Shown: positions 1 to 64,000 of the stretch, piece after piece | Layout of the letters: each line of letters opens with the position of its first letter | Numbering within the stretch: position 1 is the first letter of the stretch | Origin: Escherichia coli | GTDB taxonomy: Bacteria > Pseudomonadota > Gammaproteobacteria > Enterobacterales > Enterobacteriaceae | Assembly (NCBI RefSeq): GCF_036507355.1 | Contig: NZ_AP027877.1 | Length of the DNA stretch: 64,000 nt | Strand: one strand, 5' to 3' | Translations under genes and position numbers: made by a program | Notes under the pieces: generated by a model | Told to the model about the DNA's origin: nothing | Database searches by the model: none | Seen by the model: the letters and a program-made list of their open reading frames with translations, nothing else

Positions 1-400
1 GTGAGAACAGATCAACAACCACGGCAAGATACAGCCAGCCTTCGTGGGTCCTGATGTAGGTTATGTCCGTTACCCAACGCTTATCCGGAGCATCCGGATT
101 GAACTGTCGCTGGAGCCTGTTGGGCGACACGATACTGGCCTCGCCTTTACGTGCCCGCGGGCTCCGGTATCCGACCTGAGCCTTTATCCCGACACGTTTC
201 ATCAGTCGCCAGACTCTGTTCACTCCGCACTGTTGCCCGCTGTCCCGCAGATCCAGATGGATTTTGCGATAACCATAGACGCATCCCGATTCCAGCCAGA
301 ACTGTTTAATCTGCCCTGTCAGCCTCAGGTCTGCCTGATGGCGTTGTGAATGCGGCTGCTGAAGCCAGGCGTAAAAACCACTGGGATGAACATCCAGCAC
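1..400 (-). CDS. IS3-family transposase OrfB (DDE/rve), 3' part outside window
   Basis: Position-equivalent to OrfB of copy B (36072-36884) by coordinate mapping; runs off the window edge. Confidence 0.65.
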   Translation of the reverse strand, partial: MLDVHPSGFYAWLQQPHSQRHQADLRLTGQIKQFWLESGCVYGYRKIHLDLRDSGQQCGVNRVWRLMKRVGIKAQVGYRSPRARKGEASIVSPNRLQRQFNPDAPDKRWVTDITYIRTHEGWLYLAVVVDLFS

Positions 401-456
401 CCGACAGAGCAGGCGAACAGGCCAGCAACAGGTGTTGTCACGGATAAAGGCGTACC

Positions 457-741
457 TCAGTCGGACAGCTTTGCGAAGTACGCCGCGGCTTTTTTTAATA
501 TGTCCCGTTCGTCGGTAACCCGCTTCAGCTCTTTCTGGAGACGGCGGATCTCGGCCTGAGCATCTGACTGTTCTTTATTAGCGGAAGAATCCGGACCGTA
601 CTTCTTTATCCAGGCGTAAAGGCTGTGGGTGGTGATATCGAGACGTGTTGCAACGCTGGCAACAGAATAACCGCGATCAACAACCTGTTTGACTGCTTCA
701 ATTTTAAACTCTTCGGGATAACGCTTACCGCTCATGGGCAC
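457..741 (-). CDS. IS3-family transposase OrfA (HTH)
   Basis: 94-aa ORF identical to 35731-36015; T7 run at 490-496 is the reverse complement of the A7 slippery site. Confidence 0.85.
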   Translation of the reverse strand: MPMSGKRYPEEFKIEAVKQVVDRGYSVASVATRLDITTHSLYAWIKKYGPDSSANKEQSDAQAEIRRLQKELKRVTDERDILKKAAAYFAKLSD

Positions 742-795
742 CTCTCTTTAAGCCATCTTAAATGACTCTGAGGTGTCTGTTAAACCCGTGGCGAT

Positions 796-3114
<2,319 letters not shown>

Positions 3115-3427
3115 GCTTACCTTCCCTGAACGAGCTAACATAAATGCGCCCTTTCTAGCACAGCGAAAAAATGTAAATCCTGATAGCAATATGATTGAAA
3201 ATTAATAACTTTTCGTTAGGCAGTTTTGGGTGTGAGTTGCAAGAGGGGAGACTACTGAATAACTCAAGTTTTATAATCGAGGGGAAAATGGTGATGGCGT
3301 TCATAGCAAAACGCCCTCAACCATAAAGGTCGAGGGCGCTTAAGATGTTAAAAACCCGCTATCCGTTAAAAAACAATGTTCAACTAAGGTCAGTGACATT
3401 GCACTAAAAAAGCGAATTTTTAGAATT

Positions 3428-3503
3428 TGGCTCCTCTGACTGGACTCGAACCAGTGACATACGGATTAACAGTCCGCCGTTCTACCGACTGAACTACAGA
3501 GGA
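3428..3503 (-). tRNA. asnT: tRNA-Asn (GTT)
   Basis: 76-nt match to E. coli tRNA-Asn on reverse strand, ends CCA. Confidence 0.95.
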
Positions 3504-3603
3504 ATCGTGTGAACGGGGCGCATATTACTTAGCGGTACCTTGTCTGTCAACACTAAATTTCATAAGTCATTTCAATTGGTTAATTAATCTGCAACGTTGT
3601 TAA

Positions 3604-4401
3604 TTAATGAACATTCGTCGCCGAAAACGAGTCTGTATCATTAGCGTGATGCAGTCTCTGCAAAGGATCTTGTTGATAAAATTGGCAGAAACGTTGCCAC
3701 AATGAAGGGAAACGAGGAGCAAAAAGTTCTGGGGCGCTAAAGAAATATTCAGAAAGTACGGCAAAACATTCAGCAGGATCACTGGCAGCATAAGCATCAA
3801 TGCTCGCCGCATTCTCGCCAACCAATTCGATTTCTTCCTGAATGTTGTTCATTGCAGCATGAAGATCGTGTTCCCAGCCAGCAACCTCACGCAACGGAAT
3901 AAAGGGAACTCCGCTGGCGCGATCGCCGTTACGGGTGTCCAGCTTATGAGCGACTTCATGAATAATCAGGTTAAAACCAGAAGCATCAAAAGAATCTTGT
4001 ATATCCAACCAGTTCAAAACGATAGGCCCTTGCTGCCAGCTCTGACCTGACTGAACAATACGTTGGTTATGCACCAGACCGATATCGTCTTCCCATTCAT
4101 CATCGACCACAAATGGCGCAGGATAAATTAAGACTTCATGAAAACCATACAGCCATTCCAGTCCTAACTCCAGAACGGGTAGGCAAAATAGAAGTGCTAT
4201 CCGGCAGCTTCTTAATGAATCCAGTTCAAAGCCCTGTAAAGGAACAAGCCGCTTTTGCTGTAAAAAACGTTCGGCAAGAGTGACTAATTTGCTTTGTTCC
4301 TGTTCCGTCAGACACGTTAAAAGGGGGATCGATAGTGCTTCCTGCCAGGGAAGGGCAGTTTGATGTGCTGATTCTTGTACTTTCCAGGGCCACTTAATCA
4401 T
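3604..4401 (-). CDS. mtfA: Mlc titration factor A (zinc-dependent peptidase)
   Basis: 265-aa product starting MIKWPWK with HEVAH motif; ATG at 4399-4401. Confidence 0.93.
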
Positions 4402-4494
4402 CGTTTTGCTCGCAAACTCGTCACTTGAACAAAATTGCACGGACAGGGACTGTTAAAATGCCAAATTTCCTGGCATCATGGCAACCATCTGAAC

Positions 4495-4584
4495 GGAGAG
4501 ATGCCGGAGCGGCTGAACGGACCGGTCTCGAAAACCGGAGTAGGGGCAACTCTACCGGGGGTTCAAATCCCCCTCTCTCCGCCA
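4495..4584 (+). tRNA. serU: tRNA-Ser (CGA)
   Basis: 90-nt match GGAGAGATGCCGGAGCGG...CTCTCCGCCA, long variable arm. Confidence 0.95.
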
Positions 4585-5153
4585 CTTTATCAATGACTTA
4601 TCTCCCGACTTCCCGCCTTGCTTTTCCTAAACAGAACAATCGTAGAATATTCTTGAAGGGTTAGATCGTCACTGTTTTCTGTTCGATACTGTGACATTCA
4701 GCACTTGATTCGCTATGGATCTGACAGGAAGCTTTCGAGCGAAAATGTGCAGTTATTCAGTCGTTTTCTTATCGCTCACCATTATTCTTTTAGACATTCA
4801 TCCTATGAAACTGCCGCAAAGTTGGTGGTGGGAACTGAAGTTGCGTAGAGAAGGGGTCAATAATTAAGTCAAAAAAGGAACGCGGCCGTCAGATTAAAGC
4901 CGCGGGACAAAGTCCATAATTTCCAAGAGTTGTTGAATTTCCCAGCTTTTTTGAAAGCCTTTGTATCATACTAACAAGTAAAAAAGGTTTAAATACCAAA
5001 ATTAACCTGTATTTTTGATAAGTCTTACCATTGTACGATTTACACAGTTTCTGCTCCTCCTTGTTGATAGTGGAAAGGGTGCATTGTGCACTTGCGTAAA
5101 CATTTATGACGCGTTGATGTCCATGGTTCACATTTCCTTGTCAGGGGATCGAC

Positions 5154-5684
5154 TTATTTGCGGCGAGGCATCATTCGTAACAGAGTATTATCTTTCTGAA
5201 TGTAGTGATGAAAGAGTGCTGCGCCAGCGTGAGCTGCGATTAAAAAGTAACCTATATTTGCCCAGGTTTCGTGAATATTTTTTATCAGTGCTTTAATTTC
5301 GCTGTTTGGGGTAACAAAGGGAGACACATTGAAACCAAGGAAACTCCACGATTTTCCACTGTAAGCCATCAAAGCAATCCCCAGCAGAGGAAGTGCAAGG
5401 AAGGTTATATAAAGCATGATGTGCATTAGCGAAGCCGCTTTCATTTGCCAGGCAGGTGGCGGTGGCACAATAGAAGGACCACTATAACGGTGTTTTATAA
5501 TCAGGCGTGGAAACATTAACACCCAAACGAATATACCCGCATTGTAATGTGTTTCTCGCATCAGCAGATAAGTACTACTACCTTTAGGAAACCAGCCACG
5601 GAGTTCCATCGCGGCATAGGTTATTGCAACGAAAAGCAGCGTTATCCAATGTAAATAAATTTGAGTTTTTGAGAATCGGTTCAT
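5154..5684 (-). CDS. yodB: Cytochrome b561 family protein
   Basis: 176-aa membrane protein MNRFSKTQIYLHW...; start chosen by K-12 length. Confidence 0.9.
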   Translation of the reverse strand: MNRFSKTQIYLHWITLLFVAITYAAMELRGWFPKGSSTYLLMRETHYNAGIFVWVLMFPRLIIKHRYSGPSIVPPPPAWQMKAASLMHIMLYITFLALPLLGIALMAYSGKSWSFLGFNVSPFVTPNSEIKALIKNIHETWANIGYFLIAAHAGAALFHHYIQKDNTLLRMMPRRK

Positions 5685-6026
5685 TTTTGTAGCTCCTGTA
5701 ATTTTCACAGTCAAGCTATCCCACGAACCTTAAAAATTCCTTATACAGATGTGGTTTTAAGAATTTGTTATTTAAAAAATTGATAGTGCATATTGTAACC
5801 AGCCAATATAAGCAATGGCGTGAGCACAGGTATCTTTCTCTGTTGGCCGTATTGTGTATGGAATCCGTTATTGGTTAACTCAATGCGGGTTAGCTTATTA
5901 ATATACAGACACGTCATAGTGATGAGCGTGTCTGTAGCTAGCTTGCGTTCAGTGGCGTTTGTGGATGGACCAGTGGCAGTTATGATGACTTACTAAAGCG
6001 GCATCGAGGCGTTATCATGAGAATAC

Positions 6027-6677
6027 TCAATGAGACATCATTTCCTCGACCACTTCTTCGCTACTCAACTGATATGGATAATACGTTGGCCAGTTTTCCA
6101 TTTCATTTAATAAAGATTGCTGTGAATCATTACCCATAAAAATGTGAAAATGAGATGATTTTCGTGGTGCAATTATATGATCGCTAAATTGTATATATTT
6201 AGGGGCTTTGCTTTCAGGATCTTTACATTCGAATAAGTAACGAACGCCTTTCTTGCCTGATTTATAGGTGAGTATTTTGTATCCATCGTAATCATATTTA
6301 CAGGATGTTGTTTCATTATTTCTATGGAATTCAACAATGCCGTCCTCAATGCCAATCATCTCGATATCTGTTGCATAACCTTTGTGATAATAATCTTTAA
6401 TTTCAGCAAATGTTTTAGTTTTATCTGCATCCGCTTTCTTCTGAAAGACGGGGTCAAGTTTGCCACTTTGCAGTAAAGGATAAACGGATTGCCAGACTCC
6501 ATCCCAGTCACTGAGCGTTCGGTTTTGTACATTGGCATCATCAAAAACACCATTAGCAGCTTTTTGTTCGACCTCTGTTAAGGGTTTGCCGTGTGAGTGA
6601 TGACCATGCGAAAAGGCAGGAGCGCTAACAATAAAGACACCTAAAGCAACAGCCAGTTTGTGAAGACGAATCGCCAA
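6027..6677 (-). CDS. zinT: Periplasmic zinc/cadmium-binding protein ZinT
   Basis: His-rich N-terminus HGHHSHGK; 216 codons from in-frame TTG at 6675-6677 (track ATG 6698 gives 223). Confidence 0.9.
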
Positions 6678-6707
6678 AACAGTTTCCTCCAGAGTCATTG
6701 TATATGA

Positions 6708-6732
6708 TGTGTAATGTTATATTGTAACATAT
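6708..6732. promoter_or_regulatory. Zur box upstream of zinT
   Basis: TGTAATGTTATATTGTAACAT near-palindrome resembling the Zur operator consensus, just upstream of the zinT start. Confidence 0.6.
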
Positions 6733-6867
6733 GACAAAATGCAACAACTCTTAGGAGATGAGAGCATAGTTTTCTCAGGTGTACTTATCTATCTTATTGA
6801 AATAAAATGAATTATGTTGATAATTTGAGGTTGATGACAAACGAAACATAACCTGATGTGATCTGCG

Positions 6868-6903
6868 TAGGCCGGATAGGGCGCTCGCGCCGCATCCGGC
6901 AGG
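6868..6903. repeat. REP-like palindromic element
   Basis: GTAGGCCGGATAGGGCGCTCGCGCCGCATCCGGCAG between zinT and msrQ. Confidence 0.6.
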
Positions 6904-6933
6904 GATAACGCGTACTTTGTCGGCAATATGAAG

Positions 6934-7569
6934 TTATAGAGATAATTTGTTGTGAACCTGCTTGCGTAACCGGTTGAAAAAGGAAAGCAACTTCTTATAC
7001 CGTAAGGCTAAAAGCAGTACCGCCAGCCCAGCGTAGATGAGTGGCTGCGGTGAAATAATCTTCACTGACCACAAATAATGTATTGGGGCCAGGATCGCGA
7101 CAAGATAGACGAAGTTATGCAACTGTTGCCAGTGCTTGCCGAGTTTTCGCTGCATCGCCTGGGTTGAAGTGAACGCTAAAGCAAGCAAAATTACCCAGCT
7201 GATAATACCTAACGTTAAATAAGGCCGGGTAATTAACTCCTTACCTAATAACGCCAGATTATTCACGCCCAGCTCCAGCAATGCGTAACTTGTTAAATGC
7301 AGTGTCGCCCAGGCAAAGCACCATAATCCTAACAGGCGGCGAGTGCGTATCAATAACGGCTGTTTTGCGTAGCGTGCCATAGGTGTGATTAACAAGGTCG
7401 CCAGCAAAAATTTCAGTGCAGTGCGACCGGTAAAATGCTGAATATCTTTCACCGGATCGGCACCCAGTCCACCGTGATTGATCGCCCAGACCAGCCAGAG
7501 AAACGGCAACAATCCGGCAAGATGCAGGCAAACTTTCAGCCATGTCACCTGTTTTGCTGTCAGACGCAT
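6934..7569 (-). CDS. msrQ: Methionine sulfoxide reductase haem-binding subunit MsrQ
   Basis: 211-aa polytopic membrane protein; stop of msrP abuts its ATG. Confidence 0.92.
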
Positions 7570-8580
<1,011 letters not shown>

Positions 8581-8682
8581 TCACACTTTTTTGTCGTTAG
8601 CCAGCAAGAGCCGTTTACTGTTAATCTGTCAGGGAGTGTCCTCCCTAACAGTAGCAGAGATCTGCTTTTACATATTTATGCA

Positions 8683-9096
8683 TTAACTGCCACGATAGGT
8701 TGAATACCCATATTGGCTAAGTAATAAAGGCACATGATAATGCTCGTTCACTTTATTAATATGAAATTCAACGGGGATCTCAGGGAAGAAACTTTCAAGA
8801 TTTTGTTTCTTGAAATAGTCCCCGGTTTTAAATACGACACGGTAATCGCCCGTAGTTGCAGTTTGCTCGGGCCACAGTGCCTTAATTCGTCCATCCTTAT
8901 CTGTTTTGGCGGTATTAAGTTGTAACCAGCCGTTGTCCGCTTTCTTTTCAAGAGTGACTGTCACGTCGGCAGCGGGTTTTCCTGTTTGCTGGTTCAAAAT
9001 GTGCACGCTAAGAATGTTTTGTTGTGCAGCATAGACCAAAGAAGGTAATGAAAATGCAGCCGTTACTACGGAGAGTACTAAATAACGCTTTAACAT
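8683..9096 (-). CDS. hiuH: 5-hydroxyisourate hydrolase (transthyretin-like)
   Basis: 137 aa, signal peptide, C-terminal YRGS. Confidence 0.92.
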
Positions 9097-9165
9097 GTTT
9101 ATATCCTTGTCATGTGAATGAGTTTTGAGGATAGCGAAAAAGCGTCCAGGGTAACCTTACAGCAG

Positions 9166-9183
9166 CATTACAATTTTGTAATG
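9166..9183. promoter_or_regulatory. HprR/CusR-type response-regulator box in hiuH-hprR divergent region
   Basis: Inverted repeat CATTACAA-TT-TTGTAATG between divergent hiuH and hprR. Confidence 0.6.
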
Positions 9184-9228
9184 AACCAGGCTGTTTCTAT
9201 AACATATGATTTATGGCATATTATTTTC

Positions 9229-9900
9229 ATGAAGATTTTACTTATTGAAGATAATCAAAGGACCCAGGAGTGGGTAACGCAGGGGCTTTCCGAAGCGGGT
9301 TATGTCATTGATGCCGTTTCTGATGGCAGAGATGGGCTTTATCTTGCGCTGAAGGATGATTATGCATTGATCATTCTGGATATTATGCTTCCGGGTATGG
9401 ATGGCTGGCAGATCTTACAAACGTTAAGAACAGCAAAGCAAACCCCTGTTATTTGCCTTACTGCAAGGGATTCTGTCGATGACAGAGTCAGAGGGCTGGA
9501 CAGTGGGGCAAATGATTATCTGGTAAAACCTTTTTCATTTTCTGAGTTGCTGGCAAGGGTTCGGGCACAATTAAGGCAACATCACGCTTTGAATTCAACA
9601 TTAGAAATCAGCGGCTTAAGAATGGACTCTGTTAGTCAAAGTGTGAGCAGGGACAATGTCAGTATTACACTGACGCGCAAGGAGTTTCAGTTACTTTGGC
9701 TACTGGCCTCCAGAGCTGGCGAAATTATACCCAGAACGGTTATTGCGAGTGAAATTTGGGGAATCAACTTTGATAGTGATACCAATACGGTGGATGTCGC
9801 CATTCGCAGGCTCCGCGCAAAAGTTGATGATCCTTTTCCTGAAAAGCTAATTGCCACAATCCGGGGGATGGGGTATTCATTCGTAGCGGTAAAAAAATAA
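9229..9900 (+). CDS. hprR: OmpR-family response regulator HprR
   Basis: 223 aa from MKILLIEDN; receiver plus winged-helix domains. Confidence 0.92.
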   Translation: MKILLIEDNQRTQEWVTQGLSEAGYVIDAVSDGRDGLYLALKDDYALIILDIMLPGMDGWQILQTLRTAKQTPVICLTARDSVDDRVRGLDSGANDYLVKPFSFSELLARVRAQLRQHHALNSTLEISGLRMDSVSQSVSRDNVSITLTRKEFQLLWLLASRAGEIIPRTVIASEIWGINFDSDTNTVDVAIRRLRAKVDDPFPEKLIATIRGMGYSFVAVKK

Positions 9901-11258
9901 TGAAAAGATTATCTATAACCGTCCGTTTAACCTTGCTTTTTATATTGCTGCTGTCTGTTGCTGGCGCCGGAATTGTCTGGACTCTCTATAATGGCCTGGC
10001 AAGTGAGTTGAAATGGCGCGATGATACAACACTCATTAACCGGACAGCGCAGATCAAGCAGTTGTTAATTGATGGGGTAAATCCAGATACGTTACCTGTA
10101 TACTTTAACCGGATGATGGATGTTAGTCAGGATATCTTGATCATTCATGGTGATAGCATCAATAAAATTGTTAACCGGACAAATGTCAGTGATGGCATGT
10201 TAAATAACATACCTGCTAGTGAGACAATCAGTGTAGCTGGCATTTACAGAAGCATTATTAATGATACAGAGATAGATGCTTTACGAATTAATATTGATGA
10301 AGTTTCGCCATCATTAACGGTTACTGTGGCTAAATTGGCTTCAGCCAGACATAACATGCTTGAACAGTATAAAATCAATAGCATTATAATTTGCATTGTC
10401 GCCATTATACTGTGCTCAGTATTAAGTCCGCTGTTAATCCGAACGGGGTTACGAGAGATCAAAAAGTTGAGTGGTGTAACGGAAGCGCTGAATTATAACG
10501 ATAGCCGAGAGCCTGTTGAGGTTAGCGCATTACCGAGAGAACTAAAACCTCTTGGGCAGGCGTTGAATAAAATGCATCATGCTTTAGTCAAAGATTTTGA
10601 GCGTCTAAGTCAGTTTGCTGACGATCTCGCTCATGAACTTAGAACGCCAATTAATGCATTACTGGGTCAGAATCAGGTTACGCTCAGTCAAACCAGAAGT
10701 ATCGCTGAATATCAAAAAACAATTGCCGGAAACATTGAAGAGCTGGAAAATATTTCGCGGTTAACAGAGAACATACTGTTTCTTGCCAGGGCAGATAAAA
10801 ACAATGTTTTGGTGAAGCTGGACTCGCTTTCTCTCAATAAGGAAGTCGAAAATTTGTTGGACTATCTTGAATATCTTTCAGACGAGAAAGAGATTTGCTT
10901 TAAGGTCGAGTGCAATCAGCAAATCTTTGCGGATAAAATTTTACTGCAACGAATGTTATCGAATCTTATTGTTAACGCTATTCGATATTCGCCAGAAAAA
11001 TCGCGTATTCATATAACCAGTTTTCTTGATACCAACGGATCTCTTAATATTGATATCGCCAGCCCTGGAACGAAAATTAATGAGCCTGAAAAACTCTTCC
11101 GTAGATTTTGGCGGGGAGATAATTCGCGTCATTCCGTAGGTCAGGGACTAGGCCTTTCTTTAGTCAAAGCGATTGCCGAATTACATGGGGGAAGTGCTAC
11201 GTATCACTATCTCAATAAGCATAATGTGTTCCGGATTACGTTGCCGCAAAGAAATTAA
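9900..11258 (+). CDS. hprS: Sensor histidine kinase HprS
   Basis: 452 aa, two TM segments, H-box HELRTP, ATPase domain; ATGA overlap with hprR. Confidence 0.92.
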   Translation: MKRLSITVRLTLLFILLLSVAGAGIVWTLYNGLASELKWRDDTTLINRTAQIKQLLIDGVNPDTLPVYFNRMMDVSQDILIIHGDSINKIVNRTNVSDGMLNNIPASETISVAGIYRSIINDTEIDALRINIDEVSPSLTVTVAKLASARHNMLEQYKINSIIICIVAIILCSVLSPLLIRTGLREIKKLSGVTEALNYNDSREPVEVSALPRELKPLGQALNKMHHALVKDFERLSQFADDLAHELRTPINALLGQNQVTLSQTRSIAEYQKTIAGNIEELENISRLTENILFLARADKNNVLVKLDSLSLNKEVENLLDYLEYLSDEKEICFKVECNQQIFADKILLQRMLSNLIVNAIRYSPEKSRIHITSFLDTNGSLNIDIASPGTKINEPEKLFRRFWRGDNSRHSVGQGLGLSLVKAIAELHGGSATYHYLNKHNVFRITLPQRN

Positions 11259-11365
11259 CATAGGGCTTCAGTACGCCATAAATTAACCGTGAAAAAACGC
11301 AGCCACGTCGTTAATACTAACGCGGCTGCGATTGATTATGCGCTTACATTAAAACGTAACAGGGA

Positions 11366-12217
11366 TTAACCCGCGTAAGCTGCCAGCATTTCCTGCGCCG
11401 CCAGTTTACCCAACGCATTCGCTGCGAAAGGACTGTCGCCGGTGAGAAGTTTACGGTCCTTATGTACTCGCCCGGTGATGTCGTCATTAATGATGTTCAT
11501 GCCCATTTTCTTCAGTTCTTCGCCGAAGTACCAGGTGAGATGACCCGGCATATAGCCAATCTCTGGCGTTTGTTTGTCTGCGGCGTCTGGGAATGCGCAA
11601 ATGGAATAACCATTCAGTGGGTTATCGCCGTGGCGAAGCGCCAGAAAAGCCGCCGGGCCGTGGCAAAGGGAGATAACAAAACGGTCATTTTTGATTGCCC
11701 ACTGTAAAGCGGCAGCTACGTCCTGGCTTTCAGGTAAACCAATAAGTGCGCCATGACCACCAGGAACAAAGATTGCTGCATATTCGCTATCAGCGTTGAG
11801 GCTGGCGACAACCTCCGCGAGTTTCTTCGGATTGCGGAACAACGATTTATGCTGCTCAAAGAATGGCATTACTTTTTCATCTTTGTGCGGCATAGCCCAG
11901 TATTCAAACTTGGTCATCAGACCGGAAATGGTCGCCACTTCGAATTCGAAACCTGCAGCATGGAGATGATACAACGGCAGCAACGTTTCAATCGGATGGT
12001 TACCGGTCGAGAACAGTTTTCCGTTATCGGTCGGCAAATAACGTTCGTCCGCGGCGATCACCAGAATTTTATGTTTACCGCGATACGGTTTTGGATAGTC
12101 CACGCCATCAAGATCAGAGACAGGACTGGTATATTGGCTAAGCGAATATTCTGAAGGGAAGAATGCATTATCTTCAGCAATATCGACCTGCGGATTTTTA
12201 CTTGTTTGAACAGTCAT
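11366..12217 (-). CDS. hchA: Glyoxalase III / Hsp31 (DJ-1/PfpI family)
   Basis: 283 aa MTVQTSKNPQVD... Confidence 0.93.
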   Translation of the reverse strand: MTVQTSKNPQVDIAEDNAFFPSEYSLSQYTSPVSDLDGVDYPKPYRGKHKILVIAADERYLPTDNGKLFSTGNHPIETLLPLYHLHAAGFEFEVATISGLMTKFEYWAMPHKDEKVMPFFEQHKSLFRNPKKLAEVVASLNADSEYAAIFVPGGHGALIGLPESQDVAAALQWAIKNDRFVISLCHGPAAFLALRHGDNPLNGYSICAFPDAADKQTPEIGYMPGHLTWYFGEELKKMGMNIINDDITGRVHKDRKLLTGDSPFAANALGKLAAQEMLAAYAG

Positions 12218-12808
12218 AGTGTATTCCTTATTGTTGCTTAGTTAGGGTAGTCACTATATTTGCGACTGAGCTGGTCGCTATTTTTAACCAGGCTAGAAAA
12301 TTGAGTCAATATATCGAAAGCGGTAGTCGGCGGGTGTAAGTATGTAATGATGATGCTGCACTGGTGTTGAATATTATTCACGCCAAATTTTCCTTATTGA
12401 GCAACGTCGTCGCAAGTGGCCTCAATGATTTTAGACCATTATCAAAGGTACGGGGCGGCGGGGAGAGATTTAGTGCTGTGGAATATTGTGGTGCTGATGA
12501 ATATTTATATCCAGGATTGGCAGAGAAAAAGCTTTTTTCATGCACTATTTTTGCAAATATTTCTATATGGGAGGCGGTTTTGTTGCAGATTAATTCATAA
12601 AGAAATGCATTTGGGTCTTGGTTTGAAGAGTAGCTGGTTGATGTTATTGTGCCAGGAGGTGCAGGATAAGGGGCTGTATCGATATGCTTTGGCAATTGCG
12701 CGTGCCGCAGAGGGAGATGAAATGCCAATAAAAAAGCCTGAGTTCGATGAGGGACGAACTCAGGCTAGTGTTAAGTTTTACAGTAACACGCCGCAGCGAG
12801 TTGGCTGA

Positions 12809-13996
12809 TTAGAACTGGTAGACTAAGCCCACAGCAACGATATCATCGGTAGCGATGCCGTTTTCTTTGTAGAAGTCGTCGTCGTTGTCCAGCAGGTTGA
12901 TTTTGTAATCAACATAAGTGGACATGTTTTTGTTGAAGTAGTAGGTCATACCAATATCAACATATTTAACCAGATCTTTGTTGGTGTAATGATGATTACC
13001 CTGGCTGTCGAAGTTATCACTATTTACACCGCCTAAATCCTTACCTTTAGATTGCAGGTAAGCGATGGACGGGCGCAGACCGAAGTCGAACTGATACTGA
13101 GCAACAACTTCAAAGTTTTGGGTTTTGTTAGCGATGGCATCAGCATCACCGTAACCAGTCATGTTACGGGTTTCAGCATACATAGCTGCTAAGTAAACGT
13201 TATTAGCGTCGTATTTAGCACCAACGGTCCATGCTTCTGCTGTTTCACCGCCAGCAGTTGCATCGAAGCGATCTCCATAACGAGTGTTATGAGTACCTTT
13301 GTGAACCTGATTGTCGGTACGGTCAGAGTTAGAGTAAGCAGCGCCCAGACTTAAACCAAAGTCAAAGTCATAGGAAGTGGACATACCGTAACCGTCGCCG
13401 TTCTCTTTAGCAAGTTTACGTCCATTACCGTTACCTGAACCTTCTTGATCAAATAATCCGCTTTTCTCGTTGTTACCCTGATACTGGAGTGCAAAGTTCA
13501 GACCATCAACTTGACCAAAGAAACCATTGTTACGATAGGTTGCTACGCTGTTAGCACGACCGTTCATGAAGTTGTCAGCGCCAGCATAGGTATCTCCACC
13601 AAATTCTGGCAGCATATCGGTCCATGCTTCTACGTCATATACGACACCGTAGTTACGACCATAGTCGAAAGTACCATTCTGACCAAAGCCGAAACCTGCA
13701 AATGCCAGACGCGTTGCGGTATTACCCTTGTCGCTTTCAGGACCGTTTGCGCCAATGTTAAATTCCCACTGACCATAACCAGTGAACTGGTCAGCGATCT
13801 GGGTTTCACCTTTGAAACCGATACGGGCATATGACATGTCGCCATCACTGCCAGAGTCATCAGAGAAGTAGTGCAGACCCGCTACTTTTCCGTACAAATC
13901 CAGTTTATTGCCATCTTTATTATAGACTTCAGCCGCATTTGCTGCGCCAGCAACTAATAACGCCGGGACCAGCATTGCCAGAACTTTTCTTTTCAT
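12809..13996 (-). CDS. yedS: OmpC/OmpF-family general porin, apparently intact
   Basis: Signal peptide [21 protein letters not shown], ~395 aa, C-terminal ...GLVYQF. Confidence 0.88.
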
Positions 13997-14307
13997 TATG
14001 TATTCCCTTGTGATTATAATCTTCATGAATATATCAATAAGTGCCGTTATCCAAAAAAAAGCACATTTGGATACTATTCTATGAAGTTCATTTTATTTTA
14101 AAGATTACATGTAACAAATGTATTTAAAAGACTTCAAAATGTTTCTAATCTATTTAATATGATTCATAATTATGAATTCTAAATATAAATATTCATGAAA
14201 ATTATAAGTATATATCAATATGTTATGAGTTGAGCGGAAAGATAGGGAGTATCAATGATTGTTACGCCAAACACCTGGTGTGATCACGCGCACATTAATG
14301 AAGGCAT

Positions 14308-14398
14308 AAAAAAAAGCCGGCATCATGCCGGCCCAAAAAATATAAACAAGACGATAAAAGGCTAATAACGGAAGCATCATGACACAGAATAATAAAAA
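14308..14398 (-). ncRNA. rseX: Candidate small RNA at the RseX locus (yedS-yedR intergenic)
   Basis: Minus-strand intrinsic terminator (hairpin 14316-14332, U8 from the A-run at 14308-14315); locus placement from memory of K-12, sequence identity not verified. Confidence 0.35.
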
Positions 14399-14562
14399 GG
14401 TATAATTGTAATCAGTGCTAATATATTGATTGAATGAATTAATAAAGCCGATATCAAAGATAAATAAAATCGCTCAAAACGATTTTTCCTGTATTCACTG
14501 CCGTTGCGCAAAAATTATCTATTTGTTCAAAAAATGAGTGAGTCTTGACTGGCTCATTCAAT

Positions 14563-14928
14563 GTGGAAAAATGTGACTTTTATCACATAATAGTACTAAG
14601 TCTGAATTTTCCGGGTTATCTCAAAATGGAATACGGTTCGACAAAGATGGAAGAGAGACTCTCTCGCAGCCCTGGCGGCAAACTGGCTTTGTGGGCTTTC
14701 TATACATGGTGTGGCTATTTCGTCTGAGCAATGGCGCGTTACATCTGGGTGATGAGCCGGATCCCCGATGCCCCCGTGTCGGGATTTGAAAGCGATTTAG
14801 GCTCTACCGCGGGAAAGTGGTTAGGGGCACTGGTCGGATTTTTATTTATGGCTCTGGTCGGGGCATTGTTAGGCAGCATTGCCTGGTACACCCGACCTCG
14901 TCCCGCACGTAGCAGACGCTATGAATAA
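14563..14928 (+). pseudogene. yedR: Inner membrane protein YedR interrupted by in-frame TGA
   Basis: ORFs 14545-14727 and 14731-14928 are in one frame separated by TGA at 14725-14727; GTG at 14563 to 14928 gives 121 codons. Confidence 0.6.
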
Positions 14929-14967
14929 AAACTGCTAAGGTTGCGACTCTTTGGCAACGGAGCGCGT

Positions 14968-15663
14968 ATGGACTTACAACACTGGCAGGCACAGTTCGAA
15001 AACTGGTTGAAAAACCATCATCAGCACCAGGACGCGGCCCATGACGTGTGTCATTTTCGCCGCGTCTGGGCTACGGCACAGAAGCTGGCGGCAGATGATG
15101 ACGTCGATATGCTGGTGATTTTAACCGCCTGTTATTTTCACGATATTGTGAGCCTGGCGAAAAATCATCCGCAAAGGCAGCGTTCTTCAATCCTGGCGGC
15201 AGAAGAGACGCGTCGCCTGCTCCGTGAAGAGTTCGTGCAATTTCCGGCGGAGAAAATTGAGGCCGTTTGTCATGCAATTGCCGCTCACAGTTTCAGCGCG
15301 CAAATTGCCCCCTTAACAACGGAAGCTAAAATCGTCCAGGATGCGGATCGGCTGGAAGCCCTGGGAGCGATTGGCCTGGCGCGCGTGTTTGCCGTTTCAG
15401 GGGCATTGGGCGTGGCGCTGTTTGATGGCGAAGATCCGTTCGCACAGCATCGCCCGCTTGATGATAAACGTTACGCGCTGGATCATTTCCAGACTAAGTT
15501 GCTGAAGCTACCGCAAACCATGCAAACCGTAAGAGGCAAGCAGCTGGCGCAGCACAACGCGCAATTTTTAGTCGAGTTTATGGCGAAGCTCAGTGCCGAA
15601 CTGGCGGGGGAGAATGAAGGTGTCGATCACAAGGTGATAGATGCGTTTTCACCTGCGGGCTGA
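14968..15663 (+). CDS. yedJ: HD-domain phosphohydrolase
   Basis: 231 aa [14 protein letters not shown]... with HD motif. Confidence 0.9.
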
Positions 15664-15729
15664 GCGCGTGGCCCTAAATGGCTGTAATTATGTTAACCTG
15701 TCGGCCATCTCAGATGGCCGGTTAAATCT

Positions 15730-17148
15730 ATGCAGGAAAATATATCAGTAACCGATTCATACAGCACCGGGAATGCCGCACAGGCAATGCTGGAGAAACT
15801 GCTGCAAATTTATGATGTTAAAACGCTGGTGGCGCAGCTTAATGGTGTGGGTGAGAATCACTGGAGCGCGGCAATTTTAAAACGTGCGCTGGCGAATGAC
15901 TCGGCATGGCACCGTTTAAGTGAGAAAGAGTTCGCCCATCTGCAAACGTTGTTACCCAAACCACCGGCACATCATCCGCATTATGCGTTTCGCTTTATCG
16001 ATCTATTTGCCGGAATTGGCGGTATCCGTCGCGGTTTTGAATCGATTGGCGGACAGTGCGTGTTTACCAGCGAATGGAACAAACATGCGGTACGCACTTA
16101 TAAAGCCAACCATTATTGCGACCCGGCGACGCATCATTTTAATGAAGATATCCGCGACATCACCCTCAGCCATAAAGAAGGCGTGAGTGATGAGGCGGCG
16201 GCGGAACATATTCGTCAACACATTCCTGAACACGATGTTTTACTGGCCGGTTTCCCTTGTCAGCCATTTTCGCTGGCTGGCGTATCGAAAAAGAACTCGC
16301 TCGGGCGGGCGCACGGTTTTGCCTGCGATACTCAGGGCACGCTGTTCTTTGATGTGGTGCGCATTATCGACGCGCGTCATCCGGCGATGTTTGTGCTCGA
16401 AAACGTCAAAAACCTGAAAAGCCACGACCAGGGTAAAACGTTCCGCATCATCATGCAGACGCTGGACGAACTGGGCTATGACGTGGCTGATGCAGAAGAT
16501 AACGGGCCGGACGATCCGAAAATCATCGATGGTAAACATTTTCTGCCGCAGCACCGTGAACGCATCGTGCTGGTGGGTTTTCGTCGCGATCTTAATCTGA
16601 AAGCCGATTTTACTCTGCGTGATATCAGCGAATGTTTCCCTGCACAGCGAGTGACGCTGGCGCAGCTGCTGGACCCGATGGTCGAGGCGAAATATATCCT
16701 GACGCCGGTGCTGTGGAAGTACCTCTATCGTTATGCGAAAAAACATCAGGCGCGCGGTAACGGCTTCGGTTATGGAATGGTTTATCCGAACAATCCGCAA
16801 AGCGTCACGCGTACGCTGTCTGCGCGTTATTACAAAGATGGCGCGGAAATTTTAATCGATCGCGGCTGGGATATGGCCACGGGTGAGAAAGACTTTGACG
16901 ATCCGCTGAATCAGCAACATCGTCCACGTCGGTTAACGCCTCGGGAATGCGCGCGCTTAATGGGTTTTGAAGCGCCGGGAGAAGCGAAATTCCGCATTCC
17001 GGTTTCGGACACTCAGGCCTATCGCCAGTTCGGTAACTCGGTGGTCGTGCCGGTCTTTGCCGCGGTGGCAAAACTGCTTGAGCCAAAAATCAAACAGGCG
17101 GTGGCGTTGCGTCAGCAAGAGGCACAACATGGCCGACGTTCACGATAA
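15730..17148 (+). CDS. dcm: DNA-cytosine C5 methyltransferase Dcm
   Basis: 472 aa with FAGIGG and PCQ motifs. Confidence 0.95.
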
Positions 17149-17599
17149 GGCCACTCGCAGCAAAAATATGCGCGCGATTGCCACGCGTGATACGGCGATT
17201 GAGAAGCGCCTCGCCAGTCTGTTAACCGGGCAGGGCCTGGCGTTTCGCGTTCAGGACGCCAGTCTGCCCGGACGCCCGGATTTTGTCGTTGATGAATATC
17301 GCTGCGTGATATTTACCCATGGCTGCTTCTGGCATCATCATCACTGCTATCTGTTTAAAGTGCCTGCGACTCGAAGCGAGTTCTGGCTGGAGAAGATAGG
17401 TAAAAATGTTGAGCGCGATCGCCGCGATATCAGTCGCTTGCAGGAACTCGGCTGGCGCGTATTGATTGTCTGGGAGTGCGCGTTACGTGGGCGCGAGAAG
17501 CTGACGGATGAAGCGCTTACCGAGCGTCTGGAAGAGTGGATCTGCGGCGAAGGTGCCAGCGCGCAGATCGACACGCAGGGGATACATTTACTCGCTTGA
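17129..17599 (+). CDS. vsr: Very-short-patch repair endonuclease Vsr
   Basis: 156 aa [16 protein letters not shown]...; start overlaps the dcm 3' end in another frame. Confidence 0.93.
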
Positions 17600-18508
17600 T
17601 GCGTCCTGAATAACTGGCGCAACTACGGGTTTTGCCGGGAAGAGATATTTTCCCAACGTGACCAGTACCACCGCGAAGACAATTACGCCGAGCGCCAGCC
17701 ATTCAATCTTCGACAGCGTCTCTCCGCCCAGTCCCGTACCCAGCAAGACCGCGACCACCGGGTTAACGTAGGCGTAGCTGGTGGCGAGAGCCGGACTGAC
17801 ATTACGGATTAAATACATATAAGCGTTGATGGCGATAATCGAACCAAACAGCGCCAGATAGCCGACCGCAAGGAAGCCTGAAAGGGAAGGGAGCGCCGTC
17901 AGTTTTTCACCCGCAATCATCGACGCGATCATTAACACCACGCCTGCCGCCAGCATCTCAATCGCACCCGCCATCATCCCTACAGGTAAGGTAATGCGCG
18001 AGCCATAAACTGAGCCAAACGCCCAGCTAATCGAGCCGATTAAAATCAGAATCGCGCCCCACGGATTGCCGCTTAAATTTCCACCGCTATTGAGCATGAT
18101 GATTCCGGCAAGCCCAATGGCAATACCCACCCATTCCAGTTTGCGCGTTTTAATGCCAAACAGGCGGCTGAAGCACAGGGTAAAGAGGGGCACGGTTGCA
18201 ACCACTACGGCGGCGATGCCGGAAGGAACATTTTGATGTTCGGCAACCGTCACCATGCCATTACCGACAGCCAGCAATAACAGGCCAATCAGCGCGGCAT
18301 TGAGCAGCGGACGTAGCGGGGGGAGTTTGTGTCCGCGCAGTAGCAAAAATGCCAGCAATAAAATACCGGCTACCAGGAATCGAACGCCCGCCATCATTAA
18401 CGGAGGCCAGCTTTCCACGCCAATCCGAATGACAAAATAGGTTGAGCCCCAAATGATATACAACGCAAACAGCGCGCCAAAAAGCGGTAACAACTGGCGG
18501 AAACGCAT
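17588..18508 (-). CDS. yedA: EamA/DMT-family transporter
   Basis: 306 aa, ten predicted TM helices. Confidence 0.9.
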   Translation of the reverse strand: MRFRQLLPLFGALFALYIIWGSTYFVIRIGVESWPPLMMAGVRFLVAGILLLAFLLLRGHKLPPLRPLLNAALIGLLLLAVGNGMVTVAEHQNVPSGIAAVVVATVPLFTLCFSRLFGIKTRKLEWVGIAIGLAGIIMLNSGGNLSGNPWGAILILIGSISWAFGSVYGSRITLPVGMMAGAIEMLAAGVVLMIASMIAGEKLTALPSLSGFLAVGYLALFGSIIAINAYMYLIRNVSPALATSYAYVNPVVAVLLGTGLGGETLSKIEWLALGVIVFAVVLVTLGKYLFPAKPVVAPVIQDASSE

Positions 18509-18680
18509 AATCCCTCACGGTGGAAATAAAAAGGTGGTTCATAGTAAACGTGAAAATCATTCTGCTGGCGAGAGATATAATTGCACTTGATTGTTAAAAA
18601 AATGTTGACCTGTGAAGCAAGTATCAGAGCTGCCGTTTTTGCTTCATACTTACACCCTTCAACAATAAAAATGAGAGGGA

Positions 18681-19598
18681 ATGCTTTTGGCCGGGAGTAG
18701 TTTACTGACGTTGCTCGATGATATCGCCACACTGCTGGACGATATCTCCGTGATGGGCAAACTGGCGGCGAAGAAAACCGCCGGTGTATTAGGGGATGAC
18801 TTATCGCTCAATGCGCAACAAGTTTCAGGCGTGCGGGCCAACCGGGAACTTCCCGTGGTCTGGGGCGTGGCGAAAGGATCGCTGATTAATAAAGTGATTC
18901 TGGTGCCACTGGCGCTGATCATCAGTGCGTTTATCCCGTGGGCGATTACGCCTCTGTTGATGATTGGTGGCGCGTTTCTCTGCTTTGAAGGGGTAGAGAA
19001 AGTGCTGCATATGCTGGAGGCGCGTAAACATAAAGAAGATCCGGCGCAGAGTCAGCAGCGTCTGGAGAAGCTGGCGGCGCAGGATCCGCTGAAGTTTGAA
19101 AAGGACAAAATAAAAGGGGCGATTCGTACCGATTTTATATTGTCTGCCGAAATCGTCGCCATCACGCTGGGGATTGTGGCCGAAGCGCCGTTGCTTAATC
19201 AGGTGCTGGTGCTTTCAGGCATCGCGCTGGTAGTGACCGTGGGCGTCTACGGTCTGGTAGGGGTTATCGTTAAGATTGATGACCTGGGGTATTGGCTGGC
19301 GGAAAAATCCAGCGCGCTGATGCAGGCATTAGGTAAAGGGTTATTGATTATCGCGCCCTGGCTGATGAAAGCGTTATCGATTGTCGGCACGCTGGCGATG
19401 TTCCTCGTCGGCGGCGGGATTGTGGTACATGGTATTGCGCCGCTGCATCACGCCATTGAACATTTCGCCGGGCAGCAAAGTGCAGTGGTGGCGATGATAT
19501 TACCGACTGTTTTAAATCTGATTCTTGGATTTATCATCGGCGGCATCGTGGTGCTGGGAGTGAAAGCCGTAGCGAAAATGCGCGGTCAGGCACATTAA
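18681..19598 (+). CDS. yedI: DUF808 inner membrane protein
   Basis: 305 aa. Confidence 0.88.
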
Positions 19599-19676
19599 TA
19601 CTCGCACAGGCTATTATGCAAAATTCGCCATCTTCAACTAAGGTGAACAAGTTTCACTCGAAAAAAGGAGGCGAGT

Positions 19677-19859
19677 ATGAGCTTTATGGTTAGTGAGGAA
19701 GTTACGGTTAAAGAGGGCGGCCCGCGGATGATTGTCACTGGATACTCCAGCGGTATGGTTGAGTGTCGTTGGTATGACGGTTACGGGGTCAAGCGGGAAG
19801 CTTTTCATGAAACCGAGCTTGTTCCGGGGGAGGGGAGTCGTTCTGCGGAAGAAGTTTGA
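19677..19859 (+). CDS. yodC: Small protein YodC
   Basis: 60 aa, good RBS AAAGGAGG. Confidence 0.8.
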   Translation: MSFMVSEEVTVKEGGPRMIVTGYSSGMVECRWYDGYGVKREAFHETELVPGEGSRSAEEV

Positions 19860-19875
19860 AAGGGAATCATTAACG

Positions 19876-19900
19876 CCAGGCCGGATCACATCCGGCCTGG
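19876..19900. repeat. Perfect 10-bp stem hairpin (REP-like) after yodC
   Basis: CCAGGCCGGA-TCACA-TCCGGCCTGG; no U tract. Confidence 0.45.
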
Positions 19901-20029
19901 TGTGCCAATGCCTGAAATGAATGATAGTCGCGTCTTATCATGCCACCATTATAAAATTATCGCTGTTTTGCGGTACGCTATCGCCAGGTTATGCCAGAAT
20001 CATAAAAAAGCAGGTGGGGAGTCGTCAGG

Positions 20030-22555
<2,526 letters not shown>

Positions 22556-22734
22556 TTACCAGGATGATTCTCAAAACAGCACAAATTATCAAAGATGATT
22601 TTTTCGGGAGCGATCCCGCTGACGCCAGAGCCACCAAGGGGTGACGTGCGTCACATTTCTATTCATAAGTAGCGTTAATCATTCATATGGCGAATATTTT
22701 CTTGTCAGCGAAAAAAATTGCGGATAAGGTGATG

Positions 22735-22821
22735 AACACATCAGATTTCCTGGTGTAACGAATTTTTTAAGTGCTTCTTGCTTAAGCAAGTTTCATCCCG
22801 ACCCCCTCAGGGTCGGGATTT
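22735..22821 (+). ncRNA. dsrA: DsrA small regulatory RNA
   Basis: 87 nt AACACATCAGATTTCCTGGTG...GGGTCGGGATTT; three stem-loops, 3' terminator hairpin 22795-22819 plus U-run; between yedP and yodD as in K-12. Confidence 0.9.
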
Positions 22822-22834
22822 TTTTATTGTGCAT

Positions 22835-23062
22835 TCAACGATTCACTTCAGAGACGCTGAAGTCATGAATATCCAGTTCGAAGGCATCCGCCAATTCACG
22901 CCATGTATGATATTCACGTCCATCGACGCTAACGTGTTCAGAATCGTTCTGGCTGCGATGAACTTCGCTTTCGCTAATTTCATTGATCGCCGCCAGCAGG
23001 GCATCGACATCGACGCTGACCTCACGTTTTGCGGTATCGCTGTACTCTTTTGCGGTTTTCAT
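22835..23062 (-). CDS. yodD: Stress-induced small protein YodD
   Basis: 75 aa MKTAKEYSDTAKREV... Confidence 0.85.
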   Translation of the reverse strand: MKTAKEYSDTAKREVSVDVDALLAAINEISESEVHRSQNDSEHVSVDGREYHTWRELADAFELDIHDFSVSEVNR

Positions 23063-23134
23063 CATCTTTCCTCGCAACCGTTACTCTGTTGTTGCCGCCA
23101 GTCGTTAAGTCCGCCTGGCATCTCTTAAGTATAG

Positions 23135-23413
<279 letters not shown>

Positions 23414-23456
23414 TCTAATTCAGCCTGACTGGTGGGAAACCACCAGTCAGAATGTG

Positions 23457-24080
23457 TTAGCGCATGTTGACAAAAATACCATTAGTCACATTATCCGTCA
23501 GTCGGACGACATGGTAGATAACCTGTTTATTATGCGTTTTGATCTTACGTTTAATATTACCTTTATGCGATGAAACGGTCTTGGCTTTGATATTCATTTG
23601 GTCGGAGATTTGAATGGTTCCCTGACCTGCCATCCACATTCGCAACATACTCGATTCGGTTCGGCTCAATGATAACGTCGGCATATTTAAAAACGAGGTT
23701 ATCGTTGTCTCTTTTTTCAGAATATCGCCAAGGATATCGTCGAGAGATTCCGGTTTAATCGATTTAGAACTTATCAATAAATTTTTTCTGACCAATAGAT
23801 ATTCATCAAAATGAACATTGGCAATTGCCATAAAAACGATAAATAACGTATTGGGATGTTGATTAATGATGAGCTTGATACGCTGACTGTTAGAAGCATC
23901 ATGGATGAAACAGTCCTCATTAATAAACACCACTGAAGGGCGCTGTGAATCACAAGCTATGGCAAGGTCATCAACGGTTTCAATGTCGTTGATTTCTCTT
24001 TTTTTAACCCCTCTACTCAACAGATACCCGGTTAAACCTAGTCGGGTGTAACTACATAAATCCATAATAATCGTTGACAT
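23457..24080 (-). CDS. rcsA: Colanic acid capsule regulator RcsA (LuxR-type HTH)
   Basis: 207 aa [16 protein letters not shown]... Confidence 0.93.
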
Positions 24081-24369
24081 GGCATACCCTCACTCAATGC
24101 GTAACGATAATTCCCCTTACCTGAATATTTCATCATGACTAAACGGAACAACATGGGTCACCTAATGCGCCACTCTCGCGATTTTTCAGGCGGACTTACT
24201 ATCCCGTAAAGTGTTGTATAATTTGCCTGGAATTGTCTTAAAGTAAAGTAAATGTTGCGATATGTGAGTGAGCTTAAAACAAATATTTCGCTGCAGGAGT
24301 ATCCTGGAAGATGTTCGTAGGTATTATTTTTCGGATAATCCTTAGGATAACATGATAAACGTTACGGAA

Positions 24370-25155
24370 TTATATTAATGGCAATTCACTAATAATATCA
24401 GCCAGCAAATTAAAAATTTCACTGAATAAATGTTCGCAAAAAGGCGCAATTAACGGCATTAATGCCGCCATTAAAGAGATGCCGACAGTCAGAGTTAATG
24501 GAAATCCAATAACAAAAATGGATAATTGCGGGGCCATACGATTAAGTAAACCTAATGCCAGATTCAGTGTCAGCAGCAGAGTAATGAGCGGTAACGCCAG
24601 CATCAGCCCGTTAAGGAAAATCAAACTCCCTGCTTTGGTGAGTGCCAGAAACGCATTGCTGTTCAACGGTTCGCCACCAATCGGCAGGGTGTGAAAGGTA
24701 TCGACCAGCAGTGAAATCAACCATAAATGACCGTTAAATGTCAGGAACAGCAGTAACGCCAGCATATCCATGATACGCGCTAAAACGGGCATATTAAGAT
24801 GGCTGGCCGGATCGACAAATGTCGCAAATGACAGCCCCATTTGCAGACCGATAATTTCGCCAGCGGTTCGCACAGCGGCAAAGGCAAATTGCATGGTAAA
24901 ACCAAGCGCAATGCCGATCAGGATCTGCTGCACGGCCAGCCACAGAGCAAAGAACGAAAAAACAGGAACATCGTTGGCAGGTAATGATGGAGCAATGGCG
25001 AATGTGATCATCATTGCCAGACCCAGTTTTACCCGTTTCGGTACGCTGCGTTCGCTCAGAATCGGCGCGGTGGAGATCAGCGCCAGCACGCGCAGTAACG
25101 GCCAGAAGTACAGGCTTAACCAGGATAGCCATTGTTCGCTTGTCACCTGCAACAT
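24370..25155 (-). CDS. fliR: Flagellar export apparatus protein FliR
   Basis: 261 aa from MLQVTSEQW; polytopic. Confidence 0.92.
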
Positions 25156-25162
25156 AGTACGG

Positions 25163-25432
25163 CTACCCGATGATATACGGCAGGTTAGTGAACAAGGTGC
25201 GGACGTAATCCAGCAACAGATTGAGCATCCACGGTCCGGCAATAATAATGGCGATAAATACGGCGATGATTTTCGGAATAAACGACAGCGTCATTTCGTT
25301 AATCTGCGTGGCGGCCTGCAAAATACTGATGATAAGGCCCGTGACCAACGCTACCAACAATAGCGGGGCAGCCAGTGCCAGCGCGACTTTCATCGCTTCA
25401 GTCCCCATCATCATGACCGATTCAGGTGTCAT
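25163..25432 (-). CDS. fliQ: Flagellar export apparatus protein FliQ
   Basis: 89 aa. Confidence 0.92.
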
Positions 25433-25441
25433 TTTGCCTCT

Positions 25442-26179
25442 CTAGCTGTAAAAGCTCTGCGCCAGCGAACCGACCAGCAATTGCCAGCCATCCACCAGTA
25501 CAAACAGCATCAGTTTAAAGGGCAGAGCAATGGTGGCTGGGGGAACCATCATCATCCCCAATGCCATCAACACGCTGGCTATCACCAGGTCGATAATCAA
25601 AAAAGGGATGAAAATCGTGAAGCCTATCTGAAATGCGGTTTTCAACTCGCTGGTCACGTAGGCCGGGAGCAAAATGCGCATCGGCACGGCTTCAGGTCCC
25701 TGCAACGGGCCGGTATTCGCCAGTCTGGCAAACAACCCTAAATCTGCCTCACGGGTCTGACGCAGCATAAACTCACGCAGCGGCTGCGCCCCTTTTTCCA
25801 GCGCCTCCTGCATTGATATTTTCTCTTCACTGAATGGCTGGTACGCATCGACATAAATTTTGTCGATCACTGGCGACATAATAAAAAAGGTCAAAAACAG
25901 TGCCAGCCCCAGCAATACCTGGTTAGGTGGCGCGGAGGGTGTTCCCAGTGCGTTACGCAATAAACCAAAAACAATGATGATGCGGGTGAAACTGGTCATC
26001 ATCAGTAAAATTGCCGGAATAAACGTCAACGAGGTGATGAACACCAGCGTCTGCACCGGGAGCGACCAGCTTTGTCCACCGCCAGGCAGCGGCTGGCTGG
26101 TGATACCCGGCAGTTGCGCGAAGGCGAGGGGCGTAATCAGCCAGAGAAGGACAGGTGCGACAGACAATAAACGACGCAT
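25442..26179 (-). CDS. fliP: Flagellar export apparatus protein FliP
   Basis: 245 aa with signal peptide. Confidence 0.93.
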
Positions 26180-26544
26180 CAGGATCTCCCACTACGCTTA
26201 AGCAAATTTTTCATGACCGACTGAAAATCGGTCTGCGGTATCTCTTCTGTTGGTGCTGAAGGGGGAAGTTTATGCAGCAGATTGATTTGCCCTGCGGTAA
26301 CGCCGAGCACCAGCCGTGCATCTTCCACATCGACCACCACAACCCGTTCACGCGCGCCCAGCGAAGCACTGGCGCTAATTTTCAGACCGTTAACGCCAGT
26401 GCGTTTAGGGGCAAATCCCAGCCGTTTTACCAGCCAGGCAGCAGCGAGGATCAGGGCAATAATGGCGATGAGTGCGCCGCTCACCTGCAGCAGTGGCGCA
26501 GCAGAAACCGGCGCGGAAGATTGCACAGTAGCGTGGTTATTCAT
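26179..26544 (-). CDS. fliO: Flagellar protein FliO
   Basis: 121 aa from MNNHATVQ. Confidence 0.9.
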
Positions 26545-26546
26545 CA

Positions 26547-26960
26547 CTAACGGCTCAGGCGGCGCATTCGCTCAGACGGAGTAATGATATCGGTGATCCG
26601 CACGCCATATTTATCGGCAACGACCACCACTTCGCCCTGGGCGATTAAATAACCGTTGATCAGAATATCCAGTGGTTCGCCCGCCAGACCGTCCAGCGCC
26701 ACGACGGACCCTTGCGTCAGACGCAACAGCTCTTTGATGGTCATCCGCGTACGGCCCAGCTCGACGGTCAGCTTGACCGGAATATCCATAATCAGGTCGA
26801 TATCCTGCAACGTTCCGCTGACATCACCACCGCCAAATTGCTGGAACACCGCGTCGGCAGCGCTTTTGCTGCTGGTTGATTTTTGTTCGCTCAACGCTTC
26901 AGCCCACAGATCGTCCATTGCGCCGTTGTTGTCATCGGCCGGATTATTCATGTCACTCAT
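26547..26960 (-). CDS. fliN: Flagellar motor switch protein FliN
   Basis: 137 aa. Confidence 0.93.
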   Translation of the reverse strand: MSDMNNPADDNNGAMDDLWAEALSEQKSTSSKSAADAVFQQFGGGDVSGTLQDIDLIMDIPVKLTVELGRTRMTIKELLRLTQGSVVALDGLAGEPLDILINGYLIAQGEVVVVADKYGVRITDIITPSERMRRLSR

Positions 26961-27961
26961 TTGGGCTGTTCCTCGTTCAGAGAATTTAAAATCGGGTTAA
27001 TCAAATGTTCTATCCGTAACGCATACTGACCGTTGAGGGTGCCGTACTGACTGGTCAGTACCGGAACGCCGTCAACATGAGCGATGATGCGATCGGGTTT
27101 TTCTATCGGCAGGACGTCGCCGGGGTTCAGTTTTAAAATCTGCGACAGGCGTAGCGAGATATCGGCAAAGTTGGCGACCAGCTCCAGCTGTGAATGCTGC
27201 ACCTGGCGCACCAGGTTATCGCGCCAGTTCTGATCTTCATTATGCGAGTTTTCCAGCGGCGGGTTAACCAACAATTCCCGTAGCGGCTCGATCATGCTGA
27301 ATGGCAGGCAGATATTAAATTCGCCGGTCAGGTTGCCAATCTCCACATGGAACGGCGTGTTAACCACAATGTCGTTCGGCGAGGTGGTGATATTGGTAAA
27401 TTTCACCTGCATTTCCGAACGCACGTACTCAACTTCCAGCGGATTAATCGCCTTCCATGCGTCGCTATAGCCTTCAAGCGCCAGTTTCAACATGCGGTTG
27501 ATGACGCGCTGTTCGGTATGGGTAAACTCGCGGCCTTCCACTTTGGTCGGGAAGCGTCCATCGCCGCCAAACAGGTTATCCACGGCGATAAACACCAGAC
27601 TCGGCGAGAACACCACCAGCCCTGTGCCGCGCAGCGGTTTCAGATGGATAAGGTTCAGGTTGGTCGGCACCGGCAGGTTGCGGGCAAATTCATGGTACGG
27701 CTGAATGCGGATGGCCCCGACGGTTATATCCGGGCTACGACGCAGCAGGTTGAACAGCCCCATACGAAAATGGCGGGCAAAGCGCTCATTAATGATTTCC
27801 AGCGCCTGCAAACGTTCGCGCACAACCCGTCGTTGGGTATTCGGATCGTACGGACGAATGTCACTTTCGCCGCTAACACTGGCTGTCGGTTCGTCTTTGA
27901 CTTCGCTGTCACCATTCAACAGCGCATCAATTTCAGCTTGAGAAAGAATACTATCGCCCAT
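26957..27961 (-). CDS. fliM: Flagellar motor switch protein FliM
   Basis: 334 aa from MGDSILSQAEIDALL. Confidence 0.93.
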   Translation of the reverse strand: MGDSILSQAEIDALLNGDSEVKDEPTASVSGESDIRPYDPNTQRRVVRERLQALEIINERFARHFRMGLFNLLRRSPDITVGAIRIQPYHEFARNLPVPTNLNLIHLKPLRGTGLVVFSPSLVFIAVDNLFGGDGRFPTKVEGREFTHTEQRVINRMLKLALEGYSDAWKAINPLEVEYVRSEMQVKFTNITTSPNDIVVNTPFHVEIGNLTGEFNICLPFSMIEPLRELLVNPPLENSHNEDQNWRDNLVRQVQHSQLELVANFADISLRLSQILKLNPGDVLPIEKPDRIIAHVDGVPVLTSQYGTLNGQYALRIEHLINPILNSLNEEQPK

Positions 27962-27965
27962 GTCG

Positions 27966-28430
27966 TTATCGCAGAATAAAAGCGGTATACAGCACGTCGG
28001 TGACATCCTGTTTCGGTTGCCCGGCAACAAGCGGGGTGGAAAGCGTGGTTTTAATCTCGGCAATCAGGTTTTTCTTGCCTTCTTCTGTCGCCAGTACGGC
28101 AGCATCCTGACTCGAAAACAGTAACAGCAAACGGCTACGGACTTCCGGCAAATACTCACTCAGCCGCGAGCGGGTAGCTTCATCTTTCAGGCGCAGGGTT
28201 ATGCCGATATAAAGCACGCGATCCGCATCGCCCAGATTGACCGTAAAGGTATCCAGCGCATAGAAGACCGGGGAGGGCACGACGCGTTGCTGCGCTTTGT
28301 CGTCAGCGGCAACCTGATGCGAATGCCAGTAGCTGTAACCTGCGCTGGCACAGGCCGCGAGGGTAATGAATACCAGAATCGGGATCCAAAGCGATCGCTT
28401 GCTTTTCTTGCTTATCGCGTAATCAGTCAT
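27966..28430 (-). CDS. fliL: Flagellar basal-body-associated protein FliL
   Basis: 154 aa, single TM. Confidence 0.92.
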
Positions 28431-28534
28431 GTGTTGCGGTCTTCCTGTGTCGCTACTGCTTATCGGCTAATTATCCTGCGTCTTGAGCGCAACAAAGCGG
28501 GGAAAAGACGCGGATTACGGTGCTACCTCTGACG

Positions 28535-29671
28535 TTAGGCGAAAATATCAACGCCGCTGTTGCCTGTTACACGCCCTTGTAAAGAGACGGGAACCGGAAG
28601 CGTATCGTCGTCTTCCCCCGCCAGAGGTTCATGGTTTGCTGTGCGTTGGCTTTGCTGTTGCTGGGAAGCGGCCTGCTGCTGACCACTAAAGCTTTCGCCA
28701 CTGATGTTGCTTTGCCCTAACTGAATGCCACTTTCGGCCAGCTGCGTACGCAGTACCGGCAGCGCAGCTTCCAGGGCGGCGCGTACGTGTTGATGCGGTG
28801 AAACCATCTGGATTTGCGCCTGGTTATCATCCACTTTGAGGGAGATTTGCACTTCACCTAAATCCTGCGGGTGCAGACGCAACTCTGCACTTTGTTGCCC
28901 CTGGCGGGTGAACAGCGAAATATGCTGGCTTAATGATTGTTGCCATTCGTGAGAACCCAGCGGTGCACTCAAAACAGGCGCGGCGACGGTGGGCAGTGGC
29001 TGTGTCTGGTGTGGAGTGATTAGCGGGCTGGCGGCAGCGGTCACCGGTGAAGGTGTGCTGATGACTTCCGCTTTACTCTGGGCTTCTGCTACCAGCGGTG
29101 TTAATGGCTGAGCTGGCGTGCCGGGGGCATCATCAGGCTGTGCTGTTGTGAGTTGCGCAGAAGTCAGTTTTGTGAAGAGCGTTGGTTTCTCTGCCGGTAA
29201 CACGGTTGACGGCACATCAGTCACTTTGGGCGTATTGTCAAAACCCGGCAACATCGCAAAAAGGGCGCTCAGGCTTGCGGTGACGTCTTCATTCAGATCA
29301 TCCGCTTTTTCGTCTTTTGTCGTATTTTTGTCAGCCACCGCAGCCACCGCAGCCAACGCCATCGTCTGAGCGGTGGTTAACGGTGTTGATGTGGATTGTT
29401 CGTCGTTGATGACAGGCGGTGTTTCATCCACAGGTATCAGTAAATCCGCTTGTTGCGCGTCGGAAACAATATCGCTGATCAGCGGCTCGCCTTTTGTCGT
29501 AGGCTTATCTGTTGCCACCAGCAACTGGGGGGCCGCTTTGTCGGTAGTTGTCTCGCCTGCTAATGCTTCGCTCAACAACGCGAGAAAATCTTGTGCAGCA
29601 TCGCTGGCTTTGCCGCCAGGCAATGTGGTGGTGTCAACGTCGGCGGTAATCAAGGGCGCTAAGCGAATCAT
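28535..29671 (-). CDS. fliK: Flagellar hook-length control protein FliK
   Basis: 378 aa, Pro/Thr/Ala-rich linker, C-terminal T3S4 domain; contains a 9-bp tandem repeat at 29332-29358. Confidence 0.92.
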
Positions 29672-30111
29672 TCAGGTTTCCTCATGGCGGCGCGCTGGGC
29701 GAACTCATCCATCTTTTTCTGATCGAGGCGGTTTTCTGCAAGCAGTGCCGCCGTGGATTGCCGTTCCTGCAGTGTCTGCTAGGCCTGCAAACGTTGTTTC
29801 TTTTCTCGCCAGCTGTTCAGGGCAATGTCAACTTTCTGCGTCCACTGATTAAGTTGCTGGCGATGCTGAGTAATGGCTTTTTCCAGCGTCTGGATAAACT
29901 GCTGATAGTTGATCCAGCGGTTGCTGGTCATCCCGGCACTCATATCGCTGTTGAGGTTATTGCGATATTCATTCTGATAATCGATCAGCATTTTGAGCTG
30001 TTCTTCCGCCTGCTGACACCCGCGACGCATTTCACCCAGCAGGCGCGCGGCATCCTCTACCTCTTTTTCTGCCAGATCTTTCAGGGTCGCCAGCGCGCCA
30101 TGTTCTGCCAT
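29668..30111 (-). pseudogene. fliJ: Flagellar export protein FliJ with internal amber codon
   Basis: 110 codons then TAG (plus-strand CTA 29779-29781); same frame continues 36 codons to a TGA overlapping the fliK ATG (ATGA), total 147 codons. Confidence 0.85.
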
Positions 30112-30129
30112 CTGCCGTTATCTCCTGGG

Positions 30130-31502
30130 TTATGACACTGTCGGGAAAATACGCTCCAGCCCCTGGAGAGACGCTTCCCAGTCCGCGCGTTCAAAAATAC
30201 CTTGTTGTAAATAGCCCTCCAGCTGCGGCCACAGGGCGATGGCTTTATCGAGCATCGGATCGCTGCCTTTGGCATACGCGCCGACGCTAACCAGATCGCG
30301 GTTACGCTGAAAACTCGACAACAGCTGTTTGAAGGTGCGCACTCGCGCGTAATGTTGCTCGCTGATCAACGCCGTCATTGCGCGGCTGATCGACGCTTCA
30401 ATATCGATAGCCGGATAGTGCCCGGCTTCCGCCAGTCGGCGAGACAGCACAATGTGACCGTCGAGGATCGCCCGCGCGGAGTCGGCAATGGGGTCCTGCT
30501 GGTCATCGCCTTCAGTAAGCACGGTATAAAACGCGGTAATCGAGCCGCCGCCGCTAATGCCATTTCCGGCACGCTCGACCAGTGCCGGTAATTTGGCAAA
30601 CACCGACGGTGGATAACCTTTGGTGGCGGGTGGTTCGCCAATCGCCAGCGCAATTTCACGCTGGGCCATCGCGTAGCGGGTGAGGGAGTCCATAATCAGC
30701 AACACATGCTGACCACGATCGCGAAAATCTTCGGCAATGCGCGTGGCATAGGCGGCACCTTGCATTCGCAGGAGCGGAGAAACATCCGCCGGAGCAGCAA
30801 TCACCACTGAGCGTGCACGCCCTTCAGCACCGAGGATATTCTCAATGAAATCTTTTACTTCGCGCCCACGTTCACCAATCAAACCCACGACAATGACATC
30901 GGCGCGGGTGTAACGGGCCATCATCCCCAGCAGCACACTTTTACCGACACCAGAACCAGCAAACAGACCCATACGCTGCCCGCGCCCGACGGTAAGCAGG
31001 GCATTGATTGGGCGCACGCCGGTGTCCAGCACATGTTCAATCGGTGTACGTTGCAATGGGTTAAATGGTGGGGTAATCAGCGCACCGGTTTCCGTCGTAT
31101 CGGGGGAGGGCAGGCCATCGAGCGGTTTACCGCTGCCGTCCAGAACGCGACCTAATAACGCCGGACCGAGCGGCAACTGTTTGCCGCTTTGCAGCCCTTC
31201 TGCCGAAATGTTTTTGGCATAAACACGCGCGCCGGGCAGGACACCTTCGACTTCCTCCAGCGGCATTAAAAACAGCCGTTGACCGTTAAAGCCAACGACT
31301 TCGCTTTCTACTTCGTGCGTTTCGCTGCCCTTCTGGCGCTCAATGACACAGGTTGCGCCGAGCGGCAATTGTAATCCGGTGGCTTCCAACACCAACCCGG
31401 TAGCGCGAGTTAATCGCCCGTAGCGACGTACCGCAGGCAACTGCGCCATTTTGGCTTCAAAGTTATCCAGCGTGGTTAGCCAGCGAGTCAGGCGCGTGGT
31501 CA

Positions 31503-31503
<1 letters not shown>
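30130..31503 (-). CDS. fliI: Flagellum-specific ATPase FliI
   Basis: 457 aa, Walker A GSGVGKS. Confidence 0.95.
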
Positions 31504-34828
<3,325 letters not shown>

Positions 34829-35042
34829 CGCGCACCTCGTGGCTGATTATGGACGGCGTTATTGGCAAAGTGGAACAAGACTCACTCCCGGGTCAGCAAA
34901 CTCGAAAAATTGACGCTCCCATTATTTGTGCTTTCGTTTTTTTCTATCCGCCAATAAACCCGTTTTTTTGTTGCTATTTAGCGCCTTTGTCTTATTGACT
35001 TACTGGTAGGCTTTGCTACCAGAAATTATCCAGGAGATGAAA

Positions 35043-35357
35043 ATGTCAGCGATACAGGGGATTGAAGGGGTTATCAGCCAGTTACAGGCTACGGCGATGA
35101 GTGCGCGTGCGCAGGAATCACTGCCGCAACCGACCATTAGTTTTGCCGGGCAGCTGCACGCCGCGCTCGATCGCATAAGCGATACACAAACAGCCGCCCG
35201 CACGCAGGCAGAAAAATTCACTCTCGGTGAACCCGGCGTGGCGTTAAACGATGTGATGACCGATATGCAAAAAGCCTCAGTTTCTATGCAAATGGGGATT
35301 CAGGTGCGTAATAAGCTGGTGGCGGCGTATCAGGAAGTGATGAGCATGCAGGTGTAG
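35043..35357 (+). CDS. fliE: Flagellar hook-basal body protein FliE
   Basis: 104 aa [15 protein letters not shown]...; divergent from fliF. Confidence 0.92.
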
Positions 35358-35730
35358 GTTTTGTAACCTGTTGTTGATTACATCCGATCTCACCGCGTGG
35401 GGCATGGATGGGGCAAACTCACTCATTATCTGGTTTAAAATGGATACCTGATCCTGAACGTTTTCTGCCATCCACGATCCGTATACACGATAAACCCTCT
35501 GATTATCAGAGTGTCTCATTTGACACATCACCACGTCGGATGTTGTTACGACCACAGACGCAACAGTAACCTCTGGATAATTTAATCTTTGTTGATGTTT
35601 TTATTCATATTCCGGGCTATGGATATGAGCGATTTTTGATAGTGGTAATTTTATTGTGTTTTAGAATGCGCCCTGAATCGCCACGGGTTTAACAGACACC
35701 TCAGAGTCATTTAAGATGGCTTAAAGAGAG

Positions 35731-36015
35731 GTGCCCATGAGCGGTAAGCGTTATCCCGAAGAGTTTAAAATTGAAGCAGTCAAACAGGTTGTTGATCGCG
35801 GTTATTCTGTTGCCAGCGTTGCAACACGTCTCGATATCACCACCCACAGCCTTTACGCCTGGATAAAGAAGTACGGTCCGGATTCTTCCGCTAATAAAGA
35901 ACAGTCAGATGCTCAGGCCGAGATCCGCCGTCTCCAGAAAGAGCTGAAGCGGGTTACCGACGAACGGGACATATTAAAAAAAGCCGCGGCGTACTTCGCA
36001 AAGCTGTCCGACTGA
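35731..36015 (+). CDS. IS3-family transposase OrfA
   Basis: 94 aa with HTH; A7 slippery run at 35976-35982 near the 3' end for -1 frameshifting into OrfB. Confidence 0.88.
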   Translation: MPMSGKRYPEEFKIEAVKQVVDRGYSVASVATRLDITTHSLYAWIKKYGPDSSANKEQSDAQAEIRRLQKELKRVTDERDILKKAAAYFAKLSD

Positions 36016-36071
36016 GGTACGCCTTTATCCGTGACAACACCTGTTGCTGGCCTGTTCGCCTGCTCTGTCGG

Positions 36072-36884
36072 GTGCTGGATGTTCATCCCAGTGGTTTTTA
36101 CGCCTGGCTTCAGCAGCCGCATTCACAACGCCATCAGGCAGACCTGAGGCTGACAGGGCAGATTAAACAGTTCTGGCTGGAATCGGGATGCGTCTATGGT
36201 TATCGCAAAATCCATCTGGATCTGCGGGACAGCGGGCAACAGTGCGGAGTGAACAGAGTCTGGCGACTGATGAAACGTGTCGGGATAAAGGCTCAGGTCG
36301 GATACCGGAGCCCGCGGGCACGTAAAGGCGAGGCCAGTATCGTGTCGCCCAACAGGCTCCAGCGACAGTTCAATCCGGATGCTCCGGATAAGCGTTGGGT
36401 AACGGACATAACCTACATCAGGACCCACGAAGGCTGGCTGTATCTTGCCGTGGTTGTTGATCTGTTCTCACGCAAAATTATCGGCTGGTCCATGCAATCC
36501 CGGATGACAAAGGACATTGTCCTGAACGCACTGCTGATGGCTGTATGGCGCCGTAATCCCCAAAAACAGGTGCTGGTTCATTCGGATCAGGGCAGTCAGT
36601 ACACAAGCCATGAGTGGCAGTCGTTCCTGAAATCACACGGCCTGGATGGCAGCATGAGCCGTCGCGGTAACTGCCATGATAATGCGGTTGCAGAAAGCTT
36701 TTTCCAGTTGTTGAAACGCGAACGGATAAAGAAAAAGATCTACGGAACGCGGGAAGAAGCCCGCAGCGATATTTTTGATTACATCGAAATGTTTTATAAC
36801 AGTAAGCGTCGGCATGGTTCCAGCGATCAGATGTCACCGACAGAATATGAAAACCAGTATTATCAACGGCTCGGAAGTGTCTAG
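36072..36884 (+). CDS. IS3-family transposase OrfB (DDE/rve integrase domain)
   Basis: 270-aa ORF; frame stays open upstream of the first ATG, consistent with an OrfAB fusion. Confidence 0.88.
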   Translation: MLDVHPSGFYAWLQQPHSQRHQADLRLTGQIKQFWLESGCVYGYRKIHLDLRDSGQQCGVNRVWRLMKRVGIKAQVGYRSPRARKGEASIVSPNRLQRQFNPDAPDKRWVTDITYIRTHEGWLYLAVVVDLFSRKIIGWSMQSRMTKDIVLNALLMAVWRRNPQKQVLVHSDQGSQYTSHEWQSFLKSHGLDGSMSRRGNCHDNAVAESFFQLLKRERIKKKIYGTREEARSDIFDYIEMFYNSKRRHGSSDQMSPTEYENQYYQRLGSV

Positions 36885-37086
36885 ATTATCCGTGGCGATT
36901 CATACTTTTTATAGAATGCAATCCTATTAAAGAGGCATTTTTAATGCCATGGACTTTGACAGACATTACCTATGGAATATCGCAGAGAAAATATATTGTT
37001 ACGAATCCCGATGATTATGATAAATATTCTTACATGGTTAAAAGGATAGTAATAGATGGTCATAATTAAATAATTTATTTATGTGC

Positions 37087-38152
37087 TGAATTTACAATCC
37101 AAGTGCAACAAAAAAAGAAGTACTCATCAACTAGAATATAATTTTGTTTCCACACAAAAACCACTTCCAAATGATGAGTACTTCCTACCGACATCTTACA
37201 ATAAACGAGCGAGAAAAGATAATGATTTTACTCGCACAGGGCAAAAAACAAGCAGAAATTGCCAAAGCACTGGGACGTAGCTCCAGCACCATTTCTCGCG
37301 AGCTGAAACGACACGCTCTAGAAAGCTACAGTGCAACGAACGCACAAAACAGCTATTTGAAGCATCGTCAAAATAGCAAAGCACAGCGCAAATTAGAGCA
37401 GCCTGAATATTTCAATTTGGTGCAAGAAAAGTTTCTGACAGAAAACTGGTCGCCCGAACAAATCAGCGCACGATTAAAATTGGAAAAATCTGAATTATCC
37501 ATTAGTTATTCAACCATTTATCGTGGTATTTATTCAGGGTTGTTTGATATAGGCGAACGCAAAGCCAGTCGCAAACTGCGCCACAAAGGCAAAACACGGC
37601 ATACAAAAAATCATCATGAAAAACGTGGCAAAATTCAGATATCCAACCATTTGAACGACCGTCCCATTTCGGCGCAAAATCGCAGTCGCTTTGGACATTG
37701 GGAAGCCGATACCGTACTGGGTAAAGCGGGTGGAGCTTGTTTGCTGACGCTGACGGAACGCAAAAGTCGTTTTGAGTTGGTGAAGAAAATTCCTGCCAAA
37801 AAAGCCGAAGCAGTCCAAAAAGCCATGATTGAATTGCTGGATTCACATATATTGCGGTCAATTACGCCAGACCGTGGTAAAGAATTTGCCCAACATCGTT
37901 TGGTAACAGAAGCACTGGGTGTAGAATTTTACTTCCCCGAGCCGCATCAACCGTGGACACGGGGAACGAATGAAAATACAAATGGGTTACTTCGTGAATA
38001 CTTTCCGAAGCACCAAGACATCAATCAGTGGAGCGAAGTTGATATTCAACAGGTGATCAATAAACTGAATTTACGACCACGTAAATGTTTAGGTTGGAAA
38101 ACACCTTATGAAGTTTACTTCAAAAAATCGTTGCACTTGGTTTGACAATTCA
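37087..38152 (+). mobile_element. IS30-family insertion sequence (~1.07 kb, AT-rich; ISApl1-like by size and organisation)
   Basis: Single transposase ORF; imperfect ~23-bp inverted repeats TGAATTTACAATCCAAGTGCAAC / GTTGCACTTGGTTTGACAATTCA; right repeat overlaps the tnp stop. Confidence 0.7.
37222..38145 (+). CDS. IS30-family DDE transposase
   Basis: HTH N-terminus, conserved GHWEADTV and TRGTNENTNGLLR motifs; 307 codons from ATG 37222 (track ORF from TTG 37144). Confidence 0.8.
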   Translation: MILLAQGKKQAEIAKALGRSSSTISRELKRHALESYSATNAQNSYLKHRQNSKAQRKLEQPEYFNLVQEKFLTENWSPEQISARLKLEKSELSISYSTIYRGIYSGLFDIGERKASRKLRHKGKTRHTKNHHEKRGKIQISNHLNDRPISAQNRSRFGHWEADTVLGKAGGACLLTLTERKSRFELVKKIPAKKAEAVQKAMIELLDSHILRSITPDRGKEFAQHRLVTEALGVEFYFPEPHQPWTRGTNENTNGLLREYFPKHQDINQWSEVDIQQVINKLNLRPRKCLGWKTPYEVYFKKSLHLV

Positions 38153-38295
38153 AGGTAATTAATTAGGCGTAATTGTGTCACTGGAATAGAGGTTTCTTGT
38201 GGCGCATGTAGAAGTGGCGTCTATGGACAAGGCGTTTCCTGCTGGTGATAAATAAAGGCGCAGCACGTCGAATGCAAGAATGTGCTGCGTCTGGC

Positions 38296-38775
38296 TCATG
38301 GCAATTCATTATTTTCGCATAGCGTCAATGATAAAAATCGACTGTGTGGATCAAATCGATAATCAGCAAACGGTTCGCAATCAACGAATCCATGTTTCAA
38401 ATAAAGTTGATGGCAGGCCGTAAATCCAGCCTGTGTACCCGTTTCTAAGCTCAGGCGATGAAGGCATCTGTCCTGGGCGACCTGCAAAATGTGGCGTAAA
38501 ATCAGACTGGCGACACCACGACGTAAATAATTTGGCGCGGTACGCATTGATTTTAGCTCGCCATGTTTATCATCCAGCAACTTCAGCGCACCAATTCCTG
38601 CGAGTTGTTCGCCTTCCCATACTGACCAGAATGTCACTGTCGGGTTACGTAATTTTTGCACATCTAAAGCATGACTGCTTTCGGGGGGAGACTGCTGCAG
38701 CATGTCGGAAATATGGTAAGCCACTAATGCTTGCACTGCTGGATGGGTGAGATCATCTGTTTTAATCGTGAACAT
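38296..38775 (-). CDS. yedL: GNAT-family N-acetyltransferase
   Basis: 159 aa. Confidence 0.85.
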   Translation of the reverse strand: MFTIKTDDLTHPAVQALVAYHISDMLQQSPPESSHALDVQKLRNPTVTFWSVWEGEQLAGIGALKLLDDKHGELKSMRTAPNYLRRGVASLILRHILQVAQDRCLHRLSLETGTQAGFTACHQLYLKHGFVDCEPFADYRFDPHSRFLSLTLCENNELP

Positions 38776-38885
38776 GACGATTCCGTATTGGTGTTATTTT
38801 TGCAATATGCCAACAGGTAATGAAATCTTTGTCTAATAGAGATTTCTTATGACGCAGTATTGTTGATCAATAATCTCCAGGCTTA

Positions 38886-39554
38886 TCAAACAGGTTGAAT
38901 TAACTCCGCGCCCTGGTTTTTAACATTACCCACCGCGCGCGATACCGGGTGCCAGGTGAACTGGTTTGCTGGCACACAACCACTGGCCGCGATTTCTGAG
39001 GCTTCTTTACCGCTAATCTCTTGCCGCATCCATTCCCGCGCAGCATCTGGCGACAGTACCAGTGGGCGGCGGTCATGAATATCCACCAGACCTTGATCTG
39101 CCGCCGCAGTGACAATCAAAAATCCTTCGGCTTCGTCACCGCGCTCGAACGGTGTGCTGCCTATCGCGGCCATAAAAACAGGTTGTCCATCAGTACGATA
39201 GATAAAATAAGGCTGCTTTTTGTCGCCTTCTTTTTTCCACTCAAACCAGCCATCGGCAAAACAGATTGCCCGACCATGTTGCCAGAGCGGTTTAAACATG
39301 CGACTCGTTGCGGCAGTTTCTACGCGGGCGTTAATCAGTGGCGGTTTATCCCACCATCCGGGAGCATATCCCCAAAAAACCGGATCCAGATGAAGGTGTT
39401 CATCACGTTCACTGAGCAGAAGGACTTTGGTTCCCGGCGCGACGTTGTATCTGCCAATGGGTTCGGGATCATAGGGAATATCGCGTTCAATATCTTCAGC
39501 GAGAAGCGCAAGGTAATCTTCACGCGTTTGGGATTGGGCAAAGCGTCCACACAT
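38886..39554 (-). CDS. yedK: SOS-response-associated peptidase (SRAP/HMCES-like abasic-site binding protein)
   Basis: 222 aa starting MCGRF (Cys2). Confidence 0.9.
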   Translation of the reverse strand: MCGRFAQSQTREDYLALLAEDIERDIPYDPEPIGRYNVAPGTKVLLLSERDEHLHLDPVFWGYAPGWWDKPPLINARVETAATSRMFKPLWQHGRAICFADGWFEWKKEGDKKQPYFIYRTDGQPVFMAAIGSTPFERGDEAEGFLIVTAAADQGLVDIHDRRPLVLSPDAAREWMRQEISGKEASEIAASGCVPANQFTWHPVSRAVGNVKNQGAELIQPV

Positions 39555-39662
39555 AGAAACCTCCTGAGAGCACACTGAAAAGAATAGGAGAGGGGGCGGG
39601 TAAAATCTATGTGGTACAGAGGCAACGATATTCCCGCTGTGGGCCACAGCGGGAATGAGGGA

Positions 39663-39896
39663 TTACTTCTGAATTAAATAACGAATGGTCGGCCCGTCTT
39701 GCTGAATATCCAGCACCGTATAGCCGTGATTACGCGCATCCAGTGGAATATTATTGATCGACTGCGGACAGTCGCTCACCACTTCCAGGATTTCCCCTTT
39801 TTTTAACTGCGGCATCGCCTCAAGGGTTGCGACTGCCGGATAAGGGCAGGGTTCACCCACCATATCAAGGCGGTAATCAGGAACGATATTTTTCAT
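39663..39896 (-). CDS. yedF: TusA-like sulfur carrier protein
   Basis: 77 aa with CPxP motif. Confidence 0.9.
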   Translation of the reverse strand: MKNIVPDYRLDMVGEPCPYPAVATLEAMPQLKKGEILEVVSDCPQSINNIPLDARNHGYTVLDIQQDGPTIRYLIQK

Positions 39897-41098
39897 GCGA
39901 TCTCCTTAGCAGTCTGCGGTGCCGCACGGCGGAAGAAGCGTTTTTCCCAGCCGATAATCAACATCAGCGCAGCAAACAACAGCAAATATGTCACCAGCAG
40001 GCCACCCATCGGACCAAAGGTTTTCAGCAGGTTGATTTTGTCCCAGTCGGTGGCCAGCGCCGGAGCGAAATCATCCCAGTAATACGCCAGAATCGTTGAG
40101 CCGATCACATTGCCCAGACCGACCCACCAGTAGTGCACCTGGCCTTCTACCGCGCGGTACATCCAGCCGGTTTCGCAGCCGCCAGCCAGCACGATGCCAA
40201 AACCAAACAGTAAACCACCAATTACCGCGTTTGGTCCCGCCCACATGATTTTGGGTTCAACGCCTAACTGTACGTAACTGAAGATCCCGATGGCACTCAC
40301 CGCTATACCAAGAATGATTGCTTTCGCCATATGGGTACGTCCGGTGATCCACATATCGCGGAACGCCGAAGTAAAGCAGATTTGCGCACGTTCAATCAGT
40401 AAACCAAAGCCGACGCCAAACAGCATTGCCAGCCCCAGTTTGGGTTGGTTCATCGCTGTGAGCAGCGCCCAGCCCAGCATGCCGAAAAAGACCAGCATCC
40501 CGAGACGAAAACGACGCCGCGCCTGATCCGGTTTTTGCGTCAGCGGTGAGGCGGCAGAAACTTTCTGCATTTTCACGGGAATACGGAAGATGGGCAGCAG
40601 GGTAAAGCGCGCGCCAAACCATGAACCAATGGCAGTGGCGATGGCAAAGAACCAGGCATGCAGCGAGAACTGAGGAATACCGGTAAAGAACGCCGCCAGG
40701 TTACAGCCCATTGCCAGACGCGCGCCAAAACCGGCGATAATGCCGCCAATGATGGCCTGCATAATGCGGATACGGCTGCGCGGCATTCGCAGTTTGACAT
40801 TGTTGGCCCACAGCGCTGCGGCAAAGCAGCCGCCAAACATACCGAGGATCATCATCCCGTCGATGCGGGTTAATGGCGATCCTTCCAGATGGATAATTTT
40901 AAAGTAACCCCACTCTTCAGCATGGACGCCGAACAGTTGCAGGAGCTGGCCGCCCCAACGGGTAAATTCACCCGTGACAGCCCAAAAGGTGCCAGTAATG
41001 CCAAAATAGTAAGTGGAGAGAATACCCGCCGCGATGACCGCGGGGATGGGCGCCCAGAATTTAATCAACCAGGCGTGTTTGAATTGCTGCCATGACAT
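39893..41098 (-). CDS. yedE: YeeE/YedE-family membrane transporter (selenium/thiosulfate-related)
   Basis: 401 aa polytopic; overlaps yedF start. Confidence 0.9.
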   Translation of the reverse strand: MSWQQFKHAWLIKFWAPIPAVIAAGILSTYYFGITGTFWAVTGEFTRWGGQLLQLFGVHAEEWGYFKIIHLEGSPLTRIDGMMILGMFGGCFAAALWANNVKLRMPRSRIRIMQAIIGGIIAGFGARLAMGCNLAAFFTGIPQFSLHAWFFAIATAIGSWFGARFTLLPIFRIPVKMQKVSAASPLTQKPDQARRRFRLGMLVFFGMLGWALLTAMNQPKLGLAMLFGVGFGLLIERAQICFTSAFRDMWITGRTHMAKAIILGIAVSAIGIFSYVQLGVEPKIMWAGPNAVIGGLLFGFGIVLAGGCETGWMYRAVEGQVHYWWVGLGNVIGSTILAYYWDDFAPALATDWDKINLLKTFGPMGGLLVTYLLLFAALMLIIGWEKRFFRRAAPQTAKEIA

Positions 41099-41284
41099 GA
41101 ATGTAGCCTCTGAACTCAGAAGGTTTGAAACAAGAGTCGCGAATCATACACCATGCAAATTTATTTTCGGGGTAATAATTCACAAAAATAATAGTTAGAT
41201 CAAATTTCTCTCTGAACCTGGAAAGGCTGGCGACATCAGGGCTTTAATGCCACAATCCTCTTTTCTTCTCATGCAGGACGAATG

Positions 41285-41698
41285 ATGAAAAAACTCGCAA
41301 TTGCAGGCGCGCTCATGTTGCTGGCGGGCTGTGCCGAAGTCGAAAACTATAACAATGTCGTGAAAACCCCCGCGCCGGACTGGCTGGCGGGCTACTGGCA
41401 GACCAAAGGGCCGCAACGTGCGCTGGTCAGTCCGGAAGCGATAGGCAGCCTGATTGTCACTAAAGAGGGCGATACTCTTGATTGCCGTCAGTGGCAGCGG
41501 GTGATTGCTGTGCTGGGCAAGTTGACATTGATGTCTGATGATCTCACTAACGTTACCGTAAAACGTGAGCTGTACGAGGTTGAGCGTGACGGTAACACCA
41601 TTGAGTACGATGGTATGACGATGGAGCGTGTGGATCGCCCGACGGCAGAGTGTGCCGCTGCGCTGGATAAAGCGCCGTTACCGACGCCATTGCCGTAA
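41285..41698 (+). CDS. yedD: Lipoprotein YedD
   Basis: 137 aa with lipobox LLAGC. Confidence 0.85.
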   Translation: MKKLAIAGALMLLAGCAEVENYNNVVKTPAPDWLAGYWQTKGPQRALVSPEAIGSLIVTKEGDTLDCRQWQRVIAVLGKLTLMSDDLTNVTVKRELYEVERDGNTIEYDGMTMERVDRPTAECAAALDKAPLPTPLP

Positions 41699-41731
41699 TG
41701 AAATCTCCCCGGCTTGCCGCCGGGGATGAAT

Positions 41732-43219
41732 TTAAATCACCTCTTCGATAACCCACACGCTAACGCTGCCGCCGTTGCAAAAGAAGGTCGCTTCGCCGTT
41801 TTCGTCGGTTACTACACTCTCTTGCCGGTTCCCAAGAAAATCACGCCAGGTTTTATTGCCGTAATTCTCTCCTAAATGAATGGTTTTTTCGCCATCATCT
41901 CCGTTCGACATGACCACCACGCAGCCGGGATATTCGTCGGTGCCACTGCGGCTAAAGGCAATGCAGTTCGGATGGTCGAAAAATAACGTCTGTACACCGT
42001 GGGCGAAACGCTGACGGGCGAGAATTAACTCATCAAGCTGTTCGATTATTGGCATATCTATCGGATAGGTTTGCCCGTCACCACCGACATCTTCGTAATG
42101 CGCACCGTAGAGGTCCGGATAGAACACCGAAGGAACGCCATTTTCCCGCAACAAAATTAGAGCATACGCCAGCGGTTTAAACCACGGTTCGACCGGTGCT
42201 TCGAGGGCTTGCAACGGTTGGGTGTCGTGGTTGGCAACGAGGGTTACGGCGTGAAAAGGATCGGCTTCCACCAGCGTCCCAGTGAAAATCTGCGTCATGT
42301 CGTAGTTGCGTCCCATGCGCGATGCTTCATGGAATTTCATCTGCAGCGGCGCATCAAACAGCATGGTTTTGCCTTCCACCTGATCAATATACGTTTGCAG
42401 CTTATCAACTTCATGCGACCAGTACTCCGCCACAATAAACAGCGGCTTTGGCGCAACTTCCTGTACGTGTTCGATCCACTCTTTATAAAACCAGGCTGGA
42501 ATATGTTTGACCGCATCAAGACGAAAACCGTCGCATTGCGTTTGTTCCATCACCCAGCGCGCCCAGTATTTAATCTCTTCCGTCACGGCATGATTGCGAA
42601 AATCGATATTCTCGCCCATCAGATAATCGAAATTACCGAGTTCATCATCAACCTGATCGTTCCAGCCTTCGCCGGTGTAGTCGTTAACAATTTTAAAAAT
42701 GCCATCTTCATTGGGGTTTTCGATATGGTCGATACCGCTAAAACATTTGAAATCCCAGATAAACTGTGAGTATTGCCCGGCACGAGCGGGGAAGGTGTAA
42801 CGCGTCCAGCCTTCGCATTCAATGATTTCTTCATCAATTTGCGTACGGTCGTCAGCATTAACGCGCTGCACGCGAATAGCTTCTTTTTCATCCGCGCCCA
42901 TTTTGTGGTTGACTACCACGTCCAACAGCACCGCAATGTCATTACGTTTCAGGGCGTCAATGGCGGCCAGCAGTTGTGCTTTATCGCCATATTTAGTAGG
43001 GATGCTGCCTTTCTGATCAAACTCGCCTAAATCAAATAAATCATAGGAGTCGTAGCCGACCGAATACCCGCCCGATGCGCCTTTATAGGCGGGCGGCAAC
43101 CAGACCATATTGATACCAATATCATTAAAACCGTCGGCGCGCTCGGCCAGTTCAGGCCAAAGCTTACCGCCTTCCGGGTAATACCAGTGAAAACATTGTA
43201 ACAGCGTGGGATTACGCAT
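41732..43219 (-). CDS. amyA: Cytoplasmic alpha-amylase
   Basis: 495 aa, GH13 motifs. Confidence 0.93.
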
Positions 43220-43296
43220 TCTTCGACTCCATTCAAGGGGAACATTAGAAGCGTAGCCGTAATCGGATTATTCGCGAGCCATCGACTCATTCAGAT

Positions 43297-43662
43297 TCAA
43301 AAGAGGTTATCCTGCGGAGCCAGCACAAAGCCGCCCTGATCGCCATAGGCACTTAACACCGATTTTTGCACCGATGACTGACCGACCAGTTTCGCCAGTT
43401 CATCCATCCGAATCTGTAATAACTGCTTTACCTTGCTTTCGTTGTCGAGAATCAGGCGCAGCATCGGGCGGAGCTGCTCCTGCATCGTGGTGGACGGGTC
43501 AACCTCTTCAGTCAAATGTGCAATCTCCTGCACCGCATTAACATACGCCATTTCGCTGGCGATGAGTTCGTCCCATTGTTCTTCCGTTGCCAGGCGTAAC
43601 ATGAGCTGGCTTTTTTCGACGAGTTGTTGCCAGGCGAAATATAAATGCGGTGCATGGTTCAT
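43297..43662 (-). CDS. fliT: Flagellar chaperone / anti-FlhDC factor FliT
   Basis: 121 aa. Confidence 0.9.
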
Positions 43663-44072
43663 CAGACTGGGTCCTGAATCAAAGAAGGGGAGAGTAACGA
43701 CTCTTTCCAGGCATCGGCAATATTACGCATTAATGCTTCCACTTCTTCGACTGCGGAGACATCGTTGCGTAAATTGGCTTGCAGCAAGCGCCTGACCATA
43801 TAGCTATAAAGAGCAATCAAGTTTTGGGTTAATTCGTCTTTGCTCTCTTCATCAAGACTCACCCGCAGTCCGTTCTCAATGATGTTGATCGCTTTTGACA
43901 AAGAGACGCCTTTGCCTTGCTGATTGTTGTCCTGCATAAACAGGCGCGCTCTAACCAGTGCGCTCAGCACTCCATCAAATAGCATGGTGACCAGCTGCTG
44001 CTGGCTGGCGCTCATTACGGCGCTTTCGACGCCAATTTGTGCATAGGCCTGGGTGCCTTTTGCCGCGTACAT
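43662..44072 (-). CDS. fliS: Flagellin-specific chaperone FliS
   Basis: 136 aa. Confidence 0.92.
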
Positions 44073-44096
44073 GACCTGTCTCCCGATGAATAATGA

Positions 44097-45503
44097 TTAC
44101 TTGGAATTACTGTTGTTTTCGAACTGCTGCGTTAAGTAGCTGCTGGTGCTGTTTAACGAGGTCATTAAAACGTCCAGTTGGGTAAATTGTTCTTTGTAGC
44201 GCGCGACCTGCGCATCAATGCGATCGCTGGCGGCGTTGTAGTCTTTAGTTAACTTATTCAGGGTCTTACTAACGCCATCGGTAGCGGCTTTAATAATGCC
44301 CGTTGTCGAAAGCCAACTGGTCAGGTTGCTGCCGATGGTGGTTGTGATGCCGGTTTTTTTACCATCGCCAACAATCAATGCACCTACGCCGCTGGCATCT
44401 TTTTTCAGTGCAGCGGTGAGTTTGTCGGCATCCAGTTCCAGTTTGCCATCGCTGGGATCGGTCGTGATACCAATCTGCGCCAACGTTTTATAGCTGGAAG
44501 AACTGACGGTATTACTCAGCATCGATTTCAACTGCGTCTGAATCGTCCGCAGCGTGGAGTCGCCGAGCAGTGCGCCATTGCTAGAACTCTGGCTATCAGC
44601 TCCCGCATCTACGGCGGTGTATTTGGTCAGGCTGCTGAAGGTATCTATTAGCGAGTTATAGGCATTCACCCAGTCTTTAATCGCTGTTTGCGCTTTGGAG
44701 GTGTCCTGTGTGATGGTTAGCGTCTGGTTGCCCGTGGTGACATCGTTCAGGTTCAGGGTGATGTTTTCCAGCGCGTCGCTGATGGTGTTGCTGCTGTTCT
44801 CAATGGCGACGTTGTTGACCGTCAGCTGCGCATTCTGGGCGGCAACCGAGACCTCCATACCGTTGCTGCTGGCACTGGCGTCATAGCCCATAAAACTTTG
44901 TAGCGCATCATCACCGCTGACCGAGAGTGTCATCGCATTATCAAGGCCGGTGTCATTTGATGTGACTGACAGACGATATTCACCGTTACCCACGTTAATG
45001 ATGCTTGCGCTTACGCCTGCTTTTGCGTTGTTGATGGCATCACGGATCCCGCTTAACGATGAGTTAGTCGCGCTGATATCAATGGTAATCGGATCTTTGT
45101 CGCCGCCTTGTTGAATGGTGAGTTTACTGTCGCTGGTGGCGATCGCCGTTTTCGTATCGTCTCTGGTGGTGCGCGTGGTCAGGGTTTGCGCCTGCGCCAG
45201 ATGGGTGACGCTGATGGTGTATTTCCCGGCGATGGCGTTACCCGCGGTGGTGGCACTGAACGCGGTGGTGCTGCTGGTGGTGCTGGTGGCGGAAAAAAGA
45301 TCGGCTTTAGACAATGCAGTATTGGCGGTCTGGAAAGTCGTCAACGCGCTTTTCAGCGTACCGTAGGCGCTAAGTTTAGCGGTAAACGACGATTGCTGAT
45401 TTGAAATGGGGGTTAGCGTCGCTTTTTGCGCGGCGGTGAGGCTATCAAGGATTGAACTTAAATCCAGACCTGACCCGACTCCCAGCGATGAAATACTTGC
45501 CAT
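44097..45503 (-). CDS. fliD: Flagellar filament cap protein FliD
   Basis: 468 aa. Confidence 0.93.
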   Translation of the reverse strand: MASISSLGVGSGLDLSSILDSLTAAQKATLTPISNQQSSFTAKLSAYGTLKSALTTFQTANTALSKADLFSATSTTSSTTAFSATTAGNAIAGKYTISVTHLAQAQTLTTRTTRDDTKTAIATSDSKLTIQQGGDKDPITIDISATNSSLSGIRDAINNAKAGVSASIINVGNGEYRLSVTSNDTGLDNAMTLSVSGDDALQSFMGYDASASSNGMEVSVAAQNAQLTVNNVAIENSSNTISDALENITLNLNDVTTGNQTLTITQDTSKAQTAIKDWVNAYNSLIDTFSSLTKYTAVDAGADSQSSSNGALLGDSTLRTIQTQLKSMLSNTVSSSSYKTLAQIGITTDPSDGKLELDADKLTAALKKDASGVGALIVGDGKKTGITTTIGSNLTSWLSTTGIIKAATDGVSKTLNKLTKDYNAASDRIDAQVARYKEQFTQLDVLMTSLNSTSSYLTQQFENNSNSK

Positions 45504-45546
45504 GCGATTTCCTTTTATCTTTCGACACGTAAAACGAATACCGGGG

Positions 45547-45573
45547 TTATCGGCCTGAATTGCGCAAAGTTTA
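45547..45573 (-). promoter_or_regulatory. Sigma-28 (FliA) promoter of fliDST
   Basis: Plus strand TTATCGGC-N11-AAAGTTTA is the reverse complement of TAAAGTTT-N11-GCCGATAA. Confidence 0.8.
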
Positions 45574-45665
45574 CGTTTAATTGTTTTTTTTAATAGCGGG
45601 AATAAGGGGCAGAGAAAAGAGTATTTCGGCGACTAACAAAAAATGGCTGTTTGTGAAAAAAATTC

Positions 45666-45692
45666 TAAAGGTTGTTTTACGACAGACGATAA
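45666..45692 (+). promoter_or_regulatory. Sigma-28 (FliA) promoter of fliC
   Basis: TAAAGGTT-N11-GACGATAA about 75 nt upstream of the fliC ATG. Confidence 0.8.
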
Positions 45693-45768
45693 CAGGGTTG
45701 ACGGCGATTGAGCCGACGGGTGGAAACCCAATACGTAATCAACGACTTGCAATATAGGATAACGAATC

Positions 45769-47436
45769 ATGGCACAAGTCATTAATACCAACAGCCTCTC
45801 GCTGATCACTCAAAATAATATCAACAAGAACCAGTCTGCGCTGTCGAGTTCTATCGAGCGTCTGTCTTCTGGCTTGCGTATTAACAGCGCGAAGGATGAC
45901 GCCGCAGGTCAGGCGATTGCTAACCGTTTTACTTCTAACATTAAAGGCCTGACTCAGGCTGCACGTAACGCCAACGACGGTATTTCTGTTGCACAGACCA
46001 CTGAAGGCGCGCTGTCTGAAATCAACAACAACTTACAGCGTATCCGTGAACTGACGGTTCAGGCTTCTACCGGGACTAACTCCGATTCGGATCTGGACTC
46101 CATTCAGGACGAAATCAAATCTCGTCTGGACGAAATTGACCGCGTATCCGGTCAAACCCAGTTCAACGGTGTGAACGTACTGGCGAAAGACGGTTCGATG
46201 AAAATTCAGGTTGGTGCGAATGACGGCCAGACTATCACTATTGATCTGAAGAAAATTGACTCTGATACGCTGGGTTTGAGTGGATTTAATGTGAATGGTG
46301 GCGGGGCTGTGGCTAATACTGCAGCGACTAAAGATGATTTGGTCGCTGCATCAGTTTCAGCTGCGGTAGGTAATGAATACACTGTCTCTGCTGGCCTGTC
46401 GAAATCAACTGCTGCTGATGTTATTGCTAGTCTCACAGATGGTGCGACAGTAACTGCGGCTGGTGTAAGCAATGGTTTTGCTGCAGGGGCAACTGGAGAT
46501 GCTTATAAATTCAATCAAGCAAACAACACTTTTACTTACAATACCACCTCCACAGCGGCAGAACTCCAATCTTACCTCACGCCTAAGGCGGGGGATACCG
46601 CAACTTTCTCCGTTAAAATTGGTGGCACCAAGCAGGATGTTGTTCTGGCTAGTGATGGCAAAATCACAGCAAAAGACGGGTCTAAACTTTATATTGACAC
46701 CACAGGGAATTTAACCCAAAACGGTGGTGGTACTTTAGAAGAAGCTACCCTCAATGGCTTAGCTTTCAACCACTCTGGTCCAGCCGCTGCTGTACAATCT
46801 ACTATTACTACTGCGGATGGAACTTCAATAGTTCTAGCAGGTTCTGGCGACTTTGGAACAACAAAAACTGCTGGGGCTATTAATGTCACAGGAGCAGTGA
46901 TCAGTGCTGATGCACTTCTTTCCGCCAGTAAAGCGACTGGGTTTACTTCTGGCACTTATACCGTAGGTACAGATGGAGTTGTTAAATCTGGTGGCAATGA
47001 CGTTTATAACAAAGCTGACGGGACGGGATTAACTACTGACAATACCACAAAATATTATTTACAAGATGACGGGTCTGTAACTAATGGTTCTGGTAAAGCT
47101 GTGTATGCTGATGCAACAGGAAAACTAACTACTGACGCTGAAACTAAAGCCGAAACCACCGCCGATCCCCTGAAAGCTCTGGACGAAGCGATCAGCTCCA
47201 TCGACAAATTCCGTTCTTCCCTCGGTGCGGTGCAAAACCGTCTGGATTCCGCAGTCACCAACCTGAACAACACCACTACCAACCTGTCTGAAGCGCAGTC
47301 CCGTATTCAGGACGCTGACTATGCGACCGAAGTATCCAACATGTCGAAAGCGCAGATTATCCAGCAGGCCGGTAACTCCGTGCTCGCAAAAGCCAACCAG
47401 GTACCGCAGCAGGTTCTGTCTCTGCTGCAGGGTTAA
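45769..47436 (+). CDS. fliC: Flagellin FliC (555 aa; central domain differs from K-12)
   Basis: Conserved N- and C-terminal D0/D1 segments; Thr/Ala/Gly-rich hypervariable middle at ~46270-47180. Confidence 0.93.
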
Positions 47437-47479
47437 TCGTCGTAAACTGATTAACTGAGACTGACGGCAACGCCAAATT

Positions 47480-47580
<101 letters not shown>

Positions 47581-47610
47581 CATGAAGCGCAATTTGTCAG
47601 CAACGTGCTT

Positions 47611-47634
47611 CCCCGCCACCGGCGGGGTTTTTTC
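47611..47634 (+). terminator. Rho-independent terminator ending the fliC transcript
   Basis: CCCCGCC-ACC-GGCGGGG followed by T7. Confidence 0.8.
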
Positions 47635-47755
47635 TGCATGGAATTTACCGGTAACCCCCAAATAACCCCTCATTTCACCCACTAATCGTCCGATTAAAAA
47701 CCCTGCAGAAACGGATAATCATGCCGATAACTCATATAACGCAGGGCTGTTTATC

Positions 47756-48475
47756 GTGAATTCACTCTATACCGCTGAAGGTGTAATGGATAAACACTCG
47801 CTGTGGCAGCGTTATGTCCCGCTGGTGCGTCACGAAGCATTGCGCCTGCAGGTTCGACTGCCCGCGAGCGTGGAACTTGACGATCTGCTACAGGCGGGCG
47901 GCATTGGGTTACTTAATGCCGTCGAACGCTATGACGCCCTACAAGGAACGGCATTTACAACTTACGCAGTGCAGCGTATCCGTGGCGCTATGCTGGATGA
48001 ACTTCGCAGCCGTGACTGGGTGCCGCGCAGCGTGCGACGCAACGCGCGTGAAGTGGCACAGGCAATAGGGCAACTGGAGCAGGAACTTGGCCGCAACGCC
48101 ACGGAAACTGAGGTAGCGGAACGTTTAGGGATCGATATTGCCGATTATCGCCAAATGTTGCTCGACACCAATAACAGCCAGCTCTTCTCCTACGATGAGT
48201 GGCGCGAAGAGCACGGCGATAGCATCGAACTGGTTACTGATGTTCATCAGCGAGAAAACCCGCTACAACAACTGCTGGACAGTAATCTGCGCCAGCGGGT
48301 GATGGAAGCCATCGAAACGCTGCCGGAGCGCGAAAAACTGGTATTAACCCTCTATTACCAGGAAGAGCTGAATCTCAAAGAGATTGGCGCGGTGCTGGAG
48401 GTCGGGGAATCGCGGGTCAGTCAGTTACACAGCCAGGCCATTAAACGGTTACGCACTAAACTGGGTAAGTTATAA
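47756..48475 (+). CDS. fliA: Flagellar sigma factor sigma-28 FliA
   Basis: 239 aa, GTG start, MNSLYTAEGVMDKHSLW. Confidence 0.95.
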   Translation: MNSLYTAEGVMDKHSLWQRYVPLVRHEALRLQVRLPASVELDDLLQAGGIGLLNAVERYDALQGTAFTTYAVQRIRGAMLDELRSRDWVPRSVRRNAREVAQAIGQLEQELGRNATETEVAERLGIDIADYRQMLLDTNNSQLFSYDEWREEHGDSIELVTDVHQRENPLQQLLDSNLRQRVMEAIETLPEREKLVLTLYYQEELNLKEIGAVLEVGESRVSQLHSQAIKRLRTKLGKL

Positions 48476-48520
48476 CGTCAGTAAATGCCGCACTTTAACT
48501 TTGACTACCAGGAGTTCTTA

Positions 48521-49072
48521 ATGATGGTGCAGCACCTGAAAAGACGGCCATTAAGCCGCTATCTTAAAGACTTTAAACACAGCCAGACCCATTGCGCGCA
48601 TTGCCGTAAATTACTCGATCGCATTACCTTAGTTCGCGACGGCAAAATAGTGAATAAAATCGAGATTTCCCGCCTGGACACGCTGCTTGATGAAAATGGC
48701 TGGCAAACGGAACAAAAATCATGGGCGGCATTGTGCCGATTTTGCGGTGATTTACACTGCAAAACGCAGAGTGATTTTTTCGATATTATCGGCTTTAAGC
48801 AATTTCTTTTTGAGCAAACTGAAATGAGCCCAGGTACGGTGCGTGAATATGTCGTTCGTCTGCGCCGTTTGGGGAATCATCTACACGAGCAAAATATTTC
48901 CCTCGATCAGCTGCAGGACGGTTTCCTTGATGGAATCCTCGCCCCGTGGCTGCCCACCACCAGCACCAACAATTACCGCATCGCATTACGGAAGTATCAA
49001 CACTATCAGCGCCAAACCTGTACCGGACTTGTGCAGAAATCCTCCAGCCTGCCTGCTTCTGATATATATTAA
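48521..49072 (+). CDS. fliZ: Regulator FliZ
   Basis: 183 aa from MMVQHLKRRPL. Confidence 0.9.
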   Translation: MMVQHLKRRPLSRYLKDFKHSQTHCAHCRKLLDRITLVRDGKIVNKIEISRLDTLLDENGWQTEQKSWAALCRFCGDLHCKTQSDFFDIIGFKQFLFEQTEMSPGTVREYVVRLRRLGNHLHEQNISLDQLQDGFLDGILAPWLPTTSTNNYRIALRKYQHYQRQTCTGLVQKSSSLPASDIY

Positions 49073-49159
49073 ATAAGAATAAGATGTAGCGGAGTTGTTT
49101 TTGTGTTTACAAACAATGGCTCTACACTGCAAACAGACATAACAACATTCGGGGTGAAT

Positions 49160-51051
<1,892 letters not shown>

Positions 51052-51065
51052 CTCCGGGAACGCTC

Positions 51066-51734
51066 ATGCAAGAAAGTATACAACTGGTTATTGATTCCTT
51101 GCCGTTCCTGCTGAAAGGGGCTGGGTATACGCTGCAACTCAGTATCGGCGGCATGTTTTTTGGCTTACTGCTCGGGTTTATTCTCGCGCTGATGCGCCTG
51201 TCGCCAATCTGGCCCGTGCGCTGGCTGGCGCGTTTTTATATCTCTATTTTTCGTGGTACGCCGCTCATCGCACAACTGTTTATGATCTATTACGGCCTGC
51301 CGCAGTTTGGTATCGAATTAGATCCCATTCCGTCAGCAATGATTGGTCTGTCGCTCAACACTGCCGCCTATGCTGCCGAAACGCTTCGCGCCGCCATTTC
51401 TTCTATTGATAAAGGTCAGTGGGAAGCAGCTGCCAGTATTGGTATGACGCCATGGCAGACTATGCGTCGCGCGATTTTGCCACAGGCGGCGCGGGTGGCG
51501 TTGCCGCCGCTGTCAAACAGCTTTATCAGTCTGGTAAAAGATACGTCGCTGGCCGCGACAATCCAGGTGCCGGAGCTGTTCCGTCAGGCGCAGTTGATTA
51601 CCTCGCGCACGCTGGAAGTGTTCACCATGTACCTGGCGGCTTCGCTCATCTACTGGATCATGGCGACAGTGTTATCGACGTTGCAGAACCATTTTGAGAA
51701 TCAACTTAATCGCCAGGAGAGAGAACCAAAATGA
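51066..51734 (+). CDS. tcyL: L-cystine ABC transporter permease
   Basis: 222 aa. Confidence 0.92.
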   Translation: MQESIQLVIDSLPFLLKGAGYTLQLSIGGMFFGLLLGFILALMRLSPIWPVRWLARFYISIFRGTPLIAQLFMIYYGLPQFGIELDPIPSAMIGLSLNTAAYAAETLRAAISSIDKGQWEAAASIGMTPWQTMRRAILPQAARVALPPLSNSFISLVKDTSLAATIQVPELFRQAQLITSRTLEVFTMYLAASLIYWIMATVLSTLQNHFENQLNRQEREPK

Positions 51735-52483
51735 GTGCCATTGAAGTTAAGAACCTGGTGAAAAAATTCCACGGTCAGACGGTGCTGCACGGTATCGACC
51801 TTGAGGTAAAGCCTGGCGAAGTGGTGGCAATTATCGGTCCGAGTGGTTCCGGCAAAACCACGTTGCTACGCAGCATAAATCTGCTGGAACAACCCGAAGC
51901 GGGAACGATCACCGTTGGCGATATCACTATTGATACTGCACGTTCATTAAGTCAGCAAAAATCGCTGATTCGCCAGTTGCGTCAGCACGTCGGGTTTGTC
52001 TTCCAGAACTTTAATTTGTTTCCGCATCGTACGGTGCTGGAGAACATTATTGAAGGGCCGGTGATCGTCAAAGGCGAACCAAAAGAAGAGGCTACGGCGC
52101 GCGCTCGCGAGCTACTGGCAAAAGTTGGGCTGGCCGGTAAAGAAACCAGCTATCCACGTCGTTTGTCTGGCGGTCAACAGCAGCGTGTTGCGATTGCGCG
52201 TGCGCTGGCAATGCGTCCTGAGGTGATTTTGTTTGACGAGCCAACGTCAGCGCTGGATCCAGAGCTGGTGGGCGAAGTCCTGAACACCATCCGTCAGCTG
52301 GCGCAGGAAAAGCGCACGATGGTGATTGTGACACACGAAATGAGCTTTGCCCGGGATGTTGCGGACCGGGCGATCTTTATGGACCAGGGGCGGATAGTCG
52401 AGCAGGGGGCCGCAAAAGCGTTATTTGCCGATCCCAAGCAGCCTCGCACCCGCCAGTTCCTCGAGAAGTTTCTGCTGCAATAA
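51731..52483 (+). CDS. tcyN: L-cystine ABC transporter ATP-binding protein
   Basis: 250 aa, Walker A GPSGSGKT and LSGGQQQR signature. Confidence 0.93.
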   Translation: MSAIEVKNLVKKFHGQTVLHGIDLEVKPGEVVAIIGPSGSGKTTLLRSINLLEQPEAGTITVGDITIDTARSLSQQKSLIRQLRQHVGFVFQNFNLFPHRTVLENIIEGPVIVKGEPKEEATARARELLAKVGLAGKETSYPRRLSGGQQQRVAIARALAMRPEVILFDEPTSALDPELVGEVLNTIRQLAQEKRTMVIVTHEMSFARDVADRAIFMDQGRIVEQGAAKALFADPKQPRTRQFLEKFLLQ

Positions 52484-52712
52484 TAAGAAAAAATCAGCCC
52501 CGACGATTCACCTGTCGGGGCGGGACGCCATTTCAAGCCTGATAAAACTGCTTAACAAATCAGCATAACTCATTAATAACATAAGAGAATGCGATGGCTT
52601 GCAAAAGTAATTCATTGCCTGAATAATATAAATTATATATAAATCTTATTTATGTGATAGTTTGAATTATCATTATAAATGATACTCACTCTCAGGGGCG
52701 TTGCGGTTTACT

Positions 52713-53435
52713 ATGCAGGATACGGATTTTTTCAGCTGGCGTCGCACGATGCTGTTGCGTTTTCAGAGGATGGAGACCGCAGAAGAGGTCTACCATGAAA
52801 TTGAGCTTCAGGCTCAGCAGCTGGAGTACGATTACTATTCGTTATGTGTCCGCCACCCGGTACCATTCACTCGACCTAAAGTGGCTTTCTACACCAATTA
52901 CCCTGAGGCGTGGGTTAGTTATTATCAGGCAAAAAACTTTCTCGCAATTGATCCGGTGCTGAACCCTGAAAACTTTAGTCAGGGCCATCTAATGTGGAAT
53001 GATGACTTATTCAACGAAGCACAGCCGTTATGGGAAGCCGCGCGCGCACATGGTTTACGCCGCGGTGTCACTCAGTATTTAATGCTGCCAAACCGGGCGC
53101 TGGGCTTTTTGTCCTTTTCCCGTTGCAGCGCGCGCGAAATACCCATTCTTAGTGATGAACTGCAATTAAAAATGCAGTTACTGGTGCGCGAAAGTCTGAT
53201 GGCTCTGATGCGTTTAAATGATGAAATAGTGATGACGCCAGAGATGAATTTCAGCAAGCGCGAAAAAGAAATTCTGAGGTGGACGGCGGAAGGGAAGACA
53301 TCAGCAGAGATAGCGATGATTTTGTCAATCTCTGAGAATACGGTCAATTTCCACCAGAAAAACATGCAGAAAAAAATTAATGCACCAAATAAGACCCAGG
53401 TTGCCTGTTACGCGGCCGCTACTGGCTTAATTTGA
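52713..53435 (+). CDS. sdiA: LuxR-family quorum-sensing regulator SdiA
   Basis: 240 aa from MQDTDFFSWRR. Confidence 0.93.
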   Translation: MQDTDFFSWRRTMLLRFQRMETAEEVYHEIELQAQQLEYDYYSLCVRHPVPFTRPKVAFYTNYPEAWVSYYQAKNFLAIDPVLNPENFSQGHLMWNDDLFNEAQPLWEAARAHGLRRGVTQYLMLPNRALGFLSFSRCSAREIPILSDELQLKMQLLVRESLMALMRLNDEIVMTPEMNFSKREKEILRWTAEGKTSAEIAMILSISENTVNFHQKNMQKKINAPNKTQVACYAAATGLI

Positions 53436-53464
53436 TCTCTTTTCTGTCCTGCGTGCCAGATGCA

Positions 53465-53499
53465 AAAACCGGCTGAAAGGCACGCTATCAGCCGGTTTT
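53465..53499. terminator. Bidirectional terminator between convergent sdiA and yecF
   Basis: A-run, 10-bp stem AACCGGCTGA/TCAGCCGGTT, then T-run. Confidence 0.7.
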
Positions 53500-53502
53500 A
53501 TA

Positions 53503-53727
53503 TTACTGACGGTAGGCTTGTTTAATTTGCTTAACCGTTTTGGAAAATACTGCAGCCTGGGTTTCGTCTTCGATCAGCGCAAGCTGTTTTTCCATCTTTA
53601 ACATCACGCGGCCCGCGTCAGCTTGTCCCATCGCCTGCAGCATCAGCGTCAGCATCGCTTTCAGGCAGGAGACTTCATTTGCCAGTTCTTGATTATTCTC
53701 GGCAGTAGAAAAATCAGGCGTACTCAT
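53503..53727 (-). CDS. yecF: Small protein YecF (DUF2594)
   Basis: 74 aa. Confidence 0.85.
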
Positions 53728-54185
53728 TTATTTTCCTCGTCATGTTGCAATGAAAATTTGCGGTGAAAAATGTTAAGGCGGCGGAGTATACCATAAGCTT
53801 TGCTAAAAATAGCAGTGGTTGTTTTTTGAGCGTGATATCGGCAGTGCTATAAAATACGTTAATATAATGACCAATAAATATTTTTATCATGAATGTTTTT
53901 TGCCCGTATTGTTCGGGTTAATTAATGTTACATATTCAGCGGGCTGATTTTCATTTTTGCTGAATAAAGTCAATTTTTGTCACATTTCATCGCAGGGCTT
54001 ACTGTGAAACGATCCCGGAAGCCGTTGGTGACGGGCGTGACCATAACTGTGGACAATCGAATTTACAAAAACGAGAGAAAAATCGAATACCCACCATTTT
54101 TAACGTTTCAAAGTTGCAATAAAAACCGCTAATATACGAATGACTAACTATCAGTAGCGTTATCCCTATTTCTGGAGATATTCCT

Positions 54186-54842
54186 TTGATCAACGTTCTA
54201 CTTGTTGATGACCACGAACTGGTGCGCGCAGGGATACGACGCATTCTGGAAGATATAAAGGGTATAAAAGTCGTCGGTGAGGCATCGTGCGGTGAAGACG
54301 CCGTTAAGTGGTGCCGGGCAAATGCCGTTGACGTGGTGCTAATGGACATGAGTATGCCGGGCATTGGCGGTCTTGAGGCGACGCGTAAAATCGCGCGTTC
54401 CACAGCTGATGTCAAAATCATCATGCTTACCGTCCATACAGAAAACCCTTTACCAGCGAAAGTCATGCAGGCCGGTGCTGCGGGCTACCTCAGCAAAGGC
54501 GCGGCACCGCAGGAAGTCGTGAGTGCGATCCGTTCTGTCTATTCAGGGCAGCGTTACATTGCTTCTGACATCGCTCAACAAATGGCGTTAAGCCAGATCG
54601 AACCAGAAAAAACAGAAAGCCCATTTGCCAGTTTGTCTGAACGTGAATTGCAGATTATGCTGATGATCACCAAGGGCCAGAAGGTCAATGAGATCTCAGA
54701 ACAGCTCAATCTCAGTCCGAAAACGGTGAACAGCTACCGCTATCGTATGTTCAGTAAACTAAACATTCATGGCGATGTTGAGCTGACTCACCTGGCAATT
54801 CGCCATGGTCTGTGTAATGCGGAGACATTATCAAGTCAGTGA
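54186..54842 (+). CDS. uvrY: Response regulator UvrY (BarA partner)
   Basis: 218 aa [16 protein letters not shown] start; LuxR-type HTH. Confidence 0.93.
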
Positions 54843-56671
54843 GTGATCAGTTTGACGCAAAAGCGTTTTTAAAAACCGTAACCAGCCAGCCAGGCGTTTA
54901 TCGCATGTACGATGCTGGTGGTACGGTTATCTATGTCGGCAAAGCGAAAGACCTGAAAAAACGGCTTTCCAGCTATTTCCGTAGCAACCTCGCTTCGCGC
55001 AAAACCGAAGCGCTGGTCGCCCAGATCCAGCAAATTGATGTAACGGTTACTCATACAGAAACCGAAGCGCTGTTGCTGGAACACAACTACATCAAACTCT
55101 ATCAGCCGCGTTACAACGTTTTGCTACGCGATGATAAATCATATCCTTTTATCTTCCTGAGTGGCGATACCCACCCGCGTCTGGCGATGCATCGTGGTGC
55201 GAAGCATGCCAAAGGTGAATATTTCGGCCCGTTCCCGAATGGCTATGCCGTACGTGAAACACTGGCGCTACTGCAAAAGATTTTCCCCATTCGCCAGTGC
55301 GAAAATAGTGTTTATCGCAATCGCTCGCGTCCGTGTCTGCAATATCAGATAGGGCGCTGTCTGGGACCGTGCGTTGAAGGACTGGTGAGTGAAGAAGAAT
55401 ACGCTCAGCAGGTCGAGTATGTGCGCCTGTTTTTGTCTGGCAAAGATGATCAGGTGCTTACGCAACTGATTAGCCGTATGGAAACTGCCAGTCAGAATCT
55501 GGAGTTTGAAGAAGCGGCACGTATTCGCGACCAAATTCAGGCGGTGCGACGCGTCACCGAAAAACAGTTTGTGTCCAATACCGGCGACGACCTTGACGTT
55601 ATTGGTGTGGCGTTCGATGCGGGCATGGCTTGTGTCCACGTATTGTTCATTCGTCAGGGCAAAGTGCTCGGCAGCCGCAGCTATTTCCCGAAAGTGCCTG
55701 GCGGTACGGAACTGAACGAGGTGGTGGAAACCTTCGTAGGACAGTTCTATTTACAAGGCAGCCAGATGCGCACCTTACCGGGTGAGATCCTGCTCGATTT
55801 TAATCTTAGCGATAAAACGCTGCTCGCCGATTCCCTTTCAGAACTGGCGGGACGCAAGATTAATGTTCAAACCAAACCTCGTGGCGATAGGGCGCGTTAC
55901 CTGAAACTCGCGCGCACCAATGCGGCGACGGCCTTAACCAGCAAACTTTCGCAGCAATCTACCGTTCACCAGCGGCTTACAGCACTTGCCAGCGTGTTGA
56001 AATTGCCGGAAGTGAAGCGGATGGAGTGCTTTGACATCAGCCATACCATGGGTGAACAAACCGTCGCTTCCTGTGTGGTGTTTGATGCTAACGGCCCGCT
56101 GCGTGCGGAGTATCGGCGCTATAACATTACTGGCATCACGCCGGGCGATGATTATGCGGCGATGAATCAGGTGCTGCGTCGGCGTTATGGTAAAGCCATC
56201 GACGACAGTAAGATCCCGGATGTGATACTTATCGACGGCGGCAAAGGCCAGCTTGCGCAGGCGAAAAATGTCTTCGCCGAACTGGATGTCTCATGGGATA
56301 AAAATCATCCGCTGCTACTTGGCGTTGCCAAAGGAGCAGATCGTAAGGCTGGGCTGGAAACGCTGTTCTTTGAGCCGGAAGGTGAGGGATTCAGTTTGCC
56401 GCCAGATTCTCCCGCGCTGCATGTTATCCAGCATATTCGCGATGAATCACACGATCACGCGATTGGCGGGCACCGTAAAAAACGGGCGAAGGTCAAAAAT
56501 ACCAGTTCCCTGGAAACCATTGAAGGCGTCGGGCCAAAACGCCGGCAAATGTTGTTGAAATATATGGGCGGTTTGCAAGGTTTACGTAACGCCAGCGTCG
56601 AGGAAATTGCAAAAGTGCCGGGTATTTCGCAAGGTCTGGCAGAAAAGATCTTCTGGTCGTTGAAACATTGA
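54839..56671 (+). CDS. uvrC: Excinuclease ABC subunit C
   Basis: 610 aa, GTG start, GIY-YIG N-terminus. Confidence 0.95.
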
Positions 56672-56727
56672 TGTCTCTGTAGCAACATAGGGGTAATCTT
56701 ACTGACAACAGATAGTTACCCGTCATT

Positions 56728-57276
56728 ATGCAATTTAATATCCCTACGTTGCTTACACTGTTCCGTGTCATCCTTATCCCATTCTTTGTATTGGTCTTTT
56801 ATCTGCCTGTCACCTGGTCGCCGTTTGCCGCCGCGCTCATTTTCTGCGTCGCGGCGGTGACTGACTGGTTCGATGGTTTTCTGGCACGCCGCTGGAACCA
56901 GAGTACCCGGTTTGGTGCTTTCCTTGACCCTGTAGCAGATAAAGTTCTCGTGGCTATCGCCATGGTGCTGGTAACCGAGCATTACCACAGCTGGTGGGTG
57001 ACCTTACCGGCGGCAACGATGATCGCCCGTGAAATTATTATTTCTGCGCTACGCGAATGGATGGCGGAGTTGGGTAAACGCAGTAGCGTGGCTGTCTCCT
57101 GGATTGGGAAAGTGAAAACCACTGCCCAGATGGTGGCGCTGGCATGGCTGCTGTGGCGTCCGAACATTTGGGTTGAGTACGCCGGTATTGCACTTTTCTT
57201 TGTGGCTGCGGTACTGACTCTGTGGTCAATGTTGCAATATTTGAGCGCTGCGCGTGCAGATTTGCTTGATCAGTGA
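56728..57276 (+). CDS. pgsA: CDP-diacylglycerol--glycerol-3-phosphate 3-phosphatidyltransferase
   Basis: 182 aa. Confidence 0.93.
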
Positions 57277-57427
57277 TCGTTTCGGCGCAATTTTCAGCAA
57301 ACGATCAAAAGTGGTGAAAAATATCGTTGACTCATCGCGCCAGGTAAGTAGAATGCAACGCATCGAACGGCGGCACTGATTGCCAGACGATAATAAAATC
57401 AAGTGATTAACTGATTGCTTGATGAAT

Positions 57428-57503
<76 letters not shown>

Positions 57504-57557
57504 GTTTAAAAGACATCGGCCTCAAGCGGATGTCTGGCTGAAAGGCCTGAAGAATTT

Positions 57558-57631
57558 GGCGCGTTAACAAAGCGGTTATGTAGCGGATTGCAAATCCGTC
57601 TAGTCCGGTTCGACTCCGGAACGCGCCTCCA
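57558..57631 (+). tRNA. cysT: tRNA-Cys (GCA)
   Basis: 74 nt GGCGCGTTAACAAAGCGG...GCGCCTCCA. Confidence 0.95.
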
Positions 57632-57643
57632 ATTTCTTCCCGA

Positions 57644-57730
57644 GCCCGGATGGTGGAATCGGTAGACACAAGGGATTTAAAATCCCTCGGCGTTCGCGCT
57701 GTGCGGGTTCAAGTCCCGCTCCGGGTACCA
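57644..57730 (+). tRNA. leuZ: tRNA-Leu (TAA)
   Basis: 87 nt GCCCGGATGGTGGAATCGG...GGGTACCA. Confidence 0.95.
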
Positions 57731-57772
57731 TGGGAAACATCAGAATAATCAAAGCAATAAGCAGTGTCGTGA

Positions 57773-57796
57773 AACCACCTTCGGGTGGTTTTTTTG
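57773..57796 (+). terminator. Rho-independent terminator of the glyW-cysT-leuZ operon
   Basis: AACCACC-TTCG-GGTGGTT followed by T7. Confidence 0.85.
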
Positions 57797-57969
57797 TGCA
57801 TGCAATTCACGCCCTGTGCATATCCTGTGCTCACGGGGTGCAATGAGCTGCAATCTTCAGCCTGGCAATGCCGAATCGAACGTGTCGCTTCCAGCATAGA
57901 GAACCAGGCCGCTTTGCCTGTTTTCCGGTACGCTTCCGGGAAGGGGGCCGCTGAGCAAGCTGTAATGCT

Positions 57970-58709
57970 CTAGCCACCCTGAGTACAAAGTTGCTTAATT
58001 CGTGCAATCACCTCATCTCTGTACTTCTGGTGTCCGCGCATAGCCCTTGGATGGGCAATTCTGAAACAGATTGCATTACCTGTTTTGAACTCCCATAGCT
58101 TCCCCGGAATGACTGCAGAAGTCTCATAGCCGCCCAGCTCAGTAAGCACCTGTTTTATGATGTAGTCTGTTCTCCGGGCTCCAGATGCAAAGATGATGAA
58201 ATCAGGCTCAAGGTGTTTAATTTGTACCGCCAGCAGCTTCAGCGAGGCAATATAACTTCCTGCACTTCATTTTGAGGGCGATTGAGAGGGGTCAGTCCGT
58301 CGTAATCCCACGCCAGTAGATTGGCATACACGATAGCCTGAGGAGGGATATTAAGCTCCCGGGCCAGCCTGAAATGATACTGCGTGAAGCGGCTACGTGA
58401 TTTGAGGTTAGTGGTGCCATAATTTTGTACCGGAAGATGTTTCCTGTAACGATCTACAGCTTCTTCAACCACCTGCCCGATGGTGACGTCAGGTATAAGT
58501 CCCAACACCCGTGATATCGTATTCTTACCATTCAGAGTATTCCAGCCAGCGGTTTCACGTCCAACCAGCATGATTTTTACCGGTGAGTGCCAGTATTCTT
58601 CAAAGGGCACGGGTAAAAAGACGCCTGAGTATTTATCCTCATTCAGGTTAAATGACTGGGCGTCAACTTCCTGCAATATCCGTTTGTACGCGTCTAATAG
58701 CTTTTCCAT
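57970..58709 (-). pseudogene. Hypothetical protein with uracil-DNA-glycosylase-superfamily-like motifs, split by a frameshift
   Basis: 156-codon ORF (58239-58709) continues in another frame for ~89 codons to TAG at 57970-57972; frames overlap at ~58242-58268; motifs KIMLVGRETAGW and IAHPRAMRG resemble UDG motifs A and B. Confidence 0.55.
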
Positions 58710-58789
58710 TCTTCAATCCTGCCCCGTAATAAAAACACCTTCAGATATATATTATCTCCATGATATCAATCAGATACATGAGGATAATT

Positions 58790-59989
58790 ATGCAAAAATC
58801 CTTCCGGTTTACCAATGCATCCATCAAAGCCCTACCTGCAAATACTGATACCCGCTCTACAGAGCTTGAGGTATCTGATACCGAAGTTATTGGACTCAAG
58901 TGCCTCTCAGGTCGAACAGGCAACAAGCGCTTCCTTCTGCGGTATACATTCCACGGTACCAAAAAAAGTATCAGTATTGGCAGATTTCCTGAAATTGATG
59001 TGGGAACAGCCCGGCAAATAGCCCGTCGTCACAAAGAAGCGATTGCGCTGGGAAATGACCCTAAAGCGGAGCGAGATAACTACCGCGCGATGCCAACACT
59101 TGGTGAGTTTTTCCATCAAACCTATGTTCCTTATATAAAGCGCCATAAAAAGTCATGGGATAAGGATGTTCAGCGTTTCACGCAATACATTGAACCTCGT
59201 CTGGGAAAGATACGTTACTGCGATCTCAGGGCCAGAGAGATACAACAGGTGCTGTTTGACATGCTGGAGGGGCGTATTCACGGGCAGCAATATGCGCCGT
59301 CTACCTGTAACAGAGCCCTTGCTATTCTGAAAACGATGGGGCGTTATGCGTTGCGACAGGATGTGCTGGAAAAGAATGAAGCCGATAAGATCCCTTTGCT
59401 GAAAGAGAATAATCAGCGGACGCGCTTTTTTGATGCTGATGAGATCAGGCGCATTCTTGACGCTGCTACCCAATATCCCAACAAAGCTGCCGGGGGATTG
59501 ATAGCCATGTTGTTGTTAACCGGTACACGCAAATCAGAAATGCTTAATGTCAGGCATGAACATATCGACCGGGCCAATCGTACTCTGTTCATTCCTTATA
59601 CAAAAAATGGTCGCAGTCGGACGGTATATCTAAGCGATGCCGCATTATCGATTATTGATGCTATCCCACGAGTTGGCAGTAATCCGTATCTGTTCGCCAT
59701 TAAGGATAATGGAAAACCGATATCGGAACCCCGATGGGCATATGAAAAAATACTGGCACAGTGCGGTATAGACAAGAATGAAGTCTGTTTTCACACCACA
59801 CGTCATTCTGTTGCCTCTTTACTGGTTTCGAGTGGTCAATTCAGCCTGTATGACGTTAAAGCCCAACTGGCGCATGCCAGTATTCAGAGTACAGAACGTT
59901 ACGCGAAATTAACACCGGAACGTATGCGTCAGACAGGGCAGGGAGTGACTGACCTGCTTCTGAATACTGCGGCTACGAAGCAGATGTGA
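58790..59989 (+). CDS. int: Tyrosine recombinase / phage integrase (P4-type), island integrase next to leuZ
   Basis: ~399 aa from ATG 58790 with RBS GAGGA; C-terminal catalytic region HTTRHS...ERYAKL. Confidence 0.88.
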   Translation: MQKSFRFTNASIKALPANTDTRSTELEVSDTEVIGLKCLSGRTGNKRFLLRYTFHGTKKSISIGRFPEIDVGTARQIARRHKEAIALGNDPKAERDNYRAMPTLGEFFHQTYVPYIKRHKKSWDKDVQRFTQYIEPRLGKIRYCDLRAREIQQVLFDMLEGRIHGQQYAPSTCNRALAILKTMGRYALRQDVLEKNEADKIPLLKENNQRTRFFDADEIRRILDAATQYPNKAAGGLIAMLLLTGTRKSEMLNVRHEHIDRANRTLFIPYTKNGRSRTVYLSDAALSIIDAIPRVGSNPYLFAIKDNGKPISEPRWAYEKILAQCGIDKNEVCFHTTRHSVASLLVSSGQFSLYDVKAQLAHASIQSTERYAKLTPERMRQTGQGVTDLLLNTAATKQM

Positions 59990-60019
59990 CTACTTTTTAG
60001 CAAACTATAAATATGGAGA

Positions 60020-60262
60020 ATGAGGATGCATTTAAAATGCCCACAGTGTGGCAGTTGTAATACATTGATAAGTTCAGCAGGAAAACTGCCATCGATAACC
60101 GATAATAAACGCTCTGGGTATATTAGCCTGGAGTTTTTACCTGAAATACTGAAAGAAATTATTAAGGCTATTAAAAAACTATTTGGATTCCTTGAACAGT
60201 GTGAAAGGAATAATGCTCCAGTGCTTATCTGTATGGACTGTGGGTATTATGAAAGAATTTAA
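60020..60262 (+). CDS. Small zinc-ribbon protein (CxxC...CxxC), hypothetical
   Basis: 80 aa with CPQCGSC and CMDCGY; followed by its own terminator. Confidence 0.55.
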   Translation: MRMHLKCPQCGSCNTLISSAGKLPSITDNKRSGYISLEFLPEILKEIIKAIKKLFGFLEQCERNNAPVLICMDCGYYERI

Positions 60263-60310
60263 ATAGAAAACCAATAACTGTAAATAATAGTTATGCGGAT
60301 GTATAAAAAC

Positions 60311-60339
60311 CCCGATACGTTAATCGTATCGGGTTTTTT
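60311..60339 (+). terminator. Rho-independent terminator separating the zinc-ribbon gene from the three-gene cluster
   Basis: CCCGATACG-TTAAT-CGTATCGGG followed by T6, A-run upstream. Confidence 0.8.
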
Positions 60340-60357
60340 GTTTATGAGGATCATTCA

Positions 60358-60729
60358 ATGAAATTTGTCTCGAACTGGCAAGACCTGCCGTCGCTCCTTC
60401 TTCCGGAGTCAGTAATGAGTCTGTTGAAAACAGAGCTGGTACTCCCATTTGAAGATGAATACTCTGCAATGAGTTTCTGGGATGAAGTCGGGGTGACATT
60501 AATATATGTCGAGCCCGATGATGTACCTGAAGATATTAAAGCGCAGGTATTAAATGTGATTCATCAGTTAATTGCAAATCCAGAATTTGTAGTCCGTCTG
60601 ACAGATGACTATTACCTGATGCTTTCTGTTACGGAAGATAACGGGAACGGTATTTATCTGTTATTTCACCCCGATTGCCCTCTGAAGGGTATTGATTTAT
60701 TAGTTTCTATGGCCGAATCACGCTATTAA
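60358..60729 (+). CDS. Hypothetical acidic protein (123 aa)
   Basis: RBS GAGGA; highly acidic; AT-rich codon usage unlike the flanking core genes. Confidence 0.6.
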   Translation: MKFVSNWQDLPSLLLPESVMSLLKTELVLPFEDEYSAMSFWDEVGVTLIYVEPDDVPEDIKAQVLNVIHQLIANPEFVVRLTDDYYLMLSVTEDNGNGIYLLFHPDCPLKGIDLLVSMAESRY

Positions 60730-60754
60730 ACACAAGCAAAACCAGGAACACAAA

Positions 60755-61288
60755 ATGAGTAAATCAAAATTAGTTAAAAATAATGTTGAGTCAGTTTCGA
60801 AGGAGATTAAAAATGAGGCAGAGGTTATTCATGAAAATCTCAGTGCAGATGAACAAACATTATCTGATGTAAAAGACTATCAGTTGCTCATTGAAACAGG
60901 TCAGGCAGAAAAAATCAGTCCTAAGGCAAGTGGTATGCTGACATGGCAACTGGCGATATCAGAGGTGGACAATGAACTTTATCTTCGTCTGGTGGCAAAT
61001 GGCTGTGGAGGGTTGTTCTCTAAGGACTGGATCTCACTTTCAAAGATTGCATCTGTTCTGGAAACACAACCTGCTACCGGCTTCTCATCCGGAGTATTCA
61101 GGCCGCTATTCAAAGGGGCAAGCACCAACAATGCAGGTTTTCTGGCTGCAGTTTTACGCTCCCCGGATATATGTCTGCTGGAGGCACATCCAGAGAAGTT
61201 ATTTACTCATGTATTATACCCGGACTGGAGGGAGCGGTTGAATAAACTTAATACGATTAGTAGCCAGGAAAAGATTACAGAGGATTAA
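60755..61288 (+). CDS. Hypothetical protein (177 aa)
   Basis: RBS AGGA; 25-nt gap from upstream gene, suggesting co-transcription. Confidence 0.6.
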   Translation: MSKSKLVKNNVESVSKEIKNEAEVIHENLSADEQTLSDVKDYQLLIETGQAEKISPKASGMLTWQLAISEVDNELYLRLVANGCGGLFSKDWISLSKIASVLETQPATGFSSGVFRPLFKGASTNNAGFLAAVLRSPDICLLEAHPEKLFTHVLYPDWRERLNKLNTISSQEKITED

Positions 61289-61360
61289 TTTATTTCCTGC
61301 ACTGTTATACAACCAGAAATCACCACACACCACTATTTACTTTCTAAAGGAAAATTTATT

Positions 61361-61795
61361 ATGCAAACCCAATATGCCTTAAAACAGGCAGGATTAACTC
61401 TGCCTGTTACTAAAGAATTTCAGCAGCATATTACTACGCTTCTGGCAAATCGGGTTTTACAAAAAATAACTGAGGCAGTGGTTATTAATTTCCGTGATCC
61501 GGACTACAGTGCAGAATCCGGCGGATTTCATCCGGTTGAAATGCGATTCATCCGTCAGGATAACGAATGGTATTTCGATTATGTCACAGACTTTAGTTAC
61601 ATGGGACGAGTCTACCCGGAACTGGAAAAAGAAATTGATTTTTGCTGGTCGGGGAATTATGTCTTCCATTATCTGGCTGGGGATATTTCACTGGCGGCAG
61701 AGAGGAATGAACTCTGGTCCTTATGGGAGGGTAATTTTATGGATTACCTGTCTATGGGGATTTACCGGGTAACGGTAACTGTGGAAAGTTGTTGA
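61361..61795 (+). CDS. Hypothetical protein (144 aa)
   Basis: RBS AAGGA; Trp/Tyr/Phe-rich. Confidence 0.6.
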   Translation: MQTQYALKQAGLTLPVTKEFQQHITTLLANRVLQKITEAVVINFRDPDYSAESGGFHPVEMRFIRQDNEWYFDYVTDFSYMGRVYPELEKEIDFCWSGNYVFHYLAGDISLAAERNELWSLWEGNFMDYLSMGIYRVTVTVESC

Positions 61796-62096
61796 CCCGT
61801 TATGAACAGGAAGAAAGCGGGCGGCTTTGTAATCTACTGCATGTGGCGTGCATCACAGCATGGAGATGATGTCTCTTTTTCCTGGCTGTTCGCATAAACA
61901 AGTGCAGACACGGGGGATCTCAGATCCCTCGTGATTTTTGCCCCCTATGGTGCATTCTCCAGTAGCAGGGTGATAACGGTTAATCCATTACCCCAACGAC
62001 AGTATTACACCGGTAATAAATGTTCATGAATACAGTTAGTTATGTGGGTTTTGAGGTGGGCTATGTCATCGTTGACGATAACTGAAGGTTTTACAG

Positions 62097-62324
62097 ATGT
62101 ATAAAACTCGCGGTGAAAGGATCGCAGAAAGGCTGTGCTGGATATTACTTCAACTGTATACCGGTAATACGGTATCGGTTAATGATATATGTCAGCGTTT
62201 CGCGGTCAGTCGCCGAACCGGACAGCGTGATTTGTTGAGAGTTGAAACTGTAACGGAAACTATTTCACCTGGAAGGGTAAGGCTGGCAAATTTGATAAGG
62301 GAACGAGTTAGACGAAATTTTTAA
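62097..62324 (+). CDS. HTH DNA-binding protein, possibly a truncated regulator
   Basis: 75 aa; helix-turn-helix-like segment VSVNDICQRFAVSRRTGQRDL. Confidence 0.45.
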   Translation: MYKTRGERIAERLCWILLQLYTGNTVSVNDICQRFAVSRRTGQRDLLRVETVTETISPGRVRLANLIRERVRRNF

Positions 62325-62546
62325 TCGAATCCATATCAATTCTATAAAATATGAAAATTAACGGGAGTAAATATACACTCCCGTTATAATGCAACCTTTT
62401 TTTAACTACTCAAATGATATTAATTTAGGTGCGACAGTGTTTTTATGACATGTTAAATTCGCAAGATCAATAATATCATGAAACAATTTTAGGTAATGCT
62501 GCCAACTTACTGATTTAGTGTATGATGGTGATTTTAAGGTGCTTGC

Positions 62547-62822
62547 GTGGCTTCCATTTCCATCAGATGTCCTTCCTGCTACGCTACTGAAGGCGTGGTG
62601 CGTAACGGCAAAAGCACTGCCGGACATCAGCGCTATCTCTGCTCTCATTACCGTAAAACATGGCAACTACAGTTCACTTACACCGCCTCTCAGCCCGGTA
62701 CGCACCAGAAAATCATTGATATGGCCATGAATGGCGTCGGATGTCGCGCCAGTGCACGCATTATGGGCGTTGGCCTCAACACGGTTTTACGTCACTTAAA
62801 AAACTCAGGCCGCAGTCGGTAA
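62547..62822 (+). CDS. insA: IS1 InsA
   Basis: 91 aa [23 protein letters not shown]... Confidence 0.92.
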
Positions 62823-62848
62823 CCTAGCGCATACAACCGGGCGGTGAT

Positions 62849-63244
62849 GTGATTGTCTGCGCTGAAATGGACGAACAGCGGGGTTACGTCGGCGCTAAAT
62901 CACGCCAGCGCTGGTTGTTTTACGCGTATGACAGGATTCGGAGGACGGTTGTGGCGCACGTATTCGGTGAACGCACTCTGGCCACACTGGAGCGTCTTCT
63001 GAGCCTGCTGTCGGCCTTTGAGGTCGTGGTATGGATGACGGATGGCTGGCCGCTGTATGAATCCCGCCTGAAGGGAAAGCTGCACGTTATCAGCAAGCGT
63101 TACACTCAGCGCATTGAGCGACATAATCTGAATCTGAGACAACATCTGGCAAGGCTGGGACGGAAGTCACTGTCGTTCTCAAAATCGGTGGAGCTGCATG
63201 ACAAGGTCATCGGGCATTATCTGAACATAAAACACTATCAGTAA
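62849..63244 (+). CDS. insB: IS1 InsB (expressed as InsAB' by -1 frameshift)
   Basis: Frame open upstream of the first ATG. Confidence 0.9.
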
Positions 63245-63435
63245 GTTGGAGTCATTACCTGTTTTTGCTGCATATTTGGCCATGCACTTTTGCCATCAAG
63301 TCAGAGAGACAGGGGCACCGTAAGAGACGAAGGTTGCTGCCTGTGATGAGAGGTTATCAGCAATTACAATGGTCACTAATATTTACATAATGTCGGAGAA
63401 CATCATTTTAGTTGAAATAATATAAAGGCGGTTCT

Positions 63436-63762
63436 ATGTATTTACATATCAGAAAGTATCAACTCGTAAATGCGAGATGGCGTGATATCATTGATTTGAC
63501 GGATTATGAAGAAACAATCAAGCAGGTTGTGAGTACATTATTTGGAAATGATTTTATTGAGGTCAGAGTTGAAACGCGTTGTTTTATTCTGACAGTAAAC
63601 AGTACAAGCAGTAAAATACCACACGGCATACTGGTGAATATGGGGAAAAGGCTGGCGGCGAATCTCCAGAGTATCACCTGTCATGCCATGCGGATCTATC
63701 ATGTAAATGGCCATCCTGACGCGCGGCAGTTATTTCACTGTTTTGATGCCGATTGCCTGTGA
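63436..63762 (+). CDS. Hypothetical protein (108 aa)
   Basis: ORF only; beyond IS1 in AT-rich DNA. Confidence 0.4.
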   Translation: MYLHIRKYQLVNARWRDIIDLTDYEETIKQVVSTLFGNDFIEVRVETRCFILTVNSTSSKIPHGILVNMGKRLAANLQSITCHAMRIYHVNGHPDARQLFHCFDADCL

Positions 63763-64000
63763 TTAAGCCCCCAACTTCTGTTAAAGGAGTTGGGGGAGAT
63801 TTAACGGTTATCAGACTGGAAGACAGAATGTCGGATATTTACGGGCTATGATATCCATCAGTGACTTCATTCGCGGTGTTACAGAACTAAATTTCATTTG
63901 GGGTATTTTTGCTCTTACCGCATTTTTTACATCAGTCACCGTTACTGAATAGCCTTCTGACGTCAGCCATTCAGCAACCTCTTTACAGGAATAACTTTTT

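Follow-up and report, generated by a model that had tools for sequence, protein, structure and literature searches.

The closest described counterparts of the porin gene examined here are the yedS pseudogene of Escherichia coli K-12 (b1964-b1966, now b4496), E. coli OmpC, Salmonella OmpS1 and OmpK37 of Klebsiella pneumoniae. Functional copies of yedS have reportedly been published already from clinical isolates. Warner et al. are said to have described, in 2013, a functional yedS in a carbapenem-resistant clinical E. coli isolate deficient in OmpC and OmpF, and reportedly found its regulation to depend on MicF; their abstract is said to call yedS 'normally nontranslated'. With E. coli OmpC, the YedS protein of the window (the whole 64,000-nucleotide stretch of E. 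coli DNA analysed here) shares the fold family, a near-identical signal peptide and N-terminus, the L3 motif PEFGGDTY and the C-terminal motif. It is nevertheless only 62% identical to K-12 OmpC (53% to K-12 OmpF) and 28 residues longer, mostly in loops, and its gene occupies a different position, ompC lying in the order rcsD-micF-ompC-apbE.

Like YedS, OmpS1 belongs to the OmpC/OmpF family and its gene has an upstream region that is long and AT-rich; the two names are linked as aliases in the literature (PMC2731931, PMC4264507). A review describes OmpS1 as quiescent, kept silent by H-NS/StpA and relieved by LeuO (PMC4264507), and yedS and ompS1 are given as aliases in PMC2731931. One E. coli protein of the yedS family has been named 'outer membrane protein S1' by its submitter, and the 80 porin loci that we retrieved included no Salmonella locus with dcm-yedJ flanks. 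Among solved structures, OmpK37 (PDB 6v78, K. pneumoniae; E=6.9e-145) is the closest to YedS, followed by Omp36, OmpK36 and OmpC; in contrast to OmpK37, the YedS of the window has longer loops L4, L5 and L7. The porin that follows dcm-yedJ-drpB in K. pneumoniae ATCC 13883 also finds its best match in OmpK37, ahead of OmpK36, but is clearly not identical to the crystallised protein (532 bits, many substitutions).

The yedS gene of the window and its locus

The gene is an intact allele of yedS, a spare OmpC-type porin of Escherichia. Its parts, the two positions at which K-12 is interrupted and the small RNA gene upstream of it are as follows.

12809-13996, minus strand: yedS coding sequence, 395 codons plus stop, uninterrupted, encoding an OmpC-like general diffusion porin (ORF list, sequence)
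13996-13994 and 12809-12811, minus strand: start codon ATG and stop codon TAA, respectively (read from the sequence)
13934-13996, minus strand: signal-peptide codons, 21 residues, cleavage after ANA
14004-14009, minus strand: Shine-Dalgarno sequence AAGGGA, 7 nt before the ATG (read from the sequence)
12735-12766, minus strand: strong intrinsic terminator downstream of yedS, its 12-bp stem holding 7 G-C pairs, with a T run after it (terminator scan)
13511-13513, minus strand: codon 162, CAA (Gln) in the window and TAG (amber) in K-12 (DNA alignment and translation)
13334, minus strand: base missing from K-12 yedS, a 1-bp deletion causing a frameshift (DNA alignment)
14309-14398, minus strand: rseX, gene of an Hfq-binding sRNA, directly upstream of yedS (Rfam RF01401, 97.7 bits against a gathering score of 50)
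14314-14334: rseX terminator (terminator scan)

The original prediction of a continuous OmpC-like frame of about 395 codons, with a signal peptide and a C-terminal phenylalanine, is borne out in full by the ORF list, Pfam and NCBIfam. The longest mechanical ORF starts at an in-frame ATG at 14026 (405 aa); this ATG lacks conservation in Citrobacter in the alignment, and all intact alleles of 395 aa that we opened carry the 395-aa start in their RefSeq annotation. The Shine-Dalgarno sequence is kept as AAGG-GA across Escherichia and in three of the five Citrobacter sequences, the other two retaining only AAGG, and the amino acids of the signal peptide are identical in 16 of the 16 E. coli yedS alleles compared (protein alignment). 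Alignment with the OmpC precursor identifies a cleavable Sec signal peptide, and the translation ends in VGLVYQF, giving the terminal Phe expected of the porin family; the C-terminal aromatic residue (Phe) of porins is a signal for outer-membrane assembly.

Pfam Porin_1 (PF00267) matches residues 27-395 with E=6.6e-141 over profile positions 1-337 of 337, YedS passes the NCBIfam 'porin OmpC' subfamily model NF007841 with 540.7 bits against a cut-off of 484, and the constriction-loop motif PEFGGD of L3 is present in alignment to OmpK37 and OmpC. An AlphaFold model shows the pattern of a 16-strand barrel by DSSP, with one strand split in two. This model was built on a 13-sequence alignment and has a mean pLDDT of 60.9, too weak for fold searches, which the sequence matches to solved porins in any case make needless; its low-confidence parts are mainly the signal peptide and loops.

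The locus was placed by megablast against 5,426 complete E. coli genomes. In the window, hchA (11366-12217, minus strand) is followed by yedS, rseX and drpB (14731-14928, plus strand), and the gene order dcm-yedJ-drpB-rseX-porin-hchA-hprSR is common to the window, K-12 and other E. coli. At the same position MG1655 (NC_000913.3) carries the yedS pseudogene b4496, preceded by rseX (b4603), and RefSeq flags the copy in K-12 MC1061 as 'frameshifted; internal stop'. The window and K-12 alleles align over their full length at 85.8-89.2% DNA identity, with differences clustered in the extracellular loops L4-L7; the upstream intergenic region is 96% identical and rseX 100%. K-12 thus has the same locus, 5' UTR, signal peptide, 3' flank and upstream rseX, but also the amber codon 162 and the 1-bp deletion, whereas the window copy is uninterrupted. 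The original statement that yedS is fragmented in K-12 was therefore accurate, and an alignment against K-12, proposed as the way to reveal a missed stop or frameshift, placed the lesions on the K-12 side alone.

An rseX-porin tandem is kept in all five Escherichia species representatives, and beside the porin of two Citrobacter genomes rseX gives a weak signal of 56-60 bits. Between 12100 and 14800, rseX was the sole hit of an Rfam scan at E<=1. A second gene for an Hfq-binding sRNA, dsrA, lies elsewhere in the window (22735-22821, plus strand; 102.5 bits in Rfam). The 590-bp spacer between yedS and hchA (12218-12808) is strongly skewed towards G over C on the plus strand (up to 0.39) and contains a 130-aa ORF (12416-12808) on the strand opposite yedS; two sampled genomes annotate an opposite-strand 'hypothetical protein' there, and the Rfam scan matched no RNA family in the spacer.

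None of the 5,426 complete genomes is more than about 99.0% identical to positions 1-12800 or more than about 98.8% identical to positions 14000-34000, so the window derives from a lineage not represented among them. Elsewhere in the window, the flagellar ORFs at 24-35 kb look full length. The left end (1-3189) corresponds to an IS3-family transposase in strain NCTC11023; the yeeJ-like adhesin ORF at 796-3189 (minus strand) is only 797 aa long, against a gene remnant of about 6.4 kb in NCTC11023, which suggests an IS-associated truncation.

Occurrence, selection and allele diversity

The rarity of an intact yedS that the original prediction implied did not hold. We sampled 40 rows evenly spaced down the megablast ranking of complete E. 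coli genomes and opened 19 of these genomes: yedS is intact in 15 and a pseudogene in the remaining four, each with a different lesion.

K-12: amber codon and frameshift
DETEC-P1056: Tyr to stop in loop L7
WP8-S17-ESBL-05: frameshift
CX08: IS2 insertion

The exact 395-aa protein also occurs on 557 contigs in a public protein collection, indexed in 921 blocks. An intact gene is the usual state: of the complete E. coli genomes sampled in which the locus is present, about four in five carry one. Loss is recurrent but confined to a minority, and the K-12 pseudogene is one of several independent losses rather than the ancestral or typical condition of the gene. For four of the 40 spaced rows the match was to true ompC or ompF alone, and both of the two that we opened were true ompC loci; roughly a tenth of complete E. 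coli genomes thus seem to lack the whole rseX-yedS interval. Intact yedS is also already catalogued, as a named gene with an annotated K-12 pseudogene and with its protein in hundreds of public assemblies.

Beyond E. coli, yedS is intact in the five Escherichia species representatives, and the place after dcm-yedJ-(drpB) is taken by a porin gene in Escherichia, Citrobacter, Klebsiella, Enterobacter, Kluyvera, Lelliottia and further genera. Pairwise dN/dS for the window yedS gave the following values.

Escherichia sp. E1V33: 0.029 (6 non-synonymous, 50 synonymous)
E. albertii: 0.065 (28 non-synonymous, 90 synonymous)
E. whittamii: 0.077 (19 non-synonymous, 58 synonymous)
E. coli N1286: 0.078 (13.5 non-synonymous, 42.5 synonymous)
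Citrobacter amalonaticus: 0.071 (94 non-synonymous, 166 synonymous)

An ungapped value for one further allele (L033) was set aside as an alignment artefact, the alleles differing by indels. Ratios of 0.03-0.08 across species indicate that the window allele is under strong purifying selection, which argues that the gene is used in nature.

Within E. coli the locus is far from uniform. Porins encoded there are 352, 357, 371, 387, 393, 395 or 404 aa long and 51-98% identical to the window protein, the divergent alleles (loci L014-L024) falling at 51-70%, and three short allele classes fail all NCBIfam cut-offs for OmpC, OmpF and PhoE. This divergence is sharply bounded. Across six E. coli yedS alleles, the DNA at 14120-13941 is 96-100% identical, and at 14000-13941 the divergent alleles match the window at 100%; from about 13940 identity drops, the coding DNA for the mature porin being only 20-85% identical between the window and divergent E. 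coli alleles, and it returns to 83-100% directly past the yedS stop, at 12808.

Two further comparisons concern the flanks. Compared with its counterpart in Escherichia sp. E1V33, the window yedS reaches 99% identity in protein and 95.3% in DNA, against only 87-92% DNA identity for the flanking genes, which suggests either sharing of the allele across species or very strong constraint. Strains with a yedS coding sequence one base off that of the window (99.9%) show about 5% divergence from it in the neighbouring intergenic DNA, with some 25 differences in the 400 bp at 12400-12800 and some 23 in the 600 bp at 14000-14600; on this comparison the flanking alleles are uncoupled from the coding allele. 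Given the sharp drop in identity inside conserved flanks, the sharing with E1V33 and the uncoupled flanks, the locus looks like a hot spot of homologous allele replacement, and allele exchange between species is likely. From these alignments we are evenly divided on the broader proposition that yedS would constitute a replaceable porin cassette, set between the regulatory region, 5' UTR and signal-peptide codons on one side and the flank with the terminator on the other, with at least five deeply diverged classes of mature porin (352-404 aa), some of them shared across Escherichia species. We found no description of such a cassette pattern in the searchable literature on yedS; the yedS-yedR intergenic region has already been used as a host-informative marker (PMC11267920).

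Upstream region and regulation

The original prediction had called positions 14030-14280 strongly AT-rich. The tract has a GC content of 25.1%, against 48.9% for the whole window, which places it among the lowest 0.13% of all 251-nt stretches; the GC minimum of the window (21%) falls within it, and the 312-bp rseX-yedS intergenic region has 26.9% GC. The upstream features considered are as follows.

14030-14280: AT-rich tract, presumed region of H-NS-type silencing (from composition, with the role of H-NS taken from PMC8313858)
13997-14150, minus strand: promoter-proximal and leader block, the last 150 bp or so before the ATG, nearly invariant from Escherichia to Citrobacter
14090-14117, minus strand: candidate sigma-70 promoter TTGTTA-16 nt-TAAAAT, 9 of 12 matches, inside the conserved block (promoter scan)
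14279-14294: CRP-type palindrome TGTGCGCGTGATCACA, just downstream of the rseX terminator (read from the sequence)

Conservation of this region was evaluated by aligning the window with five Citrobacter sequences and with four Escherichia species besides E. coli. Its distal part, from about 14300 to 14150, varies among Escherichia and Citrobacter. The promoter-proximal block is more conserved than the yedS coding sequence, which is 75-78% identical to Citrobacter, and it presumably holds the core promoter and regulator sites.

Motif searches gave mixed results. Sigma-70-like sites upstream of yedS are no more numerous than in shuffled sequences. The conserved block holds GAAACATTTTGAA / ATACATTTGTTACAT repeats resembling OmpR boxes, and the best matches to an OmpR weight matrix, made from six K-12 OmpR sites each verified in sequence, lie 179 and 159 nt from the ATG, with a phase of 20 bp; the C1 and C2 sites of ompC lie at 179 and 158 nt. 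The top matrix score upstream of yedS is 6.9, against a shuffle maximum that also averages 6.9, so OmpR control of yedS is a conjecture. The K-12 equivalent (2033766) of the palindrome TGTGCGCGTGATCACA has been assigned to yedS as a TGTGA-N6-TCACA-type site in a Footprint-seq preprint (PMC12871828), and from the motif we read sites of this type as probable CRP sites. The high-affinity H-NS motif TCGATAAATT had zero matches within one mismatch and one at two mismatches.

In the predicted fold of the yedS leader, the Shine-Dalgarno sequence and start codon are unpaired. An ATCCAAA/TTTGGAT hairpin in the presumed 5' leader was dropped from consideration, the fold of that leader not being significantly stable (z=-1.4). 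Pairing of small RNAs with the yedS start was evaluated by duplex calculation between sRNA seed regions and positions -35 to +25, and was predicted neither for MicF (z=+0.7) nor for RseX (z=+0.4); the MicF-ompF control in the same calculation gave z=-5.8. Calculations with RNAduplex on MicF or RseX at whole length and the yedS leader were not informative, in that even the published pair RseX-ompC did not rise above shuffles. The null seed-region duplexes thus do not support direct sRNA control at the start codon, and the reported MicF dependence of yedS, if real, may be indirect.

In K-12, rseX becomes detectable only on deletion of hns, which also de-represses 'surrounding areas' (PMC8313858). 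A porin '50% homologous to YedS' has been detected in membranes of a STEC strain (PMC9731836), so porins of the YedS type are not always silent. The earlier wording 'silenced or conditionally expressed' fits the AT-rich tract, the H-NS repression of rseX and the review of ompS1; silencing of yedS is inferred from these.

Competing explanations and implications

Alongside what is observed directly (an intact gene, its family, locus, conservation, selection and base composition), we consider it likely that yedS in the window encodes a functional, conditionally silenced quiescent porin of the Salmonella OmpS1 kind. YedS would be exported by its 21-residue signal peptide and fold into a trimeric beta-barrel of 16 strands, with loop L3 (PEFGGD) constricting the channel, and its pore would pass small hydrophilic solutes, beta-lactams included, across the outer membrane. 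The very AT-rich upstream region would most likely leave the gene silent in ordinary laboratory growth, through repression of the H-NS/StpA type that could be lifted under particular conditions via the conserved promoter-proximal block.

Two alternatives concern what the gene is and where it came from, and we give almost no credence to either. That it is OmpC itself or a recent ompC duplicate is what its annotation would imply, RefSeq labelling the gene at the yedS locus ompC and the 'porin OmpC' model NF007841 being passed with 540.7 bits against 484. That model, however, describes a subfamily and is not an equivalog, which is why RefSeq/PGAP gives yedS the name 'ompC: porin OmpC'. True ompC lies between rcsD/micF and apbE, whereas the window gene lies between rseX and hchA, and this position together with the 62% identity to K-12 OmpC refutes the identification. 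Porins can also be phage-associated, as are NmpC and Lc. A horizontally acquired or prophage-borne gene would agree with the AT-rich flank and with an allele that shares 99% protein identity with one from another Escherichia species beside flanks of 87-92% DNA identity, but the flanks are without phage or mobile genes, many Enterobacteriaceae genera have a porin at this position, and the allele would appear to move by homologous replacement inside conserved flanks rather than as an island.

The remaining alternatives concern whether and when the gene is expressed. yedS might owe its intact frame solely to an accident of timing, as a cryptic, never expressed gene heading for decay as in K-12. 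Independent inactivation in four of the 19 sampled genomes, the absence of the locus from about four of the 40 evenly spaced records and the phrase 'normally nontranslated', reportedly used in the abstract by Warner et al., all lean this way. We nonetheless hold it to be very improbable, dN/dS values of 0.03-0.08 (50-166 synonymous against 6-94 non-synonymous changes) being incompatible with neutral decay, the promoter-proximal block, Shine-Dalgarno sequence and signal peptide being conserved as far as Citrobacter, and the gene being intact in all five Escherichia species representatives. It is somewhat less improbable, though still unlikely, that yedS is an ordinarily expressed major porin of the window strain, free of silencing. 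The conserved promoter-proximal block, the unpaired Shine-Dalgarno sequence and start codon and the YedS-like porin in STEC membrane preparations (PMC9731836) would all suit such a porin; against it stand an upstream tract that is the most AT-rich of the 64-kb window and the behaviour of K-12 rseX and its surroundings on deletion of hns (PMC8313858). The upstream DNA at 14120-13941 is moreover 98-100% identical to that of the other E. coli alleles compared, and the K-12 upstream region is 96% identical as a whole, so the same control of the window gene is to be expected. The conditionally silenced, quiescent porin stays the most likely reading.

An intact yedS as such carries little weight, this state being already known. 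The porin repertoire of natural E. coli is poorly represented by K-12, and a spare porin can restore or alter the entry of beta-lactams and carbapenems in strains deficient in ompC and ompF. Under the RefSeq label 'porin OmpC', genomes appear to hold two ompC genes, which can mislead calls of porin loss in resistance genomics. Only the cassette-like diversity of alleles might merit a population study of its own. If the cassette is real, the window allele would be one member of a set of classes, and the pattern would imply long-term balancing or frequency-dependent selection on a presumably silent porin, with phages, colicins or host immunity as possible agents.

Follow-up and report, generated by a model that had tools for sequence, protein, structure and literature searches.

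The question raised by the DNA between yedS and drpB (formerly yedR) in this Escherichia coli is whether a GC-rich hairpin with a U-run on the minus strand marks the end of a small RNA gene and, if so, which RNA is made, what it may act on and whether it is still under selection. The window referred to below is the whole stretch that was analysed, 64,000 nucleotides of contig NZ_AP027877.1.

Identification of the RNA gene

Based on an Rfam 15 scan of the whole window, the minus strand at 14309..14398 matches the family RF01401, 'rseX Hfq binding RNA', with 97.7 bits (E 3.2e-12) against a gathering score of 50 bits. The match covers positions 1-94 of the 94 in the covariance model and is not truncated. 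Aligned with E. coli K-12 MG1655, the minus strand is the same as the ncRNA gene rseX (b4603, NC_000913 2033649..2033739) at 91 of 91 positions. The covariance-model E-value and this identity raise the feature above random expectation. Comparison of the window's open reading frames with the K-12 feature table gives the gene order hchA, yedS, rseX, drpB (yedR), yedJ, dcm, vsr, which is the K-12 order in reverse orientation; rseX is co-oriented with yedS and divergent from drpB. In the MG1655 record, rseX lies between drpB (b1963, formerly yedR) and a yedS pseudogene, and the rseX ncRNA, with no CDS, is what is annotated there. The locus map yedS-rseX-drpB is also given in PMC7648144.

The original prediction had placed the sRNA RseX between yedR and yedS and had proposed a search with the Rfam model as the check. 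This placement is borne out by the score, the K-12 identity and the synteny, and the search, now run, returned a full-length match well over the gathering score. Its extent, 14308-14400, overlapped the gene, with the edge misplaced by 2 nt relative to the annotated gene (14308..14398). We consider it highly probable that 14308..14398 on the minus strand is rseX, encoding a 91-nt, Hfq-dependent, trans-acting base-pairing sRNA that would act by the route proposed below; no finding speaks against this identity. The gene is already known: it is the K-12 allele of a porin-regulating sRNA and an ordinary feature, and its identification has little significance beyond correct annotation.

The elements of the locus are listed here, with nucleotide n of the RNA corresponding to window position 14399 - n.

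14428..14433, minus strand: putative poor -35 element, TCAATC here and TTAATC in K-12, 17-nt spacer; placed by its spacing
14405..14410, minus strand: -10 hexamer TACAAT, -12 to -7 from the 5' end; read from the sequence, same in K-12
14308..14398, minus strand: rseX, primary transcript of the sRNA RseX, 91 nt, 5' end 14398 and 3' end 14308; Rfam match and K-12 identity
14386..14398, minus strand: U/A-rich 5' end, nt 1-13, of which nt 6, 7, 8 and 9 vary among eight E. coli alleles
14361..14385, minus strand: proposed stem-loop 1, nt 14-38, seven weak pairs, loop nt 24-29; Rfam structure line
14350..14370, minus strand: invariant core CGUUAUUAGCCUUUUAUCGUC, nt 29-49, no variable position in eight E. 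coli alleles or seven species-level sequences
14335..14340, minus strand: U6 tract, nt 59-64, directly 5' of the terminator; read from the sequence, conserved in all relatives
14314..14334, minus strand: Rho-independent terminator hairpin, nt 65-85; terminator scan, minimum free energy (MFE) and centroid folds
14308..14315, minus strand: U8 tail, nt 84-91, the 3' end of the RNA; sequence, terminator scan and fold

Terminator and fold

The sequence GCCGGCATCATGCCGGC lies at 14316-14332 and is flanked by A8 at 14308-14315 on the plus strand, which is the U8 that follows the hairpin on the minus strand. The hairpin and U8 described originally were thus found again by reading the sequence, by the terminator scan and in the centroid fold. 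It was also correct that no protein gene ends at the hairpin, the start of yedS being at 13996, 312 nt downstream. The hairpin has nine pairs, six of them G-C and two G-U at the base, and a loop of three, UGA, at 14323..14325.

Within 13900-14800, the stem at 14334..14314 with its T-run was the sole minus-strand site in the terminator scan. The scan pattern is loose, with an average of 0.5 sites in shuffles of the region, and is weak evidence by itself. The hairpin found here, however, far exceeds the scan threshold, and it is the only element of the centroid fold of 14308..14398 on the minus strand (-14.6 kcal/mol). In pair counts from a seven-species alignment, the stem shows one compensatory change, from G-C to A-U at its base in Citrobacter amalonaticus. 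The fold of the whole RNA has no extra stability over shuffles (z = -1.33), as is common among AU-rich sRNAs that leave their body open for pairing and have the terminator as their only firm structure.

The pairs of the proposed stem-loop 1 can form in the window sequence according to the Rfam match, and neither the MFE nor the centroid fold reproduced them. Among the seven species, where nearly all pairs are invariant, the pair counts gave no compensatory change in stem 1 and one pair broken in C. amalonaticus; three of the eight E. coli alleles carry an uncompensated G21C in the stem.

RseX contains the usual Hfq sequence module, consisting of the U6 tract, the terminator hairpin and the U8 tail. 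As judged from sequence, the U6 tract is likely part of this module, a role known in general from Hfq-dependent sRNAs. Hfq dependence of the identical K-12 RseX is reported in PMC8313858 and PMC11979758.

Promoter and probable H-NS silencing

The possible -10 element placed about 90 nt upstream on the same strand in the original prediction proved to be TACAAT at 14410..14405, about 95 nt upstream of the U-run and 7-12 nt from the 5' end. Its TAnnAT positions are retained in all Escherichia relatives in the alignment. Compared with TTGACA, the putative -35 has 2 of 6 matches in the window, or 2-3 of 6 when the K-12 hexamer TTAATC is counted. Upstream of RseX the K-12 sequence is matched up to -33, and the first mismatch, C/T at 14432 (-34), falls within this putative -35 and is a common polymorphism among the eight E. 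coli alleles. In the consensus promoter scan, the rseX promoter went unlisted owing to this poor -35.

For K-12, PMC8313858 cites a sigma-70 consensus together with 5' RACE for the rseX promoter and start, and the 91-nt size. The same paper reports a peak of H-NS occupancy at -42 to -32, and the putative -35 falls inside this peak. By its account, wild-type K-12 cells contain no detectable RseX in any growth phase, and removal of H-NS, which StpA backs up, makes the RNA appear. The yedS-drpB intergenic region has 29.7% G+C compared with 48.9% for the whole window, which fits H-NS silencing.

A second sigma-70-like site lies on the plus strand at 14379..14406 (ATGACA, 16 nt, TATAAT; 11 of 12 consensus matches) and is directed toward drpB. 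Its -35 is inside rseX (nt 15-20), its -10 shares 2 nt with the rseX -10, and its TATAAT is retained in most Escherichia relatives in the alignment. The site may act as a divergent promoter in competition with that of rseX, or it could have arisen by chance in AT-rich DNA; the promoter scan found 4 sites against 3.8 expected.

Distribution and conservation

A 90-nt query detected rseX in 4878 of the 5426 complete E. coli genomes; the identity is at least 99% in 1622 of them. Since about 10% of the complete genomes are without it, rseX is dispensable. An earlier study ranked it among the variable sRNAs, with losses in certain lineages of E. coli and Shigella (PMC3318445). One such loss can be seen in EM20-18-50 (NZ_CP063467.1 685072-693145), where, at 3080..3945 of the locus, IS1B stands beside a truncated hchA directly upstream of drpB. 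Both yedS and rseX are absent there, together with part of hchA, so that the pair has been lost together in an IS1-associated deletion.

Six further loci were found in species-representative genomes with a degenerate pattern derived from the conserved part of rseX: in Escherichia albertii, E. whittamii, two further Escherichia species, E. coli E69 and C. amalonaticus. All six score over the gathering score on RF01401 (70.9 to 95.2 bits). In C. amalonaticus, rseX is flanked by yedJ and drpB and, at its other end, by a gene for an OmpC-like porin. The aligned relatives show no variation in nt 29-49 (the core), the U-runs or the terminator stem; they vary in the loop of stem 1 and at the 5' end.

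Because the search pattern forced part of the invariance among the relatives, six E. coli alleles chosen by BLAST were added. These were spread over 90-97% identity of the 591-nt intergenic region and, aligned with the window and K-12, make up the eight alleles used throughout. RseX nt 28-83 contain one variable position and the core none, and the flanks of rseX have 16-27 variable positions per 100 nt. Within the RNA, the variable positions are nt 6-9, 21, 24-27 and 65, and the U tail ranges in length from U6 to U8. That core and terminator stay invariant amid such variable flanks speaks for purifying selection acting on the RNA as such. Conservation is at the level of sequence, as expected for a seed region.

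The region around rseX is unusually polymorphic. For 14030..14620 (591 nt), the best full-length match among the 5426 complete E. coli genomes is 98.3%, though rseX itself is 100% identical to K-12.

Predicted targets and mode of action

According to PMC8313858, which cites Douchin et al. 2006, RseX, a primary transcript of 91 nt, depends on Hfq for its repression of ompA and ompC. It was discovered through its ability, in multicopy, to suppress the lethal effect of deleting rseP (Douchin et al. 2006, cited by PMC8313858 and PMC7648144). We scanned RseX nt 1-64 for local duplexes (14 x 16 nt) against positions -40 to +20 of K-12 ompA and ompC, the source strain's own ompA and ompC lying outside the window. 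The best duplex for ompA joins RseX 37-50 to -22..-7 at -17.0 kcal/mol, with none of 100 dinucleotide shuffles as strong. For ompC, RseX 30-43 pairs with -14..-1 at -16.1 kcal/mol, a strength found in 1 of 100 dinucleotide shuffles. Both duplexes span the Shine-Dalgarno sequence and fall in the invariant core. When full-length RseX was instead set against the whole leaders, the end-to-end duplexes were implausible, being matched by 146 of 500 shuffles for ompA and 97 of 500 for ompC.

Based on these modelled duplexes, CGUUAUUAGCCUUUUAUCGUC (nt 29-49) is the predicted seed for the ribosome-binding regions of ompA and ompC, and its complementarity would fit occlusion of the ribosome-binding site. 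The ompA pairing site is described in PMC8313858 as not mapped experimentally. The predicted pairing of the core with ompA -22..-7 and ompC -14..-1 offers a concrete design for compensatory mutations, a test that, by the account of that paper, ompA still awaits. The translation initiation region of yedS was also tried as an RseX target and rejected, as it reached only -8.4 kcal/mol, a value attained by 80 of 100 shuffles.

Other targets may involve other parts of the RNA. PMC8313858 reports that fimB and ihfB are repressed as well, the predictions for both being constrained to an accessible 'region 1' of RseX, which would probably lie at the 5' end. The 3' part of RseX represses fepA; the terminator loop is required, Hfq and RNase E are needed, and there is no sign of direct pairing (PMC11979758).

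Taken together, rseX would be transcribed from its own weak sigma-70 promoter, with the -10 TACAAT at 14410..14405, and the transcript would end at the GC-rich hairpin and U8. The invariant core (nt 29-49), presumed single-stranded, would pair with the Shine-Dalgarno regions of the ompA and ompC mRNAs, and this pairing, with Hfq, would block translation and lower the mRNA level, leading to less of these abundant outer-membrane proteins. The fimB and ihfB mRNAs would be further targets, and fepA would be affected via the terminator loop with Hfq and RNase E, apparently without direct pairing. Lying in AT-rich DNA and silenced by H-NS, with StpA as back-up, rseX would have no detectable expression in wild-type laboratory cultures. 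The present analysis itself shows the identity of the gene, its anatomy, synteny and pattern of conservation, and its complementarity to the targets. Published work on the identical K-12 RNA supplies the dependence on Hfq, the repression of ompA and ompC, the silencing by H-NS and the effect of the terminator loop, and we infer that all of this should hold in the source strain.

Alternative explanations

A quite different view would be that rseX is a silent relic here, with a weak, H-NS-covered promoter that never usefully fires and a hairpin that only insulates yedS. The lack of native expression in wild-type K-12 in any growth phase (PMC8313858) would agree with this, as would the poor -35, which carries one further mismatch in the window, and the loss of rseX in several lineages (PMC3318445) and by IS1 deletion in EM20-18-50. 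However, the core and terminator have stayed invariant between flanks with 16-27 variable positions per 100 nt, the RNA and its synteny are conserved as far as C. amalonaticus, and RseX is expressed without H-NS and, once made, acts on ompA, fimB, ihfB and fepA (PMC8313858; PMC11979758). We therefore hold a relic to be improbable. It is still less probable that the RNA serves as a 5' leader or attenuator of yedS, with conditional read-through from the rseX promoter to the porin gene 312 nt downstream. The shared orientation of the two genes and their adjacency in C. amalonaticus would suit such an arrangement, but the nine-pair terminator with U8 has no alternative anti-terminator fold, and PMC8313858 describes a discrete product of about 91 nt. 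The 312-nt spacer, with 15.8 variable positions per 100 nt, also behaves as ordinary intergenic DNA, and K-12 has kept rseX despite its yedS pseudogene.

A coding function is the least credible of these explanations and can hardly be entertained. A 42-codon open reading frame does exist at 14252..14380 on the minus strand, and it is annotated as a hypothetical protein (WP_000979496.1) in NZ_CP107720.1. Yet it begins within RseX and would need read-through of a strong terminator; it meets a stop after 18 codons in 4 of the 6 relatives and loses its ATG in C. amalonaticus, and changes in U-run length among the E. coli alleles shift its frame. Having no Pfam family match and being unconserved in the relatives, it was rejected as a gene.

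Relationship to yedS and other neighbours

The locus agrees with K-12 rseX in all 91 nt of the gene, its terminator included, in the promoter-proximal sequence as far as -33 and in its location between yedS and drpB. The differences are the C/T at -34, a yedS that is intact here and a pseudogene in K-12, and a stop codon in drpB. The window's yedS (12809..13996, minus strand) encodes an intact porin of 395 residues that matches the Pfam family Porin_1 over profile positions 1-337 of 337 (E 6.6e-141); in K-12 MG1655 the gene is annotated as a pseudogene.

That rseX stands beside a porin gene has drawn comment before, by comparison with micF, which adjoins ompC, and micC, which adjoins ompN. A speculative extension, to which we give a low probability, is that rseX and yedS form an AT-rich, H-NS-silenced 'porin-swap' cassette in which, on de-silencing, YedS would be made and RseX would clear the resident OmpC and OmpA. 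Consistent with this, the two genes remain neighbours as far as C. amalonaticus and were lost together in the IS1 deletion, the G+C content is 29.7%, and RseX is complementary to the ribosome-binding site of ompC and not to that of the OmpC-like yedS. Given its intact yedS, as opposed to the K-12 pseudogene, the window could hold a working version. If the proposal were true, only the functional coupling would be new; the idea has been partly anticipated.

On the other side of rseX, the cell-division gene drpB (yedR; 14626..14928, plus strand) has a premature stop at 14725-14727, where TGG (Trp34) in K-12 has become TGA through a G to A change at 14727. Over 121 nt around this stop, none of the 5426 complete E. 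coli genomes is identical, and the best matches reach 120 of 121; drpB is annotated as intact in the best 15 matches listed. The gene is probably inactivated in the source strain.

Comparison with other sRNAs

Like RseX, the Hfq-dependent RNAs MicA, MicC, MicF, RybB and OmrA/B are short and trans-acting, end in a terminator with a U tail and repress outer-membrane protein mRNAs by pairing at or near their ribosome-binding sites, and yet they have no sequence relationship with it. Targets overlap in the case of ompA with MicA and of ompC with MicC and RybB (PMC1804206). Unlike these RNAs, RseX is placed outside the sigma-E and OmpR regulons and is silenced by H-NS, according to PMC8313858, and it occurs only in Escherichia/Shigella and some Citrobacter. 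In Salmonella, no signal for RseX was seen (PMC1804206).

Another likeness concerns fepA, which SdsR+44 and ArrS repress via the terminator loop with Hfq and RNase E, as does K-12 RseX+52 (PMC11979758). The window's RseX has the same terminator loop as K-12 RseX+52, UGA at 14323..14325. SdsR and ArrS are otherwise unrelated to RseX, and no direct pairing with fepA was found in that study (PMC11979758).

Annotation of rseX and other features of the window

Of the RefSeq E. coli records opened, none of the eight annotated with PGAP lists rseX, and only the K-12 MG1655 reference record does so. In NZ_CP107720.1, the 42-residue 'hypothetical protein' WP_000979496.1 is annotated over rseX at 1990839..1990967. 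Such a pattern suggests that rseX is systematically missed in annotation, with one spurious gene called in its place.

A second sRNA gene, dsrA, lies 8 kb from rseX at 22735..22821 on the plus strand and is full length (Rfam RF00014, 102.5 bits, E 1.5e-18). Its product, DsrA, down-regulates hns, and H-NS is the silencer of rseX (PMC8313858). The window scan also found five tRNA genes, at 3431..3503 (minus strand), at 4495..4581 (plus strand) and in a cluster of three at 57428..57727 (plus strand).

Follow-up and report, generated by a model that had tools for sequence, protein, structure and literature searches.

The window, by which is meant the whole 64,000-nucleotide stretch of Escherichia coli DNA analysed here, carries a drpB locus that is collinear with those of K-12 and RM10042, in the order hchA, a porin of the ompC/yedS type, drpB, yedJ, dcm and vsr. 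With positions 14400-15000 as query, megablast matched 4,910 of the 5,426 complete E. coli genomes at this locus, where the gene is annotated as drpB, "cell division protein DrpB", and is followed by yedJ. A preliminary description of this DNA had called the gene yedR, an identity with which both the protein family model NF038392 and the synteny agree, the name now in use being drpB (PMC7648144). The features of the locus are the following.

14309 to 14398, minus strand: small RNA rseX, next to drpB on its upstream side (Rfam RF01401, 97.7 bits against a gathering score of 50).
14563 to 14565, plus strand: GTG from which the 121-aa form of yedR used to be annotated, not the physiological start (translation, PMC7648144).
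14564 to 14591, plus strand: predicted sigma-70-like promoter, TGGAAA-16-CATAAT, within the old GTG-1 to ATG-22 stretch (consensus scan).
14626 to 14928, plus strand: drpB (ex-yedR) frame, 100 codons plus stop, broken at codon 34 (NF038392, synteny with K-12 and RM10042, start according to PMC7648144).
14626 to 14724, plus strand: residual N-terminal frame, a predicted 33-aa peptide MEYGSTKMEERLSRSPGGKLALWAFYTWCGYFV with the cytoplasmic tail and approximately the first half of transmembrane helix 1 (TMH1) (translation, hydropathy).
14647 to 14649, plus strand: ATG-29, the RefSeq/PGAP start that gives the 93-aa DrpB (RefSeq annotation).
14725 to 14727, plus strand: premature TGA, that is, W34* in the 100-aa form, W27* in the RefSeq 93-aa form and W55* in the old 121-aa form, from G->A at 14727 (alignment, translation).
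14731 to 14928, plus strand: downstream 65-codon ORF from an internal ATG (old Met57), covering the end of TMH1, the periplasmic loop, TMH2 and the C-tail (ORF list, NF038392).
14968 to 15663, plus strand: yedJ (HD phosphohydrolase), intact, 40 nt past the drpB stop (annotation and synteny in K-12 and RM10042).

DrpB is built of two transmembrane helices joined by a periplasmic loop of about 20 aa, in the form of an N-in/C-in hairpin (PMC7648144). With its Trp restored, the window product scores 151.6 bits on the NCBIfam model NF038392 (div_DrpB_YedR; cut-off 50), and the two fragments taken alone score 41.3 bits (N-terminal, the 33-aa frame matching model positions 1-25 of 86) and 92.2 bits (C-terminal, the 65-codon ORF matching positions 28-85). 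This model was used in place of Pfam for the family assignment; neither the intact product nor the split ones had a match in a scan against a Pfam set that was used without the newer DrpB model PF28000. The window shares with K-12 DrpB (NF038392 / WP_001297704.1) the order rseX - drpB - yedJ - dcm - vsr, and after Trp restoration its protein is identical to that of K-12 (WP_001297704.1). Unlike in K-12, the frame is broken at codon 34 of 100, and a two-helix protein would be impossible by normal translation. [quoted passage not shown] Read from its sequence, the locus is a drpB gene that would be unable to encode an intact DrpB. On the upstream side, a terminator-like hairpin is present in the rseX region at 14334-14314, and the yedS/ompC-like porin gene beside drpB (12809-14026, minus strand) is intact in the window and 99.9% identical to the copy in strain Z1323CEC0007; the same neighbour is a frameshifted pseudogene in K-12 and is split by IS2 in strain E94.

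The preliminary description had placed ORFs 14545-14727 and 14731-14928 in one frame, with a TGA at 14725-14727 between them in the context TGGTGTGGCTATTTCGTC TGA GCAATGGCG, and this is what the window holds: it reads TGG TGT GGC TAT TTC GTC TGA GCA ATG GCG, and the two ORFs are kept apart by the stop and one GCA codon alone. Translation of 14563-14928 gives 121 sense positions with one internal and one terminal stop, and the comparison with a reference yedR that had been proposed was made with K-12, in which the same span translates to the uninterrupted 121-aa old YedR. The suspected change of TGG to TGA was borne out by alignment, in that K-12 and RM10042 both show TGG and the window has G->A at 14727, the third base of the codon. 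This is the sole coding change that alters the drpB product in relation to K-12 and other E. coli. Over 14540-14935 the window and RM10042 differ at 14558 (upstream) and 14727 alone, and within the RefSeq 93-aa CDS the window equals RM10042 except at 14727, with K-12 differing at one further, synonymous site, 14763. Reference genes sharing the stop, which had been named as the case that would speak against a lesion, were looked for and are absent from the 5,426 complete E. coli genomes. The exact 61-mer with the TGA has no match among these genomes, 4,907 of which match the locus, each at least one mismatch away, and the G->A is accordingly the derived state. An exact 36-mer with the TGA likewise has no match in the GTDB representative genomes or the JGI metagenomes.

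In the preliminary description the frame was read from the GTG at 14563, and the 121 codons so obtained do equal the length of the old K-12 YedR; this GTG is not the start, however, and the reading belongs to an obsolete annotation. The 121-codon frame from the GTG is that of the old EcoCyc annotation. The start with experimental support is ATG-22, at 14626 in the window, which gives a protein of 100 aa, and the M29 form also works in the published assay (PMC7648144). The predicted sigma-70-like promoter lies where the promoter mapping in the same work would have it (PMC7648144). Since drpB starts at 14626, the stop is W34* and not the W55* of the old numbering. By hydropathy and the published topology it is located in the middle of TMH1 (approximately residues 19-43), before the periplasmic loop, TMH2 (approximately residues 64-88) and the basic C-tail. 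In comparison with intact orthologues the lesion is a premature in-frame stop in the derived state.

An allele met in none of the 5,426 complete genomes invites the question of whether it is real, and the answer comes from an independent draft assembly, GCA_905398585.1 (contig CAJPYR010000035.1), which is 99.95% identical to window positions 10030-31244; the differences are two SNPs (10234 and 16379) and a 9-bp indel in a fliK repeat. It carries the same drpB TGA as the window, together with the same +1 G in dgcQ and the same TAG in fliJ. A sequencing or assembly error, with G as the true base at 14727, would account for the TGA allele being unique against 5,426 complete genomes. However, the same base and the same two other lesions occur in a genome that was assembled separately and is different elsewhere, and neither a homopolymer nor a methylation motif (CCWGG or GATC) is present at the site; an error is therefore highly unlikely. 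Because the base is shared by an independent assembly with differences elsewhere, the drpB TGA is real and inherited, and on the basis of the two assemblies the lesion is heritable within a small clone. What was observed directly is the mutation together with its derived state, the occurrence of the same base in two independent assemblies and the identity of the gene, and on the genomes compared drpB W34* can be regarded as a new, clone-restricted nonsense allele. The deposited annotation follows the broken frame: the product of the 60-aa upstream ORF matches BED21968.1 (VEE46_17360) exactly and was deposited as a hypothetical protein, the 65-aa downstream product is an exact match to BED21969.1 in GenBank, and the truncated 110-aa FliJ is an exact match to BED21990.1 (VEE46_17580), which lies 22 locus tags past VEE46_17360, as does fliJ by the gene count of the window when dgcQ is counted as split. 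The VEE46 genome, an E. coli genome of 4.64 Mb, is thus either where the window comes from or nearly identical to it.

The two SNPs, in dcm (16379) and hprS (10234), are the only substitutions between the window and GCA_905398585.1 over 21 kb. That at 16379 changes CGT to CAT (Arg to His) a short way upstream of the ENV motif of Dcm and is lacking in four other genomes too. In fliK, at 29331-29340, the copy number of the 9-bp repeat unit CAGCCACCG differs between the window and GCA_905398585.1, and 9-bp gaps also appear in comparison with Z1323CEC0007, a small in-frame tandem-repeat polymorphism.

The second lesion lies in dgcQ (yedQ, 20030-21725), where one additional G (GG->GGG) near 21095 leaves ORFs of 407 aa and 193 aa. 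The product of dgcQ is a diguanylate cyclase that regulates cellulose synthesis. The exact 61-mer with the additional G occurs in none of the 5,426 complete genomes, the change is common to the window and GCA_905398585.1, and the frameshifted dgcQ fragment occurs on contigs from other samples, GCA_905398585.1 included; the related lineage was traced by this fragment, the 60-aa upstream drpB ORF having given no entry in the contig index. The third lesion is in fliJ (29668-30111, minus strand), which the preliminary description had paired with drpB as a second G->A transition creating a stop in a Trp codon. The stop at codon 111 of 147 is true (TGG->TAG, base 29780), but it is amber and not opal and sits at a Dcm site, which points to another mechanism: the plus strand changes from CCAGG to CTAGG, and the mutated base is the methylated inner C of the Dcm sequence CCWGG, as expected of a hotspot. 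The inner C of CCWGG is a classic hotspot of 5-methylcytosine deamination, as at the lacI nonsense sites. Both dcm and vsr are intact and lie 12-14 kb from fliJ in the same window. Of the 5,426 complete genomes, 4 have the identical fliJ allele, and since their backgrounds are plainly distinct (TUM9757, E94/E92 and NR301), the allele recurs; it is flagged as a pseudogene in all three of the records inspected (TUM9757, E94 and NR301). With FliJ lost, the clone is presumably non-motile.

The CCWGG hotspots of lacI likewise yield stops by G:C->A:T change, as in drpB, and fliJ W111amber is exactly such a case. Unlike the lacI-type hotspots, the drpB site reads 5'-GCCCAGAC-3' on the complementary strand, which is not CCWGG, and the Dcm hotspot mechanism therefore does not apply; such a hotspot had been considered for the drpB mutation and was rejected on the context GTCTGGGCA / TGCCCAGAC. 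A mutagenised or mutator strain was also considered. In comparison with four genomes, 29 kb of the window showed 139 window-specific changes, among them 133 base substitutions, of which 72 are G:C->A:T; this proportion is the ordinary E. coli bias in a naturally divergent background, and the mutator idea was rejected.

Mobile elements are found at several places in the window. In 1-3189 an IS3-family element (approximately 1-799, up to 100% identical to other E. coli copies) abuts a yeeJ-like ORF (796-3189) for a truncated Ig-domain adhesin, so that yeeJ is cut by the insertion sequence. Between fliE and yedK (35400-38900) there are an IS3-family orfB (36072-36884) and an IS30-like transposase gene (37144-38145), and the same interval in relatives holds emrE-ybcL-ybcM and an IS200/TnpB remnant. 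At the right end (57428-64000) a P4-type tyrosine integrase gene (58760-59989) comes immediately after the tRNA cluster glyW-cysT-leuZ, and beyond it lie DNA of low GC (41-44%), a gene for a DUF2787 protein and an IS1 transposase gene (62849-63244). Collinearity with strain Z1323CEC0007 stops there, at the leuZ region, and 57428-64000 looks like a genomic island inserted at leuZ.

The W34* allele is not the only nonsense allele of drpB. Others were found through calls of the 65-aa ORF, which gene callers annotate in genomes with upstream drpB stops, a method that reveals only stops upstream of Met57, and allele frequencies were taken as exact 61-mer counts. The first, W23*, is a TGG->TGA change in the first Trp of helix 1 (window-equivalent 14694) that was met at nine sampled loci, and its exact 61-mer occurs in 249 of the 5,426 complete genomes (4.6%), among them strains named ST648, ST540, APEC O2-211 and an O39:NM strain. 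Its haplotype carries 14558T, 14658G and 14676T. That it occurs in several backgrounds suggests that the allele is old or has moved by recombination. In strain ST648 (NZ_CP008697.1), the one W23* genome that was checked, PGAP gives drpB as a pseudogene with an internal stop. This allele resembles that of the window in being a third-base G->A in a TMH1 Trp codon of the same gene, with the same 65-aa ORF downstream; it differs in lying 33 nt upstream in another Trp codon, in its haplotype and in its frequency, 249 of 5,426 genomes against one small clone. A third allele, again TGG->TGA but in the second Trp of helix 1 (window-equivalent 14709), was seen at one sampled locus and is absent from the 5,426 complete genomes. 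Trp accounts for 6 of the 100 residues of DrpB, and of the 13 ways in which a transition could create a stop in the gene, 12 affect a TGG codon. The three independent nonsense alleles that were found all have TGA, and TAG is seen in none (p = 0.125 if the rates are equal); a TGA bias over three events, with discovery limited to the region upstream of Met57, is only a weak hint. About 500 complete genomes (about 9%) have no match at all to the drpB locus.

What the stop does to the gene can be considered against the published work on K-12. The drpB gene is not essential, and multicopy rescue of an ftsEX deletion is lost when a stop is engineered at codon 23 or at codon 30, despite the downstream Met57 (PMC7648144). 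Deletion of the periplasmic residues 48-57 abolishes ftsEX rescue, and T89A abolishes the activation of Rcs by DrpB (PMC11709261); the loop residues 48-57 and T89 are both downstream of the stop in the window. The drpB deletion divides almost normally and is sick only when combined with a dedD deletion in high-salt medium, and septal localisation, ftsEX rescue and the synthetic defect with dedD have been published for the K-12 allele only (PMC7648144). On these grounds it is very probable that a genuine nonsense mutation has become fixed in one clone and has made its drpB a null or near-null pseudogene that is nearly silent. A spontaneous G:C->A:T transition at 14727 turned Trp codon 34 from TGG into TGA, and for ribosomes starting from the ATG at 14626 Val33 would be the last residue added. 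This would leave a peptide of 33 residues that has half of TMH1 but neither the loop in the periplasm nor helix 2 nor the C-terminal tail, and, as the missing parts bear the known activities, function would be lost. At most about 0.1-2% of ribosomes may read the UGA with Trp-tRNA(Trp) and so restore the wild-type protein unchanged. A nearly silent phenotype is to be expected, since cells with a drpB deletion show nearly normal division as long as they retain dedD. Loss of function, read-through at about this level and near-neutrality of W34* are what we infer as most likely. The absence of further decay in the frame past the stop counts against a null allele, as it means either that the lesion arose recently or that what remains of the gene is under constraint. 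As a kind of lesion W34* appears ordinary, a pseudogene of the same sort as the common W23* and no new type of feature.

The 65-aa ORF raises the thought that the gene has been split and not lost, with reinitiation at ATG 14731, four bases past the TGA, giving a 65-residue single-helix protein that keeps part of the function. The stop and this ATG are three bases apart, the ORF is annotated by gene callers and it holds the loop, TMH2 and T89. Inspection of the sequence before ATG 14731 showed no convincing Shine-Dalgarno sequence at a usable distance, however, which speaks against reinitiation, as does the loss of rescue with stops at codons 23 and 30 when Met57 was available (PMC7648144), and the fragment lacks a complete TMH1, so that the N-in/C-in hairpin topology cannot form. 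A functional split gene is for these reasons very improbable. An in-frame UGA with an open frame downstream might also be read as programmed recoding, by selenocysteine or another dedicated decoding, and the selenium-metabolism genes yedE and yedF are in the same window. Against this, the codon is TGG in every relative examined, where a recoded UGA would be expected to be conserved, the folding of the 75 nt that surround and follow the stop does not surpass that of shuffled sequence (z = -0.82), with no SECIS-type hairpin, and the window's five tRNA genes, which were also searched for a suppressor tRNA, include none with a suppressor anticodon. With no SECIS-like fold, no suppressor anticodon and TGG in relatives, programmed recoding is practically excluded.

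More deserving of discussion is a leaky hypomorph, in which Trp-tRNA(Trp) would read the UGA often enough to make a useful amount of wild-type DrpB, and TGA alleles would be tolerated or even favoured as a means of lowering the dosage. UGA is the leakiest of the stop codons. It is decoded by Trp-tRNA(Trp) at a low rate in competition with RF2, with general stop read-through at 10^-3 to 10^-2, and in K-12 BW25113 the read-through measured with a UGA reporter was about 2% at 37 C, against 4% at 25 C (PMC10570021). Read-through by this tRNA would insert the original Trp, the frame downstream of the stop is undamaged, all three of the independent drpB nonsense alleles are TGA with one of them reaching 4.6% of complete genomes, and overproduction of DrpB triggers the Rcs and Psp stress responses (PMC11709261). 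The base after the drpB stop is G, however, and not the A that favours misreading by tRNA-Trp (PMC5289835), and three events carry no statistical weight. The reporter values, moreover, come from K-12, whose RF2 is unusually weak, and a wild isolate therefore probably terminates better. Finally, drpB is already dispensable and absent from about 9% of genomes, so that nothing needs preserving. That all the alleles are TGA is a weak argument for a hypomorph as opposed to a null, and a leaky hypomorph is, on balance, unlikely. A slightly longer shot still is that drpB has been repeatedly turned down, not off, by TGG->TGA and never TAG changes in the Trp-rich TMH1 across independent lineages, with tRNA-Trp read-through yielding wild-type protein at about the percent level; if this were true, leaky TGA alleles would be a natural device for lowering the dosage of a membrane protein whose excess triggers Rcs and Psp.

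With a null or near-null drpB as the favoured reading, there are consequences for annotation and for how the clone is seen. ORFs 14545-14727 and 14731-14928, now deposited as separate proteins, should be merged as a drpB pseudogene with an internal stop, and the annotated start should be 14626 or 14647 and not the GTG at 14563. A clone that would be without DrpB, FliJ and DgcQ would show a small cluster of losses in surface and envelope genes. For E. coli as a whole, the case adds a data point to the view that drpB is dispensable in nature, where about 9% of complete genomes have no match to the locus and about 5% carry W23*.

Follow-up and report, generated by a model that had tools for sequence, protein, structure and literature searches.

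We analysed a 64,000-nt stretch of Escherichia coli DNA (contig NZ_AP027877.1 of assembly GCF_036507355.1; hereafter the window), in which the flagellar genes fliF-G-H-I-J-K-L-M-N-O-P-Q-R lie in their conserved order and fliJ occupies minus-strand positions 29668-30111, between fliI (30130-31503, minus strand) and fliK (28535-29671, minus strand). The minus-strand frame opened by the ATG at 30111 contains 110 sense codons, then a TAG, 36 further sense codons and a TGA that overlaps the fliK start codon as ATGA at 29668-29671. With the amber codon (TAG on the minus strand, plus-strand CTA at 29779-29781) read through, the frame comprises 147 codons plus stop (444 nt). The original prediction had placed a TAG after 110 codons at these same positions, followed by 36 codons, a total of 147 and the overlap with fliK, and translation bore out every coordinate. 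Its assignment of the frame to fliJ is upheld by alignment: the 147-residue readthrough product aligns over residues 1-147 with Salmonella FliJ (PDB 3AJW; E = 5.5e-81), in which the residue aligned to the amber position is Trp. PF02050 is recorded for the 110-aa product. The homology is thus full-length and the operon position is that of fliJ, and the uninterrupted frame of about 147 codons that encodes both coiled-coil helices is lacking. Because of the TAG at codon 111, the gene is classed as a pseudogene or truncated allele and not as a functional fliJ, and NCBI labels the identical allele likewise in other genomes (see below). The break is a single-base substitution in a highly conserved gene and not the chance interruption of an open reading frame.

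The ancestral state of codon 111 was examined with variant-specific 41-mers, for which every 28-base megablast seed word was forced to include the variant base, in 5,426 complete E. coli genomes. The TGG 41-mer matched 5,118 of these genomes and the TAG 41-mer matched four; the TAG 41-mer had no match in the species-representative genomes. The fliI-fliK block itself found no match in 238 of the 5,426 genomes. All four sister genomes (loci L015, L016/L036, L037 and L038) carry C at 29780, which gives TGG and a 147-aa FliJ, and position 29780 is the sole difference in fliJ between the window and its closest sisters. The ancestral base is therefore C and the T of the window is derived, as expected from the TGG to TAG change that had been proposed.

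No complete RefSeq E. coli genome exceeds 99.3% identity to the window over the 1-kb fliJ region or 98.8% over fliI-fliK. Close kin were found by other routes. The window gene for the 555-aa flagellin, fliC, is 100% identical to that of E. coli G4/9, a strain of the Symbioflor 2 probiotic. Contig NBJE01000001.1 differs from window positions 38155-57436 by one base in 19.3 kb (99.995% identity), and locus L019, which has the same shiA-IS3-yedL junction as G4/9, is 99.98% identical over the same interval. The exact window FliK (378 aa) is present in 218 blocks of public assemblies. The exact FliI, Dcm and porin proteins, used as probes for clone-mates, found only unrelated lineages at 98-99% identity, and window positions 1-10029 are consequently left with no close comparator. 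On this sequence kinship, the window strain is an E. coli of the Symbioflor G4/9 lineage. A Shigella origin, first suspected from the limited identity of complete RefSeq genomes at fliJ and from the shortness of the sister contigs, was rejected on the near-identity to NBJE01000001.1, an E. coli contig, and on the identical fliC, the short contigs being accounted for by two IS3 copies 35 kb apart.

Outgroup loci served to polarise the differences between the window and its sisters. On the window side, the derived changes are an additional G at 21097, 27243 C>T, 29780 C>T, 31330 G>C and one SNP inside IS3; the window retains the ancestral base at 34917 and 52387, where it is the sisters that have changed. 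Position 34917 lies in the divergent fliE/fliF promoter region, where the four compared sisters (L018, L036, L037 and L038) all have a derived A and the window and other E. coli loci have T. For this fliE/fliF intergenic site, a promoter mutation derived in the window was considered and rejected, as the window base is the ancestral T, and a promoter scan of the intergenic region found nothing.

As a strain-specific probe for clone-mates we used the 407-aa product of a frameshifted dgcQ (yedQ), the diguanylate cyclase gene at 20030-21725 on the plus strand, which is broken by the extra G at 21097 and is intact (564 aa) in all sister genomes. The frameshifted product is on record on five public contigs. 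The independent assembly L045 (GCA_905398585.1) shares with the window the 21097 +G, the derived H240 of FliM (27243 T) and the fliJ TAG (29780 T), which links the dgcQ frameshift to the fliJ amber; the two sequences are set apart by a 9-bp indel in fliK and by HprS A112V and Dcm R217H, a pair of SNPs private to the window. HprS A112V is a missense change at 10234 (hprS codon 112). Dcm R217H (16379, codon 217) lies nine residues upstream of the conserved ENV motif, and since L045 has the TAG without it, R217H arose after the fliJ mutation. The fliK indel reflects a repeat-length polymorphism near 29331, where copies of the 9-bp unit (CAGCCACCG) vary in number; FliK is accordingly 375 aa long in most E. 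coli, as against 378 aa in the window and the sister genomes and 381 aa in L045. Given that L045 carries the TAG together with two linked private mutations, the amber is an inherited allele of a small sub-clone and no error of a single assembly; as sequence confirmation, the independent assembly largely settles the identity of base 29780. The amber is fixed in a small sub-clone of the G4/9 lineage, alongside the dgcQ frameshift and FliM R240H.

We next considered the sequence around the mutated base. The former CCAGG at 29779-29783, now CTAGG, was the only Dcm site (CCWGG) in fliJ, and 29780 is its inner cytosine, the one that Dcm would methylate, changed from C to T as deamination at a Dcm site predicts. 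It is established that 5-methylcytosine at Dcm sites is deaminated to thymine and that Vsr repair counteracts this (PMC2715241). Both genes lie in the window on the plus strand: dcm (15730-17148), the DNA cytosine methyltransferase gene, has an open frame of 472 aa, and vsr (17129-17599, coordinates transferred from the 156-aa Vsr of L045), for the very-short-patch repair endonuclease, has an open frame overlapping the end of dcm. The Dcm encoded here is the enzyme that would methylate 29780. Given this position of 29780 in the sole Dcm site of fliJ, deamination of a 5-methylcytosine that escaped Vsr repair is the most likely cause of the C to T change. Textbook Dcm-hotspot ambers in lacI arise from CAG, on the strand that carries the 5-methylcytosine. 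The fliJ amber has in common with such hotspots the C to T change at the inner C of CCAGG, the resulting amber and the presence of dcm and vsr reading frames in the window; it differs from the lacI ambers in that TGG is the codon affected and the non-coding strand would bear the 5-methylcytosine.

Sixty single-nucleotide changes could create a stop in fliJ, and only one of them, at 29780, falls on a methylated-C position. Methylated-C positions make up 0.47% of the compared sequence, and two of the 15 within-lineage SNPs fall on them (29780 in the window and 52387 in the sisters), both in the direction of deamination (P = 0.002). At 52387, in tcyN, the sister clade has CCAAG and the window and G4/9 have CCAGG, again a transition at a Dcm-methylated C. 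We take a Dcm hotspot to be the probable cause of the change at 29780, mainly on the strength of the within-lineage statistic; a species-wide bias is not strongly demonstrated.

The species-wide comparison was made with truncated FliJ products in a public assembly collection. The exact 110-aa product occurs in 175 blocks. Ten loci with this product were fetched; each is about 2% divergent from the window, together they represent at least five fliJ haplotypes, and one of them has TGA instead of TAG at W111. As controls we took W101, W90 and W66, three Trp codons that lie outside any Dcm site. The block counts were 175 for W111*, 158 for W101*, 80 for W90* and 58 for W66*, against approximately 100,282 for the wild-type protein; nonsense at all four Trp codons together comes to about 0.5% of the wild-type block count. 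The W101, W90 and W66 truncations (loci L020-L031) are spread over several backgrounds, with TAG in some cases and TGA in others. Among complete genomes the counts were four for W111-TAG, one for W90-TAG and zero for W111-TGA, W101-TAG, W101-TGA and W66-TAG, an excess of W111-TAG that rests on small numbers and that long-read assemblies could inflate. In the block counts W111* does not clearly outnumber W101*, and a species-wide hotspot is accordingly claimed only modestly. Of the fliJ nonsense alleles W111-TAG is the most frequent, with a modest excess in the large collection, and nonsense alleles at all four Trp codons on several backgrounds indicate that fliJ has been inactivated repeatedly in nature.

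The four complete genomes that match the TAG 41-mer (TUM9757, E94, E92 and NR301) represent at least three lineages, and NCBI PGAP labels fliJ with 'internal stop' in TUM9757 (NZ_CP128931.1), E94 (NZ_CP119740.1) and NR301 (NZ_AP040196.1). The RefSeq alleles of TUM9757, E94/E92 and NR301 have the same TGG to TAG change at codon 111, the same 444-nt frame and the same ATGA overlap as the window, whereas their fli operons are about 2% divergent from it and their FliH, FliI and FliK accessions differ, which makes them independent events in other clones. Spread of one TAG allele by recombination was also considered, as fliJ is identical in L004, L006 and L010 while the flanks are about 2% different; it was set aside as uninformative, because fliJ is far less polymorphic than its neighbours, the TAG occurs on at least five haplotypes and one locus has TGA. 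Our literature search found no described fliJ W111 amber allele. The identical allele is nevertheless already annotated as a pseudogene elsewhere, and the lesion is of a known kind, with a textbook mutational mechanism. The original prediction had overlooked that the base sits in a Dcm site, that the allele recurs among other E. coli and that the strain has further private changes in genes related to motility.

FliJ is a two-stranded coiled coil bound at the centre of the FliI6 ring, from which residues Q38, L42, Y45, Y49, F72, L76, A79 and H83 project and contact the FlhA linker, activating the export gate (PMC9114704). In EscO, a homologous stalk, both termini enter the ATPase pore (PMC6367419). 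What remains, FliJ(1-110), comprises helix 1, the tip of the hairpin and the residues in contact with the FlhA linker (Q38-H83). Residues 111-147, the C-terminal quarter whose loss had been foreseen, are missing; they make up half of that end of the coiled coil which enters the FliI ATPase ring. This stretch of helix 2 pairs with the N-terminus in the coiled-coil end inside the FliI6 ring; without it, the N-terminal ∼35 residues would be left unpaired and the ring-entering end would be destroyed. Such a protein would not serve as the central stalk by which the export gate is brought into its efficient mode; export of flagellar proteins would drop to the weak level of a fliJ null, and the cells would be non-motile or weakly motile. 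No useful C-terminal fragment of FliJ can be made, since the only in-frame Met after the amber codon is M134.

In Salmonella, fliJ nulls and deletions severely reduce export and motility but are leaky (PMC4230889; PMC3195256; PMC9114704). The original prediction had called FliJ essential and expected its truncation to abolish or cripple export; 'essential' is too strong in view of the published leaky motility of nulls (PMC4230889), and 'cripple' is a fair word. By analogy with the Salmonella nulls, in which the central-stalk function is lost, the same loss is expected here. The window allele differs from the Salmonella deletions in retaining residues 1-110, so the surfaces that bind the FlhA linker and chaperones could survive in it, and its behaviour might not be that of a clean null. 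FliJ(1-110) is probably unstable or inactive, and the motility phenotype is expected to resemble that of a fliJ null, non-motile or weakly motile. We consider it highly probable that this fliJ is an inherited loss-of-function allele, in which deamination at the Dcm site at 29780 produced W111* and a null-like export defect.

A reduction of FliK expression through lost translational coupling, which had also been suggested, is a matter of conjecture. The fliK ATG comes 111 nt downstream of the amber codon. The fliK gene is intact and has its own Shine-Dalgarno sequence, GAGGA, 7-8 nt upstream of its ATG, and in the 152-nt RNA from the TAG across the start no structure sequestering the fliK start was found that was better than in shuffled sequences (z = +1.06). 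Some loss of coupling or mild polarity on fliK is possible; nothing in the sequence requires it.

The reading of the TAG as a real and inactivating mutation was weighed against two explanations that would leave the strain with FliJ. One is that the TAG is a sequencing or assembly artefact, such as a nanopore consensus error at the Dcm motif, and that the real genome has TGG. With default base-calling models, Dcm motifs were the main class of nanopore consensus error (PMC6591954); the perfect IS repeats that the window spans point to a long-read or finished assembly; and one of the linked private changes, at 21097, is a change in the length of a G run. Such an error is nonetheless extremely improbable: the independent L045 carries the TAG with the dgcQ and fliM changes and yet differs elsewhere, the strain-specific DgcQ product recurs on five contigs, of the 89 Dcm sites in 37.8 kb only one departs from the sister sequences, no window-derived change falls in the 19.3 kb at 38155-57436, and the same TAG is found in many Logan assemblies of public runs from other lineages. 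We regard it as highly improbable that the stop is instead read through, by an amber-suppressor tRNA encoded elsewhere or by near-cognate readthrough of UAG-C, to give enough FliJ for normal flagellation. Codons 112-147 are intact and unchanged relative to the sisters, as readthrough would need, but an intact downstream frame is expected anyway for a recent mutation. The base after the amber is C, and a C after a stop codon is generally regarded as a weaker termination context; the plain TGG of the sisters, on the other hand, gives no pointer to a programmed feature. None of the five window tRNAs (Asn, Ser-CGA, Gly, Cys and Leu-UAA) has a CUA anticodon, and the tRNA-Ser gene serU (the supD locus; 4495-4584, plus strand) has the wild-type CGA anticodon and is no amber suppressor. 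Amber-suppressor alleles are also rare outside laboratory strains.

A third explanation concedes the amber and makes it a passenger, motility having been lost already through a lesion outside the window (e.g., in flhDC) or through FliM R240H and fliJ having then decayed under relaxed selection; this is possible but clearly the less expected course of events. All six coding changes on the window branch alter the protein (the dgcQ frameshift, FliM R240H, FliJ W111*, FliI N58K, HprS A112V and Dcm R217H) and none is synonymous, although with so few mutations an all-nonsynonymous set is statistically not unusual (about 0.75^5). Three or four of the derived changes fall in motility-related genes within 14 kb, as compared with none in the 19.3 kb of neighbouring sequence. 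The fliM gene (26957-27961, minus strand, 334 aa) is intact, and its derived R240H (27243 C>T, common to L045) affects an Arg that is conserved in Salmonella. The fliI gene (457 aa) is likewise intact, and its derived N58K (31330 G>C) affects a site that varies between species, with Asp in Salmonella and Asn in the E. coli consensus, which counts against the passenger explanation. The related G4/9 lost its whole fliE-R block by another route and is reported to be non-flagellated (PMC5063008), which counts in favour of it. Against earlier decay within the window, all its other flagellar genes (fliE-I, fliK-R, fliA, fliZ, fliC, fliD, fliS and fliT) are full length and match the sisters.

The route taken by G4/9 appears to involve an insertion element. 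Two IS3-family copies lie in inverted orientation at 1-799 and 35673-36471 (the latter element extending to approximately 36900), 100% identical over 799 nt. They bracket a 35-kb segment that runs from a truncated yeeJ-like adhesin gene to fliE and includes dcm/vsr and the whole fliE-R block. The two copies are the likely reason why short-read assemblies of the lineage break at about 35 kb (sister contigs with the fli block are mostly 20-50 kb). The adhesin gene (796-3189, minus strand) encodes the N-terminal 797 residues of a YeeJ/IatC-like inverse autotransporter and is cut by the left IS3 copy; where the protein is intact, in other E. coli, it has about 2,670 aa. Between IS3 and yedL lies an IS30-family insertion of 1.07 kb (37084-38155; 333-aa transposase), which is absent from L018, L036, L037 and G4/9 and is therefore a recent private transposition.

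In G4/9 (L014, NZ_CP060073.1), positions 9588-13007 were compared with window positions 35673-38775; there shiA directly adjoins IS3, which is followed by yedL; G4/9 has no copy of the fliI-fliK block of the window lineage. This junction and the absence of fliI-fliK indicate an IS-associated loss of about 38 kb, which would have removed dcm and vsr too. The Symbioflor 2 strains are described as non-flagellated, 'all H-' (PMC5063008). G4/9 resembles the window strain in its identical fliC and in the IS3 element, an LRR-gene remnant and yedL, and differs from it in having lost its flagella by a large IS-associated deletion instead of a point mutation. We concluded that motility has probably been lost at least twice in the G4/9 lineage, by different routes.

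A more speculative use of the Dcm site would be as a methylation-dependent, semi-reversible off-switch for flagellar export, made of the single site in fliJ. Repeated deamination of 5-methylcytosine at W111 would yield CTAGG ambers, and Vsr, for which a stimulation of CTAGG-to-CCAGG changes is reported (PMC2715241), could raise the rate at which TGG returns. If this were true, lineages could lose motility and recover it with a higher frequency than ordinary point mutation allows. We consider such a switch very doubtful.

The fliJ W111 amber is real and inherited, and it is an ordinary inactivating mutation, of a type that has turned up time and again in E. coli. Its use is for annotation and phenotype prediction; it brings no new biology and needs no new mechanism. 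The strain is predicted to be non-motile or weakly motile and H- on serotyping, despite an intact flagellin gene and the other intact fli genes of the window. The allele is a clean natural example of a 5-methylcytosine transition at a Dcm site inactivating a gene, and it adds to the evidence that flagella have been lost repeatedly in E. coli, by point mutation, by IS-associated deletion as in G4/9, and by nonsense at four fliJ Trp codons.

Follow-up and report, generated by a model that had tools for sequence, protein, structure and literature searches.

Chromosomal insertion of a complete, presumably active solo ISApl1 between yedL and an LRR gene remnant in Escherichia coli

The insertion sequence ISApl1 moved the colistin-resistance gene mcr-1 onto plasmids and is closely associated with that gene in Enterobacteriaceae. 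Its inverted repeats are 27 bp long with six mismatches, its insertions produce a 2-bp duplication in an AT-rich target, and serial isolates have been found to accumulate solo copies on mcr-1-free chromosomes (PMC5404521). ISApl1 and IS30 both transpose by copy-out-paste-in, in the course of which the element ends are joined across a spacer of 2 bp and give rise to a junction promoter (PMC5821093, PMC10916398, PMC6349718), situated in the circular transposition intermediate (PMC5821093, legend to Fig. 8). Transposase-dependent circle formation and transposition have been demonstrated experimentally for elements identical to the one described here (PMC10916398, PMC6349718).

The locus considered here lies in a 64,000-nucleotide stretch of Escherichia coli DNA, which was analysed as a whole and is referred to below as the window. 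The region at 36903-38295, bounded on one side by an IS3-family element and on the other by yedL, whose minus-strand stop codon is at 38296, had been predicted from its sequence to contain an AT-rich IS30-family element with the size and layout of ISApl1. Our analysis indicates, with a probability of about 97%, that the element is a complete, presumably active solo ISApl1 (IS30 family), inserted in the E. coli chromosome where yedL and an LRR gene remnant converge and an AT-rich spacer separates their 3' ends. Its components are as follows.

37085..38154, plus strand: ISApl1, complete, 1070 bp, with bounds set by comparison with the empty site of E. coli G4/9
37085..37111, plus strand: left inverted repeat (IRL), 27 bp, from the alignment with IRR, with 6 mismatches in 27
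38128..38154, plus strand: right inverted repeat (IRR), 27 bp, from the alignment with IRL, with TTGACA at 38142-38147
37083..37084, no strand: target-site duplication GT, left copy, from the single GT at the G4/9 site against GT on both sides in the window
38155..38156, no strand: target-site duplication GT, right copy, from the same G4/9 comparison

The identity of the element was judged against RefSeq-annotated copies of ISApl1 and published descriptors, rather than against ISfinder or the Actinobacillus pleuropneumoniae type sequence. By the usual ISfinder criterion, copies of the same IS share at least 95% nucleotide identity. Across its full length of 1070 bp, the window element is 100% identical to the ISApl1 copy that adjoins pap2/mcr-1.1 on the Klebsiella plasmid pKP2509-MCR and to several further plasmid copies annotated in RefSeq as 'IS30-like element ISApl1'; the second copy on pKP2509-MCR differs from it by one base. 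A megablast search returned 449 matching plasmid records, 443 of them at 99% identity or more, and nearly all of the matches listed carry the annotation 'IS30-like element ISApl1 family transposase', none of the element's matches being annotated as IS30 itself. Among complete E. coli genomes, ISApl1 was detected by megablast in 234 of 5426, at 928 places (634 chromosomal and 294 plasmid). The traits described for ISApl1 (PMC5404521) are all present in the window, namely 27-bp IRL and IRR that mismatch at six positions, an AT-rich target and the duplication of 2 bp, as are those of the IS30 family in general: a single ORF, terminal inverted repeats in the range of ~20-30 bp and a short (2-3 bp) target duplication. 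The guess that the element is ISApl1-like is thus confirmed, both by complete identity to annotated copies and by the published hallmarks.

It might be objected that members of the IS30 family resemble one another, being about 1.0-1.2 kb long, with one ORF between terminal inverted repeats and with short duplications, and that a match to the NCBIfam family model resolves the family level only, so that a different element common in enterobacteria, IS30 or one of its relatives, could resemble ISApl1 only in size and layout. Such an assignment did not occur, and the full-length nucleotide identity to annotated ISApl1 copies, together with an inverted repeat length, mismatch count and catalytic residue positions that equal the published ISApl1 values (PMC5404521, PMC10916398), makes this explanation extremely improbable; the element is ISApl1.

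The exact limits of the element follow from a comparison with an empty site in E. coli G4/9 (NZ_CP060073.1, 1837565-1842720). The uninterrupted G4/9 sequence reads ...ATTTATTTAT-GT-AATTAATTAGG..., with one GT, whereas the window reads ...TTTAT-GT-(1070 bp)-GT-AATTAATT..., with GT on both sides and with the G4/9 flanks ATTTATTTAT on the left and AATTAATTAGG on the right, which places the bounds at 37085-38154. A length of ~1066 bp and imperfect inverted repeats of ~23 bp had been proposed; a repeat search does recover an inverted repeat of 23 nt (37087-37109 and 38130-38152, 87% complementary), but the true ends lie 2 bp outside this pair on each side, so that the element, although real, measures 1070 bp and its full repeats measure 27 bp. 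The same termini, GCTGAATTTA...ACAATTCAAG, also bound two independent plasmid copies with unrelated flanks. The 2-bp target duplication, proposed as a check in the original prediction, is present as GT at 37083-84 and 38155-56. The immediate flanks of G4/9 and the window are identical base for base where compared, and this base-by-base comparison reveals no loss of target sequence at the insertion. The 40 bp around the target have a GC content of 15% and a central G-containing dinucleotide, in agreement with the bias reported in PMC5404521.

With a 3.6-kb query and with a 200-bp junction query, the same insertion was found in 0 of 5426 complete E. coli genomes. The fact that ISApl1 occupies this site in no other complete genome, and that multi-copy IS elements commonly cause misassembly, could be taken to mean that the assembler misplaced a repeated IS. 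The junctions, however, bear the signature of real transposition, with precise termini, intact flanks, a 2-bp duplication and an AT-rich target, and a target duplication is not a product of a misjoin; an assembly artefact can hardly explain the insertion.

With the 3.6-kb query, G4/9 matches the window at 100% over the IS3-family element, the right flank and yedL, and lacks the ISApl1 insert. The match is also 100% across the junction between the right end of the IS3-family element and the LRR remnant, and then through yedL into yedK. Among the matches listed, this IS3/LRR junction is present in no complete genome besides G4/9. Directly to the left of the IS3-family element, G4/9 has shiA-amn where the window has fliE; since shiA-amn replaces fliE there, the whole segment from yeeJ to fliE is absent at this junction in G4/9.

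The association of ISApl1 with mcr-1 raises the question of whether the copy is an arm of a chromosomal Tn6330 or a single-ended mcr-1 unit, either of which would make the locus itself a carrier of colistin resistance. The linkage between ISApl1 and mcr-1 in Enterobacteriaceae is tight, mcr-1.1/pap2 on pKP2509-MCR has an identical copy at its flank, and chromosomal integrations of Tn6330 have been described (PMC5821093). A Tn6330 or mcr-1 unit is recognized by adjacent mcr-1-pap2 and, normally, a second ISApl1. A search for mcr-1 and for further ISApl1 copies, which had been suggested for the rest of the genome and its plasmids, covered the 64-kb window and found neither: blastn with the 2.6-kb mcr-1/pap2 cargo and tblastn with MCR-1 returned no match, and there is no second ISApl1 copy in the window. 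Moreover, on either side the element passes directly into the sequence of the native uninterrupted site, and the 2-bp duplication is present. Both observations speak strongly against a resistance unit at this locus, which we regard as most unlikely.

The solo ISApl1 of the window instead fits the pattern of solo copies that accumulate on chromosomes. The donor was most probably an ISApl1/mcr-1-bearing plasmid in the same cell, carrying either Tn6330 or a free ISApl1. G4/9 is an isolate from a healthy gut, and the window is identical to it at this locus, including the rare IS3/LRR junction. The insertion may be the marker of an E. coli lineage of commensal type with a present or past mcr-1/ISApl1 plasmid, in which the active IS would now be spreading chromosomally, a reading to which we give about even odds. 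A chromosomal ISApl1 is, in any case, a useful flag for screening the remaining genome and plasmids for mcr-1 and for more copies of the element.

The coding capacity of the element and its leader are summarized by two features.

37171..38145, plus strand: transposase, 324 aa from ATG 37171 (RefSeq model WP_012478345.1)
37117..37184, plus strand: leader hairpin with a perfect 13-bp stem, from a repeat search and RNA folding

The IS30 family assignment is borne out by the NCBIfam model NF033563 (transpos_IS30), which matches the transposase over profile positions 1-267 of 267 with 309.1 bits against a cut-off of 80. In IS30-family transposases, 33 residues separate the second aspartate of the catalytic triad from the glutamate. 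The window protein has an N-terminal HTH and a DDE (rve) core, the latter detected with Pfam, and contains D163 (in EADT), D217 (in PDRG) and E251 (in NENT), the latter two being separated by 33 residues; these residue numbers follow the 307-aa form, which is the frame used in the literature for the ISApl1 transposase. Mutation of these D/D/E residues abolished circle formation (PMC10916398). The single ORF of 307 codons from ATG 37222 that had been predicted does exist, but the start is most likely the upstream ATG at 37171, giving 324 aa, with the ORF ending at 38145 in both cases. This start is favoured because the Pfam HTH_38 domain is complete only in the 324-aa form (model positions 1-44 of 44, E 2.7e-16), being truncated in the 307-aa form (model positions 15-44, E 5.8e-9), and because the RefSeq CDS on identical copies, of 975 bp or 324 aa, corresponds to ATG 37171. 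By eye, no obvious Shine-Dalgarno sequence lies just upstream of 37171.

The leader hairpin has a predicted folding energy of -22.4 kcal/mol (z = -8.0), and none of 200 shuffled sequences was equally stable. The AUGAUG of the 324-aa frame falls within its 3' arm, and a TATAAT is present at 37137-37142, between the two arms. In IS10 and IS50, the transposase start codon is masked in read-through transcripts that enter from outside and is not masked in the element's own transcript. By analogy, the hairpin of ISApl1 could block the translation of read-through transcripts and leave the element's own transcript unmasked; as it covers the first start codon, it might also switch between the 324-aa and the shortened 307-aa transposase according to the promoter from which the transcript originates.

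As far as can be judged from its sequence, the window copy is presumably active. Joined end to end with 2 bp between them (IRR-NN-IRL), the two inverted repeats read TTGACA-17 nt-TACAAT, which fits the junction promoter of PMC5821093. By the route established in the ISApl1 and IS30 literature, the DDE transposase would bind the 27-bp inverted repeats and join both ends across the 2-bp spacer, and the element would be copied out as a circle. The abutted ends of the circle would then form a strong promoter that boosts transposase synthesis, and the circle would be pasted into an AT-rich target, of which 2 bp would be duplicated.

The surroundings of ISApl1 comprise three features.

35674..36903, plus strand: IS3-family element, 1230 bp, with a two-frame transposase
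36904..37069, plus strand: 3' remnant, ~166 bp, of an LRR (yedN/espR3-like) gene, from a partial LRR pseudogene annotation in G4/9 and an alignment with the terminal part of the intact LRR gene in strain WEC
38296..38775, minus strand: yedL (GNAT acetyltransferase), intact

ISApl1 begins 15 bp past the stop of the LRR remnant, 181 bp from the end of the IS3-family element (36903), and its right end lies 141 bp from the yedL stop. Since the insertion is in the spacer between converging gene ends, it interrupts no gene, and its local effect is for that reason probably neutral. The TTGACA of IRR, which points outward, was considered as a possible source of antisense transcription of yedL; no acceptable -10 was seen by eye in the right flank at 16-18 nt, and none emerged from a consensus scan. 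Just past the yedL stop, on the minus strand, 38259-38290 hold a GC-rich inverted repeat (GGCGCAGCAC ... GTGCTGCGTC) followed on the same strand by TTTATTTAT. This repeat, which the consensus scan did not list, looks like a terminator of yedL left intact by the insertion of ISApl1.

The element had been described as visibly AT-rich and, on that basis, as foreign. Its GC content of 41.7% is indeed below that of the window (48.9%), but the most AT-rich stretch is the gap between the two IS elements (36904-37084), occupied by the LRR gene remnant, where GC falls to 27.6%. AT-richness alone is accordingly only a partial guide to origin, the lowest value belonging to a resident sequence. A foreign, AT-rich origin of the element is nevertheless plausible, as plasmid records of Actinobacillus, Glaesserella and Pasteurella also contain sequence matching it; of the non-enterobacterial matches, the two listed (Glaesserella, Haemophilus) are both partial. 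These matches and the lower GC fit the published Pasteurellaceae origin of ISApl1.

The neighbouring IS3-family element is not flanked by a direct repeat, since CCC adjoins its left end and TAC its right end. Many enterobacterial plasmids carry near-identical copies (99.9%), which RefSeq and PLSDB name only 'IS3 family transposase'. Going by its size, it may be an ISEhe3-like (IS407-group) element. Strain WEC, in which the order is fliE, integrase remnant, intact LRR gene and yedL, served as the reference for the arrangement. The match of 34900-35675 with WEC runs across fliE and the integrase remnant and stops 31 bp short of the LRR gene; 36903-37081 match the last ~167 bp of that gene, and the sequence from 38155 onward matches the remainder. 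At the position of the IS3-family element, the window lacks ~982 bp that in WEC make up the 5' part of the LRR/espR3/yedN-like gene, which suggests an IS-associated adjacent deletion. The idea that ISApl1 and the IS3-family copy together replace yedN and intG consequently needs revision: the IS3-family element does coincide with the loss of the yedN-like sequence, but ISApl1 is a clean insertion, and an intG-like integrase pseudogene remnant is kept between fliE and the IS3-family element, at approximately 35382-35522 of the window, going by the alignment with the remnant annotated in WEC. The IS3-family element recurs at the beginning of the window (1-799) as a second, inverted copy of 100% identity, which is cut by the window edge and abuts yeeJ. 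The inverted copies bracket ~35 kb that include msrPQ, zinT, mtfA and fliF/fliE, and the two could support inversion.

The element itself, the way it transposes and its tendency to leave solo copies scattered on chromosomes are all already documented, and the sole new aspect is the insertion site, at which ISApl1 is absent from the 5426 complete E. coli genomes. With IS30, the founder of the family, from E. coli, the window element has in common the match to NF033563, the DD(33)E spacing and the 2-bp duplication; IS30 and ISApl1 likewise share a junction promoter in a circular or dimeric intermediate (PMC5821093 and established knowledge). It differs from IS30 in being ISApl1 at 100% identity and in its lower GC, as expected of a Pasteurellaceae origin. 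Tn6330 (ISApl1-mcr-1-pap2-ISApl1) is built with the same IS, one of the two copies that flank the cargo on pKP2509-MCR being identical to that of the window; whereas Tn6330 carries mcr-1/pap2 and a second ISApl1, the window copy is a solo IS without either. From ISApl1, the element first described in Actinobacillus pleuropneumoniae, which flanks Tn6330 and mobilises mcr-1, it does not differ in any respect but its insertion site.

Follow-up and report, generated by a model that had tools for sequence, protein, structure and literature searches.

The conserved ends of flagellin build the D0/D1 helical core, which polymerises into the filament, and its centre folds into outer domains, which are exposed at the surface and bear the H epitopes. 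Cryptic flagellin genes are found in non-motile enterobacteria such as Shigella. FliJ, which acts in flagellar export, has the fold of a two-helix coiled coil. Several systems related to the locus analysed in our study have been described. Strain 536 was reported to have the serotype O6:K15:H31 (PMC4164713). MS6192 belongs to ST101 clade 1 and was typed H31 with SerotypeFinder and EcOH, the typing threshold of that study being 85% nucleotide identity (10.1101/860726). The H6 flagellin of enteropathogenic E. coli (EPEC) was described as having an outer-domain sheath built from its three outer domains, D2-D4 (PMC8931119). FliJ is required for efficient flagellar export, yet it is not essential, since its loss strongly reduces export without abolishing it. 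Occasional flagella are still made by fliJ null mutants, and in Salmonella the loss of FliJ can be bypassed through FlhB(P28T) (PMC3195256).

In the window, the stretch of 64,000 nucleotides of Escherichia coli DNA analysed here, fliC encodes a flagellin of 555 aa (Table 1). The list of open reading frames and tblastn against K-12 placed fliD-fliS-fliT on the minus strand on one side of the gene and fliA-fliZ on the plus strand on the other. Hence, fliC is divergent from fliDST and lies upstream of fliAZ; its promoter is of the sigma-28 type. The product matched the NCBIfam model NF005953 for flagellins of the FliC/FljB family with 791 bits (cut-off 619). Both helical flagellin domains scored above their curated cut-offs, namely Flagellin_N (PF00669; aa 5-140, 158 bits, cut-off 26.6) and Flagellin_C (PF00700; aa 468-553, 111 bits, cut-off 23), and the Pfam family PF12445 (FliC) was found at aa 333-459. 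By homology, the N-terminal part (aa 1-175) is predicted to be the D0/D1 core. A search of fliC for tandem repeats was negative. Two antisense open reading frames of 88 aa each in the centre of the gene (46206..46472 and 46689..46955, minus strand) were rejected as genes and are regarded as by-products of the Ala/Thr/Gly-rich frame.

Table 1. Features of the fliC locus, the fliJ gene and the insertion elements, with positions in the window.
Feature	Position	Strand	Basis or remark
Partial IS3	1-802		inside yeeJ, at the window edge; orientation opposite to the IS3 at 35673
fliJ with premature amber, TGG to TAG at codon 111 (stop 29779-29781)	29668..30111	-	DNA alignment with K-12; tblastn, one in-frame stop
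IS3-family element	35673-37084		absent from K-12 at this position; G4/9 counterpart L001 10977-12388
ISApl1, 1070 bp	37085-38154		directly after the IS3-family element; absent from K-12 at this position
fliD (filament cap), intact, 468 aa	44097..45503	-	99.8% identity to K-12 FliD
Sigma-28 (FliA) type promoter of fliC, TAAAGGTT-N11-GACGATAA	45666..45692	+	sequence read; unchanged from K-12
fliC flagellin, assigned to H31	45769..47436	+	open reading frame of 555 aa, 1668 nt
Conserved N-terminal part of FliC, aa 1-175	45769..46293	+	93.7% identity to K-12 FliC
Variable central region of FliC, aa 176-463 (serotype-determining, outer-domain part)	46294..47157	+	
Codon 283 (Lys; Glu in MS6192 H31 FliC)	46615..46617	+	protein alignment; gene nt 847; Lys common to G4/9
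Conserved C-terminal part of FliC, aa 464-555	47158..47433	+	89 of 92 residues as in K-12
Intrinsic terminator 3' of fliC	47611..47633	+	stem of 7 bp, all of them GC, then a run of T
fliA (sigma-28), intact, 239 aa	47756..48475	+	99.6% identity to full-length K-12 FliA, no stop
IS1-like element	62492-63259		absent from K-12 at this position; 90.6% identical to IS1B of G4/9

The fliC gene shares its locus, promoter and terminator with the H48 allele of K-12, and the N- and C-terminal core regions of the two proteins are 94-97% identical in the protein alignment. In contrast, aa 176-463 could be aligned with K-12 only with many gaps and scattered matching residues. FliC of K-12 MG1655 comprises 498 aa, and its centre, which cannot be aligned with that of the window as DNA, is shorter by about 57 residues. 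In a megablast search against MG1655 the match ended at 46259 and resumed at 47153 with about 98% identity outside the gap, and no match was obtained over the centre of the gene (46260-47152). Thus, neither the 498-aa length nor the matching centre expected for H48 was found. The first-pass annotation had described a 555-aa flagellin with conserved termini and a middle region, placed at 46270-47180, that differs from the 498-aa K-12 flagellin in length and sequence. Our alignments bear this out, and the proposed coordinates lie within about 30 bases of the megablast gap. It had also described the middle as rich in Thr, Ala, Gly and Ser, which holds for the first three residues but not for Ser (T 16.3%, A 16.0%, G 13.5%, S 8.0% in aa 176-463). 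Together the four residues account for 53.8% of the centre compared with approximately 35% in both ends. Since the centre of K-12 FliC carries an equal bias (50.6%), this composition does not discriminate the window allele; flagellin outer domains share it in general.

The outer domains with the H epitopes, i.e. the central approximately 290 residues, are swapped wholesale between serotypes, which explains why the centre has no recognisable DNA likeness to K-12 H48. The divergent centre is a real feature of the gene and no chance pattern. There is virtually no probability that it results from a misassembly or a chimera: the frame has no interruption, each end of the protein contains a flagellin domain, and the identical 1668-bp gene (100%) is present in an independent complete genome, with 96.6-98.6% identity in dozens more. 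Because independent genomes carry the same gene, we excluded an artefact.

The centre of the gene (46270-47180) was used as megablast query against 5426 complete genomes, of which only 79 contained it at full length. These matches formed two tight groups, 27 at 99% identity or above and the rest at approximately 96.9%, the latter including the uropathogenic strain 536. In every other genome at most 9% of the query was matched, and no competing allele family of like closeness appeared. The centre shared 99.2% identity with the ST101-type alleles and 96.9% with strain 536. The whole gene was 98.1-98.6% identical at the DNA level to a group of genomes including MS6192, MS6193, AR_0118/0119/0128 and CREC-591. 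Against fliC of MS6192 the nucleotide identity over the whole gene was 98.5%, and against strain 536 we counted 56 differences in 1668 nt (approximately 96.6%); both genes come from strains typed H31, and both values over the full length exceed 85%. The encoded flagellins are 555 aa long in the window, MS6192 and strain 536 alike and are located at the same fliD-fliA locus. Between the window and MS6192 (WP_000079703.1) 554 of 555 residues are identical, the sole difference being Lys283 in place of Glu, and 548 of 555 are shared with strain 536 (WP_000079710.1), from which seven residues differ.

As the protein is one residue away from MS6192 and seven away from 536, both typed H31, we assign the window allele to H31; the assignment is by proxy, the comparison being with strains typed H31 and not with a reference allele of the typing database. 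The first-pass annotation had proposed a non-K-12 H allele and had named H48 beforehand as the result that would speak against it. H48 was not obtained, and the type can now be specified through the two typed strains. An H9 identity had been considered because of a supposed link of the best-matching strain names to ST410/ST167; it was ruled out, as MS6192 is an H31 strain of ST101 clade 1 and the centre matches that of strain 536, also H31, at 96.9%.

The 25 nucleotide differences between the window and MS6192 are unevenly distributed along fliC. Only nt 847 alters an amino acid and the other 24 are silent. Three (nt 783, 847 and 960) fall within the centre proper, another four (nt 507, 508, 516 and 543) at its 5' edge, so that the conserved ends hold 18 to 22 of the 25 depending on the choice of the boundary. 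This pattern fits one antigenic cassette in different chromosomal backgrounds, i.e. a mosaic. Lys283 itself is located in the antigenic region and may have an effect on seroreactivity. In this variable region it replaces the Glu of both H31 comparison strains, and the exact allele was shared by E. coli G4/9 only among the 5426 genomes. That Lys283 makes the allele a new H type or an antigenic subtype is nevertheless highly improbable. It is one substitution in 555 residues, more positions separate the H31 alleles of MS6192 and 536 than separate the window from MS6192, and the identities of 98.5% and approximately 96.6% are far above the typing threshold. Moreover, H31 is a long-described serotype allele, and RefSeq already contains an exact copy of the sequence (WP_021570829.1, G4/9). 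The fliC gene of the window is therefore best described as H31; it is structurally and mechanistically nothing new and represents ordinary strain variation.

Among solved structures, the best match to the window FliC was the flagellin of EPEC O127:H6 (PDB 7SN7, 7SQJ), with an E-value of 1e-180 over the full length. The two proteins are similar in overall size, and the FliC centre can be aligned over its entire length with H6 residues 166-461 (E 7e-24). However, the centre is just 39% identical, with the lowest identity over aa 368-417 (8 of 50 residues), and the structure that shows a sheath is that of H6. A three-domain outer build like that of H6 is likely for the H31 flagellin.

The first-pass annotation had stated that the backbone is not that of K-12 and that yedS is intact. 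Accordingly, the flanking DNA of the window was 97.9-98.4% identical to MG1655, and IS3, ISApl1 and IS1-like copies are present where K-12 has none. yedS (12809..14026, minus strand) is an uninterrupted open reading frame for a 405-aa porin of the OmpC family (NF007841, 540 bits), whereas K-12 has a pseudogene in its place. Copies of ISApl1 on mcr-1-type plasmids are 100% identical to the one in the window, which shows a 2-bp overlap consistent with target duplication. The partial IS3 at the edge of the window interrupts yeeJ, the gene of an inverse autotransporter adhesin, of which an N-terminal open reading frame of approximately 797 aa remains (796-3189).

A much closer background was found in E. 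coli G4/9, a genotype of the probiotic Symbioflor. Its fliC (NZ_CP060073.1, WP_021570829.1) is 100% identical to the window gene at the DNA level, and the identity extends over the surrounding 19 kb (38155-57500). The window strain and G4/9 are not the same: fliE-fliR and the ISApl1 copy found at the IS3 in the window are missing from G4/9, which also differs after position 57500, where an unlike island follows the tRNA-Leu gene. Neighbouring genes of fliE-fliR are absent from G4/9 as well, with an IS3 at the junction, and the gap looks like an IS3-adjacent deletion removing the flagellar region IIIb. The G4/9 element (L001 9588-12373 region) is bordered by shiA on one side and by a yedN remnant on the other. 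Missing in G4/9 are yeeJ through rcsA and fliR to fliE, all of which are kept in the window (1-38154). In the last part of the window (57500-64000), an integrase-bearing island follows downstream of the cluster of tRNA genes for Gly, Cys and Leu (57428-57727). This island shows up to 80 differences per 500 bp to G4/9, although the preceding 19 kb are identical, and appears to be mosaic or exchanged. A literature search for a published H type of Symbioflor genotypes yielded nothing usable.

With its own sigma-28 promoter and terminator, fliC of the window looks fully expressible from its sequence. We take the promoter motif to be a class 3 promoter, based on the sigma-28 consensus TAAAGTTT-N11-GCCGATAA. 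The spacer between fliD and fliC (265 bp) differs from K-12 at two positions (45554 and 45653), both outside the sigma-28 motif. The terminator is also kept in K-12, save for one T fewer. We found no silencing defect in the promoter, the region of the ribosome-binding site, the open reading frame or the terminator of fliC, and fliA is intact.

A lesion is present elsewhere in the flagellar regulon. Alignment with K-12 DNA and tblastn confirmed the fliJ lesion noticed in the first-pass annotation as an amber at codon 111 of 147. The truncated open reading frame encodes 110 of 147 aa, 37 residues being lost, and the FliJ profile TIGR02473 was matched at model positions 3-106 of 141. Within the window, fliE-I, fliK-O, fliQ, fliR, fliD, fliS, fliT, fliA and fliZ have their full length, with 98-100% identity to K-12, and fliP is an uninterrupted open reading frame of 245 aa. 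fliK (28535-29671, minus strand) encodes 378 aa with an insertion of three residues compared with K-12 (375 aa). The regular stop of fliJ and the start of fliK overlap, and a polar loss of FliK translation through lost translational coupling is possible as an effect of the amber. The Trp111-amber of fliJ also occurs in four complete RefSeq genomes (TUM9757, E92, E94 and NR301), where fliJ is annotated as a pseudogene with an 'internal stop'. As the 3-kb surroundings of fliJ in these genomes are just 97.8% identical to the window, the amber is either recurrent or has been transferred between backgrounds.

The amber truncates FliJ, which belongs to the ATPase complex of flagellar type III export. 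With a truncated FliJ, completion of the hook-basal body would be inefficient, and FlgM would be retained. Class 3 transcription and flagellin export would then be low, and the H31 antigen would be expressed weakly or not at all. Since FliJ loss is leaky in the literature, the expected phenotype is a strongly reduced flagellation rather than none. It is plausible that fliC is cryptic in this strain, as part of what characterises a cryptic gene was found, namely an intact fliC with its signals alongside the fliJ lesion. As in the cryptic flagellin genes of, e.g., Shigella, an intact fliC is kept while a lesion elsewhere could block expression; however, the lesion seen in the window is a single amber, and it lies in a gene whose loss is leaky. 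Our analysis of flagellar genes covers the window, and flhDC, flg, flhBAE and the mot/che clusters are located outside; therefore, further lesions or compensating mutations are possible.

Alternatively, the H31 allele might be expressed normally in a motile H31 strain that tolerates the fliJ amber by a part-active truncated FliJ, by read-through or by a bypass mutation. We consider this unlikely, as 37 of the 147 residues of the two-helix coiled coil are removed and RefSeq lists fliJ with the same lesion as a pseudogene in four further genomes. Moreover, fliE-fliR are absent from the sister strain G4/9, and Symbioflor strains, of which G4/9 is one, were reported in a review to express no flagellin (PMC5138452). 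Normal expression would be in line with the open reading frame, promoter and terminator of fliC, with fliA and with all other fli genes of the window, which are intact. It would also agree with the finding that FliJ is not strictly essential for export and with the FlhB(P28T) bypass known in Salmonella (PMC3195256). Considering the evidence as a whole, we regard it as very probable that the window carries an intact H31 fliC with a hypervariable centre, and the FliJ truncation may leave the H31 antigen weak or absent.

The loss of fliE-fliR in G4/9 together with the flagellin-negative Symbioflor strains points to selection on flagella that is relaxed or negative in this lineage. A broader idea would be that gut-adapted E. 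coli repeatedly shut down their flagella through lesions in flagellar export genes, reversibly by an amber and irreversibly by a deletion, while an intact fliC encoding a TLR5-stimulating H31 flagellin is kept. We regard this generalisation as speculative and quite unlikely to hold.

Beyond the description of the strain, the significance of these results is small. The strain gains an H31 genotype on a non-K-12 backbone that is closely related to the probiotic genotype G4/9. Phenotypic H-typing may read such a strain as non-motile (H-) despite the intact H31 gene. Flagellin is a TLR5 agonist, and whether a strain produces it is of practical relevance for its use as a probiotic or as a chassis.

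Follow-up and report, generated by a model that had tools for sequence, protein, structure and literature searches.

The segment at positions 57806-64000 of the window (the whole 64,000-nucleotide stretch of Escherichia coli DNA that was analyzed) is very likely the conserved core of an enterobacterial pipolin, namely the module at its tRNA-proximal side. Pipolins, a group of integrative mobile elements, have as their hallmark a family-B DNA polymerase that works without a primer (piPolB). Read outward from leuZ, the gene order is a UDG-superfamily pseudogene, an IntSXT/P4-type integrase, a zinc-ribbon gene, the orf123-orf177-DUF2787 operon, a 75-aa HTH gene, an IS1, orf108, and piPolB (Table 1). 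The segment is correctly annotated as a pipolin (core module) that occupies the leuZ hotspot, in which the UDG gene is frameshifted and the DUF726 and WYL-regulator genes were lost through IS1. A pipolin at leuZ has already been described in E. coli; this copy is an ordinary one, and its decay constitutes no new architecture.

Table 1. Features of the leuZ integration site and the adjoining module, in window coordinates.
Feature	Coordinates	Strand	Basis
leuZ, tRNA-Leu(UAA), integration target	57644..57730	+	ARAGORN; Rfam tRNA; K-12 annotation
tRNA-proximal att direct repeat, 131 bp	57675..57805	.	Recurs twice more in NZ_CP019213.3
3'ETS-leuZ sRNA region, element-type allele	57731..57797	+	Alignment with K-12 and other att copies; K-12 annotation b4759
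UDG-superfamily gene (pipolin "UDG"), pseudogene	57970..58709	-	tblastn frame change; AF2/Foldseek of intact orthologue
Tyrosine recombinase, P4/SXT type ("IntSXT" in the pipolin literature), 399 aa	58790..59989	+	Pfam Arm-DNA-bind_3 (5e-14) and Phage_integrase (1e-23); PHROG integrase; dN/dS 0.03
Zinc-ribbon protein, 80 aa, CxxC...CxxC	60020..60262	+	phrog_32727; weak Pfam zinc-ribbon match; dN/dS 0.16
Bidirectional terminator-like hairpin, gap between zinc-ribbon gene and orf123	60311..60333	.	
orf123, pipolin core orphan	60358..60729	+	phrog_32947; dN/dS 0.18
orf177, pipolin core orphan	60755..61288	+	
DUF2787 protein, 144 aa, pipolin core marker	61361..61795	+	Pfam PF10980 (2.4e-39); dN/dS 0.21
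Terminator-like hairpin ending the orf123-orf177-DUF2787 operon	61909..61933	+	
DeoR-type HTH protein, 75 aa	62097..62324	+	Pfam HTH_DeoR; PADLOC WYL model positions 3-43; phrog_13105 positions 2-63 of 239
DUF726 (alpha/beta-hydrolase-like) gene remnant, last ~28 codons, cut by IS1	62406..62491	-	Alignment to IS1-free pipolin of ATCC 43886; Pfam DUF726 on intact gene
IS1, 768 bp	62492..63259	+	Inverted repeats; flanks; mapping to L005
orf108, small conserved 108-aa ORF next to piPolB	63436..63762	+	Annotated in relatives (WP_042631080.1, WP_000280683.1)
piPolB 3' end, last 62 codons and stop, 190 bp, gene runs off the window	63811..64000	-	Identity to 866-aa polymerase

Integration site, terminal repeats, and distribution

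The tRNA cluster preceding the module (57428-57730) was resolved by ARAGORN into tRNA-Gly, tRNA-Cys, and tRNA-Leu(UAA). Collinearity with K-12 strain MG1655 reaches position 57805 and ends there; K-12 then has 3'ETS-leuZ and yecA. The published insertion site of pipolins is likewise the tRNA-Leu gene between pgsA and yecA (PMC11551731). The att repeat spans the leuZ anticodon loop, the CCA end, 3'ETS-leuZ, its terminator, and approximately 8 nt beyond, and it includes the 3' 56 nt of leuZ. In NZ_CP019213.3, a near-identical relative (99.8% identity across the whole feature described here), further 131-bp copies occur 29.2 kb and 50.1 kb downstream, and the last of them adjoins yecA. Of the terminal repeats that bound a pipolin, the proximal copy overlapping leuZ is present in the window; the distal copy would lie outside it and is known from the relative. 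The 165 bp from att to the UDG gene contained no detectable arm-type repeats.

The 3'ETS-leuZ allele differs from that of K-12 by two substitutions and a 2-nt deletion. A terminator hairpin (57774-57789) followed by a T-run lies inside this region, and the predicted RyhB duplex of the element allele is unchanged. In NZ_CP019213.3, the element-type polymorphisms were found in the tRNA-side att copy and the K-12 type in the yecA-side copy, a distribution in keeping with a crossover within the tRNA 3' half. Since the att repeat holds the complete 3'ETS-leuZ sponge sRNA, each pipolin integration would swap the expressed copy for an element-borne allele.

When 5,426 complete E. coli genomes were screened, 285 (~5%) carried the module at a coverage of at least 80%, and 3,792 (70%) had an uninterrupted cysT-leuZ-yecA junction, representing the empty site. 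The DNA identity of the module to elements in RefSeq genomes is 98-99.8%. Hence, the island genes are not core genes. The counts bear out the original prediction of a strain-specific island acquired 3' of leuZ, where K-12 has yecA, and contradict the opposing possibility of genes conserved as core at this locus across E. coli. In contrast, the sequence does not become AT-rich immediately past the terminator, as had been claimed: the first ~950 bp have a GC content of 48.8%, compared to 49.4% in the rest of the window, and it is past the integrase gene (59990-62491) that the GC content first falls to ~40%. The GC content of the island part overall is 44.3%.

Gene content and decay of the module

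The 62 residues of piPolB in the window match the C-terminus of the 866-aa PolB of NZ_CP019213.3 at every position. The latter protein carries KH-X8-KTRG at 613-626 and D368, positions that lie beyond base 64000 in the source strain; the KH-X8-KTRG motif (in place of KxY) and the catalytic Asp D368 are the residues that define piPolB (PMC5695915). A full 866-aa polymerase gene occupies the matching position in all 30 best-matching genomes. The core of gammaproteobacterial pipolins comprises IntSXT by the integration site, DUF2787, WYL, orphans, UDG, and piPolB (PMC11551731; PMC7385651). Of these signs of membership, the window contains the piPolB gene (3' end), an IntSXT-type recombinase near the site, and DUF2787 and orphans between IntSXT and piPolB; a WYL regulator was not found in the core. 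Since the WYL regulator is a frequent marker of pipolins and no hallmark, the missing gene is a sign of decay and does not speak against membership.

The original prediction overlooked the piPolB 3' end and the membership in a named family, and with this membership most of the novelty that it had assigned to the island is gone. Its individual genes were largely recovered, including a frameshifted gene on the minus strand, a P4-type tyrosine integrase with Arm-DNA-bind_3 and Phage_integrase domains, a zinc-ribbon ORF, three tightly packed small genes, an IS1 with both terminal inverted repeats, and a further small ORF.

The integrase gene, located 985 bp from the att end, has an alternative ATG at 58760, and its translation shows the catalytic R, K, HxxR, H, and Y. 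The domain architecture was read here and the "IntSXT" clade label follows the literature (PMC11551731). In the zinc-ribbon protein, both CxxC pairs are kept in the diverged orthologue. The gap that follows gave a weak CopA-like Rfam match (31 bits, where the gathering score is 60), which is probably the terminator-like hairpin listed in Table 1. No Pfam, NCBIfam, or PADLOC match was found for orf123, and no Pfam, NCBIfam, or PHROG match for orf108. In orf177, residues 1-38 are predicted to be disordered, and the predicted fold consists of a beta-sheet and a helical domain with a weak winged-helix likeness. The DUF2787 protein matched VC0508 in the PDB (2W56) with E=1e-26. In addition, the pipolins of ATCC 43886 and HCM-25C-3 show orf123, orf177, and the zinc-ribbon gene in collinear order.

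The 75-aa HTH protein, similar to the HTH at the N-terminus of WYL regulators, had been regarded as a fragment. However, a diverged pipolin contains a full-length orthologue of 77 aa with 76% identity, and the ORF is more likely, from this comparison, an intact stand-alone small gene. Relative to the diverged pipolin copy, dN/dS could be computed for five plus-strand ORFs and ranged from 0.03 to 0.21; these ORFs are hence real genes rather than a chance pattern. Judged from their sequences, the integrase, the zinc-ribbon gene, orf123-orf177-DUF2787, the 75-aa HTH gene, and orf108 are still intact and under purifying selection. The products of orf123 and orf177, the DUF2787 protein, the zinc-ribbon protein, and the 75-aa HTH protein are functionally uncharacterized in the pipolin literature, and it is only among them that new biology could still emerge from this locus.

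The UDG gene is disrupted by a 1-nt deletion at 58248/58249 relative to intact copies, and a tblastn alignment to an intact paralogue changes frame. The Pfam UDG match is weak (E=0.17), and a profile search against PDB sequences found nothing. By structure prediction, the product has a UDG alpha/beta fold: an AF2 model built for the intact orthologue reached pLDDT 88, and its top 50 Foldseek matches in the PDB were all family-4 UDG, UdgX, SMUG1, or TDG (best E=5e-6, TM 0.5-0.6). Two motifs, GRETxGWNT and FRIAHPR, are invariant in the family; they stand where motifs A (canonically GExPG) and B (canonically HPS/HPA) are placed and are divergent from these.

The IS1 has the left end GGTAATGCTGCCAACTTACTGAT and an inverted copy at the right end (~23-bp terminal inverted repeats), and it contains insA (62547-62822), an insB frame extending to 63244, and an A6C slippery site (AAAAAAC) near 62797. 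Mapping to L005 placed it where IS1-free relatives have ~1.9 kb encoding DUF726 and an HTH-WYL-WCX regulator; the latter is a 300-aa protein in an IS1-free relative, and its gene is absent from the window. A 9-bp target duplication was absent from the IS1 flanks, in agreement with an adjacent deletion. Compared to NZ_CP019213.3, the left junction is displaced inward by 308 bp, and as one piece it was found in none of the 5,426 complete genomes; the strain is hence outside the reference set. The structure beyond the window could differ in the source strain from that of its relatives.

The expectation of a defense hotspot held for the locus and not for the cargo in the window. In near-identical elements, annotated defense genes (type I R-M, dCTP deaminase, and Hhe) occur only downstream, past the window end, and the locus is a described hotspot (PMC11551731). 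Among PADLOC-DB 2.0 models, the sole match to the part of the island in the window was a weak one, of the 75-aa HTH protein to the HTH end of the WYL model, and no defense cargo was identified.

Proposed life cycle and alternative readings

On the pipolin reading, the element entered through site-specific recombination of its attP with the leuZ 3' half; the P4/SXT-type tyrosine integrase, whose gene lies ~1 kb away from the junction, catalyzed this step. With the crossover within the tRNA 3' half, the element supplies the leuZ 3' end, the variant 3'ETS-leuZ, and the terminator, and the original chromosomal copy would be shifted to the far end, beside yecA. Going by the pipolin literature, in E. 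coli an excised circle would be made by the integrase, probably with the IntP2/excisionase pair, which is present in relatives downstream of the window end, and piPolB could replicate this circle without a primase. Exchangeable anti-phage cargo would reside in the distal half of the element, which in the source strain would lie past base 64000. Decay of this copy proceeded through three events: the UDG frameshift, the IS1 insertion followed by an adjacent deletion of DUF726 and HTH-WYL, and the removal of an extra 308 bp beside the IS1. The boundaries, the att repeat, the gene identities, the decay events, and the prevalence are direct observations, whereas excision, in vivo replication by piPolB, and the content of this strain past base 64000 are inferred. 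In E. coli pipolins, excision has not been seen and was described as "negligible under standard growth conditions" (PMC7385651); having lost the WYL regulator and UDG, this copy may be immobile.

The clustering of the three decay events within 6 kb of island raises the question of whether the copy is a mere remnant, in which the core module and a truncated piPolB stub persist as a fixed immobile scar and the rest was deleted or replaced. Many enterobacterial pipolins with IntSXT-piPolB deletions and truncated piPolBs have been described (PMC7385651; PMC11551731), and the window stops 190 bp into piPolB. However, the visible 62 codons match the intact gene exactly, and the polymerase is full-length at this place in each of the 30 best-matching genomes, so that a remnant appears improbable.

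A degraded prophage or phage satellite (P4-like or PICI-like) at leuZ, with no pipolin involved, is far less probable still and can be given hardly any weight. The integrase does have a P4-type architecture, the leuZ site in E. coli is filled mostly by prophages (PMC11551731), and PHROG families exist for all small ORFs (orf108 apart). Yet the PHROG families matched are all of unknown function, genes for structural proteins, lysis, primase, or packaging are absent, megablast against 50,697 phage records and 72,556 plasmids gave no match, and the synteny with piPolB elements is exact. A pipolin core module is the preferred reading.

Relation to known systems

The closest counterparts are the E. 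coli pipolins, with the element of strain 3-373-03_S1_C2 as the reference (Redrejo-Rodriguez et al. 2017, PMC5695915; Flament-Simon et al. 2020, PMC7385651; Mateo-Caceres and Redrejo-Rodriguez 2024, PMC11551731). They share the tRNA-Leu site at pgsA/yecA, the att overlapping the tRNA 3' end, and the tRNA-side core order of UDG, IntSXT, orphans, DUF2787, (WYL), and piPolB. The present copy differs in the frameshifted UDG gene, the IS1 in place of DUF726 and WYL, and the private 308-bp extra deletion.

More distant likenesses concern single components. VC0508 of the Vibrio cholerae island VSP-II (PDB 2W56, 2V1L; DUF2787) is a homologue of the DUF2787 protein described here, and VSP-II is similarly integrated at a tRNA with a P4-type integrase (PMC11551731); it is without piPolB, and the likeness rests on DUF2787 and the integration context. 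Islands with P4/SXT-type integrases at tRNA 3' ends have the same Arm-DNA-bind_3 and R-K-HxxR-H-Y catalytic domain and the tRNA 3' duplication, and their tandem accretion at one att was also seen in NZ_CP019213.3. Unlike these islands, the pipolin includes a self-encoded replicative polymerase in its cargo and is without conjugation or phage genes. Casposons and polintons, like pipolins, encode their own family-B DNA polymerase, but they employ Cas1 or retroviral-type integrases and protein- or RNA-primed PolBs, whereas pipolins combine a tyrosine recombinase with a primer-independent PolB (PMC5695915; PMC7385651).

Insertion downstream of leuZ and its prevalence

The glyW-cysT-leuZ operon, identified by ARAGORN as tRNA-Gly(GCC), tRNA-Cys(GCA), and tRNA-Leu(UAA) at 57428-57730, is preceded by uvrC and pgsA. 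In the K-12 MG1655 annotation, the 67-nt 3'ETS-leuZ sRNA separates leuZ from yecA, the gene that the original prediction had placed next. A megablast comparison of the whole window with the K-12 region revealed collinearity at 98-99% until base 57805 and no match beyond, and the predicted strain-specific insertion therefore starts after this base. The composition was also predicted to turn AT-rich immediately after the tRNA terminator, which held for a low-GC stretch at 59990-62491 (40%) but not for the first ~950 bp (48.8%); the GC content was 44.3% over the island part and 49.4% over the remaining window.

Two other stretches of the window departed from K-12. Between fliE and yedK, where K-12 has the yedN/intG remnant of a cryptic prophage, collinearity is interrupted by 2.5 kb at 35676-38147. 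This stretch contains an IS3-family orfA/orfB pair (35731-36884) and an ORF for an IS30-like transposase (37144-38145), both putative family assignments read from translations. Additionally, ~0.9 kb at 46260-47152 had no megablast match to K-12; it lies inside the flagellin gene position and presumably corresponds to the variable central domain in another H-antigen allele of fliC.

Among 5,426 complete E. coli genomes, the 6.36-kb segment at 57644-64000 was found at a coverage of at least 80% in 285, and an IS-free internal piece (61800-62491) was found in 323, while the cysT-leuZ-yecA junction was uninterrupted in 3,792. By these counts the island genes are accessory, not species-wide core genes at this locus. 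The contiguous K-12-type junction was missing from 1,632 of 5,424 matching genomes (~30% of complete E. coli), compared with the 5-6% that carry this pipolin core, and leuZ is thus occupied or rearranged in many more genomes than this core alone accounts for. This is consistent with prophages being the main occupants of the site (PMC11551731).

The closest relative, NZ_CP019213.3, matched the whole segment at 99.8% identity. The equivalent of 57675-57805 occurs three times in it: at leuZ, 29.2 kb further on, and after another 20.9 kb, abutting yecA. The insertion was site-specific at the leuZ 3' half, with 131 bp duplicated. In a four-way alignment, the terminal direct repeat (att) spans from the leuZ anticodon loop through the tRNA 3' end and the complete 3'ETS-leuZ with its terminator to ~8 nt beyond; no arm-type repeats were found beside it.

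The pipolin att therefore includes the 3'ETS-leuZ sponge sRNA in full, together with its terminator (57731-57797; compare 5749-5815 of stretch L004 and 6385-6517 of L003, a stretch of NZ_CP019213.3). The 3'ETS of the tRNA-side copy is altered in its 5' part by two substitutions (G>C and A>C) and the loss of 2 nt, all common to the middle copy, while the yecA-side copy is the K-12 allele. This distribution indicates a crossover inside the tRNA 3' half, such that the 3'ETS now transcribed with leuZ comes from the element. In the integrated state, the element allele is co-transcribed with leuZ and the K-12-type copy is promoterless beside yecA. The stretch complementary to RyhB showed no variation across all att copies, and the alleles had similar predicted duplexes with K-12 RyhB (-45.8 and -46.6 kcal/mol).

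Gene content and decay of the core

Features located within the island part of the window
Feature	Coordinates	Strand	Remarks
UDG-like gene, frame-disrupted	57970-58709	minus	tblastn
Tyrosine recombinase	58790-59989		Arm-DNA-bind_3 and Phage_integrase domains
Zinc ribbon, two CxxC	60020-60262		conserved, dN/dS 0.16
Terminator-like hairpins flanking orf123-orf177-DUF2787	60311-60333 and 61909-61933		
DeoR-type HTH ORF, 75 aa	62097-62324		
IS1	62492-63259		both inverted repeats, no target duplication
orf108	63436-63762		annotated in relatives, no family match
piPolB 3' end	63811-64000		

The UDG-like gene was observed to change frame in a tblastn search with an intact paralogue as the query. The shift results from the loss of 1 nt at 58248/58249, a deletion that is also present in NZ_CP019213.3 and not in the pipolins of ATCC 43886 or HCM-25C-3. 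The UDG signal was barely detectable by sequence (Pfam E=0.17), and searches of PDB sequences with a single protein and with a 25-sequence profile returned no UDG match. Only fold comparison succeeded: the intact orthologue, modelled with AlphaFold (pLDDT 88), retrieved exclusively UDG-superfamily structures (family 4, UdgX, SMUG1, and TDG; best E=5e-6). The motifs GRETxGWNT and FRIAHPR are invariant in the family. In the neighboring integrase, every catalytic residue was readable in the translation, and dN/dS was 0.03.

Among the small genes, orf123, orf177, and the DUF2787 gene are separated by gaps of 25 nt and 72 nt. The DUF2787 assignment is certain. No match to orf123, orf177, or orf108 was found in NCBIfam, PADLOC, or Pfam, and all PHROG matches of the small ORFs were to families of unknown function. 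The orf177 product is confined to Enterobacterales and has no domain, and its model showed only a weak winged-helix resemblance. Promoter-like sites were no more numerous than in shuffled sequence. An Rfam search at a permissive threshold yielded the three tRNAs, no family match for 3'ETS-leuZ, and one sub-threshold CopA-like match at 60274-60343 (31 bits, where the gathering score is 60; E=0.015). The latter falls on the hairpin, a bidirectional terminator, that separates the zinc-ribbon gene from orf123, and most likely arose by chance.

The 75-aa ORF, originally described as an HTH fragment, is more likely an intact gene, since a full-length 77-aa orthologue is encoded in the HCM-25C-3 pipolin, a ~84% identical element. 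Its interpretation as the stump of a WYL regulator was rejected, because intact pipolins encode their WYL regulator in a gene of its own on the other strand and because the ORF is kept at full length in the diverged element.

Compared with the IS1-free pipolin of ATCC 43886, IS1 stands in place of ~1.9 kb comprising most of a DUF726 gene and the entire HTH-WYL-WCX regulator. Compared with NZ_CP019213.3, another 308 bp are gone, flush with the IS1 left end, and the exact junction of this flank with the IS1 left end was found as one piece in none of the 5,426 genomes. Nested deletions with a common right junction typify adjacent deletion mediated by IS1. In total, three decay events were counted in this copy, which may be immobile given the loss of the WYL regulator and the UDG. 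In intact cores, the HTH-WYL-WCX regulator and the DUF726/LCAT-like alpha/beta-hydrolase gene are direct neighbors, opposite in strand to the DUF2787 operon (9606-11388 of L005, the pipolin of ATCC 43886; not present in the window), and the pair looks like a candidate sensor-effector couple.

Polymerase and alternative origins

In NZ_CP019213.3, ATCC 43886, and HCM-25C-3, the module runs on into a minus-strand gene for an 866-aa 'DNA polymerase type-B family protein', whose final 62 residues are encoded, with zero differences, by the last 190 bases of the window. The polymerase had no solved relative among PDB sequences and scored only E=0.009 against DNA_pol_B_2 of Pfam; it was therefore identified by motifs from the literature. 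The full protein of NZ_CP019213.3 contains KH-X8-KTRG at residues 613-626 and Asp368, exactly the residues by which the primer-independent PolB of E. coli 3-373-03_S1_C2 is defined and which were mutated in that enzyme (PMC5695915).

As the window ends inside piPolB, the island could be a pipolin remnant with a truncated polymerase, a reading rendered quite improbable by the full polymerase gene found in 30 of the 30 best relatives. Integration at a tRNA gene by a prophage or satellite instead of a pipolin is very unlikely, as no phage gene is present and no match was found in phage and plasmid collections. In this copy, an intact integrase adjoins the junction and the core genes are under purifying selection. 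Judging from the family, the integrase would excise a circle with the assistance of IntP2/Xis, piPolB would replicate this circle primer-independently, and the element may act as a reservoir of exchangeable defense genes. Excision of E. coli pipolins was not observed in the published work (PMC7385651).

Defense cargo and comparison with published pipolins

PADLOC models matched nothing in the window part of the island except the HTH of the 75-aa ORF. The distal part in NZ_CP019213.3 encodes a type I R-M system with embedded YecA-family and cold-shock-domain genes, an M48 peptidase, a PD-(D/E)XK nuclease, a restriction endonuclease, and an anti-phage dCTP deaminase. Between the middle and distal copies of att there is a second, tandem island of 20.9 kb (23501-41001 of L002 and 1-6517 of L003; NZ_CP019213.3 1922500-1943516). 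This island carries an intact UDG-like gene of its own and an integrase gene with ~89% DNA identity to the first; IS1, another type I R-M system, two DUF262 genes, and Hhe come next, and piPolB, DUF2787, and the orphan core are absent. It is a pipolin-like island without piPolB or else a second pipolin that IS1 has stripped; no pipolin 'reinfection' was observed in Enterobacterales (PMC11551731).

E. coli pipolins are known to integrate 'at the Leu-tRNA gene', with att-like direct repeats of which one overlaps the tRNA (PMC7385651), and the site has been published as 'tRNA-Leu between pgsA and yecA' (PMC11551731). Their conserved core close to the integration site includes an IntSXT recombinase, DUF2787, a WYL protein, orphan proteins, and often a type-4-like UDG, with IntP2 and an excisionase beside piPolB and a distal, defense-rich cargo module (PMC11551731, PMC7385651). 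Residual interest is limited to the uncharacterized small core genes and the att repeat embedding the 3'ETS-leuZ sRNA. The original prediction was upheld as a whole with minor corrections, and its reading as a horizontally acquired island was supported but incomplete, membership in the pipolin family having been missed. The island agrees with published E. coli pipolins in its site, its tRNA-proximal att copy, and its core genes apart from the lost WYL regulator, which makes the segment the core half of a known element, a previously described pipolin at the usual site.

Follow-up and report, generated by a model that had tools for sequence, protein, structure and literature searches.

Pipolins are genetic elements that encode piPolB, a primer-independent family B DNA polymerase. 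In E. coli their integration site is the tRNA-Leu gene located between pgsA and yecA, and the repeat overlapping this tRNA gene is referred to as the right end of the element (attR). Among the pipolin genes, the literature counts a uracil-DNA glycosylase (UDG) together with integrases and DUF2787; the UDG gene is called "type-4 UDG" and is listed among the replication-associated genes. A second set of described systems with relevance to such a gene are the anti-phage glycosylases Brig1, Brig2 and Brig3. For Brig1, its Nocardioides homologue and Brig3, an ADP-ribosylglycohydrolase has been reported as a neighbor.

Here we describe a gene located at 57970..58709 on the minus strand of a 64,000 nt stretch of E. 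coli DNA (the window). It is the same gene as the E. coli pipolin UDG (Redrejo-Rodriguez 2017; Flament-Simon 2020; Mateo-Caceres & Redrejo-Rodriguez 2024), with which it shares the type of element, the insertion site, the att repeats and the position at the attR end next to an XerC-like/IntSXT recombinase. In contrast to the published pipolin descriptions, this copy is frameshifted, and we found the gene to be widespread outside of pipolins as well. The gene, the assignment of its fold and the idea of a function in defense are already in print, and the frameshift has already been flagged by the NCBI pipeline. The copy in the window matters little in itself, being a dead version of a gene listed in descriptions of E. 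coli pipolins. What remains of value is the family: its intact version occurs in about 10% of complete E. coli genomes, has a confidently predicted UDG fold, lacks an iron-sulfur cluster and shows an active-site motif that is unusual.

The pipolin at tRNA-Leu

Besides the UDG gene the window carries uvrY, uvrC, pgsA and a tRNA cluster Gly-Cys-Leu. The tRNA-Leu gene of this cluster (anticodon taa, identified by ARAGORN), which is the integration target, is located at 57644..57730 on the plus strand. A direct repeat at 57675..57805 overlaps with its 3' part and corresponds to the attR of the pipolin papers. The partner repeat lies outside of the window next to yecA: in strain RM14721 (locus L003, 15513-15645) it is found at a distance of about 28 kb, is 133 bp long and 96% identical. 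Divergently oriented to the UDG gene is a tyrosine recombinase (58790..59989, plus strand), a "XerC-like" or IntSXT-type integrase according to the PGAP annotation and a XerC/XerD-type NCBIfam model. It is followed on the plus strand by the pipolin core module at 60020..61795 (PGAP), comprising an 80-aa zinc-ribbon protein, two orphan ORFs of 123 and 177 aa and DUF2787 (61361-61795). An IS1 transposase (insA/insB) has inserted into the element at 62547..63244 on the plus strand, as judged from the ORFs and the PGAP annotation of near-identical loci. At the edge of the window, tblastn identified the 3' end of piPolB (63811..64000, minus strand), comprising residues 805-866 and the stop codon, with the rest of the gene lying beyond the window. 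All 62 residues are identical to the 866-aa "DNA polymerase" of RM14721. This polymerase shows a weak match to the Pfam model DNA_pol_B_2 and no match in NCBIfam, and its identity as piPolB rests on synteny and the literature.

A 75-aa HTH protein is encoded at 62097-62324, beyond the core module. The small ORFs following the integrase (60020-61795 and 62097-62324) are conserved in the pipolins of Enterobacter, Citrobacter and Buttiauxella; none of them matched a family in NCBIfam.

The complete arrangement can be seen in RM14721, where a 28-kb island is located between tRNA-Leu and yecA. Starting from the tRNA, the order is UDG gene, divergent tyrosine recombinase, orphan ORFs, DUF2787, IS1, the 866-aa "DNA polymerase", an HTH gene, a second recombinase and a type I restriction-modification system, followed by DUF262, PD-(D/E)XK, Mrr-like and SIR2 genes. 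This layout agrees with the one published for E. coli pipolins, with piPolB and att repeats at a tRNA gene. The core genes listed in the literature are present as well: an IntSXT-type recombinase near att, DUF2787, the orphan ORFs, and a second recombinase and an excisionase-like gene near piPolB. Within this pipolin, inserted at tRNA-Leu with pgsA on one side and yecA on the other, the UDG gene is the one nearest to the tRNA. The original prediction for this gene had missed this context, while its proposal of a UDG fold was supported (see below).

Inactivation of the gene by a single-base deletion

In the window the gene begins as an ORF of 156 aa on the minus strand (58709..58239), and a second open frame on the same strand extends from about 58268 to a stop codon at 57970. 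It had been proposed that one indel splits a protein of about 245 aa, with the two frames overlapping at about 58242-58268, and that the gene is either inactivated or affected by a sequencing error. An intact counterpart is present at the same site in strain DX6 (741 nt, 246 aa, WP_284564328.1). Pairwise alignment with this allele shows that exactly one base is absent, the window reading GTTATATT-GCC and DX6 GTTATATTAGCC. The missing base is an A of the gene strand after codon 154, between positions 58248 and 58249 and hence inside the overlap of the two frames; the single indel was thereby confirmed, the intact protein having 246 aa. In strain RM14721 the identical allele is annotated as "hypothetical protein, frameshifted" by PGAP.

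Single-base indels are generally common as assembly artifacts. In this case, however, the missing base is located outside of any homopolymer run, and an exact 80-nt probe centered on the deletion was found in 29 of 507 complete E. coli genomes from unrelated projects and many laboratories, the other ~478 genomes having the extra base. The 29 strains originate from dogs, poultry, pigs, frogs, humans, sewage and a cave. Since 29 independent complete genomes carry the identical deletion off a homopolymer, it has been inherited and does not stem from an error in the reads. A programmed ribosomal frameshift was also rejected: no slippery heptamer is present at the deletion site, and ~478 of 507 E. 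coli copies and those of all other genera are single-frame. That the gene is functional in this strain, be it due to an error in sequencing or assembly or due to programmed frameshifting, is thus hardly credible. Of the two options originally considered, inactivation stood and sequencing error did not.

Strains HUE1 and L37 carry the intact allele, and their polymerase gene is 100% identical to that of the frameshifted strains, which indicates a recent mutation confined to one lineage. The shortened product stops at residue 156, ahead of strands beta3 and beta4 and of motif B. With two core strands and motif B lost, it cannot be active. The copy in this window is a dead pseudogene. A few other copies in E. 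coli are truncated at the 5' end or are mere fragments (hits H24-H30), so the gene is dispensable in some lineages. Scans for promoters and terminators around the gene gave nothing better than shuffled sequence.

The window lacks 308 bp at 62491-62492, just upstream of the IS1 copy, that are present in RM14721 and DX6. The window therefore represents another strain within the frameshift lineage, one that has a deletion adjacent to IS1.

Fold and motifs of the intact protein

The repaired protein had no match in Pfam (even at E≤10), in PADLOC or among the PDB sequences. NCBIfam gave only noise, and PHROGs only a family of "unknown function". Searches for homologues yielded 186 and 233 relatives, mostly from Gammaproteobacteria, some of which are labelled "uracil-DNA glycosylase-like domain-containing protein" by UniRef. 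A first profile of 47 sequences found no UDG in the PDB, and a wider profile of 121 sequences matched the family 4 UDG of S. tokodaii with an E-value of 2e-5. Of these 121 members, in turn, 8 were matched by the Pfam UDG model at E≤1e-3, and the number rose to 46 at E≤0.1. Structure prediction had been suggested as a check for the assignment to the UDG superfamily. The AlphaFold2 model of the repaired protein, built from the 121-sequence alignment (pLDDT 94.7, pTM 0.92), upholds this assignment: the best 50 Foldseek matches in the PDB all belong to the UDG superfamily, with family 4 UDG being closest, followed by UdgX, SMUG1 and TDG. The model shows the alpha/beta fold of the superfamily with the central parallel sheet common to families 1-6.

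The original prediction was based on a pattern reminiscent of motifs A and B, formed by KIMLVGRETAGW and HPRAMRG, with non-canonical residues. Both peptides are present and coincide with the most conserved columns of the family, so the pattern is not due to chance. Motif A (G50-R-E52-T-A-G-W56; codons at 58542..58562, minus strand) was located by conservation and the secondary structure of the model, directly after beta1 (strand 46-50). Its residues are indeed non-canonical and are G-R-E-T-A-G-W throughout the family. N130 (codon at 58320..58322, minus strand) is positioned at the end of strand beta2 and corresponds to Asn82 of S. tokodaii UDG in the HMM alignment ("iiwaNLf" to "vfitNVV"); this Asn82 reads the Watson-Crick face of uracil in base recognition. 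Motif B (H220-P221-R222; codons at 58045..58053, minus strand) was assigned from sequence, conservation and alignment; in the window its codons no longer lie in the reading frame. In S. tokodaii UDG the residues aligned to H220-P221 are the His-Pro of its motif B (HPA), and distant family members have the canonical HPS. The repaired protein thus has both the Asn for base recognition and the His-Pro of motif B. G50 is weakly aligned to the Gly of the S. tokodaii GEAPG motif. Across the 121 diverse homologues G50 is invariant, and E52, W56, N130, H220 and P221 are conserved to at least 90%. The acidic E52 is the third residue of motif A, a position that would correspond to that of the catalytic Asp in family 1 UDGs.

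We compared the protein to three structures of family 4 UDGs, from T. maritima (1L9G), T. thermophilus (1UI0) and S. tokodaii (4ZBX), to which the identity is about 15%. The E. coli protein lacks the four cysteines that bind the [4Fe-4S] cluster in family 4. Its only cysteines are C215 and C241, C85 and C101 of S. tokodaii are replaced by Ala and the invariant Ser156, respectively, and the N-terminal CxxC is absent. Likewise G-R-E-T-A-G-W takes the place of the family 4 motif A, G-E-(A/G)-P-G. Furthermore, unlike family 4, the pipolin UDG contains a helical insertion of about 60 residues between beta1 and beta2. The type-4 label in the pipolin papers comes from annotation only and is at odds with the absence of the iron-sulfur cysteines and of GE(A/G)PG. 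Most likely the intact protein represents a divergent clade related to family 4 UDGs that lacks the iron-sulfur cluster.

Among the Brig enzymes, the sequence comparison covered Brig1, whose sequence was taken from the supplement of its paper. Alignment of the 121-sequence profile with Brig1 by hhalign detected no homology (probability 0.13%, E 0.45). Motif A is G-L-N-P-G in Brig1 and involves N50/E55 in Brig3, compared to G-R-E-T-A-G-W in the pipolin UDG family, which also keeps an Asn (N130) where Brig1 uses Glu147. What the family has in common with Brig1 and Brig3 (and Brig2) is the UDG-superfamily fold, the organization as a single-gene effector and the location in mobile defense islands.

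The identity of the gene is settled: it belongs to a pipolin, codes for a protein with the UDG fold and has been inactivated by the loss of one nucleotide. The intact protein is likely an active glycosylase, as suggested by the strong constraint on all of the catalytic positions, which are conserved. A search of the literature found no report of N-glycosidic bond cleavage, activity or phenotype for this family.

Distribution and gene neighborhoods

The gene is present in 531 of 5,426 complete E. coli genomes, in all cases on the chromosome. Only 295 E. coli genomes encode piPolB, which leaves about 240 genomes that have the UDG-like gene and its integrase end in a piPolB-less or truncated island at tRNA-Leu. 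A scan of neighborhoods using one genome per species returned 45 loci. Enterobacter, Citrobacter, Franconibacter, Buttiauxella and Shimwellia have copies that are 93-97% identical and located beside the same integrase and core genes, with piPolB at a distance of up to 10 kb wherever the contig permits. At all of the ~30 more distant loci, neither piPolB nor the pipolin integrase was found within 10 kb. An obligatory link of the gene to an integrase was rejected, as there is none in the vicinity of the gene in Proteus, Pectobacterium, Marinobacter and at other loci.

In Proteus the gene has an SRA-HNH enzyme and a NUDIX protein on one side and an Mrr enzyme on the other, and a large methyltransferase cluster comes next. 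In Pectobacterium, Intestinirhabdus, Buttiauxella and Atlantibacter it adjoins a pair of Mrr-type and PD-(D/E)XK genes that is also part of the E. coli island. Regulator-like HTH genes are frequent beside the relatives, with WYL-type regulators among the neighbors. A conserved, acidic 109-aa ORF abuts the start of the gene in 15-16 genomes of marine bacteria and pseudomonads; three proteins are fusions of the two. At 4 of the 45 loci, none of them enterobacterial, the gene is clustered with one for an ADP-ribosylglycohydrolase (PF03747, E 8e-73; L039 10765-11877; L043 2127-3389; L044 3126-4388; L045 5140-6429). These four loci belong to the set with the 109-aa ORF, and in Marinobacter the ADP-ribosylglycohydrolase lies directly downstream. 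This neighbor, together with the Mrr, SRA-HNH and WYL-type regulator genes, is a further likeness of some loci of the pipolin UDG family to Brig1 and Brig3. The protein is also encoded on 15 plasmids. A phage origin was rejected, with no match among 50,697 phage records.

Possible role of the intact protein

The explanation that we prefer as a whole, at a probability of about 0.6, is that the window carries an inactivated copy of the pipolin UDG and that the intact protein is a divergent glycosylase serving as defense cargo in a way similar to the Brig enzymes. The intact 246-aa protein would be a monofunctional DNA glycosylase in which N130 and H220 read a flipped-out, pyrimidine-type base and E52 of motif A substitutes for the water-activating acidic residue. 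The probable substrate would be uracil or a modified uracil or thymine rather than a modified cytosine, because the Asn is retained at the position where Brig1 has Glu. As proposed for cargo defense like that of Brig1, Brig2 and Brig3, the enzyme would generate abasic sites in invading DNA carrying a non-canonical base. If this is true, the family would be a native enterobacterial counterpart to the Brig enzymes of soil and integrons, and it would help to account for the retention of the gene at the integrase end of pipolins.

By analogy, a Brig-like role of the intact protein in phage defense is plausible. We favor mobile defense cargo in view of a gene that travels independently of piPolB, has restriction-type, regulator and ADP-ribosylglycohydrolase neighbors, is absent from phages and is lost at no visible cost, even though defense-type neighborhoods are suggestive only as a sign of a defense role. 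Several observations speak against a function in defense. Within Enterobacterales the gene closely accompanies the integrase and the pipolin core rather than the variable cargo, which is just as compatible with maintenance of the element. An ordinary uracil-repair enzyme would likewise be expected to have the Asn and His that are retained here, and the sequence comparisons gave neither a PADLOC match nor detectable similarity to Brig1.

The strongest competing explanation places the protein in pipolin replication or repair, where it would be a repair glycosylase that serves the element by removing uracil or damaged bases during replication by piPolB, with the polymerase copying across the abasic sites, and would take no part in phage defense. 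Its listing as a replication-associated type-4 UDG agrees with such a role, as do the efficient bypass of abasic sites by piPolB described in the literature, the position beside integrase and core genes in Enterobacterales and the fact that N130 and H220 are the residues that canonical UDGs use for uracil recognition. However, a gene serving piPolB is difficult to reconcile with 531 E. coli genomes having the gene and only 295 having piPolB, nor is piPolB or the integrase found within 10 kb at the 15-16 two-gene loci outside of Enterobacterales or at the Proteus and Pectobacterium loci. The neighbors at such piPolB-free loci are restriction-type and regulator genes, and 29 genomes in which piPolB is intact have lost the gene without consequence. 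In addition, E. coli already has Ung and Mug. We regard a repair function as unlikely, but still as a serious competitor of cargo defense. Rather improbable in our estimation is a toxic or conditionally toxic glycosylase that is held by a partner in a toxin-immunity or abortive-infection module; the copy on E. coli pipolins would then be derived from such a module and lack the partner.

Within the preferred reading of defense cargo a more specific version can be formulated, which we put forward tentatively and with the odds somewhat against it. The intact family would constitute an uncharacterized clade of anti-phage glycosylases native to Enterobacterales, carried by pipolins in E. coli and without sequence relationship to Brig1, that excise a modified phage base of the uracil or thymine type. 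The marine and pseudomonad relatives would act together with the ADP-ribosylglycohydrolase and the 109-aa partner, which may be an inhibitor or a regulatory domain.

Degraded and additional UDG-like genes

Degraded copies were also encountered elsewhere: one is split into two ORFs, one is interrupted and lies next to transposase-like genes, and several are fragments. They include L050 10001-10783 (Proteus penneri) and L057 10115-10519 (Hydrogenovibrio) as well as L055, L056 and L058. Decay of the UDG-like gene is recurrent across genera.

In Stutzerimonas, an ORF of 252 aa in the same island (L004 5000-5758, also L005 39-797) had no match in PADLOC. Its peptides "IWVCGIEWGG" and "MNLYPIGF" recall Brig1-type motifs, and on this basis it may encode a second, different UDG-like protein.
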